From a virus: a stretch of DNA of 64,000 nucleotides. Positions 1 to 64,000 of this stretch are shown here, piece after piece; position 1 is the first letter of the stretch, and every line of letters begins with the position of its first letter. The stretch covers positions 57,066-121,065 of the IMG/VR virus record IMGVR_UViG_3300024265_000033; one strand, written 5' to 3'. The translations under genes and the position numbers were made by a program. Under the pieces are notes generated by a model, which worked only from the letters and a program-made list of their open reading frames with translations, searched no databases and had not been told where the DNA came from.

Positions 1-719
1 ACAGCCTTTTGATCCACACTTGCCCACTTTTGAGTGTATGTGTCGCCTGTGCCCAGCTCTTCTACAAATGAATCGCGTGATAGTACCGCGTGGTCTGGAA
101 GGTTTTGCTTTATGTATGTAGATTTGCCGCTACAAGGCAGGCCAATCATGACTACGGCTTCTCTAACCTTAGACACATCGAATATTCTATTGGGAGGGGC
201 TGGAAATATAGGCACTACTTCTTCGTGCGAAAAGAATCGGCCCTCTCTGTCTGCGGTGGATAATGCTATCAGTTTGTCATACAACTCAGGATTCGCTACC
301 ATTCGCTCAGATAACTGTTTAGGAGTGAGTTTGAAGGGCTCCGTGTGCATAGCAATCATTTGAAATATAAGTCTACTCTCGTAAGGAGGTACATCAAGAT
401 CCTTCAAGATATCTAGAGCCATGAATGCAGACACCGCTTCGTGACTGAAAAACCTTACTCGCTTCGTCTTCTCAACCGCCTCTCTACACAGAGGCTTTCC
501 AATATCATGCAGCAAGGCTGCTAGCTGCACACACTCGTCGTATTGTTCGGCCATTTTACATACCATCATTGTATGAGTCCACACATCGCCCTCTAAATGA
601 TAGGGATTGAGACTGAAGTCGCCCTCGGGATAATCGAAATGATGATCGCTCTCTTGCATGTGGGACACATTCTCTGGGTAGTTCTCTTGGAACCATACTA
701 CAAGCTTATTCATTGTCAT
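1..719 (-). CDS. HD-domain phosphohydrolase fused to P-loop polynucleotide kinase-like domain (runs off window start)
   Basis: Translated by hand (absent from ORF track): MTMNKLVVWFQ...YHLEGDVWTHTMMV...AALLHDIGKP (HD motif)...VMIGLPCSGKST (Walker A)...LSRD; open to position 1. Confidence 0.85.
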   Translation of the reverse strand, partial: MTMNKLVVWFQENYPENVSHMQESDHHFDYPEGDFSLNPYHLEGDVWTHTMMVCKMAEQYDECVQLAALLHDIGKPLCREAVEKTKRVRFFSHEAVSAFMALDILKDLDVPPYESRLIFQMIAMHTEPFKLTPKQLSERMVANPELYDKLIALSTADREGRFFSHEEVVPIFPAPPNRIFDVSKVREAVVMIGLPCSGKSTYIKQNLPDHAVLSRDSFVEELGTGDTYTQKWASVDQKA

Positions 720-945
720 CAGGAACTCCGCATATTGCCCAATAAGAATGGGTAGTTCTCTTGCTGATCCATTTCAAGCAAGGGTTTTCTGGCGCATATC
801 GTGTGCCGCATACATATTTACATCTCTTCAGAATTCTGAGATCCTTCTCAGTTCCCCAAAGCTCTGAAGAGACGTTATTAATTACTGTTTGTGGGCAGGT
901 TATACCCAGTACAAGGTATAAACTGGCTATGAAAGGTGATGTCAA
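706..945 (-). CDS. small Cys-rich hypothetical protein, hydrophobic N-terminus
   Basis: ORF 706..990; likely TTG start at 945 after GGAGGA; tightly packed with neighbours. Confidence 0.5.
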   Translation of the reverse strand: MTSPFIASLYLVLGITCPQTVINNVSSELWGTEKDLRILKRCKYVCGTRYAPENPCLKWISKRTTHSYWAICGVPDDNE

Positions 946-1211
946 GAATATTCCTCCTCCGAAATTAGAGATTTGCCGCTCTCGGCACACCTATCGAAAT
1001 ATTTCACATATTTGTGTATTTTGTCCGCTTGGTCTTGGGCCTTAGTCAAAATCTCTTTAATCTCAGGATCGTCGGTTTTTCTGGCCGCTGAGTTGAGTTT
1101 TGCCATCAATATAGCTAAGCGATTGTTAAGATTGTGTCCTAAATGTGACGCTATCTTTTCTGTTACCTTAGTGTTTTCTTCATTCCATTTGTAAGCGTTA
1201 TCTTTTTTCAT
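942..1211 (-). CDS. stand-alone HisKA/DHp-like protein
   Basis: SHLGHNLNNRLAILMAKL...DDPEIKEILTKAQDQADKIHKYV resembles the H-box helix-hairpin of histidine kinases (HE[LI]NNPL); ATG at 1211 with GGAGGT SD. Confidence 0.6.
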   Translation of the reverse strand: MKKDNAYKWNEENTKVTEKIASHLGHNLNNRLAILMAKLNSAARKTDDPEIKEILTKAQDQADKIHKYVKYFDRCAESGKSLISEEEYS

Positions 1212-1230
1212 GATAACCTCCCTTTCTTTC

Positions 1231-1446
1231 CTAAAGAATACCAATAGACTCGGGTATTGTCAAGCCTTTTTGGATGGAATAATCTTTAGTATTGCTGATT
1301 AAAATAAGAAATCCCTGAGGCAAATCCGTGCCCGGGGCAGCGTTGCCTCTAAAATCAAAATAAGTCCATCTGGCGGCTGCTTCTGCGTCCTCAACTGATT
1401 TGTGGGTGCTCAGGTATGCAGATTTATAAAATAATTTTATGGTCAT
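1231..1446 (-). CDS. hypothetical protein
   Basis: ORF with GGAGG SD before ATG 1446. Confidence 0.55.
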   Translation of the reverse strand: MTIKLFYKSAYLSTHKSVEDAEAAARWTYFDFRGNAAPGTDLPQGFLILISNTKDYSIQKGLTIPESIGIL

Positions 1447-1454
1447 GTGTCCTC

Positions 1455-1853
1455 CTAATCCCATGGGTCTTTTAAGCTTTCACACCATTCAGAGTGTCCA
1501 TCGGAACCCTTCATGAATGTGTGCTTCAAGCCACAATCACAGTCCCGCTTAGTGCCCTCTCTAGGCCCTATGTACTCTAATTGATCCTCTGTTACATTTT
1601 GGTGATGCCCCTTCCATTCCCACTCTGGGATGGGAGTGTATAAAATGTCCCAGTGGTCCTTCTCCCAGTTGGCTGCCTGTGCTTGCCAAGGGATTCCCCG
1701 ATACATCACTATACTGCCGAACTCTTCGTGAGGTCTGGAGTTCTCGTCAACCGAAGGCATCCACTCTTCTTCCTTAAACTCTCGGTCGCCGCTCTTGAAG
1801 TTCCGGTGTACGTTATTTGAAATATTCAAATTTATATCAATATAGTCCATCAC
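1455..1853 (-). CDS. hypothetical protein, C-terminal CxC..H..C cluster
   Basis: ORF overlapping upstream stop; CDCG...HSEWC. Confidence 0.6.
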   Translation of the reverse strand: MMDYIDINLNISNNVHRNFKSGDREFKEEEWMPSVDENSRPHEEFGSIVMYRGIPWQAQAANWEKDHWDILYTPIPEWEWKGHHQNVTEDQLEYIGPREGTKRDCDCGLKHTFMKGSDGHSEWCESLKDPWD

Positions 1854-2428
1854 TTATTCCAAATCAGAGCAAGATCGTATCCATCATTGAATTCGATTAT
1901 CTGCTCGGGTTTACAAATCTTACGCCATTCGTCTGGAGTCATTAGACGTTCATCTCCAAAACTAGGCTCTTCATATTTTGCTGAGGGTACATAATGAAGC
2001 AAGGTCTTCGTGTGGGTTCTTTGAAGCGCAATAATATTGCGTATTGCTTCGTCTGGAAAATGCTCCAGTACCCCATGAGAGTGTATTAGACCTATATCAT
2101 AGACATCGCTAGGAAAGGGCTGTGAAATATCATGCTCGTGTATATTAAAATCAGGACCCGCCTCATTCATATTCCTATAAGCCAGATCTAACATATCATG
2201 CTCTACATCGAGTAGCAGATAAAAGTTATCCCCCCCGAACCGCTCTGCCAAGATACGACTGACATTGGCCGCCCCGCATCCAAACTCCGCTATTGTGGAG
2301 CCCTTCATCTGAGCCGCGTAGTCTGCGATCAGTGTGAGAAATGGGTTGTACTTAGTGGCTACATGAGTCCTATATCGATCATTCATGCGGTCAACATAGT
2401 GCTCAAACCAAGTCTTTGTCATAGACAT
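1850..2428 (-). CDS. class I SAM-dependent methyltransferase
   Basis: Motif I EFGCGAA, acidic end of strand 2 (LLLDVE), HDI, SHGVLEHF. Confidence 0.85.
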   Translation of the reverse strand: MSMTKTWFEHYVDRMNDRYRTHVATKYNPFLTLIADYAAQMKGSTIAEFGCGAANVSRILAERFGGDNFYLLLDVEHDMLDLAYRNMNEAGPDFNIHEHDISQPFPSDVYDIGLIHSHGVLEHFPDEAIRNIIALQRTHTKTLLHYVPSAKYEEPSFGDERLMTPDEWRKICKPEQIIEFNDGYDLALIWNK

Positions 2429-2687
2429 CAGTGTTTTCCCTTTTCTTTTGATCTTCATAGCCCGCTGCAACTCTTCTGTAATACTCGAAAGCCACACAAA
2501 TCAGAGTGCCCATCACAATACAAATAGTGAGGTACTTCTTACCGCGCATCATAGTGAAACGATCTAGCACGCTACTAATGAAGTAGTTGAGGTCCCCGGG
2601 ATCGGCTCCGCCTTTCGCTAATGCAAGCTCTGCGTCCCGAATGGGTTTCTCAAATGGTTTTCTTCTTTCCTGTTTAGTGTACGGCAT
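2403..2687 (-). CDS. conserved phage hypothetical protein (DUF6899-like)
   Basis: MPYTKQERR...GDLNY...EYYRRVAAGYEDQKKRENTDVY pattern; start reassigned to 2687. Confidence 0.7.
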   Translation of the reverse strand: MPYTKQERRKPFEKPIRDAELALAKGGADPGDLNYFISSVLDRFTMMRGKKYLTICIVMGTLICVAFEYYRRVAAGYEDQKKRENTDVYDKDLV

Positions 2688-2689
2688 AT

Positions 2690-2833
2690 CTATCTCCCTT
2701 TGCCAAAACAGCATTGATCTATGGATGTCTGCAGCCTGTCGTTTATTCCGGCATACCTTACAATCATATATTGCTGCAATGCCATGAATATCACTGCAGC
2801 AACTGCGATGGTTACTATTGATTCCTTGCTCAT
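2690..2833 (-). CDS. small membrane protein (47 aa)
   Basis: Hand-translated MSKESIVTIAVAAVIFMALQQY...CCFGKGR; fills gap between neighbours. Confidence 0.55.
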   Translation of the reverse strand: MSKESIVTIAVAAVIFMALQQYMIVRYAGINDRLQTSIDQCCFGKGR

Positions 2834-3108
2834 GCTGCTTTTTTCTCCTCACGTCCAGAGTCTATAATGGCGTAGGAAATCATAGAGTCCTGAAACTCGG
2901 GGTCTTTGCATACCCGTAGGAATGCGGCACCGCATAGGACTTCTTTTGTGACGTCCTTTCGAGCTTCTACATCATAGATTTCCAGATCCAAAATGTCTAC
3001 CATGAGTTCCGAGATGTCAGATAGACTTAGTTCTTTTTTGCTCAGGGTATCGTAATACCTGCCTTGCCCATGTCGTTCTATTATGTGCTCATCCATTTGC
3101 TTACGCAT
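2830..3108 (-). CDS. hypothetical protein
   Basis: AGGAGGT SD before ATG 3108. Confidence 0.6.
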   Translation of the reverse strand: MRKQMDEHIIERHGQGRYYDTLSKKELSLSDISELMVDILDLEIYDVEARKDVTKEVLCGAAFLRVCKDPEFQDSMISYAIIDSGREEKKAA

Positions 3109-3134
3109 ATATCTACCTCCTGTGTTAGATATAA

Positions 3135-3422
3135 TCAATTCTGGACTCTAGCGTACTCCTTGGGATCTCTATCGTCCAAAACAGTTAGTTCGTACTTACT
3201 GTTCAAAGTCTGAAAAAGAAACTTCCTGTCCTTTTCTACATAGCTGCACTCTTGAATCTCTGAAGTTGAAATCCGGCGGAAGGGTAAGCCCGGTGTCAAA
3301 GACTTTCCAAAAATAATGAAACCATAGCCCACTTCGGGAATGTGCGTACACTTGCCCTCCATCTCCTTAGTTCTGACATTATTGTGGCTAGATTCAATTT
3401 GCTCTAACTTCACATGTAGCAT
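3135..3422 (-). CDS. hypothetical protein
   Basis: ORF in operon, GGAGAGGA before ATG 3422. Confidence 0.6.
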   Translation of the reverse strand: MLHVKLEQIESSHNNVRTKEMEGKCTHIPEVGYGFIIFGKSLTPGLPFRRISTSEIQECSYVEKDRKFLFQTLNSKYELTVLDDRDPKEYARVQN

Positions 3423-3445
3423 ATCCTCTCCCTTCATAAAATTCT

Positions 3446-4078
3446 TCATAAATACCTCCCCACTAATTTCTTATAAGTCTGACAAGTAAGTCGTTTCGTT
3501 GACCGCTTGGTGCCACAGTTATACCGGGTCCACCAATCAGGGTCTTTCCCAAAATCTTTTCTGAAGTCTCCCAGTATCAGGGCTCCTGAATTTACAGAGT
3601 ATGTCAAATCGGTCATGATTCGTTTATAGTCCATTTCATATCTTCTAGACGTTATGTAGTTGACCTGTGAGATCCCGGCGTCTGCAACAATACAAGAAGG
3701 TTTTGCACTCAACGCTGCAAAATGTCTGCCTGTTTGATTTTTTGGTATAGGTCCCCGCATAGAAAATACAGCCTCGGCTATCTTCTTGTAGGGAAGACCG
3801 CACTGAATGTTTTTGGCTTTGAGATTGTAATTGGACTCTTGCCTTAGCATAGCAGTATAAAGGCGTGCTGGGATTTTGTACTTCCGAGCTGCTAGGTGTA
3901 TCACATTGGATAAACGCATAGCGTATCGCCTGTTTATTTTAGGGCTATTCTTTATAATCTGACAATAGATAGGATGCTTTACACACCTATTTGTCTTCGG
4001 GGGTTCCGCTGCCAGAGTCTGTAACACTGTCAGTAGGAACACTGTCAACATTATCATCGGTATCTTTAACTTCTTCAT
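3446..4078 (-). CDS. lytic transglycosylase (SLT domain) with signal peptide
   Basis: AMLRQESNYN catalytic Glu motif, GISQVN, RYN; N-terminal MKKLKIPMIMLTVFLLTVLQTLA. Confidence 0.8.
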   Translation of the reverse strand: MKKLKIPMIMLTVFLLTVLQTLAAEPPKTNRCVKHPIYCQIIKNSPKINRRYAMRLSNVIHLAARKYKIPARLYTAMLRQESNYNLKAKNIQCGLPYKKIAEAVFSMRGPIPKNQTGRHFAALSAKPSCIVADAGISQVNYITSRRYEMDYKRIMTDLTYSVNSGALILGDFRKDFGKDPDWWTRYNCGTKRSTKRLTCQTYKKLVGRYL

Positions 4079-4469
4079 CTTTTTTACCGTCCTTTTTTTT
4101 GGCTGGAGATCTATTTATGATCTCCTCTGCCTTCTTCAGAGCCATATTGAATATCTCTTCCGAATATATTACTCTCACTCTAAAGGAGGGTAATACTTCT
4201 TGGAGCATATTCATTATGCCCTCGGCGATTGTTCTCTGCCTCCTGAGCAATCGTCCTAGCCACTTCAGCTTCAAATAGATTAACATTACCTTGTAGTTTG
4301 TGTCAATTAAAATATTCACGTCATTGATATATTTCGATGAGCTGTAAATATTTAGAACTAATGCATTTTTCAACTGAGGTGTGTCAAGCATCTCCATTTC
4401 AAGGAGCCATGCAGTGCCTTCCTGCAGCATTTCTTCTCTAGTTGATAGTTCTGAATTACCGTCTTTCAT
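3987..4469 (-). CDS. hypothetical protein
   Basis: 160-aa ORF directly behind a sigma70-like promoter. Confidence 0.65.
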   Translation of the reverse strand: MKDGNSELSTREEMLQEGTAWLLEMEMLDTPQLKNALVLNIYSSSKYINDVNILIDTNYKVMLIYLKLKWLGRLLRRQRTIAEGIMNMLQEVLPSFRVRVIYSEEIFNMALKKAEEIINRSPAKKKDGKKDEEVKDTDDNVDSVPTDSVTDSGSGTPEDK

Positions 4470-4475
4470 GGTTGT

Positions 4476-4504
4476 AGAATACCTCCTTTTTAGTCAAATG
4501 TCAA
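4476..4504 (-). promoter_or_regulatory. sigma70-like promoter TTGACA-N17-TATTCT
   Basis: Perfect -35, 17-nt spacer, -10 ends 6 nt before ATG 4469. Confidence 0.65.
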
Positions 4505-5089
4505 GTGGAAGTGAATAATGGCATGGCCTAATCCTATGGCATCGCAGACATCCGAGTCAGATTTATTCTTATCCACATCAAATGCGGTGTGGTAGGCCTT
4601 GTTGACGTACCGACATGCCAAATGTTTCTTAGTGATTATAGGGAGCTGCCTAGCCCCTTTAGGGAGCTTCTTATTCCAAGCCCTGCGGGTCTTATTGAGC
4701 CTCTTATCGTCCTCTGAGAGTCTCAGGTTGAGGTCTGTACGCCATCCTACAGGCCCGTCAGAGTCCTTGTAGATGACTGTGTCTATCTTGTCCTCAATGC
4801 GGTCTAAGAGGATGAAATGAAGGCCGTCTAGAGTCTTCTGTGAGATCCTGTTCTTGCCTAAGTTGACCTCTTCTATAATGATCCGCTCGGGCTTGTGTGT
4901 GTCAATTAAGTCGCGGCACTGTCTCGCCATATCTCTGAGACGGTATAGTTTCTTCCTGAGCTTTCCCAATTTGGTCTGCCCTTTGGTATTTGGTTTGATA
5001 ACTCCATAATTCATGAGAGGTTTTTCTCTGGCAGGATCAAACAGAGCCCAGCCTGTACTTGTGGAGCTGAGATCGAATACCAAAAGCAT
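4490..5089 (-). CDS. ruvC: RuvC-like Holliday junction resolvase
   Basis: FDLSSTSTGWA, IIIEE, DVCDAIGLG acidic motifs of the RNase H-fold resolvases. Confidence 0.8.
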   Translation of the reverse strand: MLLVFDLSSTSTGWALFDPAREKPLMNYGVIKPNTKGQTKLGKLRKKLYRLRDMARQCRDLIDTHKPERIIIEEVNLGKNRISQKTLDGLHFILLDRIEDKIDTVIYKDSDGPVGWRTDLNLRLSEDDKRLNKTRRAWNKKLPKGARQLPIITKKHLACRYVNKAYHTAFDVDKNKSDSDVCDAIGLGHAIIHFHLTFD

Positions 5090-5883
5090 CAGTCGTAGCC
5101 TCGCTCTTCTTTGACAGTCCAATCCTCTTCGTAAGTTGCATCCTTCCAATCATCAAATATCCAAGTGTCGTACACGTCTACGTTCCGTTGTCGGTAGACT
5201 GTCATTTCCGGATATTGAATAGCACTCAAAAACCCATGACCTTGGCCCCTACAAAAAGCTCCTGTATCTACATTAGCGTAAAAGCTTCTGATTCTAGGTG
5301 TCAGAGGTTGAGGGGTGTGTCCGTGAATATTATAGATGTCTGGATTGTCCTTCAACTTACTAGGTCTGCCCCAAACAATGTGTTCTTCAAAATGATTTGC
5401 TTGATTTTTTCTCCGCTCTTCGTCCCAACGCCATACATTGCCTATGAACGAGTGAGAAATGACAAGCTTCCTGCCAAGCGTATTCGTGCAGTCTGGGTAT
5501 TCGATAAACAAGGGAAGTGTTTCGAACCAATCCATATGATCTTTCATGTCAACTTCTACTTTGTCCCTATTATCGTCATAAGTCTTTCTGGTATCAGGAC
5601 CATAGGACATGAAATAACTGTGAACTGTCGCATCTCCTCCGTTTCCGCCCCATATGCTACTGTAGCGAGGGAAAGGACCTTCGTCCATCATCATGATTTC
5701 GTGATTTCCTTTGACACAATCGTAGCCTCCGGCTTTAACGAAATCTACCACTTGTTTGGACTTTGGACCTCTGTCAATAAGATCTCCCACAAATGATACT
5801 GGTACGTCTTTCGGGAACTGCTTCATGAGTTCCATCAAGGTATCAAAACATCCGTGAACATCCCCAATTACAATACGGCTCAT
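5089..5883 (-). CDS. PPP-family metallophosphoesterase (Ser/Thr phosphatase-like)
   Basis: GDVHG, GDLIDRG, GNHE, HGHTP, VDTG motifs. Confidence 0.9.
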   Translation of the reverse strand: MSRIVIGDVHGCFDTLMELMKQFPKDVPVSFVGDLIDRGPKSKQVVDFVKAGGYDCVKGNHEIMMMDEGPFPRYSSIWGGNGGDATVHSYFMSYGPDTRKTYDDNRDKVEVDMKDHMDWFETLPLFIEYPDCTNTLGRKLVISHSFIGNVWRWDEERRKNQANHFEEHIVWGRPSKLKDNPDIYNIHGHTPQPLTPRIRSFYANVDTGAFCRGQGHGFLSAIQYPEMTVYRQRNVDVYDTWIFDDWKDATYEEDWTVKEERGYD

Positions 5884-6458
5884 GAGTTCTCCTTGATTAT
5901 CTTCAAGATAGTGGTATGCGGGATGGGTTTCAAATCCCACGCATCAACTCCTACATGAATCATGCGGCCTTTTCTCTTCTTTCTAGCATGAGTATGGCCG
6001 TGTAACAACCATTCCCCTTGATCCATGATTCTCTTGTGCATATACCGAGTGTCCCAATATCCTCCAAGGAATTTGTGCTTTAGCCACATACGAAACGTGG
6101 GCTGATAGGGAAAATGGCTTAGGAATATCTTGTAACGATCCTCCCCGTCATTGAGGTAAATGAAAATATTCTCATGCACTTCGTCAAATCCTGCCTCAAG
6201 CATCCATTTGGCGTGTTTGTCGTGGTTTCCCTTGATTAAAATCTTACGTCCGTTCAGACGCTTTAGGGTCTGAGTTGTGAGTTCTTTCCCCGCAAATGCG
6301 AAGTCCCCTATTACATAAATTGTGTCTCTTTTTTTAACCCTATCATTCCAATTCTTAATCATGATCTCGTTCATTTCTGATACACTCTTGGCCCTCTTCG
6401 GACAAAAGTGTAAGATCTTTTTGTGATGAAAGTGGTTATCGCTTGTAAACCATATCAA
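5880..6458 (-). CDS. calcineurin-like metallophosphoesterase
   Basis: SDNHFHH, GDF, GNHD, HGHTH, VGVD motifs. Confidence 0.9.
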   Translation of the reverse strand: MIWFTSDNHFHHKKILHFCPKRAKSVSEMNEIMIKNWNDRVKKRDTIYVIGDFAFAGKELTTQTLKRLNGRKILIKGNHDKHAKWMLEAGFDEVHENIFIYLNDGEDRYKIFLSHFPYQPTFRMWLKHKFLGGYWDTRYMHKRIMDQGEWLLHGHTHARKKRKGRMIHVGVDAWDLKPIPHTTILKIIKENS

Positions 6459-6469
6459 AATATACTCCT

Positions 6470-6826
6470 TTATAAATCATCTATCTTCTTACGTTTGTTG
6501 CCTTTCGCGTCAATCCATTTATTGCGCAAGGCTTCTTTCTTATCATTAGTCTGTATTAAATCTTCCATTTCCACATCCCTAGCGTGGTTTCGTGATCGTG
6601 CTTTCAATACGGCATTCTGGCCCTTCTCTACCGACCTACCCTTCTCTTTGGCTGTGGGATCTCTAGGCTCCAGAAACTTGGTATCCGGAGCTACCAAAAT
6701 CTTTTTCATTACTGTTAGGGGATGTGGCATACCCTCTTCGTCTTGATTGTGATTACACTTAGGCTCCTTCTTAAAAGAGTCCCTCTCGTATCCACATAAT
6801 TCACATCTATATCTTTGTAACGGCAT
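6470..6826 (-). CDS. zinc-ribbon (FmdB-like) protein
   Basis: MPLQRYRCELCG...C N-terminus. Confidence 0.6.
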   Translation of the reverse strand: MPLQRYRCELCGYERDSFKKEPKCNHNQDEEGMPHPLTVMKKILVAPDTKFLEPRDPTAKEKGRSVEKGQNAVLKARSRNHARDVEMEDLIQTNDKKEALRNKWIDAKGNKRKKIDDL

Positions 6827-8730
6827 TAAGCGGCCTCCTTGGATACCCCGTCGATTAACTCAACTTTGAAAGTATTGTCAACAATCGATTTGAATATCGA
6901 GTTGTGCTCAATCAATATTGTACACCCTTGGAGTGTTTCAATCAAGCGTAAAGCCTTTTCCATGCTAGATTCACTGAGATCTTTGAAATACTCGTCAAAA
7001 ATCCTCAGGTTCATGGGGCTATCCCCTCTTGCTGAAACTATTTCGGATAGTGCTAGATCAACCGCGAGTTGTATTCTTCTAAATTGGCCGCCCGAGTATA
7101 GCCCAAGAGGACGCTTGTGCCCGTCAATTGTGACTTCGACCTTGATTTTAGAAACTTCTCCGGAACCTGATAGGTTTGAGAAATCAATTTTAATAGGTAG
7201 TTCAAATAGTTCTGATAAGAATCTGTTTGATTTACGGGTAAGTTCGGAAAGTAGTCCTTGGAATACATATTGCTTTACCTCCTTGAACCCATCTTTCAGG
7301 GCCAATAGTCTGTTACCGTGGTCTGTTAGAACCTTTAGGTTTTCTCTGAGCGTCTTGGTTTCTTTCTGAGTCTTGGTTAGAGCGGTCTTGATTTCCTTGA
7401 GCTTCTTGTCAAAATGCGCTCCATCCCGAGCCTCTTCTTTTTCAATCATAGTGAAGATGCGGTCTTGCTCATCATTTTTACTAATCAGTTCTTTCTCCAC
7501 TAGAGAGATCTTTTTGAGCTGAGTCTCAACCTCCGAGAGTGCGTACTCTTCTCGCTTTAACATAGTCTTGATAGAAGAGATTCCTTCTTGTAGCTCACTC
7601 GTGGTAGGTATTTCCATGCCCTCCAACTCTTTTAGTAGGCCCTCTCGCTCTTGTGCGAATTCCTGCTTTTCATGTTGCTGTTCTTCTATAGCCACTTTGA
7701 AGTGGGATTTATCAATCTTTTCGAGTACGGTGCCACATGTCGGGCAGGCTTTGTCCTTGGGATTCTTGAGGTCTTTTATCTTATTGACGGCCTTGAGCAT
7801 CTGGCCTTCGAGCTTTTGTACTTGAAACTCCAGCCGCTTTACACTGAGCTTCTTAGACTCTAAGCCTCTGAGTTCTTCTTTGAATCTGGCTTTTTCTTCT
7901 ATAAGTTCTCTTATGCCCTTATTTATGCGGTCACGCTCTACCAGACATTCCTCTTCTGTGAACTCGGCGTGAGTCTTGAGGAGTTGTTTTACCTGATTCC
8001 CTATGGTATCCGAAGAATCCCGGAGTTCCGCTATCTTTTCCTGCTTTTCCCGGTTAAAGACAGATTTGAGTTGCTCTATATTGCTCAATTCCGACTCATA
8101 TCGCTCTTCTACGGATCTCTGACGCTCCAAGTCTTTCTTTATAGCCATGAGATCTAAGTCATTCTCTTTAATCTCAGCCAGTGTTTTCTTTCTGGCTCTG
8201 TCAAATATCATGAGGTCTTGGATCTCGGAGAGGATCTTACCCTTTTGATCCTCTGTGGCTGTTACAAATTTGTTAGGGTAGTTTTGGGCAAAGTACACGG
8301 ACTGACAAAAGGTTTCAAAGCTCATGCCGATGTACTCTTCAATCATCTTTTGAGTCTCTTTGGCATCCTTACCCTTTTCAGTGGTAGATCCCTTCCGCCA
8401 TGTGAAATGCATCCCTAGTTCATTTGGCTTACGAGTCCTGAATATGTACGTCTCGTCATCTTTACTGTCCTCGTTGAAATATACCTCAACTGAACAAGAT
8501 TTTTGCCCCTCTCGAATCACATCGTCTACATTGGCGTCTTTGGGAATCTTGCCGAACAGGCCCCAACATAGCGCATTTAGAATAGCTGATTTGCCCGATC
8601 CTTCGGGGGTATTGTCGTCATAATTAAAACCGTCAACTAGCGTAGTGCCTTCTGGAAAGTTAAATTCTAGATACTCCCAACTCAGAAAGTTCTTAACTAT
8701 AATCTTACTGGGCGTCTTATCGGATGTCAT
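6826..8730 (-). CDS. sbcC: SbcC/Rad50/gp46-like ATPase
   Basis: Walker A EGSGKS, coiled coil with CPTC Zn-hook, YSGGQ signature, IFDE Walker B, H-loop IEH. Confidence 0.92.
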   Translation of the reverse strand: MTSDKTPSKIIVKNFLSWEYLEFNFPEGTTLVDGFNYDDNTPEGSGKSAILNALCWGLFGKIPKDANVDDVIREGQKSCSVEVYFNEDSKDDETYIFRTRKPNELGMHFTWRKGSTTEKGKDAKETQKMIEEYIGMSFETFCQSVYFAQNYPNKFVTATEDQKGKILSEIQDLMIFDRARKKTLAEIKENDLDLMAIKKDLERQRSVEERYESELSNIEQLKSVFNREKQEKIAELRDSSDTIGNQVKQLLKTHAEFTEEECLVERDRINKGIRELIEEKARFKEELRGLESKKLSVKRLEFQVQKLEGQMLKAVNKIKDLKNPKDKACPTCGTVLEKIDKSHFKVAIEEQQHEKQEFAQEREGLLKELEGMEIPTTSELQEGISSIKTMLKREEYALSEVETQLKKISLVEKELISKNDEQDRIFTMIEKEEARDGAHFDKKLKEIKTALTKTQKETKTLRENLKVLTDHGNRLLALKDGFKEVKQYVFQGLLSELTRKSNRFLSELFELPIKIDFSNLSGSGEVSKIKVEVTIDGHKRPLGLYSGGQFRRIQLAVDLALSEIVSARGDSPMNLRIFDEYFKDLSESSMEKALRLIETLQGCTILIEHNSIFKSIVDNTFKVELIDGVSKEAA

Positions 8731-9662
8731 ACAACGTCATCCATTATCCTAAGTCCCAACTTTAGAGTCTCTTTATCTAGATTTTTGACATCCTTAGCCC
8801 ATGTACTAAACTTCTCGTGGTTAGAGGCAGTCTCTGAGATGGCAGCACTTCCGTACTCTTCCTCATCAGGACGTTCTATAAATTTTACTCCCGGGAATTT
8901 GGACTTATCCACACTTGCAATCGCTTCCGGCGTGCCTGTGAGGATTACCCGGTAATGATTATTAGATCTGGGTGCGAAGCCTTTAGTGGCTTCTACTTCT
9001 ACTGTGACGTGTCTGGGAAATGGTGTGGGAATGGTTGTGAGTTTTTGGGTTTTAGTATCGTAAGTGCCTATATATTTGTCCTGATCCGTCTCTCCAAAGC
9101 TATGTGAAAAGGGAGTGCCTAAGTATGTCAGATTTTTGTAATGTTGAAACATATGAAAGTGACCGGAAATAATAGGGATGCTGTCTGGTAGATCTGATTG
9201 ATCGATCCCGTTTTCTTCCACAAAGCCATTGCCGAAATCAAAGTCGTTGACGCCCTGATGAATAAATACGGCTGAACAAGTTTTCTCTAGGATCTTCAGC
9301 TCTTCTCGGAACTGTTTAAGATCGCTCAAGAAAGGCATGAATCCTAGGCCATCTTCGCTTTCCCAAGCCTCGTCAACAACCTGTACGTTTTTAAGCTCCT
9401 GTAAAGGTCTGAGTGCGTGATCGTTACACTCAAGGTTGTGCCAATCGTGGTTCCCTACCAATACAATATGCTCTAATTCAGAGTCTTTGAAGTAGTCAAA
9501 CCAAAGATTGAAACACTTTGATCTGACTACTTCTTTTGTGTCTAACATATCTCCGAGCCAAATGACAGGATTTGCTAGATCCTCGACCATAGCCATAAGG
9601 GTTATGATCTGATCGATATTGCTCGGTTTTGCATGGGGGTCGCCTACTACCGTATAATTCAT
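8727..9662 (-). CDS. sbcD: SbcD/Mre11/gp47-like nuclease
   Basis: GDPH, GD, GNHD, SGHFH, YLGTP motifs; coupled to SbcC-like gene. Confidence 0.9.
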   Translation of the reverse strand: MNYTVVGDPHAKPSNIDQIITLMAMVEDLANPVIWLGDMLDTKEVVRSKCFNLWFDYFKDSELEHIVLVGNHDWHNLECNDHALRPLQELKNVQVVDEAWESEDGLGFMPFLSDLKQFREELKILEKTCSAVFIHQGVNDFDFGNGFVEENGIDQSDLPDSIPIISGHFHMFQHYKNLTYLGTPFSHSFGETDQDKYIGTYDTKTQKLTTIPTPFPRHVTVEVEATKGFAPRSNNHYRVILTGTPEAIASVDKSKFPGVKFIERPDEEEYGSAAISETASNHEKFSTWAKDVKNLDKETLKLGLRIMDDVV

Positions 9663-10522
9663 TCCTTAAATTCCATTCCCTTGGCCGTAATGTCAATCAC
9701 TGTCGTTTTTGCCAGCCCGGTGGAATCTTCTACTAAATGGTTCTTATATAAAGTCCATTGAACTCTAGCTCCGATCCGTTTCTTCTTACCGCCTACTGTA
9801 GTTTCTATCCAAGCTTTACGAGAAGTCTGATAGGTTAGACTTGAGAAGAAATCTACTGCATTTCCGCCAGCATTTGATTTGCCGGGAGAGCCTAAGTTGT
9901 TGTAAGTTTGATTGATGACCAAGATGTGAACTTTGTCCTTCAATAATTTAGGGACAATCCTACGAAAGCCTCGCTTATTGATCTTAGCTGCGAGTCCTAA
10001 CTGGAGGGTATCGTCCACTTCAGATTCTACCTCTTTGATGGACGGAGTGTTGCCCAGCGAGTCAAAGATAACGAGGATTTTACCATCCGGGTCCGCATCT
10101 TTAATGGCGTTCCACCAATGGTCTATGCCATCATAAGCTTCTTCTAAATATTCTGGCTGAACCCGAGCCACATCGTCAGGATTCACTCCCCAAGATTCAA
10201 GTCGTGCTCGCGTGGTCTTCTTCTCTGTGTCTACTAGAATAACGTAGACGCCCTGTTCTAAGGCGCATCTCATAGCTTCGATTGTGGCTGAGGTCTTTCC
10301 CGAGTCTGTGTTGCCCGCGATCATGTGGACATACCCGAAGGGTAGGCCCTTAGTGCTCGCCATCTTTTGCCACCATTCCGGCATGATTACGAAATCGGAG
10401 TCTTCTGTAGGCGTAGTGAGTTCCGCGCCAGTTGAGATAGTTTTAGCCTTTTCCGCATCCTTAAAGGTCTTGCGGATCTTATCTGCCAAAGCTCCCATGC
10501 TGATTTTTTTCTTCTCGCTCAT
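9659..10522 (-). CDS. recA: RecA/UvsX-like recombinase
   Basis: Walker A GNTDSGKT, VDTE, IFDSL, INQ, GGNAVDF; lacks the C-terminal domain. Confidence 0.88.
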   Translation of the reverse strand: MSEKKKISMGALADKIRKTFKDAEKAKTISTGAELTTPTEDSDFVIMPEWWQKMASTKGLPFGYVHMIAGNTDSGKTSATIEAMRCALEQGVYVILVDTEKKTTRARLESWGVNPDDVARVQPEYLEEAYDGIDHWWNAIKDADPDGKILVIFDSLGNTPSIKEVESEVDDTLQLGLAAKINKRGFRRIVPKLLKDKVHILVINQTYNNLGSPGKSNAGGNAVDFFSSLTYQTSRKAWIETTVGGKKKRIGARVQWTLYKNHLVEDSTGLAKTTVIDITAKGMEFKE

Positions 10523-10726
10523 TCTTCTACCTCAATATCTAAATCGCTTAATATGTCATCCACAATCTTATTTGCACTTTTCTTATATATTCTATGAATT
10601 TCCAAGCTATTAAAGCCTTTAGTGCAGTCAAAACCAAAATCCTTCAGGAGAGTTTCAAATCCTACCTCTGCTCTGGCGTACAATCCATTGTAATCACTTA
10701 TGCTGATTTTTTTCTTCTCGCTCATT
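10497..10726. repeat. 27-bp exact direct repeat (10497-10523 and 10700-10726)
   Basis: ATGCTGATTTTTTTCTTCTCGCTCATT twice; encodes identical MSEKKKIS starts of two adjacent genes. Confidence 0.9.
10519..10725 (-). CDS. hypothetical protein (68 aa) sharing N-terminus with RecA
   Basis: ORF with SD; MSEKKKIS start. Confidence 0.65.
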   Translation of the reverse strand: MSEKKKISISDYNGLYARAEVGFETLLKDFGFDCTKGFNSLEIHRIYKKSANKIVDDILSDLDIEVEE

Positions 10727-10740
10727 TAGCCTCTCCTATT

Positions 10741-10899
10741 TCAGTAACTCTTGTGCTTCTCTAAATAATAAAAGAAGCTTAAACTAAGTATTCCAAAAAT
10801 AATACCAGTAAATGTGAAGCCGCTGGCAAATGCTACCATAGTTAAGGGTATAGTGCCGCAAATCAGTCCGCCACTTAGGGGGTATAGCCAATCCTTCAC
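10741..10899 (-). CDS. small two-TM membrane protein (52 aa)
   Basis: Hand-translated MKDWLYPLSGGLICGTIPLTMVAFASGFTFTGIIFGILSLSFFYYLEKHKSY; GTG start after AGGAG. Confidence 0.55.
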   Translation of the reverse strand: MKDWLYPLSGGLICGTIPLTMVAFASGFTFTGIIFGILSLSFFYYLEKHKSY

Positions 10900-11286
10900 T
10901 TAATCTCCTTTTGAAATCTGCCTATAAAATATATGAGCGTTCTCGAAGATCTTCAGATTGGCTTTGAGGAAATCAATGCGAGCACCTGACAGCTCTAGAG
11001 CTTCCCTAGCTTCTCTATAATCTTTCATAGCTTTCGCGTTCATTTTCTTTTCTGTAACTGTCTTACCCGGAGCTTCGTTAACACAATCCGCTTCCACTAC
11101 GTCAATCAGAGTCTGAAACCCGATCTTTTGCTCATCAAGGGAGAGCTTGACTGTCAATATGTTATGGCTAAGAGCTAGGAATTTAGGTGCGAGTTCTTCT
11201 GCTTCATGAATCTTCACATTCTTTGAAGGAAGCATCTCGATATGTTCGCTGATTAGTTTTTGAATGTCTTGGAAATCCATTTTCAT
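10900..11286 (-). CDS. helical protein, possible UvsY-like recombination mediator
   Basis: Size and helical character; first gene of the recA-sbcDC operon. Confidence 0.45.
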   Translation of the reverse strand: MKMDFQDIQKLISEHIEMLPSKNVKIHEAEELAPKFLALSHNILTVKLSLDEQKIGFQTLIDVVEADCVNEAPGKTVTEKKMNAKAMKDYREAREALELSGARIDFLKANLKIFENAHIFYRQISKGD

Positions 11287-11303
11287 CCTCCCGGGTAATA
11301 ACA

Positions 11304-11332
11304 ATAGTACCTCCTTTGCCGCGTAAAGTCAA
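11304..11332 (-). promoter_or_regulatory. sigma70-like promoter TTGACT-N17-TACTAT
   Basis: Consensus spacing; upstream of recombination operon. Confidence 0.65.
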
Positions 11333-11333
11333 T

Positions 11334-12308
11334 CTAAAAACTCAAGTTGACATTAAAGAAGTAATTTACTCCACTTTTAGTCCAACCCATTCCCGGCCCA
11401 ATATAAGTATTGGTTAGGATCGAGGGGAAAGGTCTATATGAAAAAGGCATAAGGTGTAGTCCGGGTTCCGCGAAATCCGTATCTACATCAAATCCTAGAT
11501 GTACAAACTTCCAAGTCAAATCATTTCTTGATTTACCGTATCCGCTTGTACTAAAATTTATGGCGGGCCTCATGAAGGCTCCACTTATATTGGCTCCGAC
11601 ATTGAACCCGCCATTAATATGAGGTGCCCAAAGTAGGAACCGCTCACGCACATCCGGTCGTGTCGGATCTATGTAAGCTACCCCGTCTACAATAGGCAAC
11701 GGATATGGTACATCTTTCCACTTTTTCAAGTCGGGTCGCCTCTTCTTAGCCAGTCCGTTTTCCTTGGCTATAAAATAGGCTTTAGAATATACCTTTACCC
11801 TTCCCGTTTTCTCATCAATAGTCTGTAGATTTTTGACGTGAATCTCAAATTCATAGTTTCTCTTATATGTTCGGCCATCGTGCTTGATAAGGATGTATCC
11901 AATGGGAGGGCTGTCTTCTCCCGCAATCCGTAGCTCGTTGAGTACATAATTTCGGGTACCTCTTTTTGTTTGGAAATAGTAGTCCGGTCCATCTTGCTTT
12001 TGGACATGTTTTCCAATGAGATACGTTGCGTCGGATAATAGCTTGATGCGCTCATCTTTGGATCTAGACACTTCAGCCCAATCCCGCTTAGCTCGCTTGT
12101 GTAAATCTTTTTGTCCTTGATAATCTGATTCAAGCTTTGCAGTATATTTGGTGAGTTGCTCATATTTTTCCTTCGTCCCTATTAAATCTGCGTACTTACG
12201 CTTTTCTGTGGCATCTCTGTATGCTGAATATGCGAAAAAGCCTATACCAAGGACTGTGGCCATGACGAGAAGTTGTCCTATGTATTTTTCGAATATCTTT
12301 TTTATCAT
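11334..12308 (-). CDS. membrane-anchored coiled-coil protein with beta-strand-rich C-terminus (spanin candidate)
   Basis: N-terminal TM, coiled coil, terminal YFFNVNLSF beta-signal-like motif. Confidence 0.5.
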   Translation of the reverse strand: MIKKIFEKYIGQLLVMATVLGIGFFAYSAYRDATEKRKYADLIGTKEKYEQLTKYTAKLESDYQGQKDLHKRAKRDWAEVSRSKDERIKLLSDATYLIGKHVQKQDGPDYYFQTKRGTRNYVLNELRIAGEDSPPIGYILIKHDGRTYKRNYEFEIHVKNLQTIDEKTGRVKVYSKAYFIAKENGLAKKRRPDLKKWKDVPYPLPIVDGVAYIDPTRPDVRERFLLWAPHINGGFNVGANISGAFMRPAINFSTSGYGKSRNDLTWKFVHLGFDVDTDFAEPGLHLMPFSYRPFPSILTNTYIGPGMGWTKSGVNYFFNVNLSF

Positions 12309-12547
12309 TTTTTGAACGCCTCAATCAATCTCTTGCCTTGATACCCGAGTACAGCCACAGTTAATGCCGTGAGGTCCTCAAACGTCGTGACTGGAGTCAT
12401 GGCGATCTTGACTAGAATAAGCATCATGGCAATATTGGTCAACGATACCAGATTGTTAGAATCATTGATACGCAAATACTGCATGACCTTCTTTGCGCCT
12501 TTGAAAATACCCTTTGCTTGTGCGTTGATTTTATTCGTTAGGCTCAT
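12305..12547 (-). CDS. holin-like small membrane protein
   Basis: 80 aa, two hydrophobic segments, basic termini. Confidence 0.5.
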   Translation of the reverse strand: MSLTNKINAQAKGIFKGAKKVMQYLRINDSNNLVSLTNIAMMLILVKIAMTPVTTFEDLTALTVAVLGYQGKRLIEAFKK

Positions 12548-13548
12548 TAAAACTCCCCGTCAACTATATTCAGGAAGTTCTCTCGCACCATTAGGGCTGC
12601 GCTTTGTCCTACATATTTAGTCACTTTCTTCCGGTCTGTTTTCTCCAGCGTGTCGAAAAACTCCTGCTCTTCTTTCAAGAAGTCCTCGATGATGTCCTTG
12701 GAAAACAGTCCCATAATCTTACCGAAATCCTTTTGTGTGACCTCTCCTATCTTGGAGAGGACGTTGCGGAGCCTGTTTTTAGTGATAAAAAGATTGGCTT
12801 TCATGAGAGCGATTGTGGCTGCCTCGCTGAGAGGCTCTGGAGGAGCTTTAGTCTTACGCGTTCCGCCGTCACCTGTCTTCTCTTTGAACTTGGCGTTTTT
12901 GTTCTTCAAAATCAGACGCTCCTGAGAAAATAGGAAGAGCGGCACAATAGGACGAATCACTACACCCTCACACATATTGCCTTCAATTTCCGGTAGGCCC
13001 AACTTAGCTGGGATTGTAGTCTGAAACTCATTAGAATACGCTAGACACTCTTCCAGAGAGCCTGTGAGTAATGTTTCGCTGTAAGGAATACCCGCTTCTT
13101 CGCATAAAGCATTTACATGCTCCACGGAGAGATACTTCCCATCCACTTTGATATCAAAGGCTACGAACTCTTGGCCGGGAGCATAGAAAACTCCCGATTG
13201 TACTTTTGATTGATCCACATTAGGTACATCCTTGTGTGGATAGATCCCTCCGTAGAGTTCGCCGAATACTGCGACTTCATCTGCGCCCGTGACTGCCAAG
13301 ATATTCAGTACGCTCTGTCCGTATTTCTTTATGATAGTGTCATAACAAAAGAACTTCTCGTCATCTTTTATAAAACCGGTGCGTTTTGCTGCCCGGATAC
13401 CTTCTACACTGGCCCATAGGCTGAAATTGGAGCCGTGGATCTTTTCTTGTACGACGAAGGTTTGCTTGGCATGACCCTCCTCTGTAATTCGGTTGACGAA
13501 TTTGTCCCGGTACGAATTTTCAATGCTACTGTATTTTTTGAATTCCAT
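12547..13548 (-). CDS. rnl2: RNA ligase 2 family
   Basis: EKIHGSNF (motif I), GELYG, FDI, EGVVIR, LKNK; C-terminal NRLRNVLSKIG domain. Confidence 0.92.
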   Translation of the reverse strand: MEFKKYSSIENSYRDKFVNRITEEGHAKQTFVVQEKIHGSNFSLWASVEGIRAAKRTGFIKDDEKFFCYDTIIKKYGQSVLNILAVTGADEVAVFGELYGGIYPHKDVPNVDQSKVQSGVFYAPGQEFVAFDIKVDGKYLSVEHVNALCEEAGIPYSETLLTGSLEECLAYSNEFQTTIPAKLGLPEIEGNMCEGVVIRPIVPLFLFSQERLILKNKNAKFKEKTGDGGTRKTKAPPEPLSEAATIALMKANLFITKNRLRNVLSKIGEVTQKDFGKIMGLFSKDIIEDFLKEEQEFFDTLEKTDRKKVTKYVGQSAALMVRENFLNIVDGEF

Positions 13549-13727
13549 TATTTAGCTCTTTCTTCTGCGCAAGTTTTGTTACATTCTTCCAAGGTGTCAC
13601 AAATAGCTAGAACATCAACTCCGTAGCTACATACAAATTTAGGTTCATATTTACTGCAAAAAGCTCCCTCTTTTACTGTATAACTGCAGCCAGTTAAAAA
13701 AAGAAGTAATATCAATGCTTTCTTCAC
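13548..13727 (-). CDS. small Cys-rich lipoprotein (59 aa)
   Basis: Hand-translated MKKALILLLFLTGC-SYTVKEGAFCSKYEPKFVCSYGVDVLAICDTLEECNKTCAEERAK; lipobox LTGC; overlaps both neighbours. Confidence 0.7.
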   Translation of the reverse strand: MKKALILLLFLTGCSYTVKEGAFCSKYEPKFVCSYGVDVLAICDTLEECNKTCAEERAK

Positions 13728-14386
13728 GCTGTTTTTCTTTTAGCTAACACGTCTTCGAACGCTGCGAGCACTCTAGCTTCAAGCTCTGCCATCGTGCCGT
13801 TGTTGTCAATCCGCTGGCACTTCTCGCCAATCTCAAGCACATACTTTTCAGAAGCATGTGGGTTATCGCCTAGCTGGGCTTCAGCTCCGTAGTTGTGAAC
13901 GAAGAACGGAAAGAATTCGGCTTCTGTGTTCTCAGCAAAGAAGTTGTACTCATTCCAAAAGCGCATGTCAGTCACCACAAAGATACCATCTTCTGGCAAA
14001 TCAAGGGTAGCTCCGAGGCAATGAACTTGCTCTTCCACATTCCTAAGGACTTCCGTGCCGACATATTGAGCCGCTTCCCTTGGGGTGTGTAACACTTTAC
14101 CGATGTGCGGTCGGATATGGGCATCAAAATTAGGCTTGAGGCCAAAAGATTCAATAAGTTCAACGGTGTTGATGGAATCTAAATTGATAAGGTTTTCAAG
14201 TTCCTTTTCCTTCACGGCAGGATCGTCCAGAGAAGCCCGGGGGATTCCCAAGACCTTGGAACAAGTATCTTTGAGTCGGGCAGCCAGAGTGACTTCCACT
14301 ACCGAAGGGAATGCCTTCTTGATAATCTCAAATGATGTTGTTTTACCTGATCCTTTTACTCCAGTTAGTCCGATGAATGTCCTCAT
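13724..14386 (-). CDS. deoxynucleoside monophosphate kinase
   Basis: GVKGSGKTT, PREAAQYVGTE, VTDMRFWNE, HASE, IDNNG. Confidence 0.88.
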   Translation of the reverse strand: MRTFIGLTGVKGSGKTTSFEIIKKAFPSVVEVTLAARLKDTCSKVLGIPRASLDDPAVKEKELENLINLDSINTVELIESFGLKPNFDAHIRPHIGKVLHTPREAAQYVGTEVLRNVEEQVHCLGATLDLPEDGIFVVTDMRFWNEYNFFAENTEAEFFPFFVHNYGAEAQLGDNPHASEKYVLEIGEKCQRIDNNGTMAELEARVLAAFEDVLAKRKTA

Positions 14387-14622
14387 TTAATTTCTCCTTT
14401 ATCTACTAATTTAACGCCTTTAATTATAGTCGTAACTTTTACGGGTACCATTTTGAATAATGCCCCCTCTTCCTTTTCGTCAGAAACAATCGCCCTTTTA
14501 TCGTTCATCAAATAGAAAGTAACTTCGTCAGTTTCGTCATTGTATTCGCACACATAAGGAATATAATTTCCAGTGGCATCTACTAGTCTTTTGTTATCCG
14601 CGTTTTGGGGGTTATAAATCAT
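14383..14622 (-). CDS. hypothetical protein
   Basis: ORF overlapping both neighbours. Confidence 0.6.
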   Translation of the reverse strand: MIYNPQNADNKRLVDATGNYIPYVCEYNDETDEVTFYLMNDKRAIVSDEKEEGALFKMVPVKVTTIIKGVKLVDKGEIK

Positions 14623-17312
14623 TTCGAATCCTTTAAGTTGTCACAAATAATAGGGTCGGCAATCATTGGAATGTCAATTCTTTTAGCAAAATCATTGTCT
14701 TCCATACCTACTTTCAACAAGCCTGCTCCAAATTCCGACTGATCTTCTCGGACATAAGCCGTGATCTCGTCATGAATTTGCAAACAAACATACCCATCAA
14801 TTTTATTCTGCACGAAAAATCTCGTGGTGTCAAGCATTCCTTTATTGGTAATATGCCCACCCAGACCTTGAATGGGTACGTTCTTGGCATTGTTGAGTTC
14901 ATTCTTGTACAAACTTCTCAAGTATGCCCAGCCGCCCTTTTCTTCAATTTGGTTCAAGAACATGTCAAATTTCTTTGCGAAATCCTTTAGGCCCTCTTCG
15001 TCCAGCTCTATTAGAAGGGGAGCGGAGGGGCTCATGCATTCGAGATCTTTTTTCTTGGCATCTAGAAAGGTTTCCATAGCAATTCCGCGCTCATCTAGAA
15101 GACCTTGAATGAAAGGAGCCCATCTATAATGTCGGCGACGACCTATAATATTTTCGACGTAGCCTTTCGTGACACAGTCTAGTTCTTGCCTTTCCATATA
15201 TTTTCGCAAATCCGGATAAGCGTTCAAATAATTTTCACGCCATGCCCATCCACGTTCGACGTCAAGAACTTCTTTTTCTTTCTTGGTCTTTCTGTCGATA
15301 TACTTTTTCTTAAATCCCATGAGGTTAGCCACTTGAGGTCCCCGCGCTCCGTAGGGAATACCTAAAACGACGGGCTTCACACTTTGTCTAAGTTCGGGGT
15401 TTATCTTCTTCAAAAAATTAGGGGCGTTGGGGTCCGGAGAATACTTGCCTTCCGTGTCCTCAACGTCGCAATAAACCTTAGAATACATATCAAGGTTCTT
15501 GTGGTAGATATCCTTCAATCCTTTGTCCCCACTGACAAATGCGAAACACCTTGGTTCGAGTGAAGAGTAATCGGCGTTGACAATCTTGTAGCCTTCTGGA
15601 GCCACAAATCCTTGCTTGACGACCGAATAACAAATGATGTTCTTTTTCACATGCTTACAGTCTCCGCAGATCATAGTCACTAAGATGTTGCCCTGATAGC
15701 TGAGGGATACCTTCTTGGAATCGCACTTGGAGCAGGACCCTAGTTCCTCAACCTTAGGTAGGGTCTGTAGGTTGAATCCTCCTCGACATGAGAACCGTCC
15801 TGAGGTAGTTCCGGCCTGATCCATGTTCATGTGTAGCCAGCCGTTGTTGTGTAGCGTGACGGCCAAGTTAATGTACTTTGAGAGCAAGTCTCTGAGCTTC
15901 CTAAACAGCATTACTTCTTCAATGAAGTCGTACTTCCCTAAGAAAAATTCTTCTAATACCTCAGCCTTCATGGAAGGAATAGGATTCTCTGGAGTGGCTG
16001 AGTCTGTTTGAGGTAGGCTCTTCTTCTCTACTCCCAGCTTATCGCACATCAGCCAGCGCATATGGGCATCTGAGTATGCATTAAACCTGTAGCGACGTCC
16101 CTCTACTGCAGCATAGAGTTCATCCTTGATCTTCTTCAGCCGCTTAGAAGAGTATTTGATCTCTCCTTCGCCTAGGATATAGTCCCATAGCCAGTGTGGC
16201 TGCTCTTTCTGAGCTACCTTGACGGCAGGCTTTGAGATCGAATTAGTAGTCACCTCTTCGGGCTTACCTTTGTATTTTGTAATCGTAGGGTATTCTAGGC
16301 CTTCTAGTTCGATTATCTTGGAGATCAGCCGCTTCTTAGAGATTGCCTCTTCCATTGATTTACCGACGCTGAAGTCGTCTAGCTTATCCCCCAGCCTTTT
16401 GATAACCGAGTCTTCAAACTTATCTGCCCGAGCTTTGACTTCTTTCTGGAGTTTTTCGAAATAATCTACATCGATCTTAACCCCCCCGAACTGCATAGGT
16501 ATTACTACTTCTCTGCAAAGGGGCATGATTTCGTCTTCAAAGAAAAGCTGGAAGTGTTTCTCATCGTATTCAGATTCGAGCTTTTGCATACCTACTTCAA
16601 ACAATCCGTAAGTAAGGGCCGTATCTTTACAAGCGTACTTAGAAACGATACTAGGCTCGCCTCTCCAGACGTGGCCTTTCTTCCCTCCATTGTTAATAAC
16701 GGATTCGATCATTTCGAGTTGCTCTTCATTGGCTGCACGGGTCATGTCGATACCGAGTTCTTTTTGCCACAATACTGCCGTGTCCTTTAGGCCTGTTTTC
16801 GTGGACTCGTCGATGAAGTGCTTGAGCAGTCGGGTATCGCAGAACAAATGATTCCCTAGATAGATGCCCATATTGTAGGCGACCATATTACAGTCAAATG
16901 GCGCATTGTGCATCAAGAGCCCATTGTGGCTAGTCAACCATCGGGCCATATATTTCTTGATGAAGTCCGGGGCTTGATATTGCTGTGGAGTAACTTTCTC
17001 GTGGTATTCTTTGCCAGTCCAAGCATCTACGAACCAACCATCTGTAATGATCTGACGCTTTACCTTATCGATTGATCTTTCTTTTTCAGAAGCGGGATCT
17101 GGATGCCATTCTAAGAGTGGAATATACCAACCATTTTTGGCACTCGTGGAGATAGAAAATCCAATAATTACGTTCCTGAAAAAATGCAGGCCGTTTGTCT
17201 CTGTATCAAATGCCATCAAATCAAACTTGGGCTTCAAATCTTTATCGAGTAGCTCTTTGTCTAGGGCTTCTAATTTGGCTTTGGTATCTACATGTACAAA
17301 TTCAGTCTTCAT
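14619..17312 (-). CDS. polA: family A DNA polymerase with 3'-5' exonuclease
   Basis: DTET, HNAPFD, YACKD exo motifs; TSGRFS, DYSSLEPR (A), RQSVKPVVLGIPYG (B), QIHDE (C). Confidence 0.95.
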   Translation of the reverse strand: MKTEFVHVDTKAKLEALDKELLDKDLKPKFDLMAFDTETNGLHFFRNVIIGFSISTSAKNGWYIPLLEWHPDPASEKERSIDKVKRQIITDGWFVDAWTGKEYHEKVTPQQYQAPDFIKKYMARWLTSHNGLLMHNAPFDCNMVAYNMGIYLGNHLFCDTRLLKHFIDESTKTGLKDTAVLWQKELGIDMTRAANEEQLEMIESVINNGGKKGHVWRGEPSIVSKYACKDTALTYGLFEVGMQKLESEYDEKHFQLFFEDEIMPLCREVVIPMQFGGVKIDVDYFEKLQKEVKARADKFEDSVIKRLGDKLDDFSVGKSMEEAISKKRLISKIIELEGLEYPTITKYKGKPEEVTTNSISKPAVKVAQKEQPHWLWDYILGEGEIKYSSKRLKKIKDELYAAVEGRRYRFNAYSDAHMRWLMCDKLGVEKKSLPQTDSATPENPIPSMKAEVLEEFFLGKYDFIEEVMLFRKLRDLLSKYINLAVTLHNNGWLHMNMDQAGTTSGRFSCRGGFNLQTLPKVEELGSCSKCDSKKVSLSYQGNILVTMICGDCKHVKKNIICYSVVKQGFVAPEGYKIVNADYSSLEPRCFAFVSGDKGLKDIYHKNLDMYSKVYCDVEDTEGKYSPDPNAPNFLKKINPELRQSVKPVVLGIPYGARGPQVANLMGFKKKYIDRKTKKEKEVLDVERGWAWRENYLNAYPDLRKYMERQELDCVTKGYVENIIGRRRHYRWAPFIQGLLDERGIAMETFLDAKKKDLECMSPSAPLLIELDEEGLKDFAKKFDMFLNQIEEKGGWAYLRSLYKNELNNAKNVPIQGLGGHITNKGMLDTTRFFVQNKIDGYVCLQIHDEITAYVREDQSEFGAGLLKVGMEDNDFAKRIDIPMIADPIICDNLKDSK

Positions 17313-19320
17313 GTTTTCCGCCTTTAATTATTTGCATTTTAGGCCTGAGTCTTTTCATAGGGGCTTTGCCATACTTCTTGACCTGTTTCTTATCTTCTAC
17401 TTCTCTTAGTGCAATAGCTTTGGAATTCAGCTCATCGAATTGAGCCATGTCCGCATCTGTCATATCGACGAAGTCTTCTTTATCTGGCAAAAATTTGAGT
17501 AGGACTCTCTGTAGTTCTGTAATCTTATCCTTACTGGCTGTACTGTGACGGATTTTGGCATACTGAAAAGCGGTTACAAAGAAATTGTGGGCTTTACACT
17601 GATCTCTCAAACGGTTCAAGGGTCGCCACACTCCAATGATGTAATCTGAATACCATTCGAACTTCGACGATCCGAACGCTGCGTTCTTACCGATAGGGAT
17701 ATCGCCTTCTCCGTCTTTTGCCTTGGTAGTTTGAGATTGGACGATCAAAAAACAATCGAGTTTCTGGCTAAGTTTCTTCAGCACCTGACAGATTCCGTCT
17801 TTGGTCAAAATAACTCGTTTTTCGTTGACATATTTGGATACATAATTTGACTTGGCTGCATCAAAACTGGGTTTAACGGTTAGATTGAAATCCCCTTCCA
17901 CGGCATCTAAGTGATCGATGCACACAACTCCGGGCTTTTTGCCGAGTTCTTTGCAAGTATCTCGTACTATTTGATAGATATTTTGTATGTTGGGGCCAAT
18001 GTCGTTATCCTCATCCATGAAGTCTTCTGGGGAAATCACGAAAAGACGCTCATAATACTCAGTATTACCCCCTACGAGAGTCTCCCAGCGTTCCATTATC
18101 TCTGCGTCATTCATCTCTAGGTTAAAGTAGAAAAATATATCATCGCTGTCTGGATTGTTTCGTATGAATTCCTGAAAGATCTTTAATGTGATTGAGGTCT
18201 TACCTACCCCCGTTCCTGCGATCAATCCCAAGACTTGTTTTTTCCGCCATTTTTTATGCAGGGCATTTGTGTCCATGAAGTAGGGACCGTTTACCAAGTC
18301 TCCTACCTTGCTTGTTATACCCATCCTCTTCTTTTGCGCGGCACTCTTGACAGCCTTGCTGCCCTTCACTGAGGCCCATGCTTTAGTTATTGTTCCTATG
18401 GCGTAATCGTACCGGGCCTGTCCATTTTTAGTGAGAGCTTTTTGAGTCTGCATCATGACCTGAATAGCGTCAGACCTATCATAGTCGTAGTAGAATAAAA
18501 GATTGGCCAGAGCCAAGTCGGCAGACGATCTGTCCCCGTGTGTGGAAACAGGATCATAAAAAATACTATTGAGCTTCTGCCGCTTTTCTAAGTCTCTAAT
18601 AAAGCGGTCGGGAAGTTGATTGGGATCGAACAATGCTCCTAAGTCCGGGGCCTGATAACGACCTTCAATTTTATCTATATGTGTTTGAATATACTCTTCG
18701 TCTTTTTCCGTCAGTCGGGGTAGCAGATCCGCCAACTCAACTGCGGTGTACTCTCTATCTGAAGGTTCGAACCCTTTTGCGTATGCAGCCAACTTAAAAT
18801 TATCAGCCTGCTTTGTGTTGAAGTATCCGGGCATTCTCATCACTTGCCACACAGTCTTCACTGAGTCGTCGGTATCGAAGTGCTTAATTAAAAGTAGTTG
18901 GAGGGCTAAGAAAGTTTCTGAGTCATCTTCTAGGTCGGATATTTTCCAATAAGCATGTACTCCATTACCGGAATCAACTGCGTAGGTGGGTTTTAATTTG
19001 AATTTGTTTAATTTTTCTAGGAATTCGTCTTTGGTGTCATAGACTTCATCTTTCAAATCCATGTCCACATATACAAATGCAAAGTGATCGACGTCTCTAC
19101 CTGCAGTCCAGTATCCTACGGCTTTGGCTTCCGTGGGACTATTGGGCATAAAGTAGATGTTATACCCTAGATCGTTCTTTTCCTTTAAGAACTTGGGGGG
19201 AAAATCCGTGTCATCACCTTCATATGTATCCGGCCCTTTTATCTCCCTTACGAAGCGGGGATTGGGCTTTTTGTGAATCTTCGATTTACCCCAATCTGGT
19301 TTGATTAGCCTAAAACGCAT
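17302..19320 (-). CDS. primase-helicase (RepB/AEP-like primase plus DnaB-like helicase)
   Basis: VDMD, DSGNGVHAYW, MRMPG, DRSSAD; helicase GTGVGKT, LEM, CIDHL, QSQ. Confidence 0.85.
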   Translation of the reverse strand: MRFRLIKPDWGKSKIHKKPNPRFVREIKGPDTYEGDDTDFPPKFLKEKNDLGYNIYFMPNSPTEAKAVGYWTAGRDVDHFAFVYVDMDLKDEVYDTKDEFLEKLNKFKLKPTYAVDSGNGVHAYWKISDLEDDSETFLALQLLLIKHFDTDDSVKTVWQVMRMPGYFNTKQADNFKLAAYAKGFEPSDREYTAVELADLLPRLTEKDEEYIQTHIDKIEGRYQAPDLGALFDPNQLPDRFIRDLEKRQKLNSIFYDPVSTHGDRSSADLALANLLFYYDYDRSDAIQVMMQTQKALTKNGQARYDYAIGTITKAWASVKGSKAVKSAAQKKRMGITSKVGDLVNGPYFMDTNALHKKWRKKQVLGLIAGTGVGKTSITLKIFQEFIRNNPDSDDIFFYFNLEMNDAEIMERWETLVGGNTEYYERLFVISPEDFMDEDNDIGPNIQNIYQIVRDTCKELGKKPGVVCIDHLDAVEGDFNLTVKPSFDAAKSNYVSKYVNEKRVILTKDGICQVLKKLSQKLDCFLIVQSQTTKAKDGEGDIPIGKNAAFGSSKFEWYSDYIIGVWRPLNRLRDQCKAHNFFVTAFQYAKIRHSTASKDKITELQRVLLKFLPDKEDFVDMTDADMAQFDELNSKAIALREVEDKKQVKKYGKAPMKRLRPKMQIIKGGKHED

Positions 19321-19343
19321 TCGTTCCTACCTTTAGTAAAAAA

Positions 19344-19437
19344 TGGGCAGTTTTTACATGGAGATGCCCAGCTCCCCTAAGGGACAAAGAGACAACTTTC
19401 GCTAAGACGGTGGGGGAGGCTGCGAAAACTCCTCGTC
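19344..19437 (-). ncRNA. structured intergenic RNA with tandem H-type pseudoknots
   Basis: GGAG/CUCC with UGGGCA/UGCCCA; GGAG/CUCC with UUUUCGC/GCGAAAG; followed by a U6 tract. Confidence 0.5.
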
Positions 19438-19443
19438 CGATAA

Positions 19444-19752
19444 CTATTCTTCAGTCTCTTGTTCTTCTGCAGCATCTGGATTTGACAGATTTACAGAAAT
19501 ATTGTACTGTAGGTTCTTTGGCAGGTCTTTCTTAGCACCCGGAGCCTTCTTAGGCTCAAAGCAACTCAAGAAGTTGACCTTAAAATATTTCTCAGACTCT
19601 TTGTCTAGGAAATACAGTTCTCCGTGATAATCGTCCGCCGAAATATAGATTCTTTCTTCGTCCTTCTTATCCGTCCAGATTGCTCCGACTTTACGCCAAG
19701 TTGCATCTGACTTTCCTTTACTACTTTTCTTACCTTTTTTTGGTAATCCCAT
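19444..19752 (-). CDS. hypothetical protein, possible small ssDNA-binding protein
   Basis: WRKVGAIW beta motif, aromatic residues, acidic C-tail; upstream of primase-helicase. Confidence 0.45.
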   Translation of the reverse strand: MGLPKKGKKSSKGKSDATWRKVGAIWTDKKDEERIYISADDYHGELYFLDKESEKYFKVNFLSCFEPKKAPGAKKDLPKNLQYNISVNLSNPDAAEEQETEE

Positions 19753-19780
19753 GGTATTTTCCTCCTATCATAGGTACTTG

Positions 19781-20314
19781 TTATCTCTTCAAACTGGCAG
19801 TAGAATTTCCGCTACCAACTGAATTTGTCATCCCGTGTTTAGCCCTTAGTGCCGCAATTTTATCCGACACCGAAGACTCTTTTTTAGTTTCGACTGGAGC
19901 TTCCTCTTTTGCTTCTACTTCAACTGCAGGCTCTTCCGCCGCAGCTTCGCTAGGTTGAGCATCTGATTCATCCTCTTCCTGCGCTTTAGCACGATTCTTC
20001 TTCAGTCTCGCTAAACCTCTTAATCCTTTAGATTTCTTTTTGGCAGGCTCTGCCTTTGCTTCTACGGCCTCTGTCTCTTCTTTTTCTTCTACAGCTACCG
20101 TGGCTTCGCCATCAGCTTCCGACATGGCTACGAGTTCTGCTTTCTTGGCCTCTAAATTAGCTTCAACAAAAGCTTTCACTCGGGCAAGAGTATCTTCTGG
20201 CTTCTCTCCTTCTTGAACAGAAGAAGAAAACGAAATGTGACAGTCTGCGCTGCCGTAGTTTGGAAGTCCGACCTTAATAGTCAAACCATATGAAATTTTA
20301 TCTTGTGTTTCCAT
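19781..20314 (-). CDS. hypothetical phage protein with low-complexity E/A/K tail
   Basis: ORF with GGGAGG SD behind a promoter. Confidence 0.7.
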   Translation of the reverse strand: METQDKISYGLTIKVGLPNYGSADCHISFSSSVQEGEKPEDTLARVKAFVEANLEAKKAELVAMSEADGEATVAVEEKEETEAVEAKAEPAKKKSKGLRGLARLKKNRAKAQEEDESDAQPSEAAAEEPAVEVEAKEEAPVETKKESSVSDKIAALRAKHGMTNSVGSGNSTASLKR

Positions 20315-20331
20315 TTAAGCCTCCCATATTC

Positions 20332-20363
20332 TACAGTTTACTGTAAACTGTACGATTAGTCAA
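20332..20363 (-). promoter_or_regulatory. sigma70-like promoter TTGACT-N17-TAAACT overlapped by 21-bp palindrome
   Basis: TACAGTTTAC-T-GTAAACTGTA at 20332-20352 covers the -10. Confidence 0.65.
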
Positions 20364-20366
20364 TAC

Positions 20367-22010
20367 TTATTTCTTTTTCCTGCGCCACATACCTTTAATT
20401 GAATTCAAAAGCTGTCTAGAGCCGTTCGGGTATTGAACGATATTTGATTGCATCCAAGAAGATCCGCCTTTATTGAATCCTTGATCTAAAGGACCGTTTG
20501 TTCCCGTTTGCCATGCGTCTCTTAAAATTCCCGGAGTATGTGAATGTCCGATGTTACAGGCATGGTATTGCGCTTCATGATTCGCCAAGGAACCTCTTGA
20601 TCCGCTTGGGCCTAAATGACCGTGCGCTCCACATTCAATTCTGGATAGTCTGTAGGATTCGTCTTCTTTCAGCCATTTTGTTTTCCTTATGGCTGAGGGA
20701 CTCATGTATTTTTCTATACCGAATTGACAAGGCATCTTTCCTTCTATGGCAGCCTTAGTCAGTTCGCTGGCTGTTTTAAGATTATCTCGATCTTTGATCC
20801 AATCTCCGGACTCTAGCCAACGGAGTATGAAATCATCGTGGTTTGAGTAGGGAATAATACATCCGTGTGTTGCCCATGCTTGAACTTCTGAAATTTCGTC
20901 GGCAGTGATCTGCAACTCCGCATCCAGTTTTACGAGTCCTTCTTGGGCTAGAATTGCCTGAGTGATTCTTTTCTTCCTATCATGGTGTGAGATTGATTTA
21001 CCGTTGAAGACGTCATGAAGAAAGATATATTTAGGCTTCAGAAGGGCCGCTTGTTCTTTCGTGGCTTGCTTGGCTATAGGATCGGTTTCTCCTGCGTGCC
21101 AATCTCCGGCGATTATCGCCTCAGCGTCCATGCGAAAAACCTTGCCACTAGGTTTATAATAGTCGCCGAGATCCACGAAATTTCCTGATTTTGGCTCCGC
21201 TTGGATTTGTCTGAAGTGGTAGTGGTCATTAGCGTCTATCTCCACAATTATTGCGCCCATCTTGTGATCGTAATCTGCTAGGTACGCGGTTCTTTGCGAC
21301 ATATATCTGTCGGTATCGTAAGTAGGAACTGTAATAGCTCCCGTTCCCATAGAAACGTGAGGAAGTTTATGCTTTTGGTTGGCAATAGGGCGCATTCTCT
21401 GTTTCGGAGATCCGAAAATGAATGAACAGTCTCTACCAATTCTACCCAATCCTGTGGTAGGGTCAATTTGTTTCGCGCTCATCATAATGCCGCTGATATA
21501 AATATTTGAATTCAAAGCTAAATCACCGAAAACTAAACTGTCGTTGGGGATCTTACTATCTAGTTCGAATCCTACATTGTTTCCATTTACTGCTTTAGAT
21601 GCAGGATCTTTGACGGGAATGACTAAGAGCTTGGCGTTATTCTTTTCACAGTAACTATTGAGACTCTTTAGGAATTTTTCATGTACGGGGGCTCCACCTA
21701 CAGCACATGTGACCACAAACCTATTATATTTGGCTGCAGATTCCTCAATTTTGGCAAAGTTTTTCTTATTGAATAGCGTTTCGTCAATGATATTCTCGAA
21801 AACCTTTGGGTACGCTTCCCGAGCAGCTTCTTTCATGTCTCGAACAGTCTCGAAAAGGTGACGCACAGTATTACGAGTAACGCCTAATTTCTGTAGATCT
21901 GCTTCTGTGGGATTTCTCTTGTTTTTACGCACAAAAGTAGCATAAAGCTTTAAGATCTTTGCTTGTTTCTGTTCTCTTGTAAGTATTTTTTTCTTTTGTT
22001 TTTTAGCCAT
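20367..22010 (-). CDS. large-phage protein with C-terminal metallophosphoesterase-like domain
   Basis: GDWHAG, HD, NHD, HGH, GHSH motifs; basic helical N-terminus. Confidence 0.7.
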   Translation of the reverse strand: MAKKQKKKILTREQKQAKILKLYATFVRKNKRNPTEADLQKLGVTRNTVRHLFETVRDMKEAAREAYPKVFENIIDETLFNKKNFAKIEESAAKYNRFVVTCAVGGAPVHEKFLKSLNSYCEKNNAKLLVIPVKDPASKAVNGNNVGFELDSKIPNDSLVFGDLALNSNIYISGIMMSAKQIDPTTGLGRIGRDCSFIFGSPKQRMRPIANQKHKLPHVSMGTGAITVPTYDTDRYMSQRTAYLADYDHKMGAIIVEIDANDHYHFRQIQAEPKSGNFVDLGDYYKPSGKVFRMDAEAIIAGDWHAGETDPIAKQATKEQAALLKPKYIFLHDVFNGKSISHHDRKKRITQAILAQEGLVKLDAELQITADEISEVQAWATHGCIIPYSNHDDFILRWLESGDWIKDRDNLKTASELTKAAIEGKMPCQFGIEKYMSPSAIRKTKWLKEDESYRLSRIECGAHGHLGPSGSRGSLANHEAQYHACNIGHSHTPGILRDAWQTGTNGPLDQGFNKGGSSWMQSNIVQYPNGSRQLLNSIKGMWRRKKK

Positions 22011-22469
22011 CTATGCCCCTGACGATCCGAAGCCGTCCGAGCCTCTTATAGTTTTAGAAAGTTCTTCTACTTCCTCTAATTCTACCATAGGATAGGGCAT
22101 TATGAGTAATTGAAGGGTTCGGTCCCCTTTTGCATATAGCTTGAGTTCTCTATCTCTTCGGGCTTCAAACAGACTAAGTCCTACGGCGGAAAAATCAAAT
22201 ACAGCTTTAATTTCTCCCCGGTATCCGGAGTCTACTACTCCAACACAATTAGTCAATCGAAGATCCGTTTTATAAATAGAAGACCTTGGGAATAGGAAAC
22301 CTACATGACCTTCTGGAATTTCTATAGCAAGACCTGTTCCGTAAATAAGTTGCCCCTTCTTTTCATCTAGGAATTTAGAGACTACTGTCAAGTCTAGCCC
22401 TGCATCTCCGGGCTTTGCATATTTTGGTACGACCGCATTAGGGTCGAGCTTCTTGATACGAACTTTCAT
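22011..22469 (-). CDS. dut: trimeric dUTPase
   Basis: AGLDL, PRSS, GVVDSGYRGEI, Q, RGSDGFGSSG. Confidence 0.95.
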   Translation of the reverse strand: MKVRIKKLDPNAVVPKYAKPGDAGLDLTVVSKFLDEKKGQLIYGTGLAIEIPEGHVGFLFPRSSIYKTDLRLTNCVGVVDSGYRGEIKAVFDFSAVGLSLFEARRDRELKLYAKGDRTLQLLIMPYPMVELEEVEELSKTIRGSDGFGSSGA

Positions 22470-22473
22470 CTGA

Positions 22474-23064
22474 TTATCCTTTTCGCTTTACTATGTTGAC
22501 CTCAAGTTGAGATAACACAAACCCCGCCATGTTGAAGATAATATCAGTCTGATTGGGATTAGCAGGCCTATTTCCTTTAAGGGCCTTGTTGAATACTCCG
22601 TTCATGTACCAAGCTTTATTGTACTCGTCTAGGAGTGGTACATTTTCCATAATAACTTTGCGCGCAAAACTCAGCTCGGTATTGAAATAAATTTTTGAAA
22701 TTTCTCCGCCCAAAGAACTGATATTATTGCGGTGCTTTTTGGTGAGTTGTTTGGTGCGAATGAAGTGCGCTACGATGCTCTCGATTTCAGACTGTCCTAC
22801 ATAATCCAAAAGATTGCGATGCTTCATCACCCATTCTAAGTGTTTTTCCAACTCATTCTTCAAACGGGGTTGTACTGTATTGAGTTCTGCTTCCTCTCGA
22901 AGAATAAATAGATCGGGCATAATGGGATGGCACAGAAGAACTTTGTCGTCTGTCATTCCTGCGACTATATAGGTATTTGAGAAGGTGCTGAATTCGTCTA
23001 GCTGCACCGTCACAATTTCGCCTTTTTCTATCAAGGTTGATTCCTCCATCTTATCAGTACCCAT
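22474..23064 (-). CDS. hypothetical protein
   Basis: 196-aa ORF; TTGACA upstream at ~23087-23092. Confidence 0.65.
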   Translation of the reverse strand: MGTDKMEESTLIEKGEIVTVQLDEFSTFSNTYIVAGMTDDKVLLCHPIMPDLFILREEAELNTVQPRLKNELEKHLEWVMKHRNLLDYVGQSEIESIVAHFIRTKQLTKKHRNNISSLGGEISKIYFNTELSFARKVIMENVPLLDEYNKAWYMNGVFNKALKGNRPANPNQTDIIFNMAGFVLSQLEVNIVKRKG

Positions 23065-23096
23065 TATTACCTACTTTCAGTCTAATGTCAAGCTAT

Positions 23097-24740
23097 TTAC
23101 GAGCCACATGATCCGGATCTAGTAAGGTCGCACAAATCTATAGTCTCTTCAAATACTTGGCCTTCATGCTTCATTGCTGTGGAGAACTTCACAGGAGTCA
23201 GAGGTTGACCTCCTCGGGAGCCATCAGGATATGCTGTGATGCCTCTCAGTTGTGGCAAATACTTCATCAGAATTTTGCCATATTTTTGAACTGTTTTGTC
23301 ATTGTTCATTTCCGTGCCCCATGCTGGAAGATTGATTGTAGAGGATATCGCGTGATCCACATATTGCTGAACCCATGCCTGAAAAGAGACTCTGCGCTCC
23401 AGATCAATGCTATAGGCGTCCTCGATGTCATCTGGGTTGATTCCCTCGTTCACGAGCTTCCTAGTAATGGGATCAATAACATACTGATGCTTCCATGTTT
23501 TGTGCTTGAGATATCTACGTTTATAGGCCGCACAGAAAATAGGTTCGATCCCTGTCGTGGTTTCTGCCAAGATACCAATACTTCCTGTAGGAGCAATTGC
23601 CCGGGTCTTTACCGGCACACTGAGATCCCATTTTTCTGCATACTCTTCTGCACGTTCTCCACTCTTTGCATACACTTTCAAATACTCTTCCAGCTCAGCG
23701 TCGGGACCGTACTTCTTACCTCGTAAGAGAAGCCATTCGTGAATCCCCATTAGTCCTAATCCAAGCCTTCTGTTTTTTGTACGAATTTGGTCCACTTTAG
23801 TATAAGGTACGTCACTGTAAACTGTGCCAGCAAGTAAAAAAGCAGTTGCCAACTCAACGCACCGTGCCATGTCATCGATATCGTGAATCCGAGCCAAATT
23901 AAGGCTGCCAAGATTGCAAATATCCGAGTCATCGCAAGAAGAAACTTCAGTACAAGCGTTTCGAAGGGTTTCATTTCTATTCACTCCCGTATCGACGCTG
24001 AATCCGGGCTCTCCCGTTTCTAGCATTTGTTTAAGAGTCTCGCTGTATACAGCTCTGGCGTGGCCGTGAAGCTTATGCTTATCGTCATTATACGCCTCAA
24101 AAAACTCATCGTCAAGTAAAATCGACACGTTAGTCATATCCATTGGGGCCGGAAAATTGAAATCCTTCTCTTTGAGCTTTTTGACCTCTGGCATCCAATC
24201 TTTGATATGTATGAATTTTAGAGCGTCTGGATGCTTCCAGTTTAATCCCGCCCAGATAGCAGCTCTACGGCTTCCGCCCTGCATAATCCCCCGACCTGCT
24301 TCATTTTCCATCTGCATAAGAGCGAGGGGTCCTGTCGCATAGCCTCCTGTTTTTCTGATCTTTTTTCCCTCAGCACGAATGTCTGAATAATCAATGCCTA
24401 TTCCGGCTCCGGTCATAAGAGCCATGGCGGATTTATGTAGTAGGTCTGCCCAACCTTCTCTAGAATCCTCGGCTCTCAGTAATAGACAATTTTGTACTTG
24501 ATGAAAAGGTCGGCCTGCAGAGTACAGATATCTACCTGCAGGTATGAATTTCCGTTCTAAAATCATTTGATAAATTGCTTTTGCTAGGGGATCTGTCATC
24601 TTTATCCCAACCGCTCGCATCACATGCTTCGTTACTCTCCAAGCTACGTTCTTCCACTCTGTTTCGCCCTTTTCCTTCCATAGATATTTCTGATCTAATA
24701 CTGTACCGGCGAAGGTGCCCATCACGTTGCTTTGTCTCAT
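23097..24740 (-). CDS. nrdJ: ribonucleotide reductase, probably class II (B12-dependent)
   Basis: PAGR, QNC, GEPG, NACTE, CNLGS, APTG, SSTIN, C-terminal Cys pair; no small subunit adjacent. Confidence 0.85.
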   Translation of the reverse strand: MRQSNVMGTFAGTVLDQKYLWKEKGETEWKNVAWRVTKHVMRAVGIKMTDPLAKAIYQMILERKFIPAGRYLYSAGRPFHQVQNCLLLRAEDSREGWADLLHKSAMALMTGAGIGIDYSDIRAEGKKIRKTGGYATGPLALMQMENEAGRGIMQGGSRRAAIWAGLNWKHPDALKFIHIKDWMPEVKKLKEKDFNFPAPMDMTNVSILLDDEFFEAYNDDKHKLHGHARAVYSETLKQMLETGEPGFSVDTGVNRNETLRNACTEVSSCDDSDICNLGSLNLARIHDIDDMARCVELATAFLLAGTVYSDVPYTKVDQIRTKNRRLGLGLMGIHEWLLLRGKKYGPDAELEEYLKVYAKSGERAEEYAEKWDLSVPVKTRAIAPTGSIGILAETTTGIEPIFCAAYKRRYLKHKTWKHQYVIDPITRKLVNEGINPDDIEDAYSIDLERRVSFQAWVQQYVDHAISSTINLPAWGTEMNNDKTVQKYGKILMKYLPQLRGITAYPDGSRGGQPLTPVKFSTAMKHEGQVFEETIDLCDLTRSGSCGS

Positions 24741-24826
24741 AGAGTCTCCTACATTTTTTGGATTTGTTAGCGGATTTCATTCTTCTTATTATACAACTTT
24801 TTTCAGAATTTGGAAACAAGGGATTT

Positions 24827-25147
24827 CTATTTTGTAATTCTTTTTCTGTACCGACAAGACTGGCAAACGTCGAGAAAAAATTTAGGAAAATCTAATCTTT
24901 TTAGAGGACCTTCGCAGTCTTTTTCCGGACAACTTGGTTCGTTTGAAATAGGAGGGTGTGCCAACTCAACTTCATTTATGAGAGCCTCGTAATCTTCTTC
25001 CACATTGCGTTGTTTATTTCGTTCTTTTCTGACAGCTTTGAGAGCTTTCGTCAATCGACGAATTGTGGCCCTTTGTTCCTGAATGATGTCCTGCTCTGTG
25101 TACTCTTGGGTGTCCTGTCTAGTGGATTTACCCCTATACTTCGACAT
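24827..25147 (-). CDS. coiled-coil plus Zn-ribbon hypothetical protein
   Basis: CPEKDC...CQSC. Confidence 0.6.
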   Translation of the reverse strand: MSKYRGKSTRQDTQEYTEQDIIQEQRATIRRLTKALKAVRKERNKQRNVEEDYEALINEVELAHPPISNEPSCPEKDCEGPLKRLDFPKFFLDVCQSCRYRKRITK

Positions 25148-25201
25148 GGTATCCGCCTTCTTAATATTAATTATATCAGATTCGAGGGGTGCGGGAAAAA
25201 C

Positions 25202-26848
25202 CTATTTATCTCGCGTATATACAATACCCCCGCCACAGGTACTCAGGAGAGCCGCTATGGATGTGGCATTCTTGAGGGCGGTTTTAGTAACTTTGACCGG
25301 ATCGAGGATTCCAGCATCGTAGGCGTTAACCATCTCTTTGTTTCGCGCATCATAAGTAAATCCTTTTTTGTTTTTAGCACACAATTTTGAGAGGATCTCC
25401 CGAGGCTCTTGACCAATATTCTCAAGGATTTGATCGAAAGGTGCTAGGAGTGCATTAGCTAAAATCTTTTGCCCTACTGTAGCACTCGCTTGGCCCCCCG
25501 CTAAAAGCTCTCTTGCGGCCCTGCAAAGCGTTATACCGCCTCCGGGTATAACTCCGTCCGAAATAGCCGCTCTGGCAGCGTTCAGGGCATCCTCAATACG
25601 TTGATACCGTTCTTTGACTTCCATGTCAGTCTCTCCTCCAACCCCGATTTTGGCAATTCCTTGCCCAAGAGCTGCTATTCTATCCCTGAGATTCCCGGCA
25701 TCATAAGGACTTTCAGCATTTTCTTGCTGAGCCTTTAACTGTTTAATTCTATCAAGAACTTCTTCTTCACTTCCGTCGCCATCGTAGAAGGTAGTCGTAT
25801 ATTTGGATACTACTACGCGCTCGACATATCCTATGTCATCAATCTCCACGCTTTGAAGATTGCGGCTTCCATTTCCTAGGCGTTGGCCATCGAGCATCAC
25901 GGCCATATCATCCATCATAGCCGTTCTCACTGAGGACATATGCGGAGACTTCGCGGCACAAACGGTCATACCGCCTTGTGCTCTTTGGATCAAAAGGAAT
26001 TGAATAGCTTCTGGAGAAAATTCATCAGCTACAAACAATACTGGAGGCATGGTAGGCTTCTTACCTTCTTCTACAGCCTTTGCTTTGGAATGATCTGCAA
26101 TACACTGTAGTGGGGGAATCAAATCTGAATGGCTTCTAATGGCTCCATTATATAAAACAACGTAACAATTTTCAGCTTCAAATCGATCCTTGGATTCATT
26201 GTTGAAAAATCTATCTTGGGCTTCTGCGCCTCGATTGATTTGAAATCCGTCTACAATTTTGATCTCGGTTTCTGCCGAAGAACCCTCATCTACTGTGATG
26301 ACTCCTTCAGAACCTACTTCATCCATGGCCTGTCTGATAATTTTACCAATTTCGGCATCCCCATTAGCGGAGATTGTGGCTACTTCTTCGATTTTTTGAA
26401 GATCGTCCTTTATAGGACTCGTATAAGAATCTAAAATTTCCATAGTTTGTCGGGAAGCGGCTTCAACGCTTTCTCGAACTAGTTGAGGATTCAAATCGCC
26501 TTCTTTAATAGCCGCAAAACTTTCTTTCAAAATGGCGGCTCCTAATACGATGGCAGTAGTGGTACCGTCTCCGGCAGTTTTGTCAGTCCCTTTACAGATG
26601 GCCTTGACGGCCTGAATAATGATATCAGTTTCTGGCTTAGAGTCGGAACATTCTTCCGCGACTGTTACTCCATCTTTCGTCTGGAGCGGCATCAGAGGAG
26701 ATCCGTCTAAAGCCTGCCCGGTTCGCTCAAGAACTATGGTAAGGCCGCCCGGGCCTAGAGTTCTTTTTACAATACTGGCGATCTTTTCAATGCCTTCTTG
26801 CACATGTTGAATCATCTCTTCTTTATGAACAATCTTTTTATCACGCAT
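25202..26848 (-). CDS. groEL: GroEL-like chaperonin
   Basis: TLGPGG, TKDGVTVA, AGDGTTTA, ISANGD, EDALNAARAA, PGGG, GILDPVKV; ATG 26848 after GGAGGA. Confidence 0.95.
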   Translation of the reverse strand: MRDKKIVHKEEMIQHVQEGIEKIASIVKRTLGPGGLTIVLERTGQALDGSPLMPLQTKDGVTVAEECSDSKPETDIIIQAVKAICKGTDKTAGDGTTTAIVLGAAILKESFAAIKEGDLNPQLVRESVEAASRQTMEILDSYTSPIKDDLQKIEEVATISANGDAEIGKIIRQAMDEVGSEGVITVDEGSSAETEIKIVDGFQINRGAEAQDRFFNNESKDRFEAENCYVVLYNGAIRSHSDLIPPLQCIADHSKAKAVEEGKKPTMPPVLFVADEFSPEAIQFLLIQRAQGGMTVCAAKSPHMSSVRTAMMDDMAVMLDGQRLGNGSRNLQSVEIDDIGYVERVVVSKYTTTFYDGDGSEEEVLDRIKQLKAQQENAESPYDAGNLRDRIAALGQGIAKIGVGGETDMEVKERYQRIEDALNAARAAISDGVIPGGGITLCRAARELLAGGQASATVGQKILANALLAPFDQILENIGQEPREILSKLCAKNKKGFTYDARNKEMVNAYDAGILDPVKVTKTALKNATSIAALLSTCGGGIVYTRDK

Positions 26849-27216
26849 TAAAATTCCTCCTGAGAATAAATCTTCTCTTTCTATCCTACGACAGATGAGT
26901 GTGGGAGTCAAGGTCTTTTATAAAAAGAGCCACACTAATTCGGATATGTGGCATCAGAAATGGAAAGTCGAAAGATTTTTCGTCGTTTTTTCTTGACTTT
27001 CGATCAAAAATATGATAGTTTTGGAGAAAAATCTGAATTACTATAAAATATCTGTTTCTCTTTTCGTAATGCTATGTAATATCGTAATGCTATATTCTTT
27101 TTACTTAGATACAACATGTTCGAATGAATGTCGAGTGAAACGAGACGAAATGAGAATATGTTTACTATAGTAATTCTATACGCCAAATCCGATCTTTTCA
27201 GTACAGTAAACCTTTC

Positions 27217-27245
27217 TTGACAATTCCAATTGACAATGTTAGAGT
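27217..27245 (+). promoter_or_regulatory. sigma70-like promoter TTGACA-N17-TAGAGT
   Basis: Consensus spacing in divergent intergenic region; a second TTGACT-N17-TAGTTT begins at ~26993. Confidence 0.65.
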
Positions 27246-27251
27246 GTATGC

Positions 27252-27335
27252 AGTGCGGTAGCTTAATGCTCGGTTGTCGAAGTAAAGCCCTCGATTGTAT
27301 GGAGGAGTATGTAGGTGAAATTCCTATCCGCACTT
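27252..27335 (+). ncRNA. tRNA-like element (degenerate, possible UGU anticodon)
   Basis: Acceptor AGTGCGG/CCGCACT 7 bp, TA, D stem GCTT/AAGC with long loop, CCTC/GAGG stem with loop ATTGTAT, T arm GTAGG-TGAAATT-CCTAT; no CCA. Confidence 0.6.
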
Positions 27336-27352
27336 TCCTATAAGGAGGAATT

Positions 27353-27601
27353 ATGTTCGGAGGACAATTAATAGAGCTTTTCAAAGGCATGTTGATTTCA
27401 GGAAGCCTAAATACATGCAGCCCTCATGACGAGTGGGCAACTATAAAACTATATTTCGAAGGTAATACTGAAATTGCTATCGACTCTTCTGTAGATAAAG
27501 AAGGGAAAGTTCATGTTAGAGTGCGAAAAATGACGCGCAGAGGTCAGTGTAGTTCTTGGTTAAATATTGATACCTCGCCCTTGGATGTACCAGAGGAGTA
27601 A
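27353..27601 (+). CDS. hypothetical protein
   Basis: TAAGGAGG SD before ATG. Confidence 0.65.
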   Translation: MFGGQLIELFKGMLISGSLNTCSPHDEWATIKLYFEGNTEIAIDSSVDKEGKVHVRVRKMTRRGQCSSWLNIDTSPLDVPEE

Positions 27602-29159
27602 GAGTTTGAGCATAGCGAAACTAGCTAGGGCCAGAAAGGCTAAGCACCAAAAGAAAGAAAGCTTCGAGAAAGCTGCAAGTACGCCTACGGCTGACGGGCC
27701 TACTATTTTCCTCAAGAACTCCTTTTGCACAGTAGCCAGTTTTCCCAAAGAGATAGAAAAATATATTGACGAGTTGCTCACTTACGAGAATAAGGAGATC
27801 GAGTCTGAGATTCAATCCTGTTTCAACATGATGAAGTACGCCAAATCCCGGGGCAAAAATCGGATGCTCTATGCTTTCAAAGCAAAACTAGAAGAGTTGA
27901 AGTCCAAAAGAATAGTGAAATGGTTTCAGGACCACACCTTTCCTACCGGACATTTGCCCATGGTCAAAGAACTACTACGAGAAATCGGCTTCAATGATTA
28001 TGTGCTAGAAGATCAAAGGGGCGTACCCTCCAACTACGCTATGTTCCGCTGGAAAAACAAACCCTTTACCCCCAGATACTATCAGCAAGAGATGATTAAC
28101 AAAGGAAAAATAGCTGGGCGCGGCGTGTTCGAATCTGCGGTCGGTACCGGCAAGACACTAGTCATGACCTATCTTATAAAAGAGCTGGAAGTGAAGAGCC
28201 TGATTATTGTACCCAGCCTTCCCCTTTTAAGACAAAACCGTAAAATCCTAAACTTGGCTTTCGGTAAGGATAAGATAGCCACAATTACTACGGACTTCGT
28301 CAAGAAGAACAAAAAGAAACTGCCCCCTATTCGTATTACAACCATCCAGACTCTGGCTTCTTTGCAAAAGAATGGGTTGATCGACAAGGTGCTAGGTGAT
28401 ATCGACGCTCTGTATATTGATGAGATCCATCACTCCGGAGCTGAAACCTATACCAAGCTATTGCCGGAGTTCGACGACATCTATTATCGCTTTGGATTCA
28501 CAGGAACCTTCCTAAGGAACGATTCCAAGACGCTTGATATGTGGGGCTTCCTTTCCAATAGGCTTTATTACTACCCGCCCTACAAAGCTCTTGAGGACGG
28601 ATTTTTGACGCCAGTTGAGCTTTTAGTCAAGGATCTTCCCGGCAAGCACCACAAAAACTACCAGAAAGAATACGACGGCAATTATTGTGGCTATCATGTC
28701 CTCCAAAATGAAATACTTGATATCATTGACCGAGTTGGAGAAAATGACCAAATTCTCATATTAGTTGACCGGAAAGACAAGTCTGGAAAGATATTACACG
28801 AGCTTTTGAATCAGAATAAACTTGACAATGTTTACATTTCGGGCGATGATAAGGGTCAAGTGATTGAAGACGCTATTACGGACTTCAATGAAGAAACGGT
28901 CCATAGGTTAATTGGATCGAAAGTTATCGGAGAAGGAGTAGATATTTGTTCAACGGTACACTTAATTTTGGCCAATGGCGGAAAATCACCAATCCAATTG
29001 GTGCAGGCAATCGGAAGATGCGTTCGCCTGTTTCCGGGCAAACTGAAATCATATGTTTACGATTTCAATTTCAAAGGAACTAATTATATGCATAAGCATT
29101 GCGCTCAGCGAATTGATATTTTTAGAAACCATTTCGCAGGAGAAGTAACATGGCTATAG
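27567..29159 (+). CDS. superfamily 2 helicase (UvsW-like)
   Basis: PRYYQ, AVGTGKT, DEIH, TGT, EGVD, QAIGRCVR; true start may be TTG at ~27606. Confidence 0.9.
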   Translation: MIPRPWMYQRSKSLSIAKLARARKAKHQKKESFEKAASTPTADGPTIFLKNSFCTVASFPKEIEKYIDELLTYENKEIESEIQSCFNMMKYAKSRGKNRMLYAFKAKLEELKSKRIVKWFQDHTFPTGHLPMVKELLREIGFNDYVLEDQRGVPSNYAMFRWKNKPFTPRYYQQEMINKGKIAGRGVFESAVGTGKTLVMTYLIKELEVKSLIIVPSLPLLRQNRKILNLAFGKDKIATITTDFVKKNKKKLPPIRITTIQTLASLQKNGLIDKVLGDIDALYIDEIHHSGAETYTKLLPEFDDIYYRFGFTGTFLRNDSKTLDMWGFLSNRLYYYPPYKALEDGFLTPVELLVKDLPGKHHKNYQKEYDGNYCGYHVLQNEILDIIDRVGENDQILILVDRKDKSGKILHELLNQNKLDNVYISGDDKGQVIEDAITDFNEETVHRLIGSKVIGEGVDICSTVHLILANGGKSPIQLVQAIGRCVRLFPGKLKSYVYDFNFKGTNYMHKHCAQRIDIFRNHFAGEVTWL

Positions 29160-29560
29160 AAGGAACGGCTACAGGCCCTCTTTATTTCAATTTTCAAGCT
29201 ATCTTGGCAGTAGATGTTGATAGCACTCTAGTGTCTTTTAACAAAAAGCCCGGATCTGTCGAAATGGAGCTTGAGAGAAACGGCCAAATACTGAAAGTTT
29301 ATTCCAATCCTGCAGTAGTCCGGGCGATGCGCCAGTTCTATTTCAGAGGACATGGTGTAATTGTCCACAGTGCAGGCAAGCCACAATGGGCTAAATACGT
29401 TGTAGAAAAGTTAGGTATTTGCGATTGCGTTCACGCGATCATGGGTAAATTTGATTGGGCCATCGACGACCAACCTGCTAACGAGTGGGGTCCTAAAGTA
29501 TTCTATATGCATCCTAACGGAGATGTAGAACCCCCTAGTAAGGAGACGGCGCATGGCTGA
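29150..29560 (+). CDS. HAD-like protein
   Basis: DVDSTL motif I, HSAG, K, IDD. Confidence 0.7.
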   Translation: MAIEGTATGPLYFNFQAILAVDVDSTLVSFNKKPGSVEMELERNGQILKVYSNPAVVRAMRQFYFRGHGVIVHSAGKPQWAKYVVEKLGICDCVHAIMGKFDWAIDDQPANEWGPKVFYMHPNGDVEPPSKETAHG

Positions 29561-30164
29561 AGAAACTAAAAAAGAGGAGATACTCGAACTGGTAGAGTTC
29601 GAAACCAAGTATGAGACTACTCTAGATCAACTATTCCCGTTCAAAGCTCTAGTGGAATCTATGGAATATAAAAATCATAAATATGTCCAAGGCCCGGATG
29701 TGTTCTTCACGAAAGGTAATGAAACTAATATCTTCGCCAGATACCGGAAAGCCGAACACGATAAGTCTGGGAGAGCTGAGTTTACAGTCAAGGAAAAACT
29801 TCAGAAAAATAGCTCAGTTATTCGAACGGAGACTAATTGGCGGGTAGACAAAACCCCCTATCCCGAAATTGCTAAGGGTGCGGATATGATGGGCTTTGAG
29901 TACAATACTAGAATTTGGAAGGCGTGTCATATTTATGACCTTGACGACGCGACTTTAGTGTTCTATACTGTGAAAGACGAAACTAACAAACTGATGCATT
30001 TCATGGAGATTGAAGTGAGAGAAGATCTTAAAATTACAGAAGACCAAGGCTGGGAAATCATTCGTAAATACGAAGCCGTTTTGGCCCCTCTAGGCGTATC
30101 AGCTCAAAAGAGAAAAAGAAAATCTCTCTTTGAGATGTACAGGAAGGTAAAATCCAATGGCTAA
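29553..30164 (+). CDS. CYTH-domain (triphosphate tunnel) protein
   Basis: EFETKY (ExExK), Q-x-x-D-x-F, ARYR, TVK, RTE, FMEIE. Confidence 0.75.
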   Translation: MAEETKKEEILELVEFETKYETTLDQLFPFKALVESMEYKNHKYVQGPDVFFTKGNETNIFARYRKAEHDKSGRAEFTVKEKLQKNSSVIRTETNWRVDKTPYPEIAKGADMMGFEYNTRIWKACHIYDLDDATLVFYTVKDETNKLMHFMEIEVREDLKITEDQGWEIIRKYEAVLAPLGVSAQKRKRKSLFEMYRKVKSNG

Positions 30165-30354
30165 GATACTGTTCATCCTATTGTTCCTTGTTGCATTAAT
30201 TGCGCTCATGCCTATGCTGACAGCTTGGGCTTGGTCCAATTCTGTAACCCCTGTATTCGGAATCAGAGAAATTACTTGGGTTGAAGCTTTCTTTTTCAAT
30301 ATGCTAGGCGCGTGCCTGTTCAAAAATACTAATGTGAACTGGAAAAAAGACTGA
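30157..30354 (+). CDS. small membrane protein
   Basis: Two hydrophobic segments; WSNSVTPVFGIREITWVEAF pattern. Confidence 0.65.
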   Translation: MAKILFILLFLVALIALMPMLTAWAWSNSVTPVFGIREITWVEAFFFNMLGACLFKNTNVNWKKD

Positions 30355-30767
30355 TGGATCTTAAAAGAGAAAACTTTCCAATAGATTTCTCCTTCAAAGC
30401 GGAGGACATTCTCAGCAAATCTGCGGACGTCTCCCCTATTCAAAAGTTCCAAGATGGGATTCTAAAGGGTCTGAAAGAAACCAAGGCTGATCCCAAAGAG
30501 TTGATCCCTTTCATGAAAAATTCAGATATTCAAAAGCTTACTGACGCCACATCCAAGTGGCTTGTTGACGTCAAAGGCGTGGATGAAGAAACTGATGAGT
30601 ACGCAGCCACAATGGGTTCTCTGATTCAGTATTTGCCCTACTCTTTCGAAGATGTTTTGGATGAGGTGCCCGATTGGGTAGAAGACGACAAAGTATATCT
30701 GTTAAAAACTGGCGGTAATTCGAGCTGTGCTCCAAAGGGCTGCGGCGGATGTAGTAAGGGGTGTTAA
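30354..30767 (+). CDS. hypothetical protein with Cys-rich C-tail
   Basis: Ends CAPKGCGGCSKGC. Confidence 0.6.
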   Translation: MDLKRENFPIDFSFKAEDILSKSADVSPIQKFQDGILKGLKETKADPKELIPFMKNSDIQKLTDATSKWLVDVKGVDEETDEYAATMGSLIQYLPYSFEDVLDEVPDWVEDDKVYLLKTGGNSSCAPKGCGGCSKGC

Positions 30768-31097
30768 ATGACCGTAGATGATGCAAGAAATAGTTTTTTC
30801 GAATTCGAAACAAAGTACGCAATTGTTACTTCGGCCAAACAAGCTCTAGAACTAATAAGTCTTTTATCTAAAGTAGGACATCCCCGAGCAGTTCTCTCCG
30901 TGAAGGAAGAGGAACTGGAGAGTATTGCAGAAGAACTCGAAGCTCAAGGTTTTGAAACTTTTGAGATAGATGTCGAGGATCTTGCTGAGACAGAGGGCGT
31001 GATGCTGGATTACTCAAAAGGAGTAGCCCCTTTGGCAGTTGAATGGGTAGATTCACAAGAGGAGATGGGCGGCAATGAAGACAACCTCCTCAATTAA
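30768..31097 (+). CDS. acidic hypothetical protein
   Basis: ORF in operon; also begins with EFETKY. Confidence 0.55.
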   Translation: MTVDDARNSFFEFETKYAIVTSAKQALELISLLSKVGHPRAVLSVKEEELESIAEELEAQGFETFEIDVEDLAETEGVMLDYSKGVAPLAVEWVDSQEEMGGNEDNLLN

Positions 31098-31743
31098 AGC
31101 AGACTATATCGACCATATGGGCACCGATATGAGTGTGGTCAACGCCGCTAGGGTTTCTTTCGGAGAATCCGTCCATGTTGTTTCCGAGAAAGATGAGAAG
31201 CTCTTAAATTATCTAGCCAAACACGAACACATGAGTCCTTTTGAGCATTGTCAGCTTACGGTATTGGTAGAGTGTCCTTTGTTTATTAGATCCCAGATTC
31301 ACAGACATCGCACTTTTGCCTACAACGAGATCTCTCGCAGGTACACGGATTCGGGTATAGAGTTTTTTAGTCCTGATACATTCCGATGCCAATCTTTGAA
31401 TAACAAACAAGGTAGTTACGGAGCCCTGCCAGACGAGACTAACGAATACCTACAAGCTGAGGGAGAGCATATCATGCAAGAATGTTTGATATTCTATAAC
31501 AAATTGTTGGAGACGGGTGTAGGCAAGGAACAGGCTCGCGGATATCTGCCACAGAACCTCATGACCAAATTCTACATGACCGGAAACCTGCGCAACTGGA
31601 TTCATTTTCTTCGATTGAGACTCGATAACCACGCTCAGAAAGAATCGCAAGTTGTGGCTCAGCAAATCAAAAATATCATTTCAGAACGATTTCCCGCTTC
31701 TTCGGAAGCTTTATTTAAGTACGCCATTAAGGAGGCAAAATGA
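31075..31743 (+). CDS. thyX: flavin-dependent thymidylate synthase
   Basis: AARVS, HMSPFE, QIHRHR, NEISRRY, EQAR, NLRNW, HAQKE. Confidence 0.95.
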   Translation: MKTTSSIKADYIDHMGTDMSVVNAARVSFGESVHVVSEKDEKLLNYLAKHEHMSPFEHCQLTVLVECPLFIRSQIHRHRTFAYNEISRRYTDSGIEFFSPDTFRCQSLNNKQGSYGALPDETNEYLQAEGEHIMQECLIFYNKLLETGVGKEQARGYLPQNLMTKFYMTGNLRNWIHFLRLRLDNHAQKESQVVAQQIKNIISERFPASSEALFKYAIKEAK

Positions 31744-32882
31744 ACACTCAAACAATACTAAAGTCTTTTCCAACTCTATATAAGAAGGATTCCAAAGGCA
31801 AGGTGCAAACTTGGGACGTTGCTGTGACTCAAAATGGGGTAGAGGGCTTCTACATCAAAACAGCCCACGGCAAACTTGGCGGCAAGATTCAAGAAACTTT
31901 CGATCTCATTACTACAGGAAAAAACGTAGGTAAGGCTAACGAGACTTCTCCTCAGCGTCAGGCTGAATTGGAAGCAGAAGCTAAGTGGCTGAAGCAACAA
32001 GAGCGCAAAGGCTATGTCGGTAATATCGACCTAGTAAATACAGATACCCGTCCGGGAGCGGAACCTATGCTTGCGCATCGGTATGACAAATTCCCAGAAA
32101 AGATTGCATACCCCGCTTACATTCAACCTAAGCTTGATGGCCATAGATGTATTGCCATCATTGAAAATGGTACAACAAAGTTATTCAGTCGTCAGCGCAA
32201 ACCTATCACCGGATTGCCACACATTACGGAAGCCCTTACTGTACAATTTGGGTCCGCAATAGGCAGAACTGTGATAGACGGTGAGTTGTACAATCATGAC
32301 TACAAAGACAAATTCGAAGAACTCACGGGTTTTATTCGCTCTCAGGAACCCAAAGAGGGTTACGAAGCGGTTCAGTATCATATTTACGACACGGTCGTCA
32401 CAGCCCCTCAATTAGACCGTACTATGATTTTAGCCAAGAGTCTCATCGATTACACGGGCACAACCCTCCAATTGGTAGATACTCAACTGGTAGAAGATGA
32501 AGCGGAAGCTTTGGGAGCGTTTCGGACGCATCGAAATTCGGGCTACGAGGGATCTATTCTACGAAACCTTACAGGAACCTATGTAGGCAAACGCTCATAC
32601 GATCTTCAGAAGGTCAAAGAATTCGATGATGCTGAATTCACTATTACTGGAGTCGAAGAAGGTAGGGGCAAAATGGCAGGCCATGCTATTTTCGTACTTA
32701 TCGATCCTAAAACCAGTGTCCAGTTCAAAGCCAAGATGAAGGGCACTATGGAGACTTTGGCGGAATACTTCAAAAACCCTACCCTAGTGGTAGGCAAAAT
32801 TATCACAGTACAGTTTCAGGGCCGAACCAAAGACGGCATCCCTAGATTCCCTGTGGCTGTGAGGTTTCGGGAAGACGCATGA
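31740..32882 (+). CDS. ATP-dependent DNA ligase
   Basis: PMLA, QPKLDGHRC, DGELY, YD, YEGSILR, KVK, PRFP. Confidence 0.92.
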   Translation: MNTQTILKSFPTLYKKDSKGKVQTWDVAVTQNGVEGFYIKTAHGKLGGKIQETFDLITTGKNVGKANETSPQRQAELEAEAKWLKQQERKGYVGNIDLVNTDTRPGAEPMLAHRYDKFPEKIAYPAYIQPKLDGHRCIAIIENGTTKLFSRQRKPITGLPHITEALTVQFGSAIGRTVIDGELYNHDYKDKFEELTGFIRSQEPKEGYEAVQYHIYDTVVTAPQLDRTMILAKSLIDYTGTTLQLVDTQLVEDEAEALGAFRTHRNSGYEGSILRNLTGTYVGKRSYDLQKVKEFDDAEFTITGVEEGRGKMAGHAIFVLIDPKTSVQFKAKMKGTMETLAEYFKNPTLVVGKIITVQFQGRTKDGIPRFPVAVRFREDA

Positions 32883-33358
32883 AGCTCTTCAAATGGCCCT
32901 ACTACGAATTCGACCATAAGGCCGTTGCGGAGCATTTTGCCAGCGAGTTCGAACTCAGCTTTGTGAATGAATTTTGCGTAGGGAAAGACTACTACCCAGT
33001 AGCAGTCTACCGGATCAAAAATCCAGCTCCTCTAGTCAAGGAATATCTGTTACTTCAGACCGACCCTAATACCAAACACGAAACTGGAGCTGTGCGCGGG
33101 ATGACGGGAGAGGAGATCGAACCCTATCGATTTCAGCACGGTCTACACTGCCTTAGGTGCGGAGACGTCATTTATTCAGTCATGCGGCATGACATGCACG
33201 CTTGTGGCTGCGGTGAGATCTGCGTAGACGGAGGTAGGGATTATCTGAGAGTTGTAGGCTCCAAATCCGCCTACGAAATGGTTGTGATAGACCTCCTCAC
33301 AGACGACGTAAAGCTCTATGTACCTGAAACTACTGAAGAAGAAAATTCAAATAAATAG
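32879..33358 (+). CDS. conserved phage Zn-binding hypothetical protein
   Basis: CLRCGDVIYS..RHD..ACGCG...VDGG..YLR. Confidence 0.7.
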   Translation: MKLFKWPYYEFDHKAVAEHFASEFELSFVNEFCVGKDYYPVAVYRIKNPAPLVKEYLLLQTDPNTKHETGAVRGMTGEEIEPYRFQHGLHCLRCGDVIYSVMRHDMHACGCGEICVDGGRDYLRVVGSKSAYEMVVIDLLTDDVKLYVPETTEEENSNK

Positions 33359-33387
33359 TTGACTTTTCTCCTCCACCTTGCTATTCT
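33359..33387 (+). promoter_or_regulatory. sigma70-like promoter TTGACT-N17-TATTCT with extended TG
   Basis: Directly upstream of lipoprotein gene. Confidence 0.65.
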
Positions 33388-33411
33388 GTATTTAGAAAGA
33401 CGGAGGACATT

Positions 33412-34143
33412 ATGAAGAACTTGATTATATTTATTTCATCATTAATGCTTTTTGGATGCGCAAGTACCCCAAATACCAAATGGAATGACAAGAATATGCG
33501 TGTCATGATTGACCCTGATTCTGTCGATCAAAAGCAATACAATAAGGTTTTGGCCGCTGTGATGCGTCTGAACAAATTTACAGTAGTTGCCCGGGGACGC
33601 GGCTTCAAAGCCGTCCAGAGGGAGCAGGAACGCCTCCACGGCGAAGATACAGAGCATCGCTACAGTGACCGCGAGAAATGGGCTCACTGGGGAGAACTCT
33701 ATGGCGTAGGAGCAATCATAGTGCCTACTGTGAACTGTCGAGCCACACAACATGCCATTGGAGTCCACAATTACAATTCTTGTGAGCAGTTTCTACGGAT
33801 CGTAGACGCTAATACCGGACAGATTCTAGTCATGGTTGAGGGCGAAAATGAAGCCGACCGAATGAGTATGGCCCCTGATTGGAATGAAGTGGCCTACAAT
33901 CTCCACGAGCTTTATCACGAGTATGACAAAGAACTTCATTATTCAGAGAAGTTGATCGCGTATCAAGAAGCGTCAGCCCGAAGCGCGGCCCAATACCGAC
34001 AAGCTAGGAAATCCCGAGCTGCGGCTAAACGAGCTGGCGACCGAGATATTCGCAGAGAACGTCTACAAGAACTCCTAGAAGACGAGCGCATAGCTGAAGA
34101 GTTCCGGGGTAACAAAAACCGAGCCCCTGCGGTAGTCAAATAA
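33412..34143 (+). CDS. CsgG/HfaB-like lipoprotein
   Basis: Lipobox LFGC; FTVVAR...VQREQ...GELYGVGAII...LRIVDANTGQI matches the CsgG-type periplasmic fold pattern. Confidence 0.6.
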   Translation: MKNLIIFISSLMLFGCASTPNTKWNDKNMRVMIDPDSVDQKQYNKVLAAVMRLNKFTVVARGRGFKAVQREQERLHGEDTEHRYSDREKWAHWGELYGVGAIIVPTVNCRATQHAIGVHNYNSCEQFLRIVDANTGQILVMVEGENEADRMSMAPDWNEVAYNLHELYHEYDKELHYSEKLIAYQEASARSAAQYRQARKSRAAAKRAGDRDIRRERLQELLEDERIAEEFRGNKNRAPAVVK

Positions 34144-34152
34144 GGAGCGGTC

Positions 34153-34467
34153 ATGAAATTATCAAAAACTAACAGAGGCTTTAACAAAATAAAATTCGAA
34201 GATCGTTATAAAGAGGAGTGTTCCATTCAAGATAGCTCTTTAGCTACAGAGGCAGCTATTTGGTTCGGAGTAGACAACCCCTCTTTGATGATGATGGCAA
34301 GTCACGGGCAAGAAAATGGAACTGGCTGGATTAAAATACCCCTTCATGAGAATGTGACTATTATGCCAACTCGAATGCATCTAACTCAAAGCCAAGTAAA
34401 AGAATTGCTGCCAATACTGCAACGATTTGCGGAAACAGGAACCATAGGAGACGTAGATGAAGACTAA
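34153..34467 (+). CDS. conserved phage hypothetical protein
   Basis: RGF...FEDRY...CSIQDSSLA...IWFG...RMHL pattern. Confidence 0.7.
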   Translation: MKLSKTNRGFNKIKFEDRYKEECSIQDSSLATEAAIWFGVDNPSLMMMASHGQENGTGWIKIPLHENVTIMPTRMHLTQSQVKELLPILQRFAETGTIGDVDED

Positions 34468-34663
34468 AATTGAACAATGGGAAAATGAGTGTCTGAAGAA
34501 GAAACGCTACGACTCTTACTCTTTAGCTGAGAAAGTAGCCGAGAGAAGAACCGAGGAATGCGGAACACAGCTCTATACCTACCGATGCGAAAGTTGCGGA
34601 GAATGGCATCTTACCAGACAGACTCAGAGCTATAAACGATTCAAGTTTTTGAAGGTTGTGTAA
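34457..34663 (+). CDS. small Zn-finger hypothetical protein
   Basis: C..K.RY...YRCESCGEWHLT. Confidence 0.65.
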   Translation: MKTKIEQWENECLKKKRYDSYSLAEKVAERRTEECGTQLYTYRCESCGEWHLTRQTQSYKRFKFLKVV

Positions 34664-34754
34664 CGACAATATAGATTAGAGGGTACTGTTATTGATCGAG
34701 CGAATCGTCGTATAATAGCAGCTAAGTTTGGTTCCCGCGTGAGCCTAGCCTGTA

Positions 34755-35300
34755 TTATTTAGGCCAATACTGCACATGGAAGTGTAGTGCGCCTTTTCCT
34801 ACCTTATGAATCTTGGCAGTCCAGCGATAATAATTCGGTTTATTATAGGTCTTATTGAACCACTTCACGAGGGCTTTTTGTTCCGCTTCCGTATAAAGCC
34901 ACACTCTCAAGTCGAAGGCGTGCCAGAATTGATGCGGTGATTTGAATTTCTTGACTTTATATTTGACAGAATTCCTATAGAGATAGTCTTGTTCCTCGGG
35001 AGTGCGGTCAATCATAGTTACGACCACTTTTTTATCGTAGTCTTTCTTGACCTTTTCGGTAAAGGCTATTAGGATTTTGTAGAGCGATGGGTTCTTTTTT
35101 TCGAGGTCTTTGATTTCTTCTTCGATGCGCTTCGTTTTGCCTTTTGGGAAGATTTCTTCTTTGCCTTCTTTTTTTGGCTCTTCTTTTTCGACGATTTCGA
35201 GCTTTTTCTCGCCTTTTTGCGCTTCTCTTTTTTCGCCAGACCTAACAGGCTTAGCAAAGATTGCCATAATCGTCGCAATAATTTTTTCAAGGATCTCCAC
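34755..35300 (-). CDS. peptidase M15-like endolysin candidate
   Basis: RTPEEQ..LY, SPHQ..HAFD, HFHVQ (H/D/H Zn ligands). Confidence 0.7.
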   Translation of the reverse strand: MEILEKIIATIMAIFAKPVRSGEKREAQKGEKKLEIVEKEEPKKEGKEEIFPKGKTKRIEEEIKDLEKKNPSLYKILIAFTEKVKKDYDKKVVVTMIDRTPEEQDYLYRNSVKYKVKKFKSPHQFWHAFDLRVWLYTEAEQKALVKWFNKTYNKPNYYRWTAKIHKVGKGALHFHVQYWPK

Positions 35301-35312
35301 ATCATACTCCTC

Positions 35313-35777
35313 CTACTCGTAAGTACCATTTAGGGTTAGCCCAGAGAAAGCGTCCATAGCTTCTAGGTCATCCGCGTCAGTTTCAGCGTCTACGGCTATC
35401 TGTGCATCATCAGTCATGTCTCGGAGAGCGTCTTTGTCGGACTCAATGTCAGTTGTGGCATTGCCTTTTGAAGACTCTTCGATCCAAGAATCATCTGATT
35501 GCTTAAGCCACGAATCTCTTTTTTCCCTAATTTCCGTCATTTTGGCTTCTCTGGCCGCAGTCATATCGACTTCTAAATCCCCGGAACCGTTATCTTGGAG
35601 TTGTTTTCTCCATCTTTTAGAGGGTTCGGGATTGAGATCCGTAATCTCATTTAATAACGTGTAAGACTCTCCCATGTCTACTGCAAGACGATCAAGCGCA
35701 GATTGAGCAGTCCCGCTTCTCGGTTGTACGATTGTGATAGAACCATCTGAATCTCTTTTAGCTGCCCATTTTCCCAT
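35313..35777 (-). CDS. tail fibre assembly chaperone-like protein
   Basis: IREKRDSWLKQSD...KDALRDM motif; follows fibre genes. Confidence 0.65.
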   Translation of the reverse strand: MGKWAAKRDSDGSITIVQPRSGTAQSALDRLAVDMGESYTLLNEITDLNPEPSKRWRKQLQDNGSGDLEVDMTAAREAKMTEIREKRDSWLKQSDDSWIEESSKGNATTDIESDKDALRDMTDDAQIAVDAETDADDLEAMDAFSGLTLNGTYE

Positions 35778-38068
35778 TATTCGGCTCCCTCTTCATCCGC
35801 AAGTTCCCCAAAAACCAGTAAAGATAAATAAGTTTGGTCATTATCTACACCATTGGCTTGTATGTTAACTCTGACTGCATGTAAAAAGGAGGTTTTATTA
35901 ATTGTAGTGGTATTGCCGTCCTTAACTTCTACAACACCGTATGAAAAATCACCTCCGCCTCCTGCAGCAAATCCTGTTCGTGAGATAGAGAATGCTGGCG
36001 AACCTTTGAATGGTTTTTCAAAATAGAAAATATGATCTCCGGTTGACACATCAAAAACTGCCGCAATATTAAGACTTGAATGAATAGTATTTGTGGATGC
36101 ATCAAAGACACACCAAGCTTTTGCCCTACTAAGATCAATCCCGCCCGATTCGGTTTTTTTGTTGAGTTGAAGTCCCGGTCCCATTGAAAGAGATCCGCGT
36201 TGTATGTCAGGAAAATGCACAGGAGTGATAATATCCAAGGCATCTAAGTTAAAGTTATTCGCATTATTATTAGTGATAATAATTTCATGGAGTCCTAAAG
36301 ACAATCCATTGATAATCAAGCCGCCCGTTGCTACAACTGCATCACTTTGACTGTCCCATACTCCGGTAGACGCTGTAAAACTAGTTCCGACAGGACCGTA
36401 AAAACTTGACTCAGAACTGGCAGCTTGTGCGACAAAATTAGTATCGTTATAAGCTAAACCATCTATAGTCATTGTTACGTCTGGAGATCTTGAAGAATTC
36501 ATAGTAGATCTAAGTTCAATTCCGGTACCAAAGAAAAGATAGCGAGCGGTGTCACCACTGTCTGTTAATGTTATTCTGATTCCGGCAGCGGCACTGCCGG
36601 GATCGAAACCTCTGCTCATCGCAGATCCCGCATAAATAACTTCTCTAGAAGGGGCTTTTCTGAGAATACCCCCAGATATAGTGTCTTGGCCAGTCGTATT
36701 GTTAGCCGCAAAATCGCTCATTAGATGGTATTCTTGAAGTTGAGCTGAATTCTCAGGAATATTAGGTTTTTTAGGACCGTAAATGATGAAATGGGAGATA
36801 CCGAGTGCTTGAGTGGTAGCAGCGTCTCTGCGCATTTTAACCGTATGGGTTCCATAAGGAAGGCCTGATACTATTTTTGTAACAGTGTCATCTTGTACCG
36901 TATTGCCTGTTATTGTTCCTATGCTTGCGCCATCTACAAATACGGTAGTAGTGTCTATTGTTGCTGGAAAAGACGAGTCTCCTCGTACTATGTCCAAACC
37001 CGTGCCAATAAAATTTAGGATTACAAATCCATTAGCCAAATCTACAAATATAGATTCTTTTCCACTAACTTGTCTTACATCGATTCCCATCAAAGAAGTA
37101 GTGTCGTCATCCAAATTAAAAGCTCTATCAGCATTAGCCGTTGTTATAGTGGCGAAATCATCCCCTCTATTTCTTCCAAAAACTCTAAAACCCGGTCTGC
37201 TAGTCTCTTCCTCATTTGAATGATCTGCCGCCGCTAGATTCAATTGGGTAATGTCAGTTTGCTGGAGAGCTTTTCCAATGGTTCCTTCAGGAGTAATATA
37301 AATGGCTGCCCGTCCACCTTTGCCATTGAGAATAGGTGCGCCGTCAAATCCTGAATCAAACGCTATAGCTTCTAAAGCTGGGTGTACGAATTTACGACCC
37401 CCATCAAACATTTCTCCCTGAGGAATTTGGATTTGTGTGTCTTCGTTTAAGATCTCAAAACCATAAACAGTTATGCCGTCTGCATCATCAATTCTAATTT
37501 TTGCAGAATGGAGGCCTAAAGCCAAACCAGAAGCGACTGATACAATTTGGTTGGTATTAAAATTTCTTCCCTGTATAATACTAGATGCGCCGGAGATGAA
37601 TATATTACTTCCGAAACCGCCCCCGTCAATGGACGCTTTAGCATCCCTATCGCTAGTAGTAAGGAGGGTAACGAGGTTTAATCCTGTTCCAAAAAATACA
37701 ATTTCTACAAAAGCATCTATGCCTGCGTTTGGTCTTGAGCCATTAGTATCTGAAATATTTGCCCAAGTAGAAGCTCCGCCGTCCACAAAGCGAACTCTGG
37801 CGTCTTTATTATCGCCCTCATAAACCTGTTCTCCGTTCGGGCCTCTTTCATCTGTAACGGGAGTAGCAGAATTAAAGCGAATTCTTTCAATTCCTAAAAG
37901 GGGCTTCAGAGAAAGAGCAGGATCGGGCAATTGTCTGGGAGAGTCGTTTTTAGTGACCTCGGTATTCGGCGCATCGATCAACGGGGGATCGATAAAAGTG
38001 AATTCTTGACCTTTTTTGCCAAGAATTTCGCCTATATCTGCTATTTTGGTTTTCGTCTGATTAGCCAT
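35777..38068 (-). CDS. tail fibre/receptor-binding protein, paralog 3
   Basis: Three F.GTG...GL..G.H beta-sandwich repeats; C-terminal AKAWCVFD...SSLNI domain typical of fibre tips. Confidence 0.65.
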   Translation of the reverse strand: MANQTKTKIADIGEILGKKGQEFTFIDPPLIDAPNTEVTKNDSPRQLPDPALSLKPLLGIERIRFNSATPVTDERGPNGEQVYEGDNKDARVRFVDGGASTWANISDTNGSRPNAGIDAFVEIVFFGTGLNLVTLLTTSDRDAKASIDGGGFGSNIFISGASSIIQGRNFNTNQIVSVASGLALGLHSAKIRIDDADGITVYGFEILNEDTQIQIPQGEMFDGGRKFVHPALEAIAFDSGFDGAPILNGKGGRAAIYITPEGTIGKALQQTDITQLNLAAADHSNEEETSRPGFRVFGRNRGDDFATITTANADRAFNLDDDTTSLMGIDVRQVSGKESIFVDLANGFVILNFIGTGLDIVRGDSSFPATIDTTTVFVDGASIGTITGNTVQDDTVTKIVSGLPYGTHTVKMRRDAATTQALGISHFIIYGPKKPNIPENSAQLQEYHLMSDFAANNTTGQDTISGGILRKAPSREVIYAGSAMSRGFDPGSAAAGIRITLTDSGDTARYLFFGTGIELRSTMNSSRSPDVTMTIDGLAYNDTNFVAQAASSESSFYGPVGTSFTASTGVWDSQSDAVVATGGLIINGLSLGLHEIIITNNNANNFNLDALDIITPVHFPDIQRGSLSMGPGLQLNKKTESGGIDLSRAKAWCVFDASTNTIHSSLNIAAVFDVSTGDHIFYFEKPFKGSPAFSISRTGFAAGGGGDFSYGVVEVKDGNTTTINKTSFLHAVRVNIQANGVDNDQTYLSLLVFGELADEEGAE

Positions 38069-38082
38069 ATCTAATTATACCT

Positions 38083-40335
38083 CTAATCCCCTATCCTATT
38101 AACTGTGAGCCTGCCCAAAGACATAGTTGTGGTTACGGAGTTGACTGCTTTCCCGTATAAACTAATCGAATATTCTCCCGGAGCCAAAGTAATGTCTTCG
38201 TGCATGGAAAACGCCCTTTCCTGCCCTCCTGCGGAAGCAGTATCCGTTCTCACAAGAGTACCGAATTCTTTCCCGTTTTTGTAAAAAATGAAGTGTTGAG
38301 TAGCACCATTCGATCCTCCGTTTTGCCCGGAGAAATGAATATGATATCTGCCCTTTTTAGTCACCTTTACAGTAGTACCGATTGCGGTAGGTTGAAACAA
38401 ATTCGAAGTAGTAGTGAAGCCCGCGACTTGCGTTACTTCGTTATACCCAAAATCCACATCGTCTGGGAATCTTCTGAAATCTTCTAGGCCTTGCGATCCT
38501 ATTTGGAGAGTGTCTTGAATTATGACTGAACCGTTTTCTTTCGGAGCGTGTATCGGAGTGTGGATGTGAAATCCAGTTACATTAATGGCTCCCGCTCCTC
38601 CCGCTCTATCTAAAGATATCGTATGTAAACCCAAGCTTAAACCTGTAAATTCTAGTCTAGCGGGTAGACCGGACCCTACGGCAATTGTGTAATTTCCTCC
38701 ACCATTATTGGTCAAGTTTCCCCTATTAACTCCGGAAGCGTTAAGGACTCCGTCTATACGAACGTCCAAACCTGCAGAACCCCCGCCCGCAGTATTGGTT
38801 TGCATCGTAAAACCAGTTCCCCAAAATGTGTATTCCCACGGTTGATTATCGTTAAGAGAGCAAGTGGTAGATCCTCCGCCCCAAAGACTCGTATTTACCC
38901 CACTAACTGTCCAGTTAGCCCCTATATATGTAAATTCTCTATAAGCAGATTTAGATAGAACTCCGGTAGGTTGTTGAAATTGATCGGCAGCGGTTGTGCC
39001 AATAGCAGCGGTCCCATCAAAATCAGCCATCAAATTATATGCATCTAGGGGAACAGCTCCGGCTGGAAGCGTTGGAGCTTTAGGTCCATAAACAATAAAT
39101 TCCATAATACCGGGAGCACCTCCAATATTATCTGCTCTCTGAAACCTTACCGTGTGCGTTCCATACGGAAGACCGGAAACTACCCTTTCTAAAGTAGGGG
39201 TATTATCCGGAGTGTTTGCAGGAGTGCCTATAGAATTTCCATCGACAGACACGGTCAAGGTATTGGAATTCACTCCATCATCTTTTCTAATCCAATCTAA
39301 CCCAGTTCCTATAAATGTTAGAATGATGGATGTAGGAGTTCCTATATTAGACAAAGATAAAGCTTGAGTGGCAGTTCTTACTTGAGCACCGTCCCCTATT
39401 AAAGTCGTAGTTCCGTCATCTAAAATAAAAAACCTATCCGAAGCAACACTGCCAAGAGTAGAGAAGTCGTCCGATCTTCCGGCTCCGAACTTGCGATAAT
39501 GATGTCTTCCAATCTCTTCCTCATTTACATGTGTAGCAGCTCCGAGATTCAGTTGATTATCTTCAGCCCAATTTACGGCTTTTTTGATTGTTCCGTCTTC
39601 TTCGTAAAGTAAAACAGCTCCGCCTACACCGGCATCAGATCCGGTTTCCACATCAAAGGAAGCGTCGAAAAGGGATGCGTGTTGGGAAATGGATTTTCCG
39701 TTAGAAAAAGATCCGGGATTGATTTTGAGTGTATTTGATTCGTTAAGGATTTCAAAGCCGTAAACAAATAATGCCCCAGAACCTAAACTTCTAATTTTAA
39801 CAGTGTGTTTTCCAAGTGCCAAGCCAGATGCTATGGACAAAGGTTGATTTGTTGCGTAGCTTCTTCCGTGAAGGACTGACGACATTGATATGGGAACAAT
39901 GCTGGCACTTTCCGAACCGCCGTCAATAGTTACTCTAATATCTCTATTAGTGCCCACCAACCAAAGAAGATTTAACCCAGTTCCGTAAAAACTGATTTCG
40001 ACGAACCCGTTTGTGGATGAGTTGGGAACTCTGATATAAGATCCGTGGGAGAAACCTTCTTGGAACCAAGGACCTGCAAATCTTACTTGATTAAATTTGT
40101 CATTAACAGCCCCAAACACCTCTTCGCCGTTAGGACCCTGTTCGCTTTGGATTTCGAAGATTTCTTGAGTCTGAATACGATTAATACCTGCGTGAGCTGA
40201 AAGATCGTCAGCGAGATCTTGAATCTGACGGGGAGTTCCATCCAACTGAGTAATCTGAGTATTGGGCACATTTATGAGGTCGAGCTTTACAGCTACGGTA
40301 TCTAAAGCATCTATGCGGGGTGTTAAATTACTCAT
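38083..40335 (-). CDS. tail fibre/receptor-binding protein, paralog 2
   Basis: Same three-repeat module; different C-terminal beta domain. Confidence 0.65.
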   Translation of the reverse strand: MSNLTPRIDALDTVAVKLDLINVPNTQITQLDGTPRQIQDLADDLSAHAGINRIQTQEIFEIQSEQGPNGEEVFGAVNDKFNQVRFAGPWFQEGFSHGSYIRVPNSSTNGFVEISFYGTGLNLLWLVGTNRDIRVTIDGGSESASIVPISMSSVLHGRSYATNQPLSIASGLALGKHTVKIRSLGSGALFVYGFEILNESNTLKINPGSFSNGKSISQHASLFDASFDVETGSDAGVGGAVLLYEEDGTIKKAVNWAEDNQLNLGAATHVNEEEIGRHHYRKFGAGRSDDFSTLGSVASDRFFILDDGTTTLIGDGAQVRTATQALSLSNIGTPTSIILTFIGTGLDWIRKDDGVNSNTLTVSVDGNSIGTPANTPDNTPTLERVVSGLPYGTHTVRFQRADNIGGAPGIMEFIVYGPKAPTLPAGAVPLDAYNLMADFDGTAAIGTTAADQFQQPTGVLSKSAYREFTYIGANWTVSGVNTSLWGGGSTTCSLNDNQPWEYTFWGTGFTMQTNTAGGGSAGLDVRIDGVLNASGVNRGNLTNNGGGNYTIAVGSGLPARLEFTGLSLGLHTISLDRAGGAGAINVTGFHIHTPIHAPKENGSVIIQDTLQIGSQGLEDFRRFPDDVDFGYNEVTQVAGFTTTSNLFQPTAIGTTVKVTKKGRYHIHFSGQNGGSNGATQHFIFYKNGKEFGTLVRTDTASAGGQERAFSMHEDITLAPGEYSISLYGKAVNSVTTTMSLGRLTVNRIGD

Positions 40336-40826
40336 TACCTTTTCCTCACTACAGAAAGATAGTGCGGTTCAGCTCCAGACTCACCCGCAGAATCCAGATT
40401 TGTAAGGGATCTTATTACGTCCCCCGCTTGTAATTCTACAGTTCTAGTTGCGCTAGAAAATTCACTAGTGCTGGTATCACCTATTATAAGTAAAGTTGGT
40501 GAATCCGGCCACGTTGCGGATGTGGTCTGTATAATTGTATTTCTTTCAATTGATGCTCTAGCTATTGGACTATATCTCCAATTCATAGATACTTCATACA
40601 TTCCAGTATTTAATATTGTTATGGAATCTCCTAAAGTTACCGATTGTTGTATAGAAAGGTCATCGCCTTTAACCGTAGCGTTAGTATATCGTCTCACCTT
40701 TTGATTTATAGATCCAGCCGGAAGCGCAAAAGTCAAGACAGCATAACTTAAAGATTCTTGATCTTGAAGCCTCTCATCAATAGCGTCTATTTCTGCATTT
40801 GGTTTTCTTCTTACACCTTGATCCAT
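40335..40826 (-). CDS. short tail-associated protein, C1q/TNF-like tip
   Basis: ITILNTGMYEVS...VELQAGDVI pattern. Confidence 0.55.
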   Translation of the reverse strand: MDQGVRRKPNAEIDAIDERLQDQESLSYAVLTFALPAGSINQKVRRYTNATVKGDDLSIQQSVTLGDSITILNTGMYEVSMNWRYSPIARASIERNTIIQTTSATWPDSPTLLIIGDTSTSEFSSATRTVELQAGDVIRSLTNLDSAGESGAEPHYLSVVRKR

Positions 40827-42166
40827 TATCTGCTCCTCACAATAGTAAAGTTACTAAATGCCGAAGGAGTATTGTCTCCCGTCAAAGGAGTTACAACCTG
40901 TCCTGCACTTAAATATAAACTTACAGTAGAAGTCATGAAATTTGCATGTCCCCCTACCGGAGCCATTCTCTGATTTCCGAATATTTTAGTTGTAGAGACA
41001 CTGCCCGGAGCTGAATCTTTTTCTCCAGCCGTCAAATCAATACCTATTCCAGAAGATCCTTGATTTCCCACGGAAAATTGACACATGAAGGTTATATCGT
41101 AATACCCTGTTTTCAAGATACTTATATCGAGGCCGTCGGCAGCGGTATTTGTCAATATAGACATAGAAGCTCCGCCCGAGTTTACAGTCGTATTGGTAAA
41201 TTGAGGAACTCTAGTGTTATTTGAACTAAGGCCCGTAATGGTATCCAATCGGATTTCTTCTCTGATAGGAGTGTCTTCTAATACATCCAACCTAGCTTCT
41301 GCCGAATCTATATCTTCTTCGTTTTGGAATACCCGGTCGCCGAAAGCTTTGAGATCCACATCATTGGGAGTGGCTTGGAAATCAGTTTCTGGCACGCCAG
41401 CGAGCTGCGCAAGACTTGGAACCATTAAATCGATTTGGCCTGCTAGAGCTTCAATCAATTGGAGTTGCGAGCCGTTGGGTGCTTCCACGATTGCACCATT
41501 GGCCACAACTGAAATGTTCCTGTCCTTAGATAAATCTGCGTTGTTGAATCTGATGAGAACTGAGAGTCCGGCTCCTGCAGGTACTTCTCGGTAGTCCCCG
41601 GTAACGCCTGCTCCTATAGGATTGTTTCCTGTATTTCGGAACATCAATTGCCCATCTGCATAGACTAATACAGCCCCGTGCTGGACACTTGAGAATTTCC
41701 CTACAGGGAAAGCCTGTCCGACGTTGAAATCTGTGGCTCCTAAAGCGAGAGTCCCTGTTACCGAAAGTGCTACTTGGTCGGCGAAAGTTACGCCTGTTTT
41801 GGCATTCGAGTCAATATGACCGGAAAAGAGTTCTCCCTCAAGCGCGGGTACAATCAAACGTATTCTAGAAGATCCTATGACCACATAATCGATGGAGTCG
41901 GCCATCAACCCTCGGGCTGAAGACTGAAGCTGTAGGTTGGTTTTGAATTGCTGTAAGTTTACGGAAGTGAGTTCGCTGAGAGAAGGCTGTACGAATCCGT
42001 TGGCAATAGCTTCTGCGGGAGTAGAAAGGGCTGTGAGATCGATGAATTCATCATCGACAGTGGGCGCATGTTTCCACTCGACTTTCTTGAAGCCTAAAGC
42101 AGGTACGTTGGATTCTTTAACGTCCTTTTTCTTTAGTGATAATGCGCCTTTTCCTGTTAAACTCAT
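40826..42166 (-). CDS. tail-associated protein, C1q/TNF-like tip
   Basis: Short coiled coil, then ISILKTGYYDIT...LYLSAGQVV. Confidence 0.55.
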   Translation of the reverse strand: MSLTGKGALSLKKKDVKESNVPALGFKKVEWKHAPTVDDEFIDLTALSTPAEAIANGFVQPSLSELTSVNLQQFKTNLQLQSSARGLMADSIDYVVIGSSRIRLIVPALEGELFSGHIDSNAKTGVTFADQVALSVTGTLALGATDFNVGQAFPVGKFSSVQHGAVLVYADGQLMFRNTGNNPIGAGVTGDYREVPAGAGLSVLIRFNNADLSKDRNISVVANGAIVEAPNGSQLQLIEALAGQIDLMVPSLAQLAGVPETDFQATPNDVDLKAFGDRVFQNEEDIDSAEARLDVLEDTPIREEIRLDTITGLSSNNTRVPQFTNTTVNSGGASMSILTNTAADGLDISILKTGYYDITFMCQFSVGNQGSSGIGIDLTAGEKDSAPGSVSTTKIFGNQRMAPVGGHANFMTSTVSLYLSAGQVVTPLTGDNTPSAFSNFTIVRSR

Positions 42167-42169
42167 ATC

Positions 42170-42994
42170 TTATAAATCCTTAATTGGTGTGTTCGACCAA
42201 CCTTGTATAGGTATTCTAAAATTTCCGCGTAAATGTAATCTTGCGACTCCCATATTAAATTGGCTAGAGCCTTGCAGATCCATAGTAGCATTCGAACCTG
42301 CACCCGCGTCTGTTACAGAAGATCCTACCATCATACTGAATTCTGAAACTGTTTTAGGTTTAATCCAACCAATCCCATCGGTTTGTCCTGCTCCCGTATT
42401 AACATTGATAGGACCAAAGTAGGTATCTGGGACATTGGTAGTAAGTGCCCCATCTATTAATAAATCTGCAGAAAATTGTAAATTCGTAGGTAAATTATAA
42501 GAATAAAAACCACTTCCTGCATTTCCCGTCCCGGTTTGTATATAAACCATTGTAAATAGAGCTTCTCCGCCAATCCTCTGATAGTCTAAACGGTCTACGT
42601 CGGTAGGTCCTTTAGTAGGAGGGGTTGTAACGGCATCTACAACTAAGGCACCGCCAGAAATAAGGTCCGTAGTAGGAGTCCCCTCAATGTTCACAAAGCT
42701 TCCAAAAGCTCCAGCGTTATTGGTATAAAGAGATCCTACGAGCTTCCAAGCATTGAACCCTAAAGGTCCTGCGCTATTTTCAGCCACATCAATGCGGAGT
42801 TCTACGGCTCCTGAGACGATTACTGCGAATACTTGAGCGCGAGAATTTAGACCAATTCCGGGCAAAGGTCTTGAAATTGTTGCAGAAGTCTCAAATTGTT
42901 GACCTCCGATAGTCAAGATAGAAGGGCCTAGCGTGATGTTTCCACCGCTGTGCTGTAAGGCTCCTAATCTGTCTTGTCTAAATATCTTTCCCAT
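42170..42994 (-). CDS. tail-associated structural protein
   Basis: G/T-rich; YQRIG...YSYNLP fibre-tip-like motif. Confidence 0.55.
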   Translation of the reverse strand: MGKIFRQDRLGALQHSGGNITLGPSILTIGGQQFETSATISRPLPGIGLNSRAQVFAVIVSGAVELRIDVAENSAGPLGFNAWKLVGSLYTNNAGAFGSFVNIEGTPTTDLISGGALVVDAVTTPPTKGPTDVDRLDYQRIGGEALFTMVYIQTGTGNAGSGFYSYNLPTNLQFSADLLIDGALTTNVPDTYFGPINVNTGAGQTDGIGWIKPKTVSEFSMMVGSSVTDAGAGSNATMDLQGSSQFNMGVARLHLRGNFRIPIQGWSNTPIKDL

Positions 42995-43007
42995 AATTAA
43001 TTATACC

Positions 43008-46000
43008 TTATTCCGATAATTCCCTAACTGTTAATACTCGTCTAGTTTCCTGCATTTGTGCTGTACCTGCCGCAGTCCTCCACTGTAACTGTACCGTATG
43101 TGTGCCCGGACTAACTGGAATGGTTAGACTCATAGAAACCATTTCATGAAAACCAAGATCGCCTATGCTTTGAAGCATTTCCGCACCCTTAGCTTCCCCA
43201 TCAACAAATATTTGGAAAAATGCGCCAGAGGTAGATCCCGTATTAGTCATTGCTCCGTGAAAATCAACTTTAATAGGATTTCCTTCAGTTTTAACAATCG
43301 CAGACATGTCTCTTACGGGCAGGAATGCTGATGACGTGGTTTGGGGATCACTTGTAATTCCTACAGCTTGTGCCCAATTTTGGGATTTTTTGACATCTTT
43401 TTTACTAAATTTCCTAAGGTCTGAGATACCTTGCGAGCCTACTTCGGGGGTAGCTTGAACAGTTGCAGGACTGTTTTGTTTAGGAACGTGGATTGGAGTA
43501 ATAACATTCATTGACATAAAACGTATTCTATCTGCAGCTCCTCCAGTTTGAGTAATTTCTATTGTATGTACTCCTAAGGAAAGCCCTAAAAAATCTAGTC
43601 TACGAACTTGTTGAGATCCGGTAGTTGCCGAATAAGCCCCTCCGCCACTATTTGTAGTACCGACCCTATCTATACCAGTAGCATCTAATACTCCATCGAT
43701 TCTAACATCGAAATCCACCGGTCCTCCGCCAGTTCCTGCTTGAACTATTTGAACTCCCGTGCCAAGGAATGTCAACGCTACGGTGCTACCATTCGTAACA
43801 TTTCCTGCCTGAAAAAATCCGGGAAAATCTGTATCACTACTGGCAATGTCCCAAGCACCCGATCCTGCATATATAAATTCTCTTGAATTGTATTTTGTCA
43901 AAGCACCTTGGGGCATTTCTATAGGTCCTATTAAATTATCATTTGTTAGAGCCGTTGAAGGATCGTAATCAGCCATTATATTATAAGAACCCAACGCTTT
44001 AGCCCCTGTAGGAAGATCGGGAGTTTCGGGACCGTAGATACTGAAACTAGAAAAGTGTTGATTACCGCCTACCACAGCCGTTGCGTCTTTAAGGAATTTT
44101 ACAGTGTGCGATCCATAAGGAAGACCGGATACTATTTTTTGAGTGAATTTTCTATTTCCTACAAGACTAACCCCTATCTTTCCTACATTAACTCCATCAA
44201 CAAAAACATCTTTAGGTTCTGTACCTGTACCATTGTCCTCAAGAAATACGTCCAAACCGGTTCCTATGAAGGTGATAGTTAGGAAATTGCCGACTGCAGA
44301 AACCCTAGGGCCATTACGACCCGCTACGTCATTTCTTATTTGATTTCCAACTAAAGCCGTAGTACCATCGTCAAGAGTAAAGCCTAAATTAGTAGGACCG
44401 CCAGTAAAAAACGAGAAATCATCAGTTCTGCCTGCTCCAAAATCTCCCCAATAATGTCTTCTTTCTTTTTCATTAGAGTGATTAGCAGCTCCTAGAAATA
44501 GAGCTACAGCATCGGTTGGATTAACTGATTTTTTTACACTGCCGTCTGATTTTTGGTAAATCAAAGCGGCTCCGCCCCTGTCTGTTATAGCCCCGGTTTC
44601 GAAATCCGAATTATAAGCAGCCGTTTCTAAAGTAGAGTGTGTAAGCTTTTTCCCTTTGAAAAGTTGCGAGCCCGGAGGTAATTGGATAAGTCCCGAAGCT
44701 TCTTCATTCAAAAATTCAAATCCATACCAAGCAAAAGGAAAAGCTGTAGTAGGAGATACTTTTATTGTATGCAGTCCCAAGGTTAAACCCGAAGAGAGGT
44801 TTACTATTTGATTGATAGAATAACCTCTGCCAGTCAACATATTTGAAGTTCCTGTGGTAGCTACAGTTGAAACAGGTCCCCCATCTACGGAGACATCCCA
44901 ACTTCTATCAACGTCAAATAAAGTCAGGACATTCAAACCGGTTCCGTAAAAAGTAAGTTCTATAAAACCAGCACTATCTAATTCCGCCGAAGACTGTCCT
45001 GAGGTTCCGTTAAAACTTCCATGCCTGCCTACAAACCTAATTTGACCAAATTTATCATTCAATGCTCCAAAGACTTGTTCTCCGTTAGGTCCTGTTTCGC
45101 CTTGAATTTTGACAACTTCTTGTGTCATTATACGGTCAACGCCTAATCTAGGCTTGAGATCCTGAGTCAAGTCTGCGATCAAAGCTCTATTTGTAATTTG
45201 AGTAAAAGGAGCGGGAATCTTAGGGAGAATCATAGAATCCGAAATGGATTCAAGCTCGTCTCCAATATCGATCAAGTTGCTCTGAATTGTGGCAATAGCA
45301 TTAGCATTTTGATCTGAATCATCGAAGCTTGCGGCTTCATTTTGTCTGAAGATTAATACGATATCTTCTCCGGGTTGGTCGAAAAAGTCCGGATCAAAAG
45401 TAATAGTAGATCCGTCTATTCTAAAAACACCTTCGGTAGCCACATACGTTTGGCCTCTGAAAGGGTCGTAAGCTACTAAGAGATCTGGATCTGGCAAGAA
45501 ATCCAAAATGAACTCAGTGCGGTTCTCAGCACCTGTGAAGAAAAATTTATTTACTTGCTTTACTCCGCTTGCGGTAAGTCCCGGAAGGAATCCGTAAAGA
45601 AGTCCGTAACCTTCTATAGAAACATCATTCGTTCCACTTGTAACTCTGACTCGTAGATCGTGCTCTCGGCCTTTGCCTGAGAAAGTCAAAGAGGTACTTG
45701 GGGCATCAGCCCAAATAGTTCCGTTGAATTGAGAAGAAGCTCCTCCTGTAGGAGCAGAAGTATCGGCGCGTACTCGAACTTCATCGACTGCGGCAGAAAA
45801 GCTTGCTTTATAGGCTGCATTAGTTTCCATAACTAACCAGTATTGAACCCCGGAAACCAACACTACATCAGAGAGATTGACCAAAGTGGCTGTATCGCCA
45901 GTAGCCAAAGCTTCCAAATCTAGGGGACCGGATTCACTTAAAATATCGTTAGGATCAGTAGAGGGTTGAGCTGTATCATCAGCAACAATTTTCAAGGTCA

Positions 46001-48770
46001 TAGAACCTTGGACGTTGCCCAAACTAGCTTCAATCTTATTGAGATAAATTTCAACCTCTTTCCACACTCTTGTAGTAGAAGGCGTGAAGGTAGTTGCCCA
46101 AGATTGCTGTGAGCCCGCATCAGTGAAGTTAAGATTGATGTCAGCGTTAGAAACATTATATTCGTCTAGAGTTTGATTAGCTGCTTCCTCGGCAAATTCC
46201 AATACGCCTTGAAAAGCATTTGTGGCTCCGATTCGCTCCATTGTAATAGCTTGGTATTCGTTTCCGCCATCACGAGAAACCTCGTAGGTAGCAATAGGAT
46301 CAAGATCTGCGAGAAGCCATTTCAAGTAGAGTTCTACCTGAGGCACATCTATTCCTTGGCTCAGAAATTCGTCATCCAAGTTCTGGGTAGAAACCAGAGT
46401 GTCGCCAATTAGAGGTAAGTTGAAAACACTATCTGCCGCTGCGAAAGCACCGGTAGAAGCTCCGTCAATCTTATCATCTTCGTCAACCGAGAAAATATTA
46501 GGAGTTGCATAAGTGTAGGGGCTTAAAACGAGACGGCGTTTGATATCTTCTTCTAGAGAAGCCCCTCCGCCTCCGCCCGCACCGCTGGCCCCTAGGCGAA
46601 CAGTCTGACCCGGATCGAGAACTTGCTTATGGAAAGGAATATGCAAGTACCCTGCACCGGCAGCGTCTATTCTGCGGAATAGGATGAATACATCTTTATT
46701 GAATTGGTCTTGCGCAGGAATGGGAGTTACTCCGCTATTTACCAAAGTCAATGTTTCCGAGGCAACTTCCCGGTCTACAAGAACATATATAGATTCTCCG
46801 TCTGCAATCGAGATTGGAGAGTTTGAGATGTCAATTTCGTGTTGAGTAAGAGTTCCGTCTTTAGTATTGATGAACTCAAGAATGATGTCGCTAATCATAG
46901 TAAGCTGTGCGCCGTCCCAAGTGACTAGGTCGTCGGATCGAAGGTATCCTGAGCGATCTTCTTGAGAGTCTCCGATAGCGTCTGTATTTGTAGACATTCT
47001 CGAAACGAAGCTCTCGCCTTGCTGTCCTCGGACATTACTTGTATAAACGGCTGGAGTATTCTCGCTTGAAATTCCTAAGATGGCCAGCAAAGAAGCAGGA
47101 ACTGTTCCGCCAGAAATGGCAGAGCCTTCTCCGGGAGAAATTACATCAGTTCGGGTATAAAGAACCCCGCCTTCTCTGTAAGCTAACCAATAATTTTCGT
47201 CATTATTTATGTAGCTTCCAAGAGCCACAGTTTGGTAATTCGTGTCGGCTGCGCCCGCTCCGTCGTAAATCCTTGTTCCTGTAGCAGGAACCTTGATGAA
47301 CATGACTTCGCCATCAGCGATTGCAATAGAAGCGTCTCCGGCTTGACCTTTTTTAGTTTCGGAAATGGTTGGAGTGACGGCTCCGGCATCCTTTAAGAGA
47401 GTATTTACGGGAATAGTAACCGCGTTCTTGTCGCCTAGGGCGGAGAACTTAATTTGAAATCCTTCATCATAACTGCCAGTGATAGTGACAGCTTCCACAA
47501 TTGCAGAAGCATCCCAAGCCGCTTGTACGGCTGCCGCGTCATCGCTGAAATCAATATCGGCAGTTTGTTGGCCGTCGTGTTCTACTTGCCAAACCCCTGC
47601 GTCGGGAGGAGTTGGAGCGAAAGTGATTGTTTGGATTTCAAGTCCATCATCTTGACGGGTCAAAGAAAGATCGTCAGTTCGGTTGAAGATTCTTAGGAAT
47701 CCCATTACATCGGCATCTGCAGGAGCTGCCGCGTCATCTAAAATTTTGAGGTTGGTTCCATCCCACTCGAATCTAGATCCAGAAGCTGCAGGATTGTTTA
47801 CAGTACGAGCATTTAGGAAGTTATTAATACCTGCGATTGAACCAAAGCCAGTTTCAAAGAAAAAACGAGTTCCTTTGATTGCCTTGATTTCTGTGGCAAA
47901 TGCCTGAAATTGTTCTCTGAGATTATCAATGCTTTTATCAGCTCCGGAAAAAGCATCTGTCAAGAACGAGAGAGTTCCTGTGGCCCCAGAGTCCGCTCCA
48001 ACAACCGCATCTCCGGGGCTCATTGTTTTAGCTGAAGGCAAAATAACGCCGATTGTACCTGTGCCGCCGGTTTGAACTTCTGCGGTTTCGGCACCGTCAA
48101 AAGTTACGATTTCCCCGGCAGTGAAGGTCCCGGAAACACCTGAGAGTGTAAGAGTCATCTCTGGCTCAGTTTGAGTGCCCCAAGCATAGTCAGCTTCGGG
48201 ATCAGAAGGTGTGCCCAATCGAAAAAATAGATCTCTTTCGTCAAATATTTGAGTAATATTGTTCGCACCGTCAGCATCCACAATACCGAGCTTTATTCGG
48301 TCTGGAGAGCCTGAGAAGCCTCCTAAGAGGACTACGACGTCAATTTTGATATTGGTTACGGTGTCAATGGTCTGATTGAACTCTGCGCCCAGCCCACCTT
48401 GAGCGGAAGGGTCCCAAAAAGCCCTAGTAAGCGGAGTTCCATTTTCGGTAGAAAGCTCTAATTCCAAAAAGTTACGAGCACTTGGGTTCAAAACGGCTTG
48501 TAGAGGAGGATCTCCTACGGCTCCTGTGAACCAAGAAAAGCTTCCGGAATTGTTGGCATTTATTAGAGTAGAACCGTCAACTGTGATGAGAGCTGGAGAG
48601 GGGCCTGCTAAGCCGCTGATATTAAAACCTTTTAGAATGAGTTGGGTAGGACCCCAGAATTCGCCTGTCCAATTTTTGGCATCGGCACACAAACCAGATA
48701 GAAGGACTTCAATGTCTTCCAAATCCAATCTTTGCTGTGGTAGTAGGCGTGGTCTACTAAGAATTGCCAT
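43008..48770 (-). CDS. large tail fibre/baseplate-attached adhesin (1920 aa), paralog 1
   Basis: Follows baseplate genes; C-terminal ~700 aa homologous to the two downstream paralogs. Confidence 0.7.
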   Translation of the reverse strand: MAILSRPRLLPQQRLDLEDIEVLLSGLCADAKNWTGEFWGPTQLILKGFNISGLAGPSPALITVDGSTLINANNSGSFSWFTGAVGDPPLQAVLNPSARNFLELELSTENGTPLTRAFWDPSAQGGLGAEFNQTIDTVTNIKIDVVVLLGGFSGSPDRIKLGIVDADGANNITQIFDERDLFFRLGTPSDPEADYAWGTQTEPEMTLTLSGVSGTFTAGEIVTFDGAETAEVQTGGTGTIGVILPSAKTMSPGDAVVGADSGATGTLSFLTDAFSGADKSIDNLREQFQAFATEIKAIKGTRFFFETGFGSIAGINNFLNARTVNNPAASGSRFEWDGTNLKILDDAAAPADADVMGFLRIFNRTDDLSLTRQDDGLEIQTITFAPTPPDAGVWQVEHDGQQTADIDFSDDAAAVQAAWDASAIVEAVTITGSYDEGFQIKFSALGDKNAVTIPVNTLLKDAGAVTPTISETKKGQAGDASIAIADGEVMFIKVPATGTRIYDGAGAADTNYQTVALGSYINNDENYWLAYREGGVLYTRTDVISPGEGSAISGGTVPASLLAILGISSENTPAVYTSNVRGQQGESFVSRMSTNTDAIGDSQEDRSGYLRSDDLVTWDGAQLTMISDIILEFINTKDGTLTQHEIDISNSPISIADGESIYVLVDREVASETLTLVNSGVTPIPAQDQFNKDVFILFRRIDAAGAGYLHIPFHKQVLDPGQTVRLGASGAGGGGGASLEEDIKRRLVLSPYTYATPNIFSVDEDDKIDGASTGAFAAADSVFNLPLIGDTLVSTQNLDDEFLSQGIDVPQVELYLKWLLADLDPIATYEVSRDGGNEYQAITMERIGATNAFQGVLEFAEEAANQTLDEYNVSNADINLNFTDAGSQQSWATTFTPSTTRVWKEVEIYLNKIEASLGNVQGSMTLKIVADDTAQPSTDPNDILSESGPLDLEALATGDTATLVNLSDVVLVSGVQYWLVMETNAAYKASFSAAVDEVRVRADTSAPTGGASSQFNGTIWADAPSTSLTFSGKGREHDLRVRVTSGTNDVSIEGYGLLYGFLPGLTASGVKQVNKFFFTGAENRTEFILDFLPDPDLLVAYDPFRGQTYVATEGVFRIDGSTITFDPDFFDQPGEDIVLIFRQNEAASFDDSDQNANAIATIQSNLIDIGDELESISDSMILPKIPAPFTQITNRALIADLTQDLKPRLGVDRIMTQEVVKIQGETGPNGEQVFGALNDKFGQIRFVGRHGSFNGTSGQSSAELDSAGFIELTFYGTGLNVLTLFDVDRSWDVSVDGGPVSTVATTGTSNMLTGRGYSINQIVNLSSGLTLGLHTIKVSPTTAFPFAWYGFEFLNEEASGLIQLPPGSQLFKGKKLTHSTLETAAYNSDFETGAITDRGGAALIYQKSDGSVKKSVNPTDAVALFLGAANHSNEKERRHYWGDFGAGRTDDFSFFTGGPTNLGFTLDDGTTALVGNQIRNDVAGRNGPRVSAVGNFLTITFIGTGLDVFLEDNGTGTEPKDVFVDGVNVGKIGVSLVGNRKFTQKIVSGLPYGSHTVKFLKDATAVVGGNQHFSSFSIYGPETPDLPTGAKALGSYNIMADYDPSTALTNDNLIGPIEMPQGALTKYNSREFIYAGSGAWDIASSDTDFPGFFQAGNVTNGSTVALTFLGTGVQIVQAGTGGGPVDFDVRIDGVLDATGIDRVGTTNSGGGAYSATTGSQQVRRLDFLGLSLGVHTIEITQTGGAADRIRFMSMNVITPIHVPKQNSPATVQATPEVGSQGISDLRKFSKKDVKKSQNWAQAVGITSDPQTTSSAFLPVRDMSAIVKTEGNPIKVDFHGAMTNTGSTSGAFFQIFVDGEAKGAEMLQSIGDLGFHEMVSMSLTIPVSPGTHTVQLQWRTAAGTAQMQETRRVLTVRELSE

Positions 48771-48809
48771 TTATATATCTCCCAATCTCGATCTCATTAA
48801 ATTATACCA
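48762..48809 (-). promoter_or_regulatory. late-type promoter/leader element (copy 1)
   Basis: TGGTATAATTTA...AGATTGGGAGA...ATAAATGGCAATT; shared with 55699-55749. Confidence 0.6.
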
Positions 48810-48829
48810 AGTTTCGCCTTCTCTCATTA

Positions 48830-50134
48830 CTACTCCTCGTATGGATTTTCACAGATATATTTATATGTTGGGAGTAGCACGAGGAAATTGATAATAATCC
48901 CCGCAGCGGCCAAAGTTCTTAAAATATCTTCCACAATCTGCCTTGCTCCTGCCGGAGAAGTCAAGTAAATAGCCAAGTCTTCTCCGCTAGTTCTGGGTAT
49001 TGCGGGTTTCAAATCCGGCAAAACTACGTTGATTTGTTCTCCCGCGAAGTGATCTTCCGCGAAAACATGTCCCGGATCTAGAAGTAAAGTGTTGTCATTT
49101 GGACGACTTATATATCCTACGGGCACCTCTTCTTGACTCCCGCCCCAATCAAAAATCAATTTACCGGGTTCATTTGGAATATCGTCGGCGTCAGAAACTA
49201 TCAAAGTCGGCACGACATTTCCAGCCAGTACGGTTTGCTGAAGTGTGGCTACCTGTCTTGTAGTCGTGTAGGGAGCCCCTGTAGGAGCAAATAAAAAACT
49301 TCCTTGCCATACTCCGTTTGCGGGAGCCACAGGAGGTTCAAGGGTCGAATCGGCATGGATGTGGTGAGATCCTCTTAGAGTCCTTCTTAAAGCGGGTACA
49401 ATTGCAGGCAACTCGATAATCAATTCTCTAGGTCTTAGTTGGTAAATTGCAGTTCTTTGGTCAAGATCCGTAATTCTGAATTTTTTGACAGTGAAATCCA
49501 ACTTGGTAGAGCCTACCATCGAGCTAGTTATGATTTCTACAGACCCTTTCGCCCCCGGAGAATTCGTTCTAATATTTATGCTTTCGTCCCCGGTCAATTG
49601 GTCCGTAATTATGCTTATGGTCGCGCCCTTGACTCGACCCAAAATATTCGCTATTTCTTGGGCAGTAGCAGCTCCGGGAATTGCGATATCTCCCGCCAGA
49701 GCTTTAATTTCTTGTTCATCTCCGCCGTCTATCTTTACCTTAAAGGCATCCCCCGTAGATACGTTAAAGGGTGCGATATTGGCAGTTTCTGTATTCGAGC
49801 GCGAAAAGAGAGGTCCCCAAAAGACGTCCATAGTGTCATAGAAAATTTTACGAATTTGTTTGGCTTTCAGAGAAAGATTGGGTACGAGTTCTTGGAATTC
49901 CTCATCCAAAAGACCTAAGGCAGAAGGCCTAGAAACACCTACGCCTGATGCCAAGCGATCTAAGAATCCACCTTCGGCATTACGGATGAAGAGCTGAGCT
50001 TTGGTATTTTGTAACTGAATTACAATTTCATCATCTCCCGTAGCCCAAGCTTTCAACAACGCCTTAATGTTCGGGTTTACCCGAGGCTTGTAGACTTTAG
50101 GAATATTTCTAGTGTATCTATCAAACTTACTCAT
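48830..50134 (-). CDS. baseplate wedge protein (P2 gpI/T4 gp7-like position)
   Basis: AEGGFLDRLASGVGVSR...L.DEEF N-terminus, LAAAGI C-terminus; follows J-like gene. Confidence 0.65.
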   Translation of the reverse strand: MSKFDRYTRNIPKVYKPRVNPNIKALLKAWATGDDEIVIQLQNTKAQLFIRNAEGGFLDRLASGVGVSRPSALGLLDEEFQELVPNLSLKAKQIRKIFYDTMDVFWGPLFSRSNTETANIAPFNVSTGDAFKVKIDGGDEQEIKALAGDIAIPGAATAQEIANILGRVKGATISIITDQLTGDESINIRTNSPGAKGSVEIITSSMVGSTKLDFTVKKFRITDLDQRTAIYQLRPRELIIELPAIVPALRRTLRGSHHIHADSTLEPPVAPANGVWQGSFLFAPTGAPYTTTRQVATLQQTVLAGNVVPTLIVSDADDIPNEPGKLIFDWGGSQEEVPVGYISRPNDNTLLLDPGHVFAEDHFAGEQINVVLPDLKPAIPRTSGEDLAIYLTSPAGARQIVEDILRTLAAAGIIINFLVLLPTYKYICENPYEE

Positions 50135-50138
50135 TTAC

Positions 50139-53100
50139 CTATCCAATAATGATTAAACTGTCTCGGGTTCGTGCAATCTCTCTATCAGCGATATTAATAT
50201 TTATCGTAGGAGAGTTTAGTACCACATCGACCACGTTTGGAACATTAATGGTTCGGGCTCTAATTTCTTCTATAATCACATCTTCTGAAACTCCAAGTGA
50301 GTTCACATAACCTGTGATCGCTGATCTGATATCATCTTCTACGTTCGACAAAGATATACCTTCTGCAAGAGTAACATCTAAATTGAATGCAACTTCCTCT
50401 ACGGTTGGGGAAAGAACTTCAAAATCGATACCTGCAGCTCCTACGCCGGGGAAGGAATCTAAGTCTCTATCATCTCCATAAATAGTTTTGTGAACTAACT
50501 CAAGAAGGCCAGTATAAAAATTATACCCCTGCAAACCTCTAAAAAGTGTAGTAGAAAACGCAAACTCACCATTTGCCGAGCCGCCTGTAACTTGTGCGAA
50601 TCCATCAGAACCGCTCTCCTTGGAAGAAATTTGTACCTTAGTACCTTGCTCTACTGACTCTATGAAAGCCTTTGTAGAAAGAGTTGTAATCTTCGTGTTA
50701 TTGAAAAATTCCACCACGTTCTTAGTCGTAGTCGGAACTACGTTATATTTGTCTCCAATACTAGGAGTAGCTCTGAAAGGTGCAGAAACTGTGAGTTGTC
50801 CAGTAATTCCGTTGTAATCGCTCACGGTTCGTTTTTGCTCTACGTTAGCATTACCGGTAGATCCTGCTTCGGCACTTCCTGCGATATTGGTAACTTCGAC
50901 GTATCCATTACCTGCGGTATTTACCGTGGTGATTTGGAATGTTCCGTTATTAGCCACATTGGTCATGTCCGTGAACACAACCTGATCGGCTGTAGTGAAG
51001 TCGGCTAAGTTAGCCGGCAGCGCATTAAATGCATATCTCCAAGTATCTCCGCCTTGATCGGTGACGTCTGTGACCGTCTCAGAAGTGGTGTTAGCCCCGT
51101 CCTTGAAAATGAGATCGAAGTCATTCAAATCGTCGTCGTTAGGGAAAATCGTAATCATATTGGCGTCTGTGAAAACGGTAGTCGAAGTTGCTGCCGTAAT
51201 GTCTTGCCCTGAGAATCCAATGAATATAGTGAAGGTTTTGGTAGTAGGATCGTCATCTATAACCACAACTAGAGATTGATTGTCAAATAGAGTGTAAGGT
51301 CCTGCGCTACCGGATACTGTAAACGCAGTATGCGGTCTTTGACTCGTGGCCAAAGTGTCTAATGGAAAGAGTAGTGAGGTAGCAGTAGAAGCAGATAAAA
51401 TCTGCAGCGAACTGCCAGCCTCCGTGTATGTATTTGTATTGATTTCTAAAAAGTTAAAGCCCCCAATATTCCTTACGTTTGCTGTAGCTCCTTCAAGCTG
51501 AGCATTGATAAACGCTGCCACTTGAGCGGCACTGAAAGATCCGGTAGATCCAAAGGTGACTGTCTGAGCCCCAAGGCCGTCAACTTCTATCTCAAGAGTC
51601 TCTCCGCTTGCGAGAGAATAAAACTCTGCGTTTGTGGTTCGGAGCGAAGCTCTAGTAAATTGTGATCCTGTAGTAATATTGTCATTCGCGGTGAGAGGTG
51701 TGTTGAACTCCACAATGCCCAAGAACCTGTTTAAGACGTAATCACTGTCTGAGCCCGATATTTCAGAGGTAGAGAATCCAAGAGGAGTGTTAGCAGAACC
51801 TCCAGTTATTTGAATTTTACTCAAAGAAGATAGTTCCGTATTTGAAGAAAGTCTTATAGCCGTATCGTTATTGATTAAAGTGGCTGTAGCACCTGCAAGC
51901 TGAGCATTGATAACGGCAACTACCTCTTCTGCCGTACCCGCAGAAGCGTCAACGAAATCCGCTGTCAAAAAATTAACTGTTTGTGTATTGGCAGATTTAC
52001 CATCCACAATTACTGTGAGGGGCCAAGGGTCTGCTCCCAAAACCGAGAAGTTATAGGTTTCTTGGTTTCCGGAATCTATAATTGCAGTCAGGCCGTCTTT
52101 GGAAAGTAGCTGATCGTTCTTATATAGGAATAAAGTAGATTTTAGATCGGTTGGGAAAACTAAGATTGGATTAGCGGTTCCGCCCGTTACCTGAATATCT
52201 TCATTCTCATCACTTGTAGAAGAGATGACGATTTTGGAACCTACATCAGAAGTACGAGCTTCTATCAGGGTAGCTTTATTGTTAATGGCCCTTACCATTT
52301 CCTCAGCGGTAGCGGAGGCAGAGAATTCAAAATCGCCCGGGTTGAATGTGATTGTTTCCGATTGGATTCCTACGCTGTAGATCAAAGTCAGAGGACCGGA
52401 ACTCATATTGTATGGCTCTTCCTGATTGTTTTCTACTTGAGCTTTAACGAGCGGGTCGAGATCTAATTGCAGTCTTTGCTCTCCGCCTGTAGCGGATTCT
52501 AGAACGGTTTCAAAACCCCGGGAAAGAAAACTTGGTTCGAATCCGGTACCGTCATCAATGAATACTAAAACGTGCTCATCTAAAGTGACTGGTAAAACGA
52601 CATTTGCAGAAATAACTCGTTTCGCGCTGTCTGGGTCCACAAGACCAATAATGGCGTTGAGGATGGCAGTTTTGACGCCTCTAGAAAGAGATTGGATATG
52701 ATCTTTGATTCTATCTCGTAATTCGTCGTCAGTCTCTTCATCTCGTCCAGTAGTATATTTGGAATCGTTTTCTGCGCGTGCTCCCGGGAAAGGGGGGGTA
52801 GAAAAAGCAGTTTCTCCGTCTATAGCTTTTACGGGAATGTTTCCGTCAGAACCCGGTTCCGAAGCCGTGACTTCTACGTTATCTAGTTGCTCTTCTCCAG
52901 AAAGAATCGTTACGTCTTGATTGGTAGTGAAGGCTATTTCTGAAGATCCTGCAGAAGCCGGTACTACAATTATAGTTCCTGCGGCAATGAGTTGGTCTAC
53001 GCCTTGTTTCAAAATGACAGTTTCATCTAGTCCATGGTCATTTGAAAGAGGGGCCGCTAAAACGAAAGTCCAAAAATTTGTGTTATCTACGGGCGCGAGG

Positions 53101-53552
53101 GAGTATGCAATTTCTTCTTCGTTTGTAGTGCCTCTTCCGATGATGAGAGTTCCCGAAGTAGAAAATAGAGGGTCTGAAGCATCGTTGACATTGATAGAAG
53201 TGTTTCCAGCAATAGGGCTTGGCGATCCAGCGTAAAAGGTTGTGGCTACTTTTGTAAAACCAACTTCTCGTAAAATAGAAATTCGTCCTGTAGCTTTTCG
53301 GGCTCCTAGTCTAGTAAGTCCAAATTCGAAAGCCTTGTCATCAAGATCAGTACCGGTAGTAGTATCTAGGTTGAAATTTCTTATAATGTTCAACATTTGA
53401 ACATATTGTTGAAAGTCTTCTCGGGATGAGACTTCCAAGAAAGTAAGAAGGTTAGCCGCAGCATTGATATCGTTCAGGCCGGAAACAGCCAAAAACTCAG
53501 CAATTTGTGCTGAGAGAATTTGTTGCTGTGATTTAAGTACTAATTTGCCCAT
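50139..53552 (-). CDS. baseplate J-like protein with repeated insertion domains
   Basis: TGTDLDDKAFEFGLTR, ASEPGSDGN, GRDEETDDELRDR, YVNSLGVSEDVI. Confidence 0.85.
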   Translation of the reverse strand: MGKLVLKSQQQILSAQIAEFLAVSGLNDINAAANLLTFLEVSSREDFQQYVQMLNIIRNFNLDTTTGTDLDDKAFEFGLTRLGARKATGRISILREVGFTKVATTFYAGSPSPIAGNTSINVNDASDPLFSTSGTLIIGRGTTNEEEIAYSLAPVDNTNFWTFVLAAPLSNDHGLDETVILKQGVDQLIAAGTIIVVPASAGSSEIAFTTNQDVTILSGEEQLDNVEVTASEPGSDGNIPVKAIDGETAFSTPPFPGARAENDSKYTTGRDEETDDELRDRIKDHIQSLSRGVKTAILNAIIGLVDPDSAKRVISANVVLPVTLDEHVLVFIDDGTGFEPSFLSRGFETVLESATGGEQRLQLDLDPLVKAQVENNQEEPYNMSSGPLTLIYSVGIQSETITFNPGDFEFSASATAEEMVRAINNKATLIEARTSDVGSKIVISSTSDENEDIQVTGGTANPILVFPTDLKSTLFLYKNDQLLSKDGLTAIIDSGNQETYNFSVLGADPWPLTVIVDGKSANTQTVNFLTADFVDASAGTAEEVVAVINAQLAGATATLINNDTAIRLSSNTELSSLSKIQITGGSANTPLGFSTSEISGSDSDYVLNRFLGIVEFNTPLTANDNITTGSQFTRASLRTTNAEFYSLASGETLEIEVDGLGAQTVTFGSTGSFSAAQVAAFINAQLEGATANVRNIGGFNFLEINTNTYTEAGSSLQILSASTATSLLFPLDTLATSQRPHTAFTVSGSAGPYTLFDNQSLVVVIDDDPTTKTFTIFIGFSGQDITAATSTTVFTDANMITIFPNDDDLNDFDLIFKDGANTTSETVTDVTDQGGDTWRYAFNALPANLADFTTADQVVFTDMTNVANNGTFQITTVNTAGNGYVEVTNIAGSAEAGSTGNANVEQKRTVSDYNGITGQLTVSAPFRATPSIGDKYNVVPTTTKNVVEFFNNTKITTLSTKAFIESVEQGTKVQISSKESGSDGFAQVTGGSANGEFAFSTTLFRGLQGYNFYTGLLELVHKTIYGDDRDLDSFPGVGAAGIDFEVLSPTVEEVAFNLDVTLAEGISLSNVEDDIRSAITGYVNSLGVSEDVIIEEIRARTINVPNVVDVVLNSPTININIADREIARTRDSLIIIG

Positions 53553-53562
53553 CTTCTATCCT

Positions 53563-55707
53563 TTATATTTTCAAATCTACTGGTACCGGAGTATCCACGT
53601 TTTTTACCTTCAAAAAGAAGTTTATACGAATCTCTGGACCGTTTCTTCTTACTTCTAGTTTCTCAACTGCTTCAAATCTAGAATCAGAAGTAAGAGTTTC
53701 AATAAGGTTAATCTTGAAAGCTCCTATAGTTACCGGACCTTTTGTACCGGGTAAAAGTCCCATACCTATTGTAGGATGTTCCAACAATTCTCCTCTTTCT
53801 ATACTTAATTTTAATATAACTGCCTGCGCGGCATTTTCTACGCCTTTTACTATATCGAAATCACCCCTATTGCTAAGCGCGAAATCAAAATCAGGAGTCA
53901 ATTTTACATCAATACCCAAGTTTCTTTCTACAGAATTTAGGTCTTTATTTAGCTTATTCTCCTTTACTACCGGGGCGTTACCAAATCCATCCCTGATAGG
54001 TTGGGGGATTAGAATTTTTTCTCCGGGTCGAACCGTATTTACTCTGATATCCGACTGATCTTGTATAACATAAGGGGGTTTTAGATCGTTCAATTCGGAA
54101 ATCTCTACCCATCTAGTGACATCTCCCAATTCTTCTAAAGCCAAACGCTCCAAATCAGTCTCTATAGGCATAATGATCGATTTAACCGCAGGAAGAGCTT
54201 GTAGAGAGTCTAATTCGCCATCAAAATTGGTTTTGACATTATCGATTCTCTGCTCGTAAGGAGATTTGAATAGAGCATTGGTACTTAAGAGTGTATTCAA
54301 GCCATCGATAGCAGATTCAAAACCTCCCAAAAGCTCAAATTCAGCGTCTGTGACTACTTTACCGGGATCTGCTTTGGTTGTGGCTACCCTATCAAACTGA
54401 GCATCAAAAGCAGCGTCTCCTAAATTAAAGGCATCAGCGGCATTGTCTCGTACCCGTTTAAGGTCTTTTAGAGCATCTTCGAAAAAGCTTCTAGGCAATT
54501 CAAGAGCTGCAGCTTGTTCGTCTGCCAAAGCTTCTTGGGATTCTACGGGAAATTCTGCAGGATCGATAGCCATTAGAGCATCACTATTTCGCCCAATGGC
54601 TGTAATAGCTCCCGCTCCGTTGGTTGAGGCAGCTTTATCCAAATTCGCAGGCAAATCTACGGCAGTTAGTCGGTCATCGCCTCCTTGACCTTTCCTAGCT
54701 TCGTCCTGAGAGTCTTTGATACCTAATAGAATAGCTAGGGCCGCTGCAGCGGATACGGTGCCCGTGATAGCCTTATTTCCCATGTCGGCAGCCACAGTAC
54801 CTATGCCCGTGAAAGCTTTGACCGCGAGGGCTGCTTTTCTCATTGGCTCGATGACGGTTTGTTCATAACTTGATTCGATTTGTCGGAGAATGCCCTGAGA
54901 TCTGAGAAATACCCCTCTTGCGGTATCTATGCCATCTACGGCAGTATTCAAAACTTCATCGACATCTGCCAAAACACCAAAAATACCTTCGGGACCTTCC
55001 GGCTCTTTGAATCCCGCCCGTCCTATAATTCTGAAGTTAAGGGTGTAATCATATAGAGTTTTTCGGGCCGCGCTTCTTTTGCCTGAGAATTTGATGAGTT
55101 CTACTATTAAAAACTCTCCATCCTTGAAATTCTTAAAAACTAGTCGGGCATCTTCAGATTCTTTGCTTCTGATTTTTTTGAATTGGTAGTAGGCCTTAAA
55201 CCAGTTCCGAAGCCTCAAAAAGACTTCATATCCTGAGCGGTATTTGAGTTCGTCGGGCTGAAAAATAGCTTTACCTGTCCGACCCGAAGCCCCTCCAGTC
55301 CCCCGGAAAGGATGAATCCCCGTGGTACCTGAAATCACTAAGTCCCCGTATTTATTACCACTATGGTTTACAACGGTTCCGCCTTGAGTGGGTTTGATTG
55401 AAATGGCAAAAGTCTCATCTTGGGCGATATCGGAAGGATTGATGGGCAATGGGAATTCCCGGAAATTGCTACCTTTGGCAGATTTTCCAGTTACATCGCT
55501 TGTAACTACATCAAATGTATAAGGAAATTGTTTATTCCAGTTTTGGGAGTCAACTTTATTTAAGACTGCGGAGATGGCAGCGTTGGCATTATTCTCGTCC
55601 CCGGGATAGGAACCCGGTCCGCCTTTGAAATCTTTATTGAATATATTGCCGAGTCCTGCGATTGAATCTGCTATATTTTTCGCTAAACCCGAAAGATTAA
55701 TTGCCAT
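53563..55707 (-). CDS. baseplate protein: tube-initiator-like plus LysM-like plus gp25-like domains
   Basis: LPINPSDI...PTQGG N-terminus; DLERLALEELGDVTRWVEISELN; GDFDIVKGVENAAQA..LSIERGEL..HPTIG. Confidence 0.65.
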   Translation of the reverse strand: MAINLSGLAKNIADSIAGLGNIFNKDFKGGPGSYPGDENNANAAISAVLNKVDSQNWNKQFPYTFDVVTSDVTGKSAKGSNFREFPLPINPSDIAQDETFAISIKPTQGGTVVNHSGNKYGDLVISGTTGIHPFRGTGGASGRTGKAIFQPDELKYRSGYEVFLRLRNWFKAYYQFKKIRSKESEDARLVFKNFKDGEFLIVELIKFSGKRSAARKTLYDYTLNFRIIGRAGFKEPEGPEGIFGVLADVDEVLNTAVDGIDTARGVFLRSQGILRQIESSYEQTVIEPMRKAALAVKAFTGIGTVAADMGNKAITGTVSAAAALAILLGIKDSQDEARKGQGGDDRLTAVDLPANLDKAASTNGAGAITAIGRNSDALMAIDPAEFPVESQEALADEQAAALELPRSFFEDALKDLKRVRDNAADAFNLGDAAFDAQFDRVATTKADPGKVVTDAEFELLGGFESAIDGLNTLLSTNALFKSPYEQRIDNVKTNFDGELDSLQALPAVKSIIMPIETDLERLALEELGDVTRWVEISELNDLKPPYVIQDQSDIRVNTVRPGEKILIPQPIRDGFGNAPVVKENKLNKDLNSVERNLGIDVKLTPDFDFALSNRGDFDIVKGVENAAQAVILKLSIERGELLEHPTIGMGLLPGTKGPVTIGAFKINLIETLTSDSRFEAVEKLEVRRNGPEIRINFFLKVKNVDTPVPVDLKI

Positions 55708-55749
55708 TTATCTAATTCTCCCAATCTAAAATCTAACTAAATTATACCA
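55699..55749 (-). promoter_or_regulatory. late-type promoter/leader element (copy 2)
   Basis: See 48762-48809. Confidence 0.6.
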
Positions 55750-55754
55750 CTTTT

Positions 55755-55994
55755 CTAGCTTATAGTTCCGGGTGCAGTCACGGTACCATTGATTGTGTCG
55801 GGAGTGGTTACAGCCGCTCCGGGATTTACTTGAGTATTCGCTGTCAAAAACGGAATAATGGCATTAGCAATTCCCTCTGCGAGCCCCTCAATACATTTAG
55901 GTGCGATTGGAGCAGCTCCACAATTGGCTGTAATGGCCGCTTCTATTTCCGATACTAATGCTGCTTTCAACACAGCTTCTTGTCCTGTTATCAT
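55755..55994 (-). CDS. small baseplate/spike-associated protein
   Basis: LAEGIANAI...GTVTAPGTIS; follows spike gene. Confidence 0.55.
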   Translation of the reverse strand: MITGQEAVLKAALVSEIEAAITANCGAAPIAPKCIEGLAEGIANAIIPFLTANTQVNPGAAVTTPDTINGTVTAPGTIS

Positions 55995-55995
55995 T

Positions 55996-57057
55996 TTATA
56001 AAGTCCCCTTTATTTGAGTTAACAAAGTTTTTATTGCCGTGAAATCCGCGACATTGATAGGAGTTCCTGTAGGAATTCCCAAATTTCCAATATGTGTTTG
56101 AGCTATAAGTGCATCGAGAGTCTGTTCGAACAAGTCTAACAATTCTGCAGGAGAAGCTCCTAGTGCAACTTTTTCTCCTGATATTTTCAATTTACCCGAT
56201 CCATTATCCTGCAGCTCTACGGTATCTGATGCTCCGTCAATAGACGCCTTTGCTCCGCCTGCAGTCTCTATAGTTGCTTTGTCCGCAGCTCCATCAACAA
56301 GGGTTTGAGTTCCTCCAGCCGTTACGATCTTTACTTGATCGGAGGCTCCATCTATAGTGACTTTCAATCCCGACTTAAAGGTCAATGTGACTAATTGGGC
56401 AATACCATCATGAACTTCTGTGATACCGGTTTTTGCAAAAGTTGCAGTGAGCTTTGAATCTGTAAGGCTGAAGGTGACTTTATCTCCCCCTTCTTCGGGT
56501 TCAAAAAAACCTTCTTTGGCTTGGAATTGACCGCCCTTGCGAGTAAGAGTCATTTCCCCGTTTTTGTTGACCTCGAAGAAAATACCATTGTATTCCCAAC
56601 GACGCCTAGGTCCATCTGCTCTTAAAGCACCCGTTTTATCGCCGTCCAAGACACCCGTGGCTCTCCCCACAATAATAGGGTAATCTGCTTTTCCTTGGAT
56701 GTAAGCCACATATACTACGTCGCCGTCCTGTTTATTGATGTCTACTTTTCCGGTACCTGTTACGGGGAATGTGTTCGTTCTATAAATATGTTCTGCATAA
56801 TTATTTTTGCCGCCTGTAAGAGAACTAGCATCCCGTATATTAGTAAGCGCGTGCCCTTCACTGTTACCGCCTAATATGAGGCCATCATACAAAACTTCTG
56901 GATTCTGGCCGCCCCTACTGATATTTTTACGGTCATCGGAATAATAGACCTTGGTCAACAAAACTTTGTATATATTAGAGTCATTATCTTGGAAAGAATT
57001 AGAGGAAGTCGGAGTATTTGCCGACTCTACTGATCCGTCACTTCTTTGTACAGTCAT
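55996..57057 (-). CDS. baseplate central spike (gpV/gp5-like)
   Basis: GDVVYVAYIQG..YPIIVG OB-fold motif, beta-helix repeats (IDGASD..I..AGG), C-terminal HIGNLGIPT. Confidence 0.7.
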   Translation of the reverse strand: MTVQRSDGSVESANTPTSSNSFQDNDSNIYKVLLTKVYYSDDRKNISRGGQNPEVLYDGLILGGNSEGHALTNIRDASSLTGGKNNYAEHIYRTNTFPVTGTGKVDINKQDGDVVYVAYIQGKADYPIIVGRATGVLDGDKTGALRADGPRRRWEYNGIFFEVNKNGEMTLTRKGGQFQAKEGFFEPEEGGDKVTFSLTDSKLTATFAKTGITEVHDGIAQLVTLTFKSGLKVTIDGASDQVKIVTAGGTQTLVDGAADKATIETAGGAKASIDGASDTVELQDNGSGKLKISGEKVALGASPAELLDLFEQTLDALIAQTHIGNLGIPTGTPINVADFTAIKTLLTQIKGTL

Positions 57058-57069
57058 ACCATTCCTCCT

Positions 57070-58719
57070 TTAATTACCTTTTATGAAACTTCCGGTTTCG
57101 GTTAGTGCTCTACTTGCTCTAGCAAACCCACCGAGACTTTGTAAATCAGCTATTTCAATACCTCGGGTTAGTTGCAGATCTTGCTTCCACTCAGTTGTCC
57201 CATTCGCTCCGATAGAAAATTCATCTGTGTAGGATTCAATATAAAAGGCTTTATTGGCGTTATAAGATACATCGTCCCCAAATACTATGGGACGTCCTAT
57301 TCTAATTTCGTTTTTTCCTATAATCGAGGCACTTCCAGATTCGAAAAATATAGCATTATTCCAGTAATCAAAAATCAATTCGTTGTATTCTACAAGGATC
57401 TTTGCGTCAGGAAAACCGTTTCCGGGGTTTGCTCCACTTTCTTTTGCGGCAAAAGCAAAAGTATTGAGACTTAAATGCATTTTTCTAAGGCCGTGACGTT
57501 GCGTACTCCCTTCCTCTAAAAACGGAAAAGTTTTTCCCCCGGGACTAATAGTGTTTTTTAGAATAGATATTACAGACTCGGGGATAACCACTGTAGATTG
57601 CATTGACAATAAAAAATGGTTATATCTATTATGATTATCTTCCCCAGTAGTATAATCTAAGATATCTATGGCGTTTATGTCGATCCTCTGTTTTTTGATG
57701 AGATCCAAATAAATTAATGGGTTATCCTTCATTTCCCTATAGAGCTTGGGATACTTATCTTTCTTAATACCCCAAGGAATGGACCTAAATATAAGTTCTG
57801 GATTTCCTTTGTCATTCAATTCTATAAATAACTCATGTAGTTCTGGCATTGAATATTCTTTTAGCTTTTCCCACGCATTGCCTTTGATGTAATCCAGAGG
57901 ATTAGTGATGGGAATTCTGCATAGGGTTTTTCCAAAATTCCGCAAACCTGTTATATTGCCAAAAAAGGAAGGCCCTGAGTGGGGAATTTTTAGCATACTC
58001 AGCATCTCTTTTGGCAAAAGCCATTGCTTCCCAATTTCAGTTAATTTAATAGCCTCTTTGGTTTTGGAAGATATTCTCTTTTCTGGGGCATAGAATAAAT
58101 CATGTGCCACATCTATGAGTTCTGTTAGAGTGTTGTTATTAGTGAAGGGAAGTTGGTCGGAAAGACCTACAACTGCTAATTCCTCCAATTCAAAGAAATT
58201 GAACCACAAATCAGTCTCTTCATATACTACCCCTATATCTCTTCCCGAAACTTCGAAGTGAGTAGTTATGACACCTTTGTCATCGACTTCCCCAGACACT
58301 ATCACACGCTCTATATAGCAAATGCCCCGTAAGCGTTCTTTTTTTATTTTGTCTCTGTTTGCTTTGGGTAATTTATCGCTAGTTAGGCCTCGTACTTCAG
58401 GCAGGGATAAGTCTCCCTCATTAGACATGAAGATTGCACACCACGAACCGGGCTTTATTTCTTTTTTCCAATCCCTACTACTATCTAAACGAAATGTGAA
58501 AGATCCGGCTGCCGTACCCATATTTTTAGAATAGGTACAGGTATCTACCAAATGATTGCTAATATCAAAAGCTGTAGATTTAGATAACAGGGAGGTAGAT
58601 CCCGTTAGCCTTCTATTAATAACATCGCTTAACCATTTGAACCAAACAATTTGGCATTGGGGATTTACACTTCTTACCGGGTTTTGATTTTTGGCAGAGC
58701 CTTTGGTTGGTTTAGCCAT
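57070..58719 (-). CDS. baseplate hub protein
   Basis: SKNMGTAAGSFTF, VSGRD, ELFIE, FYIES..D.F...LTRG; lies between TMP and spike. Confidence 0.65.
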   Translation of the reverse strand: MAKPTKGSAKNQNPVRSVNPQCQIVWFKWLSDVINRRLTGSTSLLSKSTAFDISNHLVDTCTYSKNMGTAAGSFTFRLDSSRDWKKEIKPGSWCAIFMSNEGDLSLPEVRGLTSDKLPKANRDKIKKERLRGICYIERVIVSGEVDDKGVITTHFEVSGRDIGVVYEETDLWFNFFELEELAVVGLSDQLPFTNNNTLTELIDVAHDLFYAPEKRISSKTKEAIKLTEIGKQWLLPKEMLSMLKIPHSGPSFFGNITGLRNFGKTLCRIPITNPLDYIKGNAWEKLKEYSMPELHELFIELNDKGNPELIFRSIPWGIKKDKYPKLYREMKDNPLIYLDLIKKQRIDINAIDILDYTTGEDNHNRYNHFLLSMQSTVVIPESVISILKNTISPGGKTFPFLEEGSTQRHGLRKMHLSLNTFAFAAKESGANPGNGFPDAKILVEYNELIFDYWNNAIFFESGSASIIGKNEIRIGRPIVFGDDVSYNANKAFYIESYTDEFSIGANGTTEWKQDLQLTRGIEIADLQSLGGFARASRALTETGSFIKGN

Positions 58720-60752
58720 TATTTAGGTCCCTGCCCACGGCCCTGTTTAGCTCCGGGAGTTTTAGGTTTGGCTAATTCTTTGAGTTGTTTTTCTCCTGTA
58801 GTAGCAATTGTGCCGAGCAATTCTTCAATACGGCTAGTTTTTTCTTCCGCCTTCTTGATATCTTTAGTGTGGAAGTTCATTCCAGATCTCCCACCTTGCA
58901 TCATATCATCATACTCTCTGAGAGACTGACTTCTAGCTTTAGACTTTGCCAATTCTTTCTTCAAGGTTTTTTTAATTTCTTCTTGTCGTTTTGGGGTTTG
59001 ACTCGCAATCTCCTTGCCTGTTATTCTTCCCGATTTAATTCTTTCATCTGCCATCTGCTTAGCAGTACTCATTCCGGGAATTATACTAATGACTGCGCTC
59101 AAAATCGTATTTATATTAGTTAATGCACGATTCATTCTTTCCGCAATAGGTACCAATTGACCCCCGAGTTCTTCAGAGCTACTTAATTTGAAAGCTTGTG
59201 TTACAGCAAGAATGTCAGCATTTGAGTCTGCTATGGTTTTTAAGTTGGATATCATTTGTTGCTGGGGAGATTTCATTACTTCGCCCATTTGTTTGGCAAT
59301 AGCTTCTTTTTCAGCCACAGATTGGACTGTTCCACCTTTTTTAGCCATACCCATCGCAGCCAGTGCGGCAGCCGGGTCTTGAATTCCAGTTATTCTAGAA
59401 GCAACTAAACCCTTACCTACAGCTCCCATCCCCTTTGTGGCTTTTTCGAAAGTAGTAGAAATACCTAACATCTTCTTCCTAAAGCCCTCTACTCCTTCTT
59501 CGTCATTAGTAAATCCCAGCCCTGCCCCGGATAATTCTGCCCTATCTTCGGGACTTATGAATTTAGCCATACCCTTATCTAAATTCCCGCCAAAAAGTCC
59601 TTGCTGCATAGCAAATTGAGCACCCCCTATAGAGCCTTGGCCGATTCCTTGAGAAGCCATGGCAGACATAAAGAAAGCAGCTTTTTCTCCAGTAGCTCCT
59701 TTCATGGTTTCATTCAAACCGTTGAATACTTTGGCTGTTTGTTCTGGACCCACACCTTCCATAGTTCCTATGTCGCTCAAAACAGAAAGGGCTGCGTCGT
59801 CGAGTCCCATTCCGTGTTCATTAATATTTGTAAGCATTGAAGACATGGTAGAGAGCCACGGTCCTACTGCGCCCTTCATTTCAGTGCCCATCATGGCAGC
59901 TTGTAATTTGGCAAACGATTTTTGTGCTCCGCCCACACCCATAGTCTGGGTAAGTCCTGCGGCTGCGCCTTGAAACTCTCCGGCCCCTATACCCATAGCC
60001 TTTGCAGCTCTGGCGCGATCTGTAGTAGCTTCTCGGGTACTGCCTCCTCGCCCGAAAATATCCATACCTTGCATCTGTAAATCTCTAAGATTTGAAGAAT
60101 TGATTCCGAGTTGTTGGGCAGGCTTGAACACTCCCGTAGCTTCTTCCCCCCGCATCCCACGACCCATTAGTCCTATTCGAGATTGCTTATTTGCATCAAA
60201 TCTGTTAAAGCCTTTAATCCCTTGGCCTATAGCTAGACCTCCCAGACCAAGCAAACCTCCGCCAAGAAGTCCTCCAGCCATTCCAGCCATGCCTAATCCA
60301 GCACCTCCGATGCCTTTGGCGATTGTGCCCATACCGGGGATTTTTCCCAATAATCCACCGGACCCGCCTTTGAAGCCTTTTCCAAATCTCCCCATGCTGC
60401 CCATGCCGATTTTTCCGCTTGCGCCTTGCACACCGGCAATATCTCGTTCTAGTTTGAGGAGTTGTTTTTTATTGCGAAGTTGTTCTAGACTCTTTTTTCG
60501 AATATCTTCTTGTGAAAGCTTTTGATCTTTCATCTCTTTGGAGATTTTTTTATTTACATTTTCAAGCTCGCCCATGACATTTTTCATGTCTCTTATGGCT
60601 ATCTTAGCTCCCCGGGATACGAATTCTTGAGTTTCTTTGTCAAATAGCTGAACGCTACGCTTGCCGCCAATCTTATCGATCTCACGACTGAGATCCATGA
60701 TATTTTTCTTAAAGCCTCTGGTATCGGCGTTTACTGCAATAGTCTTAGCCAC
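58719..60752 (-). CDS. tape measure protein
   Basis: G/A/M-rich helical 677 aa downstream of the chaperone pair. Confidence 0.7.
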   Translation of the reverse strand: MAKTIAVNADTRGFKKNIMDLSREIDKIGGKRSVQLFDKETQEFVSRGAKIAIRDMKNVMGELENVNKKISKEMKDQKLSQEDIRKKSLEQLRNKKQLLKLERDIAGVQGASGKIGMGSMGRFGKGFKGGSGGLLGKIPGMGTIAKGIGGAGLGMAGMAGGLLGGGLLGLGGLAIGQGIKGFNRFDANKQSRIGLMGRGMRGEEATGVFKPAQQLGINSSNLRDLQMQGMDIFGRGGSTREATTDRARAAKAMGIGAGEFQGAAAGLTQTMGVGGAQKSFAKLQAAMMGTEMKGAVGPWLSTMSSMLTNINEHGMGLDDAALSVLSDIGTMEGVGPEQTAKVFNGLNETMKGATGEKAAFFMSAMASQGIGQGSIGGAQFAMQQGLFGGNLDKGMAKFISPEDRAELSGAGLGFTNDEEGVEGFRKKMLGISTTFEKATKGMGAVGKGLVASRITGIQDPAAALAAMGMAKKGGTVQSVAEKEAIAKQMGEVMKSPQQQMISNLKTIADSNADILAVTQAFKLSSSEELGGQLVPIAERMNRALTNINTILSAVISIIPGMSTAKQMADERIKSGRITGKEIASQTPKRQEEIKKTLKKELAKSKARSQSLREYDDMMQGGRSGMNFHTKDIKKAEEKTSRIEELLGTIATTGEKQLKELAKPKTPGAKQGRGQGPK

Positions 60753-60754
60753 AA

Positions 60755-61168
60755 TTAATCCCCTGTCTTATCTGGCTTGAAATCAAAGTCGGCTTCGGCC
60801 TCTTCTTTGGCCTTAGCTTCCCGCTCTTTCTGGTTTTCTTCAATCATCTTATCCATCCAATCCACATCTGAATCATCAAGTGTGGAACTGATTTTTGCTT
60901 CAAATTCCTCCCGGAAATTCGAGTCCTTCTCTAGTAGTATAGCGTAATACTCGATTAATATATGCTCGTCCGTGTAGCCCTCCCATACCGGGTCCCAAAA
61001 CAATACTCCCCGTTCTTGGCAAATATTATATTTAGCAAATCGGACAAAATCAGACAAGTCAACATCCGACCTATTGGCAGGTTGTTGGGACATGCAATAT
61101 GCCAGATATTTAAGGTTGAAAAAGGGATCTCTTCCTTCCTTATTCTCCTTTTTCTGCTTCTTCTCCAT
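60755..61168 (-). CDS. tail assembly chaperone, second ORF
   Basis: Overlaps upstream chaperone by 29 bp; precedes TMP. Confidence 0.6.
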   Translation of the reverse strand: MEKKQKKENKEGRDPFFNLKYLAYCMSQQPANRSDVDLSDFVRFAKYNICQERGVLFWDPVWEGYTDEHILIEYYAILLEKDSNFREEFEAKISSTLDDSDVDWMDKMIEENQKEREAKAKEEAEADFDFKPDKTGD

Positions 61169-61550
61169 CTTCTTCGTCTTTTCCCCAAACTGTTTCCATC
61201 CAGCTTTCTTGATACTTTTCTACCTCATCGTAGACTTTTTTGACCACATTGAAGTCCTCTAAATCATAGCCATAATCGGCTTCTCTCCACCAAGGGGGAG
61301 TCTCAGAGAGTGTGAATCTGAGGAAGGCGATCATATAATGGAGTTCTAGGACAGAAACGTCCAATGCAAGATCGAGGCCCCCATTTAGCTCAGCTCGCTT
61401 CTTATCGGCTAGGGCCTTTGTTTTTAGGTTTGGAATTTTGAATTTGAAGTCGCCCGAATAGGTTGTACGGGACACTTTTCCCTCTACTTCTACGCTAAAT
61501 TCGTACTCTCTAGAAGGCACGTCTTTTGCCAAGGTCTTTGAATTACTCAT
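61140..61550 (-). CDS. tail assembly chaperone
   Basis: YSGDFKFKIP...LSETPPWW..D pattern; position between tube and TMP. Confidence 0.65.
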   Translation of the reverse strand: MSNSKTLAKDVPSREYEFSVEVEGKVSRTTYSGDFKFKIPNLKTKALADKKRAELNGGLDLALDVSVLELHYMIAFLRFTLSETPPWWREADYGYDLEDFNVVKKVYDEVEKYQESWMETVWGKDEEDGEEAEKGE

Positions 61551-61597
61551 GTTTTCTCCTCTATTATATCAATCTAGTATCTCTATCTATTTCGTAC

Positions 61598-61629
61598 TTG
61601 ACTAATTCAGCCCCTTACGATAATATAAT
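61598..61629 (+). promoter_or_regulatory. sigma70-like promoter of the inserted cassette
   Basis: TTGACT-N17-TAATAT(AAT). Confidence 0.55.
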
Positions 61630-61681
61630 TATAACATGTAGGAGGGTTTGAGTTGATCGACCCTCAACTTTTGGAGGTAAT

Positions 61682-62068
61682 ATGGACACGTTATTGGCGG
61701 ACCCTATGTTTGCCGCTTTTTGTTATTTTTCGGTCGGAATCCTACTTGGGTACTTTTTTAGGGCTGTCAAAGGGCCTAATTATACCGAGGTAGCCATCAC
61801 TCCTCGGGAGATCAATTTGGAGCGTTTACACGCTATCAAAATCATTCCCAAAGCTGTCGCAGCTTGGGACGGGATAATCAACACTGACATGACCCGGCCA
61901 ATCAATGAGTTTTCTAGTCTTGGCTTGAACATTGATTCTAAATCCTACGCCGCGCTCAGAAGGCAGTTTTCTACAGAAGGCTATCCTTTGGAGTTTTTTC
62001 AGTGTTTCGAAAAGGCAATGGATTTGGGATTGGTCAAATATAGACATCGTCCGCTGAAGAGGGTCTAA
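61682..62068 (+). CDS. membrane-anchored hypothetical protein
   Basis: GGAGGT SD; N-terminal TM. Confidence 0.65.
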   Translation: MDTLLADPMFAAFCYFSVGILLGYFFRAVKGPNYTEVAITPREINLERLHAIKIIPKAVAAWDGIINTDMTRPINEFSSLGLNIDSKSYAALRRQFSTEGYPLEFFQCFEKAMDLGLVKYRHRPLKRV

Positions 62069-62532
62069 TGAGCGATAAGCTGAAGTTGATAAGAATACAC
62101 CCTGATGATGGAGATCTCTTTCTTCATGTGTACGACTTCGTAGTCGAGCATCACTTTACCCCTAAGCACTTGATTCCAGAAGAAGATTTATTGAAAGAGC
62201 CCTCTATTGTTACTTATTTTGTTCGAGACGAAGAGGGGGAGGGAATTATAGCCACAGCTTCCATGAAGAAATGGTCGCCGACTTTGGTAGAAATGCAGCG
62301 TACAATCGTACACGAAGCTTATAGAGGTTGTGGCTTGGGCAAAAAACTCGCTGTGGCTATGGAAGAAAAAGCCAAAGAAGAAGGGTTCAAGAAGATTTGG
62401 TCTTTTACCTACACCACTAATTTTCCTATGATTTTCATGAGACTGAAGTTGGGCTATGTAGTTGAGGGATTGTTAAGAAATTCTGATGCTCCGGGCATCG
62501 ATGAATATGTACTGGGCAAGGAGATAAAATGA
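62068..62532 (+). CDS. GNAT-family acetyltransferase
   Basis: VHEAYRGCGLGKKL acetyl-CoA motif A, N...KLGY. Confidence 0.88.
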   Translation: MSDKLKLIRIHPDDGDLFLHVYDFVVEHHFTPKHLIPEEDLLKEPSIVTYFVRDEEGEGIIATASMKKWSPTLVEMQRTIVHEAYRGCGLGKKLAVAMEEKAKEEGFKKIWSFTYTTNFPMIFMRLKLGYVVEGLLRNSDAPGIDEYVLGKEIK

Positions 62533-62780
62533 CGAAATTCAATGAACTTTTAGAACTGAAGAAAGAAAAGCACGAAGAACTAGGAGAGGTATTTGTTCTC
62601 TATTCCGAAGAAGATTCAGAGGGACGCGGTGCCTTTTTTGTAGAAGAAAAAACTTATGAGCACGAAACAAAGTCTGGAAAAAGAGTCAACAAAAAATACG
62701 ACTCTGCCGTAGCTATTCGTATCTCAAAAAAGACTGCCAAAAGACTGGCTAATCAAATTTTGAAGGAACTGGAAAAGTGA
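62529..62780 (+). CDS. hypothetical protein
   Basis: Coupled ORF with AGGAG SD. Confidence 0.6.
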   Translation: MTKFNELLELKKEKHEELGEVFVLYSEEDSEGRGAFFVEEKTYEHETKSGKRVNKKYDSAVAIRISKKTAKRLANQILKELEK

Positions 62781-63124
62781 GAGAGTTCTTACCTCTGCTT
62801 TTTGTATCGGCAGTTATTGGTTTTCTTACATTCCAAGAAGTTGTCCTATACGAGTCCACACACTTCGGAGTATCCGAGTCTGCGCCCGCGCCTACATATA
62901 TCAAAGATATCCGACCTCTTTTCAAACGGAGTTGTCTGCCATGCCATGGTCCCGGCACAGGTCGAAATTGGCTCGATTATAATACCGCCTATAAGAAACG
63001 AAAATACATTAAATTCAGAGTCTTGGCTCGAAAAGACATGCCGCCCCTCTATTGGCAAAAACAGCTTTCTGACGAAGAACGTGAATTGATTGGTAAGTGG
63101 GTCGATGAAGGAGCAAAAGAATGA
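62777..63124 (+). CDS. monoheme c-type cytochrome
   Basis: N-terminal TM/signal; TY.KDIRPLFKRSCLPCHG (CxxCH), MPP axial Met, LSDEERELIGKWVDEGA. Confidence 0.85.
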   Translation: MREFLPLLFVSAVIGFLTFQEVVLYESTHFGVSESAPAPTYIKDIRPLFKRSCLPCHGPGTGRNWLDYNTAYKKRKYIKFRVLARKDMPPLYWQKQLSDEERELIGKWVDEGAKE

Positions 63125-63357
63125 CACGGCTAATATTTGATCGCTGGGGATTCGGGCTTAATCTGTGGATTTGGAAAAAAGTTACGGGAGAAAATCTACC
63201 TTATCATTATGAAGTTCCTTTTTTCTTTATGATTAAATTCAAGTCTTGGGTGCCTTTTTCATTTGGAGTTGTTAAAAAGATACAGGGCAAAAAAGCAGAA
63301 TATATATTTCAATTATTGCATTACCGGATATTTCAAAAGAAATGCTACACAATATAG
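63121..63357 (+). CDS. aromatic-rich hypothetical protein
   Basis: Coupled ORF. Confidence 0.5.
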   Translation: MTRLIFDRWGFGLNLWIWKKVTGENLPYHYEVPFFFMIKFKSWVPFSFGVVKKIQGKKAEYIFQLLHYRIFQKKCYTI

Positions 63358-63360
63358 ATT

Positions 63361-63449
63361 AAAATGGCCCCGCTAATTCAGACACGAAATAGCGAGGCCG
63401 GAGGGAGGAGGTAAACGCCATGAAGAGCGTTTGCAAGCCCGAAGGCTCT
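63361..63449 (-). ncRNA. candidate small RNA with anti-SD segment
   Basis: GGTATAAT promoter (63455-63462), UUCG hairpin, AAACGC/GCGUUU hairpin, ACCUCCUCCCUCC, GC-rich stem plus AUUUU. Confidence 0.55.
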
Positions 63450-63470
63450 CCTTAATTATACCCTAAAACG

Positions 63471-63498
63471 AAAAAAGGGAACCCGAAGGCTCCCTTTT
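63471..63498 (-). terminator. intrinsic terminator after tail tube gene
   Basis: AAAAGGGAGCC-UUCG-GGUUCCCUUUUUU. Confidence 0.85.
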
Positions 63499-63526
63499 AG
63501 AAGAAATATTCATTAGTTGGATTAAA

Positions 63527-63934
63527 TTATAGTCCGCGACCTTGACGACCTCGGAAGTTCCAAGTTCCCTGCCAAACGCCTCTAGCGTCTACAGAGCCTG
63601 TTCCACCTTCGAATTTAACGCCGCTCATTTCATATTCTACTCGACCGTCGATTCGGTTGAAGACCTCAAAAGTGAGTTCTCCTTGAGTGAGCAATTCGTT
63701 AATGTCCGCTGGATCTAGTCCAAATTCAGAAGCGGCATTGCCGTCGATCTTGAACAAATTGACTGAAAAACTTACAACGTGAGCAGTTTCGGCATGTTCC
63801 GCAACTCGTAAATCATCGAGAACATCGATGGGAGTTAACGTATTTTCTTGTGTAATATTCACTCCGGAAGCGAAGGCGACTTTTACCCCATTCAGCTTGA
63901 CGGATGCTTTTGATCCCGATAATACTTGACTCAT
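63527..63934 (-). CDS. tail tube protein
   Basis: SGSKASVKLNGVKVAFASGV...PIDVLD....EH pattern of contractile-tail tube proteins; TAAGGAG SD. Confidence 0.75.
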   Translation of the reverse strand: MSQVLSGSKASVKLNGVKVAFASGVNITQENTLTPIDVLDDLRVAEHAETAHVVSFSVNLFKIDGNAASEFGLDPADINELLTQGELTFEVFNRIDGRVEYEMSGVKFEGGTGSVDARGVWQGTWNFRGRQGRGL

Positions 63935-64000
63935 TTTACTTTCTCCTTAAAACCTTATTAAGCAATTTCTCTACTTGGGGCCAAACCCACCTACCACTCA

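Follow-up and report, generated by a model that had tools for sequence, protein, structure and literature searches.

A phage protein family predicted to combine an N-terminal membrane anchor with a six-stranded C-terminal β-barrel

Gene X of an uncultured phage with a 121-kb genome quite possibly encodes an envelope-bridging protein that would hold the inner membrane with an N-terminal anchor and the outer membrane with a C-terminal barrel. The window analysed here is a stretch of 64,000 nt, positions 57,066–121,065 of IMGVR_UViG_3300024265_000033, and all coordinates are window positions (Table 1). As the first-pass annotation had reported, the window contains a 324-aa ORF whose protein ends in YFFNVNLSF. 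That annotation had also proposed that the protein bridges both membranes with a reversed spanin topology, in a new lysis architecture with a holin-like gene and a lipoprotein. We observed hallmarks of the anchor and the barrel in ~200 homologs and in a confident model, whereas the lysis setting was not borne out.

Table 1. Positions of gene X, its predicted parts and other genes of the window
Feature	Position	Strand	Basis
Gene X (324 aa), from a large unnamed family of phage proteins	11334..12308	-	ORF, homologs, AF2
N-terminal hydrophobic helix, residues ~9–30, probably an uncleaved N-in signal anchor	12219..12284	-	hydropathy
β-rich periplasmic domain, residues 36–222, predicted homodimer interface	11643..12203	-	AF2 strands, dimer model
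Six long amphipathic strands, closed up-and-down barrel model, residues 223–324	11337..11642	-	DSSP of AF2 model
β-signal-like terminal strand, last 10 residues, final Phe	11337..11366	-	alignment of 197 homologs
SLT lytic transglycosylase with signal peptide	3446..4078	-	PF01464 1.8e-07
UvsX/RecA-like recombinase	9659..10522	-	PF00154 1.8e-15; phrog_97 5.3e-37
134-aa helical protein, conserved downstream neighbour, before UvsX	10900..11304	-	synteny; no family match
80-aa small membrane protein, probably unrelated filler	12305..12547	-	one TM at 33–51
RNA ligase 2 (Rnl2), 333 aa	12547..13548	-	PF09414 9.8e-23, PF18043 4.4e-22, phrog_548 6.5e-75
59-aa Cys-rich lipobox protein	13548..13727	-	lipobox LTGC, 6 Cys
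dNMP kinase, conserved upstream neighbour in own lineage	13724..14386	-	phrog_139 2.3e-29

Results

Gene X belongs to a large family

We found at least 99 homologs of gene X, and clustering at 50% identity gave at least 131 clusters; lengths are mainly 300–350 aa. The protein matched no Pfam family at E values up to 0.1 and no PHROG, and comparison with 50,697 deposited phage genomes by megablast and tblastn gave no match. Two short family members, P0214 and P0161, had no match among 50,697 phage records at E up to 1, and viral scans with these two queries yielded no locus. A scan of genome contigs with query A2 returned no bacterial copy of the family. The DUF6808 and DUF6549 profiles, leads from Atlas and BFVD, found nothing in the genome even at an E cutoff of 10. 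Gene X was about as conserved as the replication genes, in contrast to typical spanins, and this counts against a lysis role.

Distant family members retained the TM segment, a variable spacer and the barrel, with the spacer replaced. A 173-aa form resembles a TM segment followed by a helical stretch and the barrel, and a 208-aa form contains a Thr-rich linker. Retention of this layout fits a membrane-bridging role. Its persistence where the mid-domain is replaced argues against an alternative in which gene X encodes an ordinary phage outer-membrane protein (OMP), made early, with a cleaved signal peptide, a dimeric periplasmic domain and a small barrel. Such a protein would serve envelope remodelling or masking (superinfection exclusion, receptor or BAM interference, or envelope stabilisation). 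We regard it as somewhat unlikely, and it would share the barrel and β-signal evidence given below. In its favour, the tree joins the window's copy of gene X to copies carried by phages that lack this synteny (fork support 92/94), which suggests exchange like that of a host-interaction gene. A match to A0A6J5R861, an autotransporter-type phage protein, points the same way but was weak.

The N-terminal helix resembles an uncleaved anchor

The N-terminal TM helix described earlier corresponds to a strongly hydrophobic segment. In 196 of 198 family members the hydropathy of a 15-residue window reached 1.4 or more, and the uncharged stretch had a median length of 19 residues. Net charge was +1.55 before the hydrophobic stretch and +0.16 after it, a positive-inside bias, and the end of the segment is rich in aromatics. 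A signal-peptidase-like small-x-small motif occurred in 79/198 members compared to 72.2 ± 6.4 in shuffles; this lack of enrichment counts against the ordinary-OMP alternative. Lipobox-like strings were at chance level (4/198 members), and gene X itself has no lipobox. Judged by these sequence traits, the helix is probably an uncleaved N-in anchor.

The C-terminal domain is predicted to form a six-stranded barrel

AF2, run on 146 sequences, modelled the gene X protein with very high confidence (pLDDT 95.3, pTM 0.79) as an N-terminal helix, a β-rich domain and a closed six-stranded C-terminal barrel. The model and the column statistics of 198 members agree with the earlier description of a β-rich middle and C-terminal amphipathic Gly/aromatic strands. 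Where a partial or oligomeric barrel had been suggested, the models show a closed six-stranded unit within a dimer.

Among 197 homologs with a length of 280 aa or more, the terminal residue was F in 114, L in 78, I in two and W in one (195/197). Positions −3, −5 and −7 were aliphatic, and positions −2, −4 and −6 were G, N, S or T. Of the 156 ORFs with 60 aa or more that the 121-kb genome contains, only gene X has a β-signal-like C-terminus. This C-terminus is not due to chance, and the BAM-type ending claimed at first stands.

All six strands carry a dyad repeat of hydrophobic versus G/N/S residues, with ~0% charged residues on both faces (198 members). Conserved aromatics (W227, Y257, W266, Y291, Y302 and F324) lie where the strands end on the side of the chain termini. 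Taken together, the dyad repeat, the few charges and the aromatics are what lipid-embedded barrels typically show and soluble surfaces do not. The faces that would point into and out of the barrel were assigned from residue patterns, and the up-and-down strand order is predicted from the short hairpin connections of the AF2 model. The predicted external loops of 2, 8 and 2 residues would give an ordinary OMP little receptor-masking surface. Two marks of BAM-type OMPs are thus apparent, a putative C-terminal β-signal and predicted amphipathic dyad-repeat strands with an aromatic girdle; a third, a closed barrel of eight or more strands in even number, is not, as six strands were modelled.

The best PDB match to residues 226–324 was 9xzt_A (BBn6; Z 9.9, rmsd 2.5 Å, 82/90 residues). 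The OMP barrels NspA, OmpW and OmpA and soluble eight-stranded barrels reached Z 4.5–5.5 against the gene X barrel; the soluble barrels that scored like OMPs were the TbpB C-lobe, fHbp and nitrobindin. In an Atlas structure search the barrel matched OmpA-type clusters, at TM scores of only 0.25–0.39. Foldseek with either gene X model gave no match in the PDB at E up to 0.001, and known OMP Pfam families (OmpA_membrane, OMP_b-brl, Ail_Lom and others) gave no profile match to gene X above the gathering score. The smallest solved monomeric OMPs have eight strands, and to our knowledge no natural OMP has six. This strand number, together with a soluble design as the best structural match, counts against bridging.

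The same observations, including the soluble barrels that score as well as OMPs, favour a reading in which gene X is an inner-membrane-anchored periplasmic regulator or inhibitor, with a soluble barrel that has a hydrophobic core and does not insert into the outer membrane. We consider this reading unlikely. The exposed face of such a barrel would be nearly all Gly/Asn/Ser: most positions have ~0–3% charged residues and the glycines hardly vary, quite different from what a soluble surface shows. By an estimate made without coordinates, ~28 large hydrophobics (12 aromatic) seem too many for a six-stranded core, and the strict C-terminal Phe or Leu in 192/197 members would have no obvious reason.

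BBn6 (PDB 9xzt) is a soluble de novo design (n = 6, S = 8); in the available text of PMC12478100 its designers report almost no natural counterpart, so that the six-stranded fold would be nearly unsampled in nature. BBn6 and the gene X C-terminal domain are both six-stranded barrels (12% identity). The gene X barrel differs from the design in its longer strands and its OMP-like residue pattern.

The conserved β-signal and its link to a probable uncleaved anchor are also what might be expected of a BAM decoy, a tethered β-signal substrate that would hold BamA/BamD and stop host OMP assembly. β-signal mimicry is known to inhibit BamA, according to the available part of 10.64898/2026.09.25.754295. 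We find a decoy very improbable: the entire barrel is conserved, glycines and aromatic ring included, and not the last strand alone, as would be expected if the barrel truly folds.

The middle domain is predicted to form a homodimer

The first-pass annotation had placed a coiled coil after the TM helix. In the AF2 model, residues 36–85 instead form short strands and one 11-residue helix (66–76). A profile search of PDB sequences gave coiled-coil look-alikes only, and these weakly (EnvC, E 0.0028). The best 50 matches listed of each PDB structure search (VIA) cover only residues ~220–324, and the few structure-search matches that reach residues 89–211 do so weakly (~42 residues aligned).

We observed a predicted homodimer with an ipSAE of 0.84, compared to 0.01 for the best of three controls. 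Of 30 proteins solved as one-chain pairs, 20 reached the ipSAE mark, as did 1 of 23 proteins whose structures hold a single chain; these counts apply only roughly here because the gene X run used its own alignment. The homodimer runs shared at least 97% of contacts, with a partner pLDDT of at least 87. The two-fold interface (residues 85–108, 122–130, 136–141 and 145–177) involves the mid-domain and the termini-side barrel ends only, leaving the barrel walls free. The dimer model holds two separate barrels and does not indicate a shared larger one.

The model is compact: the helix ends at residue 34, the domain is packed under the barrel, and the whole would span only a few nanometres, which counts against bridging. 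A resting bridge across the periplasm is less compatible with such a span than an OMP with a cleaved signal or a protein of the inner membrane alone, and compactness fits an ordinary OMP with a periplasmic domain.

Gene X lies in a replication-type cluster

In the lineage of the source phage the gene order is polA – dNMP kinase – X – UvsX – SbcCD, a replication/recombination cluster, and gene X is syntenic in all own-lineage loci that cover the region. The dNMP kinase is syntenic in L007, L009–L012, L014–L017 and L031, and directly abuts gene X in L009, L012, L014 and L017. Homologs of the 134-aa protein directly follow gene X in L009, L012, L014, L016, L017, L021 and L028; we infer that this protein may be a UvsY-like mediator. 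The 134-aa, 52-aa and 68-aa proteins had no Pfam or PHROG match. Elsewhere, gene X is a stand-alone unit beside tail-fibre genes. Both settings favour an ordinary OMP, whereas own-lineage synteny everywhere the region is covered would be unusual for exclusion genes. A promoter and terminator scan of positions 8000–20500 was at chance level (22 vs 21.9 and 11 vs 11.5).

We assessed the full model of the first-pass annotation, in which the 80-aa protein as holin, the 59-aa protein as accessory lipoprotein and gene X as spanin form a new lysis cassette. Several observations agree with it. The start of gene X and the stop of the 80-aa ORF share 4 nt (ATGA), an overlap noted before, which suggests coupled translation; small membrane proteins lie upstream of gene X in L004, L015, L016 and L018; and an exported SLT is encoded 7.3 kb downstream of gene X in the same gene direction, 8 kb from the 80-aa gene. 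Co-conservation is lacking, so the model is largely refuted and we give it hardly any chance. Among 5.8 billion clusters, the 80-aa protein has two homologs other than itself, compared to at least 99 for gene X. L021, the closest relative (91% identical), is the only one of the other 28 loci with an 80-aa homolog near gene X, and there a 204-aa ORF sits between the two; the 59-aa lipoprotein occurs near gene X in none of these 28. The small upstream proteins of other loci are 20–25% identical to the 80-aa protein and matched no holin family (relaxed Pfam), and in four loci the dNMP kinase takes the place directly upstream of gene X.

The holin-like identity of the 80-aa protein likewise did not hold: it matched no Pfam or PHROG family and no holin family, relaxed Pfam included, and it showed no linkage to an endolysin. 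One clear TM segment was evident by hydropathy, where two had been described. The Cys-rich lipoprotein was found with its lipobox, two genes upstream of gene X rather than one; it has no Pfam or PHROG match and no homolog in related loci. Between the two lies Rnl2, which the first-pass annotation lacked although this gene fills most of the interval it covered; Rnl2 had no matching ORF in the other 28 loci. The 80-aa gene, Rnl2 and the 59-aa lipoprotein gene are fillers of a variable slot and not part of the gene X system.

Within what was scanned, which in one scan means the first 25 of 111 families, none of the 29 loci had an endolysin, holin or spanin family beside gene X, and the holin-type linkage looked for among homologs was not found. 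This result, as far as the scan reached, counts against a lysis role, as does the position of gene X in a replication-type cluster in its own lineage.

A single peptidoglycan hydrolase was found in the genome

The SLT was the sole peptidoglycan hydrolase found and the single SLT match in the genome, from which PF13539, PF00959, PF01510 and PF02557 were absent. A genome-wide lipobox scan gave four matches, three of them plausible lipoproteins. None of the four has a neighbouring gene predicted to encode an N-terminal TM helix, an i-spanin trait, and none lies inside or adjoining gene X; the nearest is 1.2 kb upstream and not conserved. By hydropathy and lipobox scan, we saw no canonical spanin pair in the genome.

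Discussion

For the envelope-bridging reading we propose the following sequence. Sec would export the gene X protein, with the N-terminal helix staying in the inner membrane, N-in. The β-domain would dimerise in the periplasm, and BAM would insert the C-terminal mini-barrel into the outer membrane, so that a single polypeptide would tie one membrane to the other. Because the periplasmic part is compact, complete folding would draw the membranes close; peptidoglycan would restrain this folding and wall degradation would release it, as in spanin logic. Spanin-like disruption of the outer membrane at lysis is tentatively the most likely single role of gene X, with envelope protection or superinfection exclusion following closely. 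The complete version, a reverse-polarity single-chain "barrel spanin" that acts as a dimer with an inner-membrane helix and a BAM-inserted mini-barrel and pulls the membranes together after the wall is cut, we regard as doubtful.

The T1 gp11 u-spanin has an N-terminal lipobox, a C-terminal TM helix and a β-rich periplasmic part. Like it, gene X as proposed would be a single chain reaching both membranes with a β-rich periplasmic part; its polarity would be the reverse, with an N-terminal TM helix without a lipobox and an amphipathic β C-terminus. VirB10, TonB and TamB/AsmA-like proteins also have an N-terminal inner-membrane anchor and a C-terminal part at or in the outer membrane. Their layout is like that of gene X, with no sequence or fold match, and we know of none that uses a BAM-type C-terminal mini-barrel.

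Spanins of the lambda Rz/Rz1 type are anchored in the inner membrane at the N-terminus, are dimeric in the periplasm and are physically linked to the outer membrane. Gene X is predicted to share all three traits, and wall-restrained folding is a proposed logic for both. In Rz/Rz1 the link is a separate lipoprotein, whereas in gene X it would be a covalently attached β-barrel. Unlike Rz/Rz1, gene X lies outside a lysis cassette, and there is no sequence similarity. As in an i-spanin, hydropathy and charge bias point to an N-terminal TM helix oriented N-in. The coiled-coil periplasmic domain of an i-spanin has no equivalent: the AF2 model consists mainly of strands there, with no long coiled coil, and no o-spanin gene is embedded in or adjacent to gene X. 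Two-component spanins are taken here as defined in the available part of PMC6139136.

Phage-encoded OMPs are known, huge-phage OMPs among them, and a six-stranded class (DUF680/IPR056410) is predicted to pair, according to the available text of 10.64898/2026.10.24.761521. The same text describes that Lom blocks LamB and that the surveyed OMPs were chosen for cleavable signal peptides. These precedents favour an ordinary OMP. Lom/Ail-type phage OMPs, as far as that text describes them, resemble gene X in being small barrels carried by phages and in their C-terminal Phe-type end. Gene X differs from the Lom/Ail type in its anchor-like N-terminus, its 190-aa periplasmic domain and its lack of a Pfam match. 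The predicted pairing of the six-stranded class is a further similarity; a difference is that the gene X dimer model keeps two separate barrels.

If the bridging topology is true, gene X encodes a phage product that sits in the inner and the outer membrane of a diderm cell at once. We found no description of such a class in the literature searched, and Pfam and PHROGs were negative, although the OMP tables of 10.64898/2026.10.24.761521 might include the family. The six-stranded barrel would then be smaller than any solved natural OMP. If the "barrel spanin" is true, it would be the smallest natural outer-membrane barrel and the missing outer-membrane disruptor of widespread uncultured 110–170-kb phages. 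The minimum barrel size for BAM, the assembly of an inner-membrane-tethered substrate and the outer-membrane breach by phages without Rz/Rz1-type spanins would become testable. With its size (at least 131 clusters) and its very confident models, the family lends itself in practice to expression, fractionation and structural studies.

Bridging presumes a diderm host; against it, the best matches of the head protease and RecA-like genes were in phages of Gram-positive hosts. Matches to a Flavobacterium-phage polymerase and in BFVD had suggested a Bacteroidota host. Shine-Dalgarno usage is linked to phylum, and a Shine-Dalgarno-like motif preceded 80 of 137 genes, compared to a background of 10%, which argues against Bacteroidota.

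Architecture and fold of gene X

The 324-aa protein encoded by gene X ends in YFFNVNLSF, as reported in the first-pass annotation, and its amphipathic C-terminus and beta-rich body were both borne out. This terminal motif is very unlikely to have arisen by chance. No other ORF in the whole genome had such an end (156 ORFs ≥60 aa), which makes gene X the only protein with a predicted outer-membrane feature by this motif. We tallied the terminal residue of the 197 homologs that reach 280 aa: 114 have F, 78 L and 2 I, and W, K and R occur once each. Positions −3, −5 and −7 were aliphatic, and positions −2, −4 and −6 were Gly, Asn, Ser or Thr.

AlphaFold2 gave a mediocre model with 41 sequences (pLDDT 75.3) and a confident one with an alignment of 146 sequences (pLDDT 95.3, pTM 0.79). 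The coiled coil that had been proposed was absent from the confident model. The predicted fold opens with a helix (2–34). Short strands and one helix (66–76) follow as far as residue 85, then a beta-rich domain that ends at ~213, and finally six long strands (230–240, 243–260, 263–274, 283–291, 301–310 and 313–323). The far-side loops of the modelled barrel are just 2, 8 and 2 residues long. In an exhaustive PDB structure comparison, the C-terminal domain (residues 226–324) best matched the designed six-stranded barrel BBn6 (9xzt_A; Z 9.9, rmsd 2.5 Å, 82 aligned residues), followed by the LptG jellyroll (Z 6.5) and the designed transmembrane barrel 6x9z (Z 6.2). Outer-membrane proteins (OMPs; NspA, Z 5.4; OmpW, Z 5.3) and soluble eight-strand barrels (e.g. 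the TbpB C-lobe, Z 5.4) also matched. The mid-domain had no structural partner among the PDB matches listed. BBn6 has n=6 and S=8, and its authors report almost no natural counterpart (PMC12478100).

We judged whether the barrel is membrane-embedded or soluble from column statistics over 198 family members rather than from model coordinates. Along every strand, hydrophobic positions alternated with Gly/Asn/Ser/Thr positions. Charged residues made up ~0–3% on both strand faces, except at the strand ends near 265–267. Nearly invariant glycines included G234, G256, G258, G272 and G304, and conserved aromatics (W227, Y257, W266, Y291, Y302 and F324) lay at strand ends on the chain-termini side. 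A soluble barrel is expected to have a charged, variable outer face, and substrates of BAM share a beta-signal consensus. Because such a face is missing and the terminal Phe/Leu is strict, the alignment columns carry the signature of a lipid-embedded, BAM-type barrel. Gene X shares two sequence hallmarks with BAM substrates but differs from them in strand number, and the count of six is evidence against the lipid-embedded reading; to our knowledge, no natural monomeric OMP with as few as six strands has been solved. A preprint on huge phages describes 6-stranded phage OMPs (DUF680/IPR056410) that are predicted to pair into 12 strands (10.64898/2026.10.24.761521).

Dimer prediction

Two copies of residues 36–324 reached an ipSAE of 0.84 (three runs: 0.84, 0.84 and 0.83; best control, 0.01). 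Of proteins solved as one-chain pairs, 20 of 30 attain the ipSAE mark, compared with 1 of 23 solved as single chains; these counts are only rough here because we supplied our own alignment. The runs had at least 97% of contacts in common, with partner pLDDT of at least 87. The model supports, rather than demonstrates, homodimer binding. The symmetric interface lies in the mid-domain (85–108, 122–130, 136–141 and 145–177; self-pairs at 139, 156, 158 and 160) and touches the barrel at its termini-side ends only (230–231, 259–263, 297–301 and 322–324). Since contacts are confined to these ends, the barrel walls fall outside the listed interface. The two barrels stay separate in this model, unlike the shared oligomeric barrel that had been suggested as one option.

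The gene X family

A word-indexed search returned at least 99 homologs (E ≤0.001), nearly all of 300–340 aa, many on contigs of 105–121 kb and one on a contig of 168 kb. Exhaustive phmmer matched 131 representatives of 50%-identity clusters, of which 41 had E-values below 1e-30. The sole name on these homologs was 'hypothetical protein'. Gene X had no match in Pfam, PHROG, known OMP families, 50,697 deposited phage genomes or, for close patterns, a bacterial genome collection. One clear structural relative was present in BFVD (A0A6J5RKD4, E 8.2e-12), and it is also uncharacterised.

In distant members, similarity was mainly in the last 100 residues. The layout was kept: an N-terminal hydrophobic segment, a spacer, and a barrel ending in F or L. 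By reading, 340–350-aa forms have long helical stretches ahead of the beta-domain. The conserved part of the family, as judged from its sequences, is the pair of ends, so a tether would fit better than a specific periplasmic binding function. Two short members have an N-terminal hydrophobic segment and the same barrel: P0161 (173 aa), whose only spacer by reading is helical and coiled-coil-like, and P0214 (208 aa), with a Thr/Lys-rich linker.

Probable N-terminal anchor and proposed working

Gene X would be exported Sec-dependently with its N-terminal helix retained, and its barrel would be inserted by BAM, so that a single chain would sit in the two membranes at once. Of this picture, the analysis shows that the architecture is conserved and that the fold is modelled with confidence, and it predicts a dimer. 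Judging from secondary structure rather than coordinates, we estimate that the folded periplasmic part is so compact that the membranes would be separated by only a few nanometres once the dimer is fully folded. Two explanations would fit: a resting form that is more extended, or cleavage of the N-terminus, in which case gene X encodes a plain outer-membrane protein. In line with an extended form, residues 36–85 are helix-prone by sequence, match coiled-coil profiles weakly and lack order in the shallow 41-sequence model.

On cleavage, the hydrophobic N-terminal segment noted in the first-pass annotation was present, with a strongly hydrophobic window in 196 of 198 members. The median uncharged stretch was 19 residues, beginning near residue 10. 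A small-x-small peptidase-type motif stood at its end in 79 of 198 members (72.2 ± 6.4 in shuffles). Aromatic residues are frequent at this end (1.8 of the last 6), and the net charge falls from +1.55 before the stretch to +0.16 after it. These data favour an uncleaved N-in anchor.

The locus and its neighbourhood

The 121,065-bp virus record was rated complete by CheckV, and the window spans its bases 57066–121065. Gene X lies in an interval of four co-directional genes on the minus strand, and its surroundings are a replication/recombination cluster (see table). A 634-aa ORF after SbcD was called SbcC-like from position alone. Two small ORFs also lie downstream of gene X. The start of gene X and the stop of the 80-aa ORF share an ATGA; this overlap had been described correctly, but the second TM helix ascribed to the 80-aa protein was not found. 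The lipoprotein placed one gene upstream of gene X is separated from it by both Rnl2 (RNA ligase 2) and the 80-aa gene. The 59-aa ORF overlaps both of its neighbours, its start with the stop of dNMP kinase and its stop with the start of Rnl2, and its product had no family match.

The 134-aa protein had no Pfam or PHROG family match. In 7 loci a homolog occupies the same place, immediately after gene X and before the UvsX-like recombinase. From this position it may be a UvsY-like recombination mediator. The 52-aa protein, which has no family match, looks more holin-like than the 80-aa ORF.

Features of the gene X locus, the rest of the genome and related loci (window coordinates unless a locus is named)
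Feature	Position	Strand	Remarks
SLT lytic transglycosylase, 210 aa	3446-4078	-	SLT domain; typical signal-peptide-like N-terminus
52-aa protein	10741-10899	-	two overlapping hydrophobic segments
134-aa protein	10900-11304	-	downstream of gene X; helical
Four-gene interval	11334-13727	-	
Gene X, 324 aa	11334-12308	-	ORF; C-terminus YFFNVNLSF
80-aa small membrane protein	12305-12547	-	one clear TM
Rnl2, 333 aa	12547-13548	-	PF09414 9.8e-23; PF18043 4.4e-22
Slot before gene X	12547-14386		variable
59-aa lipobox protein	13548-13727	-	lipobox LTGC; 6 cysteines
dNMP kinase	upstream of interval		phrog_139 2.3e-29
Family-A DNA polymerase	upstream of interval, with dNMP kinase		
UvsX/RecA-like recombinase	downstream of gene X		phrog_97 5.3e-37
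SbcD	downstream of gene X		phrog_100 5.3e-35
115-aa protein	62777-63124	+	N-terminal hydrophobic segment; CxxCH haem-binding motif
140-aa protein	L001:12940-13362		structural-gene region of the window's genome
88-aa lipoprotein	L002:13363-13629 (genome 33363-33629)	-	between two ClpP-like protease genes
Divergent ORF, 103-110 aa	L005:2362-2673	-	just upstream of gene X
Divergent ORF, 103-110 aa	L006:7601-7915	-	just upstream of gene X
Divergent ORF, 103-110 aa	L025:1637-1951	-	just upstream of gene X
Divergent ORF, 103-110 aa	L026:2342-2674	-	just upstream of gene X

We collected 29 related loci, five of them too short for judging context (L022, L024, L027, L030 and L033). Part of the own-lineage order (polA, dNMP kinase, 0 to 2 small ORFs, X, 134-aa homolog, UvsX, SbcD, SbcC) was kept in 13 (L007, L009–L017, L021, L028 and L031), and SbcC lies just downstream of gene X in L019. 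The dNMP kinase directly abuts gene X in L009, L012, L014 and L017. Five loci (L005, L006, L023, L025 and L026) carry gene X as a stand-alone unit, convergent with minus-strand genes; among these genes are homologs of one structural-region ORF of the window's genome. L029 and L032 may also be of this type. The neighbour census gave tail-fibre and minor-tail families. The divergent ORF encodes a coiled-coil protein with a C-terminal TM in the two sequences read (L005 and L006), and the 140-aa protein of the window's genome is similar. In L004, L008 and L018 the context is different again: either a replication initiator precedes gene X, or portal and capsid genes follow it.

The slot between dNMP kinase and gene X is variable, since Rnl2 and the 59-aa lipoprotein were absent from all other loci collected and L021 is the one other locus with the 80-aa protein near gene X, a 204-aa ORF lying in between. 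Neither the holin-like gene nor the lipoprotein is a conserved partner of gene X in these loci. A longer, 158-aa relative of the 80-aa protein lies 7 kb off in L008. In L009–L017 and L021, the slot holds 0–2 unrelated small ORFs, and several of these encode small membrane proteins.

We scanned 30 immediate neighbours against PHROG, and also 112 of the 143 neighbours at a distance of up to four genes; the other 31 had been set aside as matches to known replication genes. The expected link of homologs to holins did not appear: no endolysin, holin or spanin family was among the matches listed (25 of 111 families for the 112), except for a weak Rz-like match (E 0.0024) to an 88-aa coiled-coil ORF with no hydrophobic stretch by reading.

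We built a maximum-likelihood tree from 23 copies of gene X. L021 and the window's copy grouped with copies of the stand-alone type (fork support 92/94, not starred) and outside the main syntenic clade (95/91). On this tree, 3 changes are required to account for the own-lineage label. Because of this grouping, the sequences suggest that gene X has been exchanged between phage lineages.

Lysis genes and a possible spanin-like role

A search of the whole genome in all six frames for five peptidoglycan-hydrolase families matched only SLT, once. The SLT gene is co-directional with gene X and lies 7.3 kb downstream of it, with homologs at the corresponding place in L014 and L017, and its product could be a Sec-exported endolysin. 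It sits among nuclease and phosphoesterase genes. A lipobox scan of the genome gave 4 ORFs, one a multi-TM protein and the other three neither in nor beside a gene with a predicted N-terminal TM helix. By this simple scan, no canonical spanin was seen. The 88-aa lipoprotein carries a collagen-like Gly-X-Y run (PF01391, E 0.00035, under the cut-off).

Our best single guess, a tentative one, is a spanin-like role for gene X, because of the tether logic, the lack of a recognisable spanin and the two conserved ends. Caution is called for, as gene X is highly conserved, sits in a replication cluster and showed no link to endolysins. In T4, the exclusion genes imm and sp lie among replication genes and the spanins lie next to RNA-repair genes, so position alone decides nothing about the role. 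Gene X lacks both the defining coiled coil and the partner lipoprotein of i-spanins, and both the lipobox and the C-terminal TM of u-spanins. A barrel-type spanin or this family was not described in the literature searched, which left most subscription journals outside. The nearest known kinds are phage outer-membrane proteins and spanins, and there is a real chance that gene X is something new.

Host

The polymerase had its best cultured relative in a Flavobacterium phage (26% identity), and the head protease and RecA-like genes best matched phages of Bacillus and Staphylococcus. Shine-Dalgarno use is strong, with motifs preceding 80 of 137 genes, against a 10% background. Gene X itself, the exported SLT protein and the cytochrome-c-like protein suggest a diderm host. 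The phage lineage has no close cultured relative. The 115-aa protein gave sub-threshold matches to cytochrome c families, an unusual cargo for a phage.
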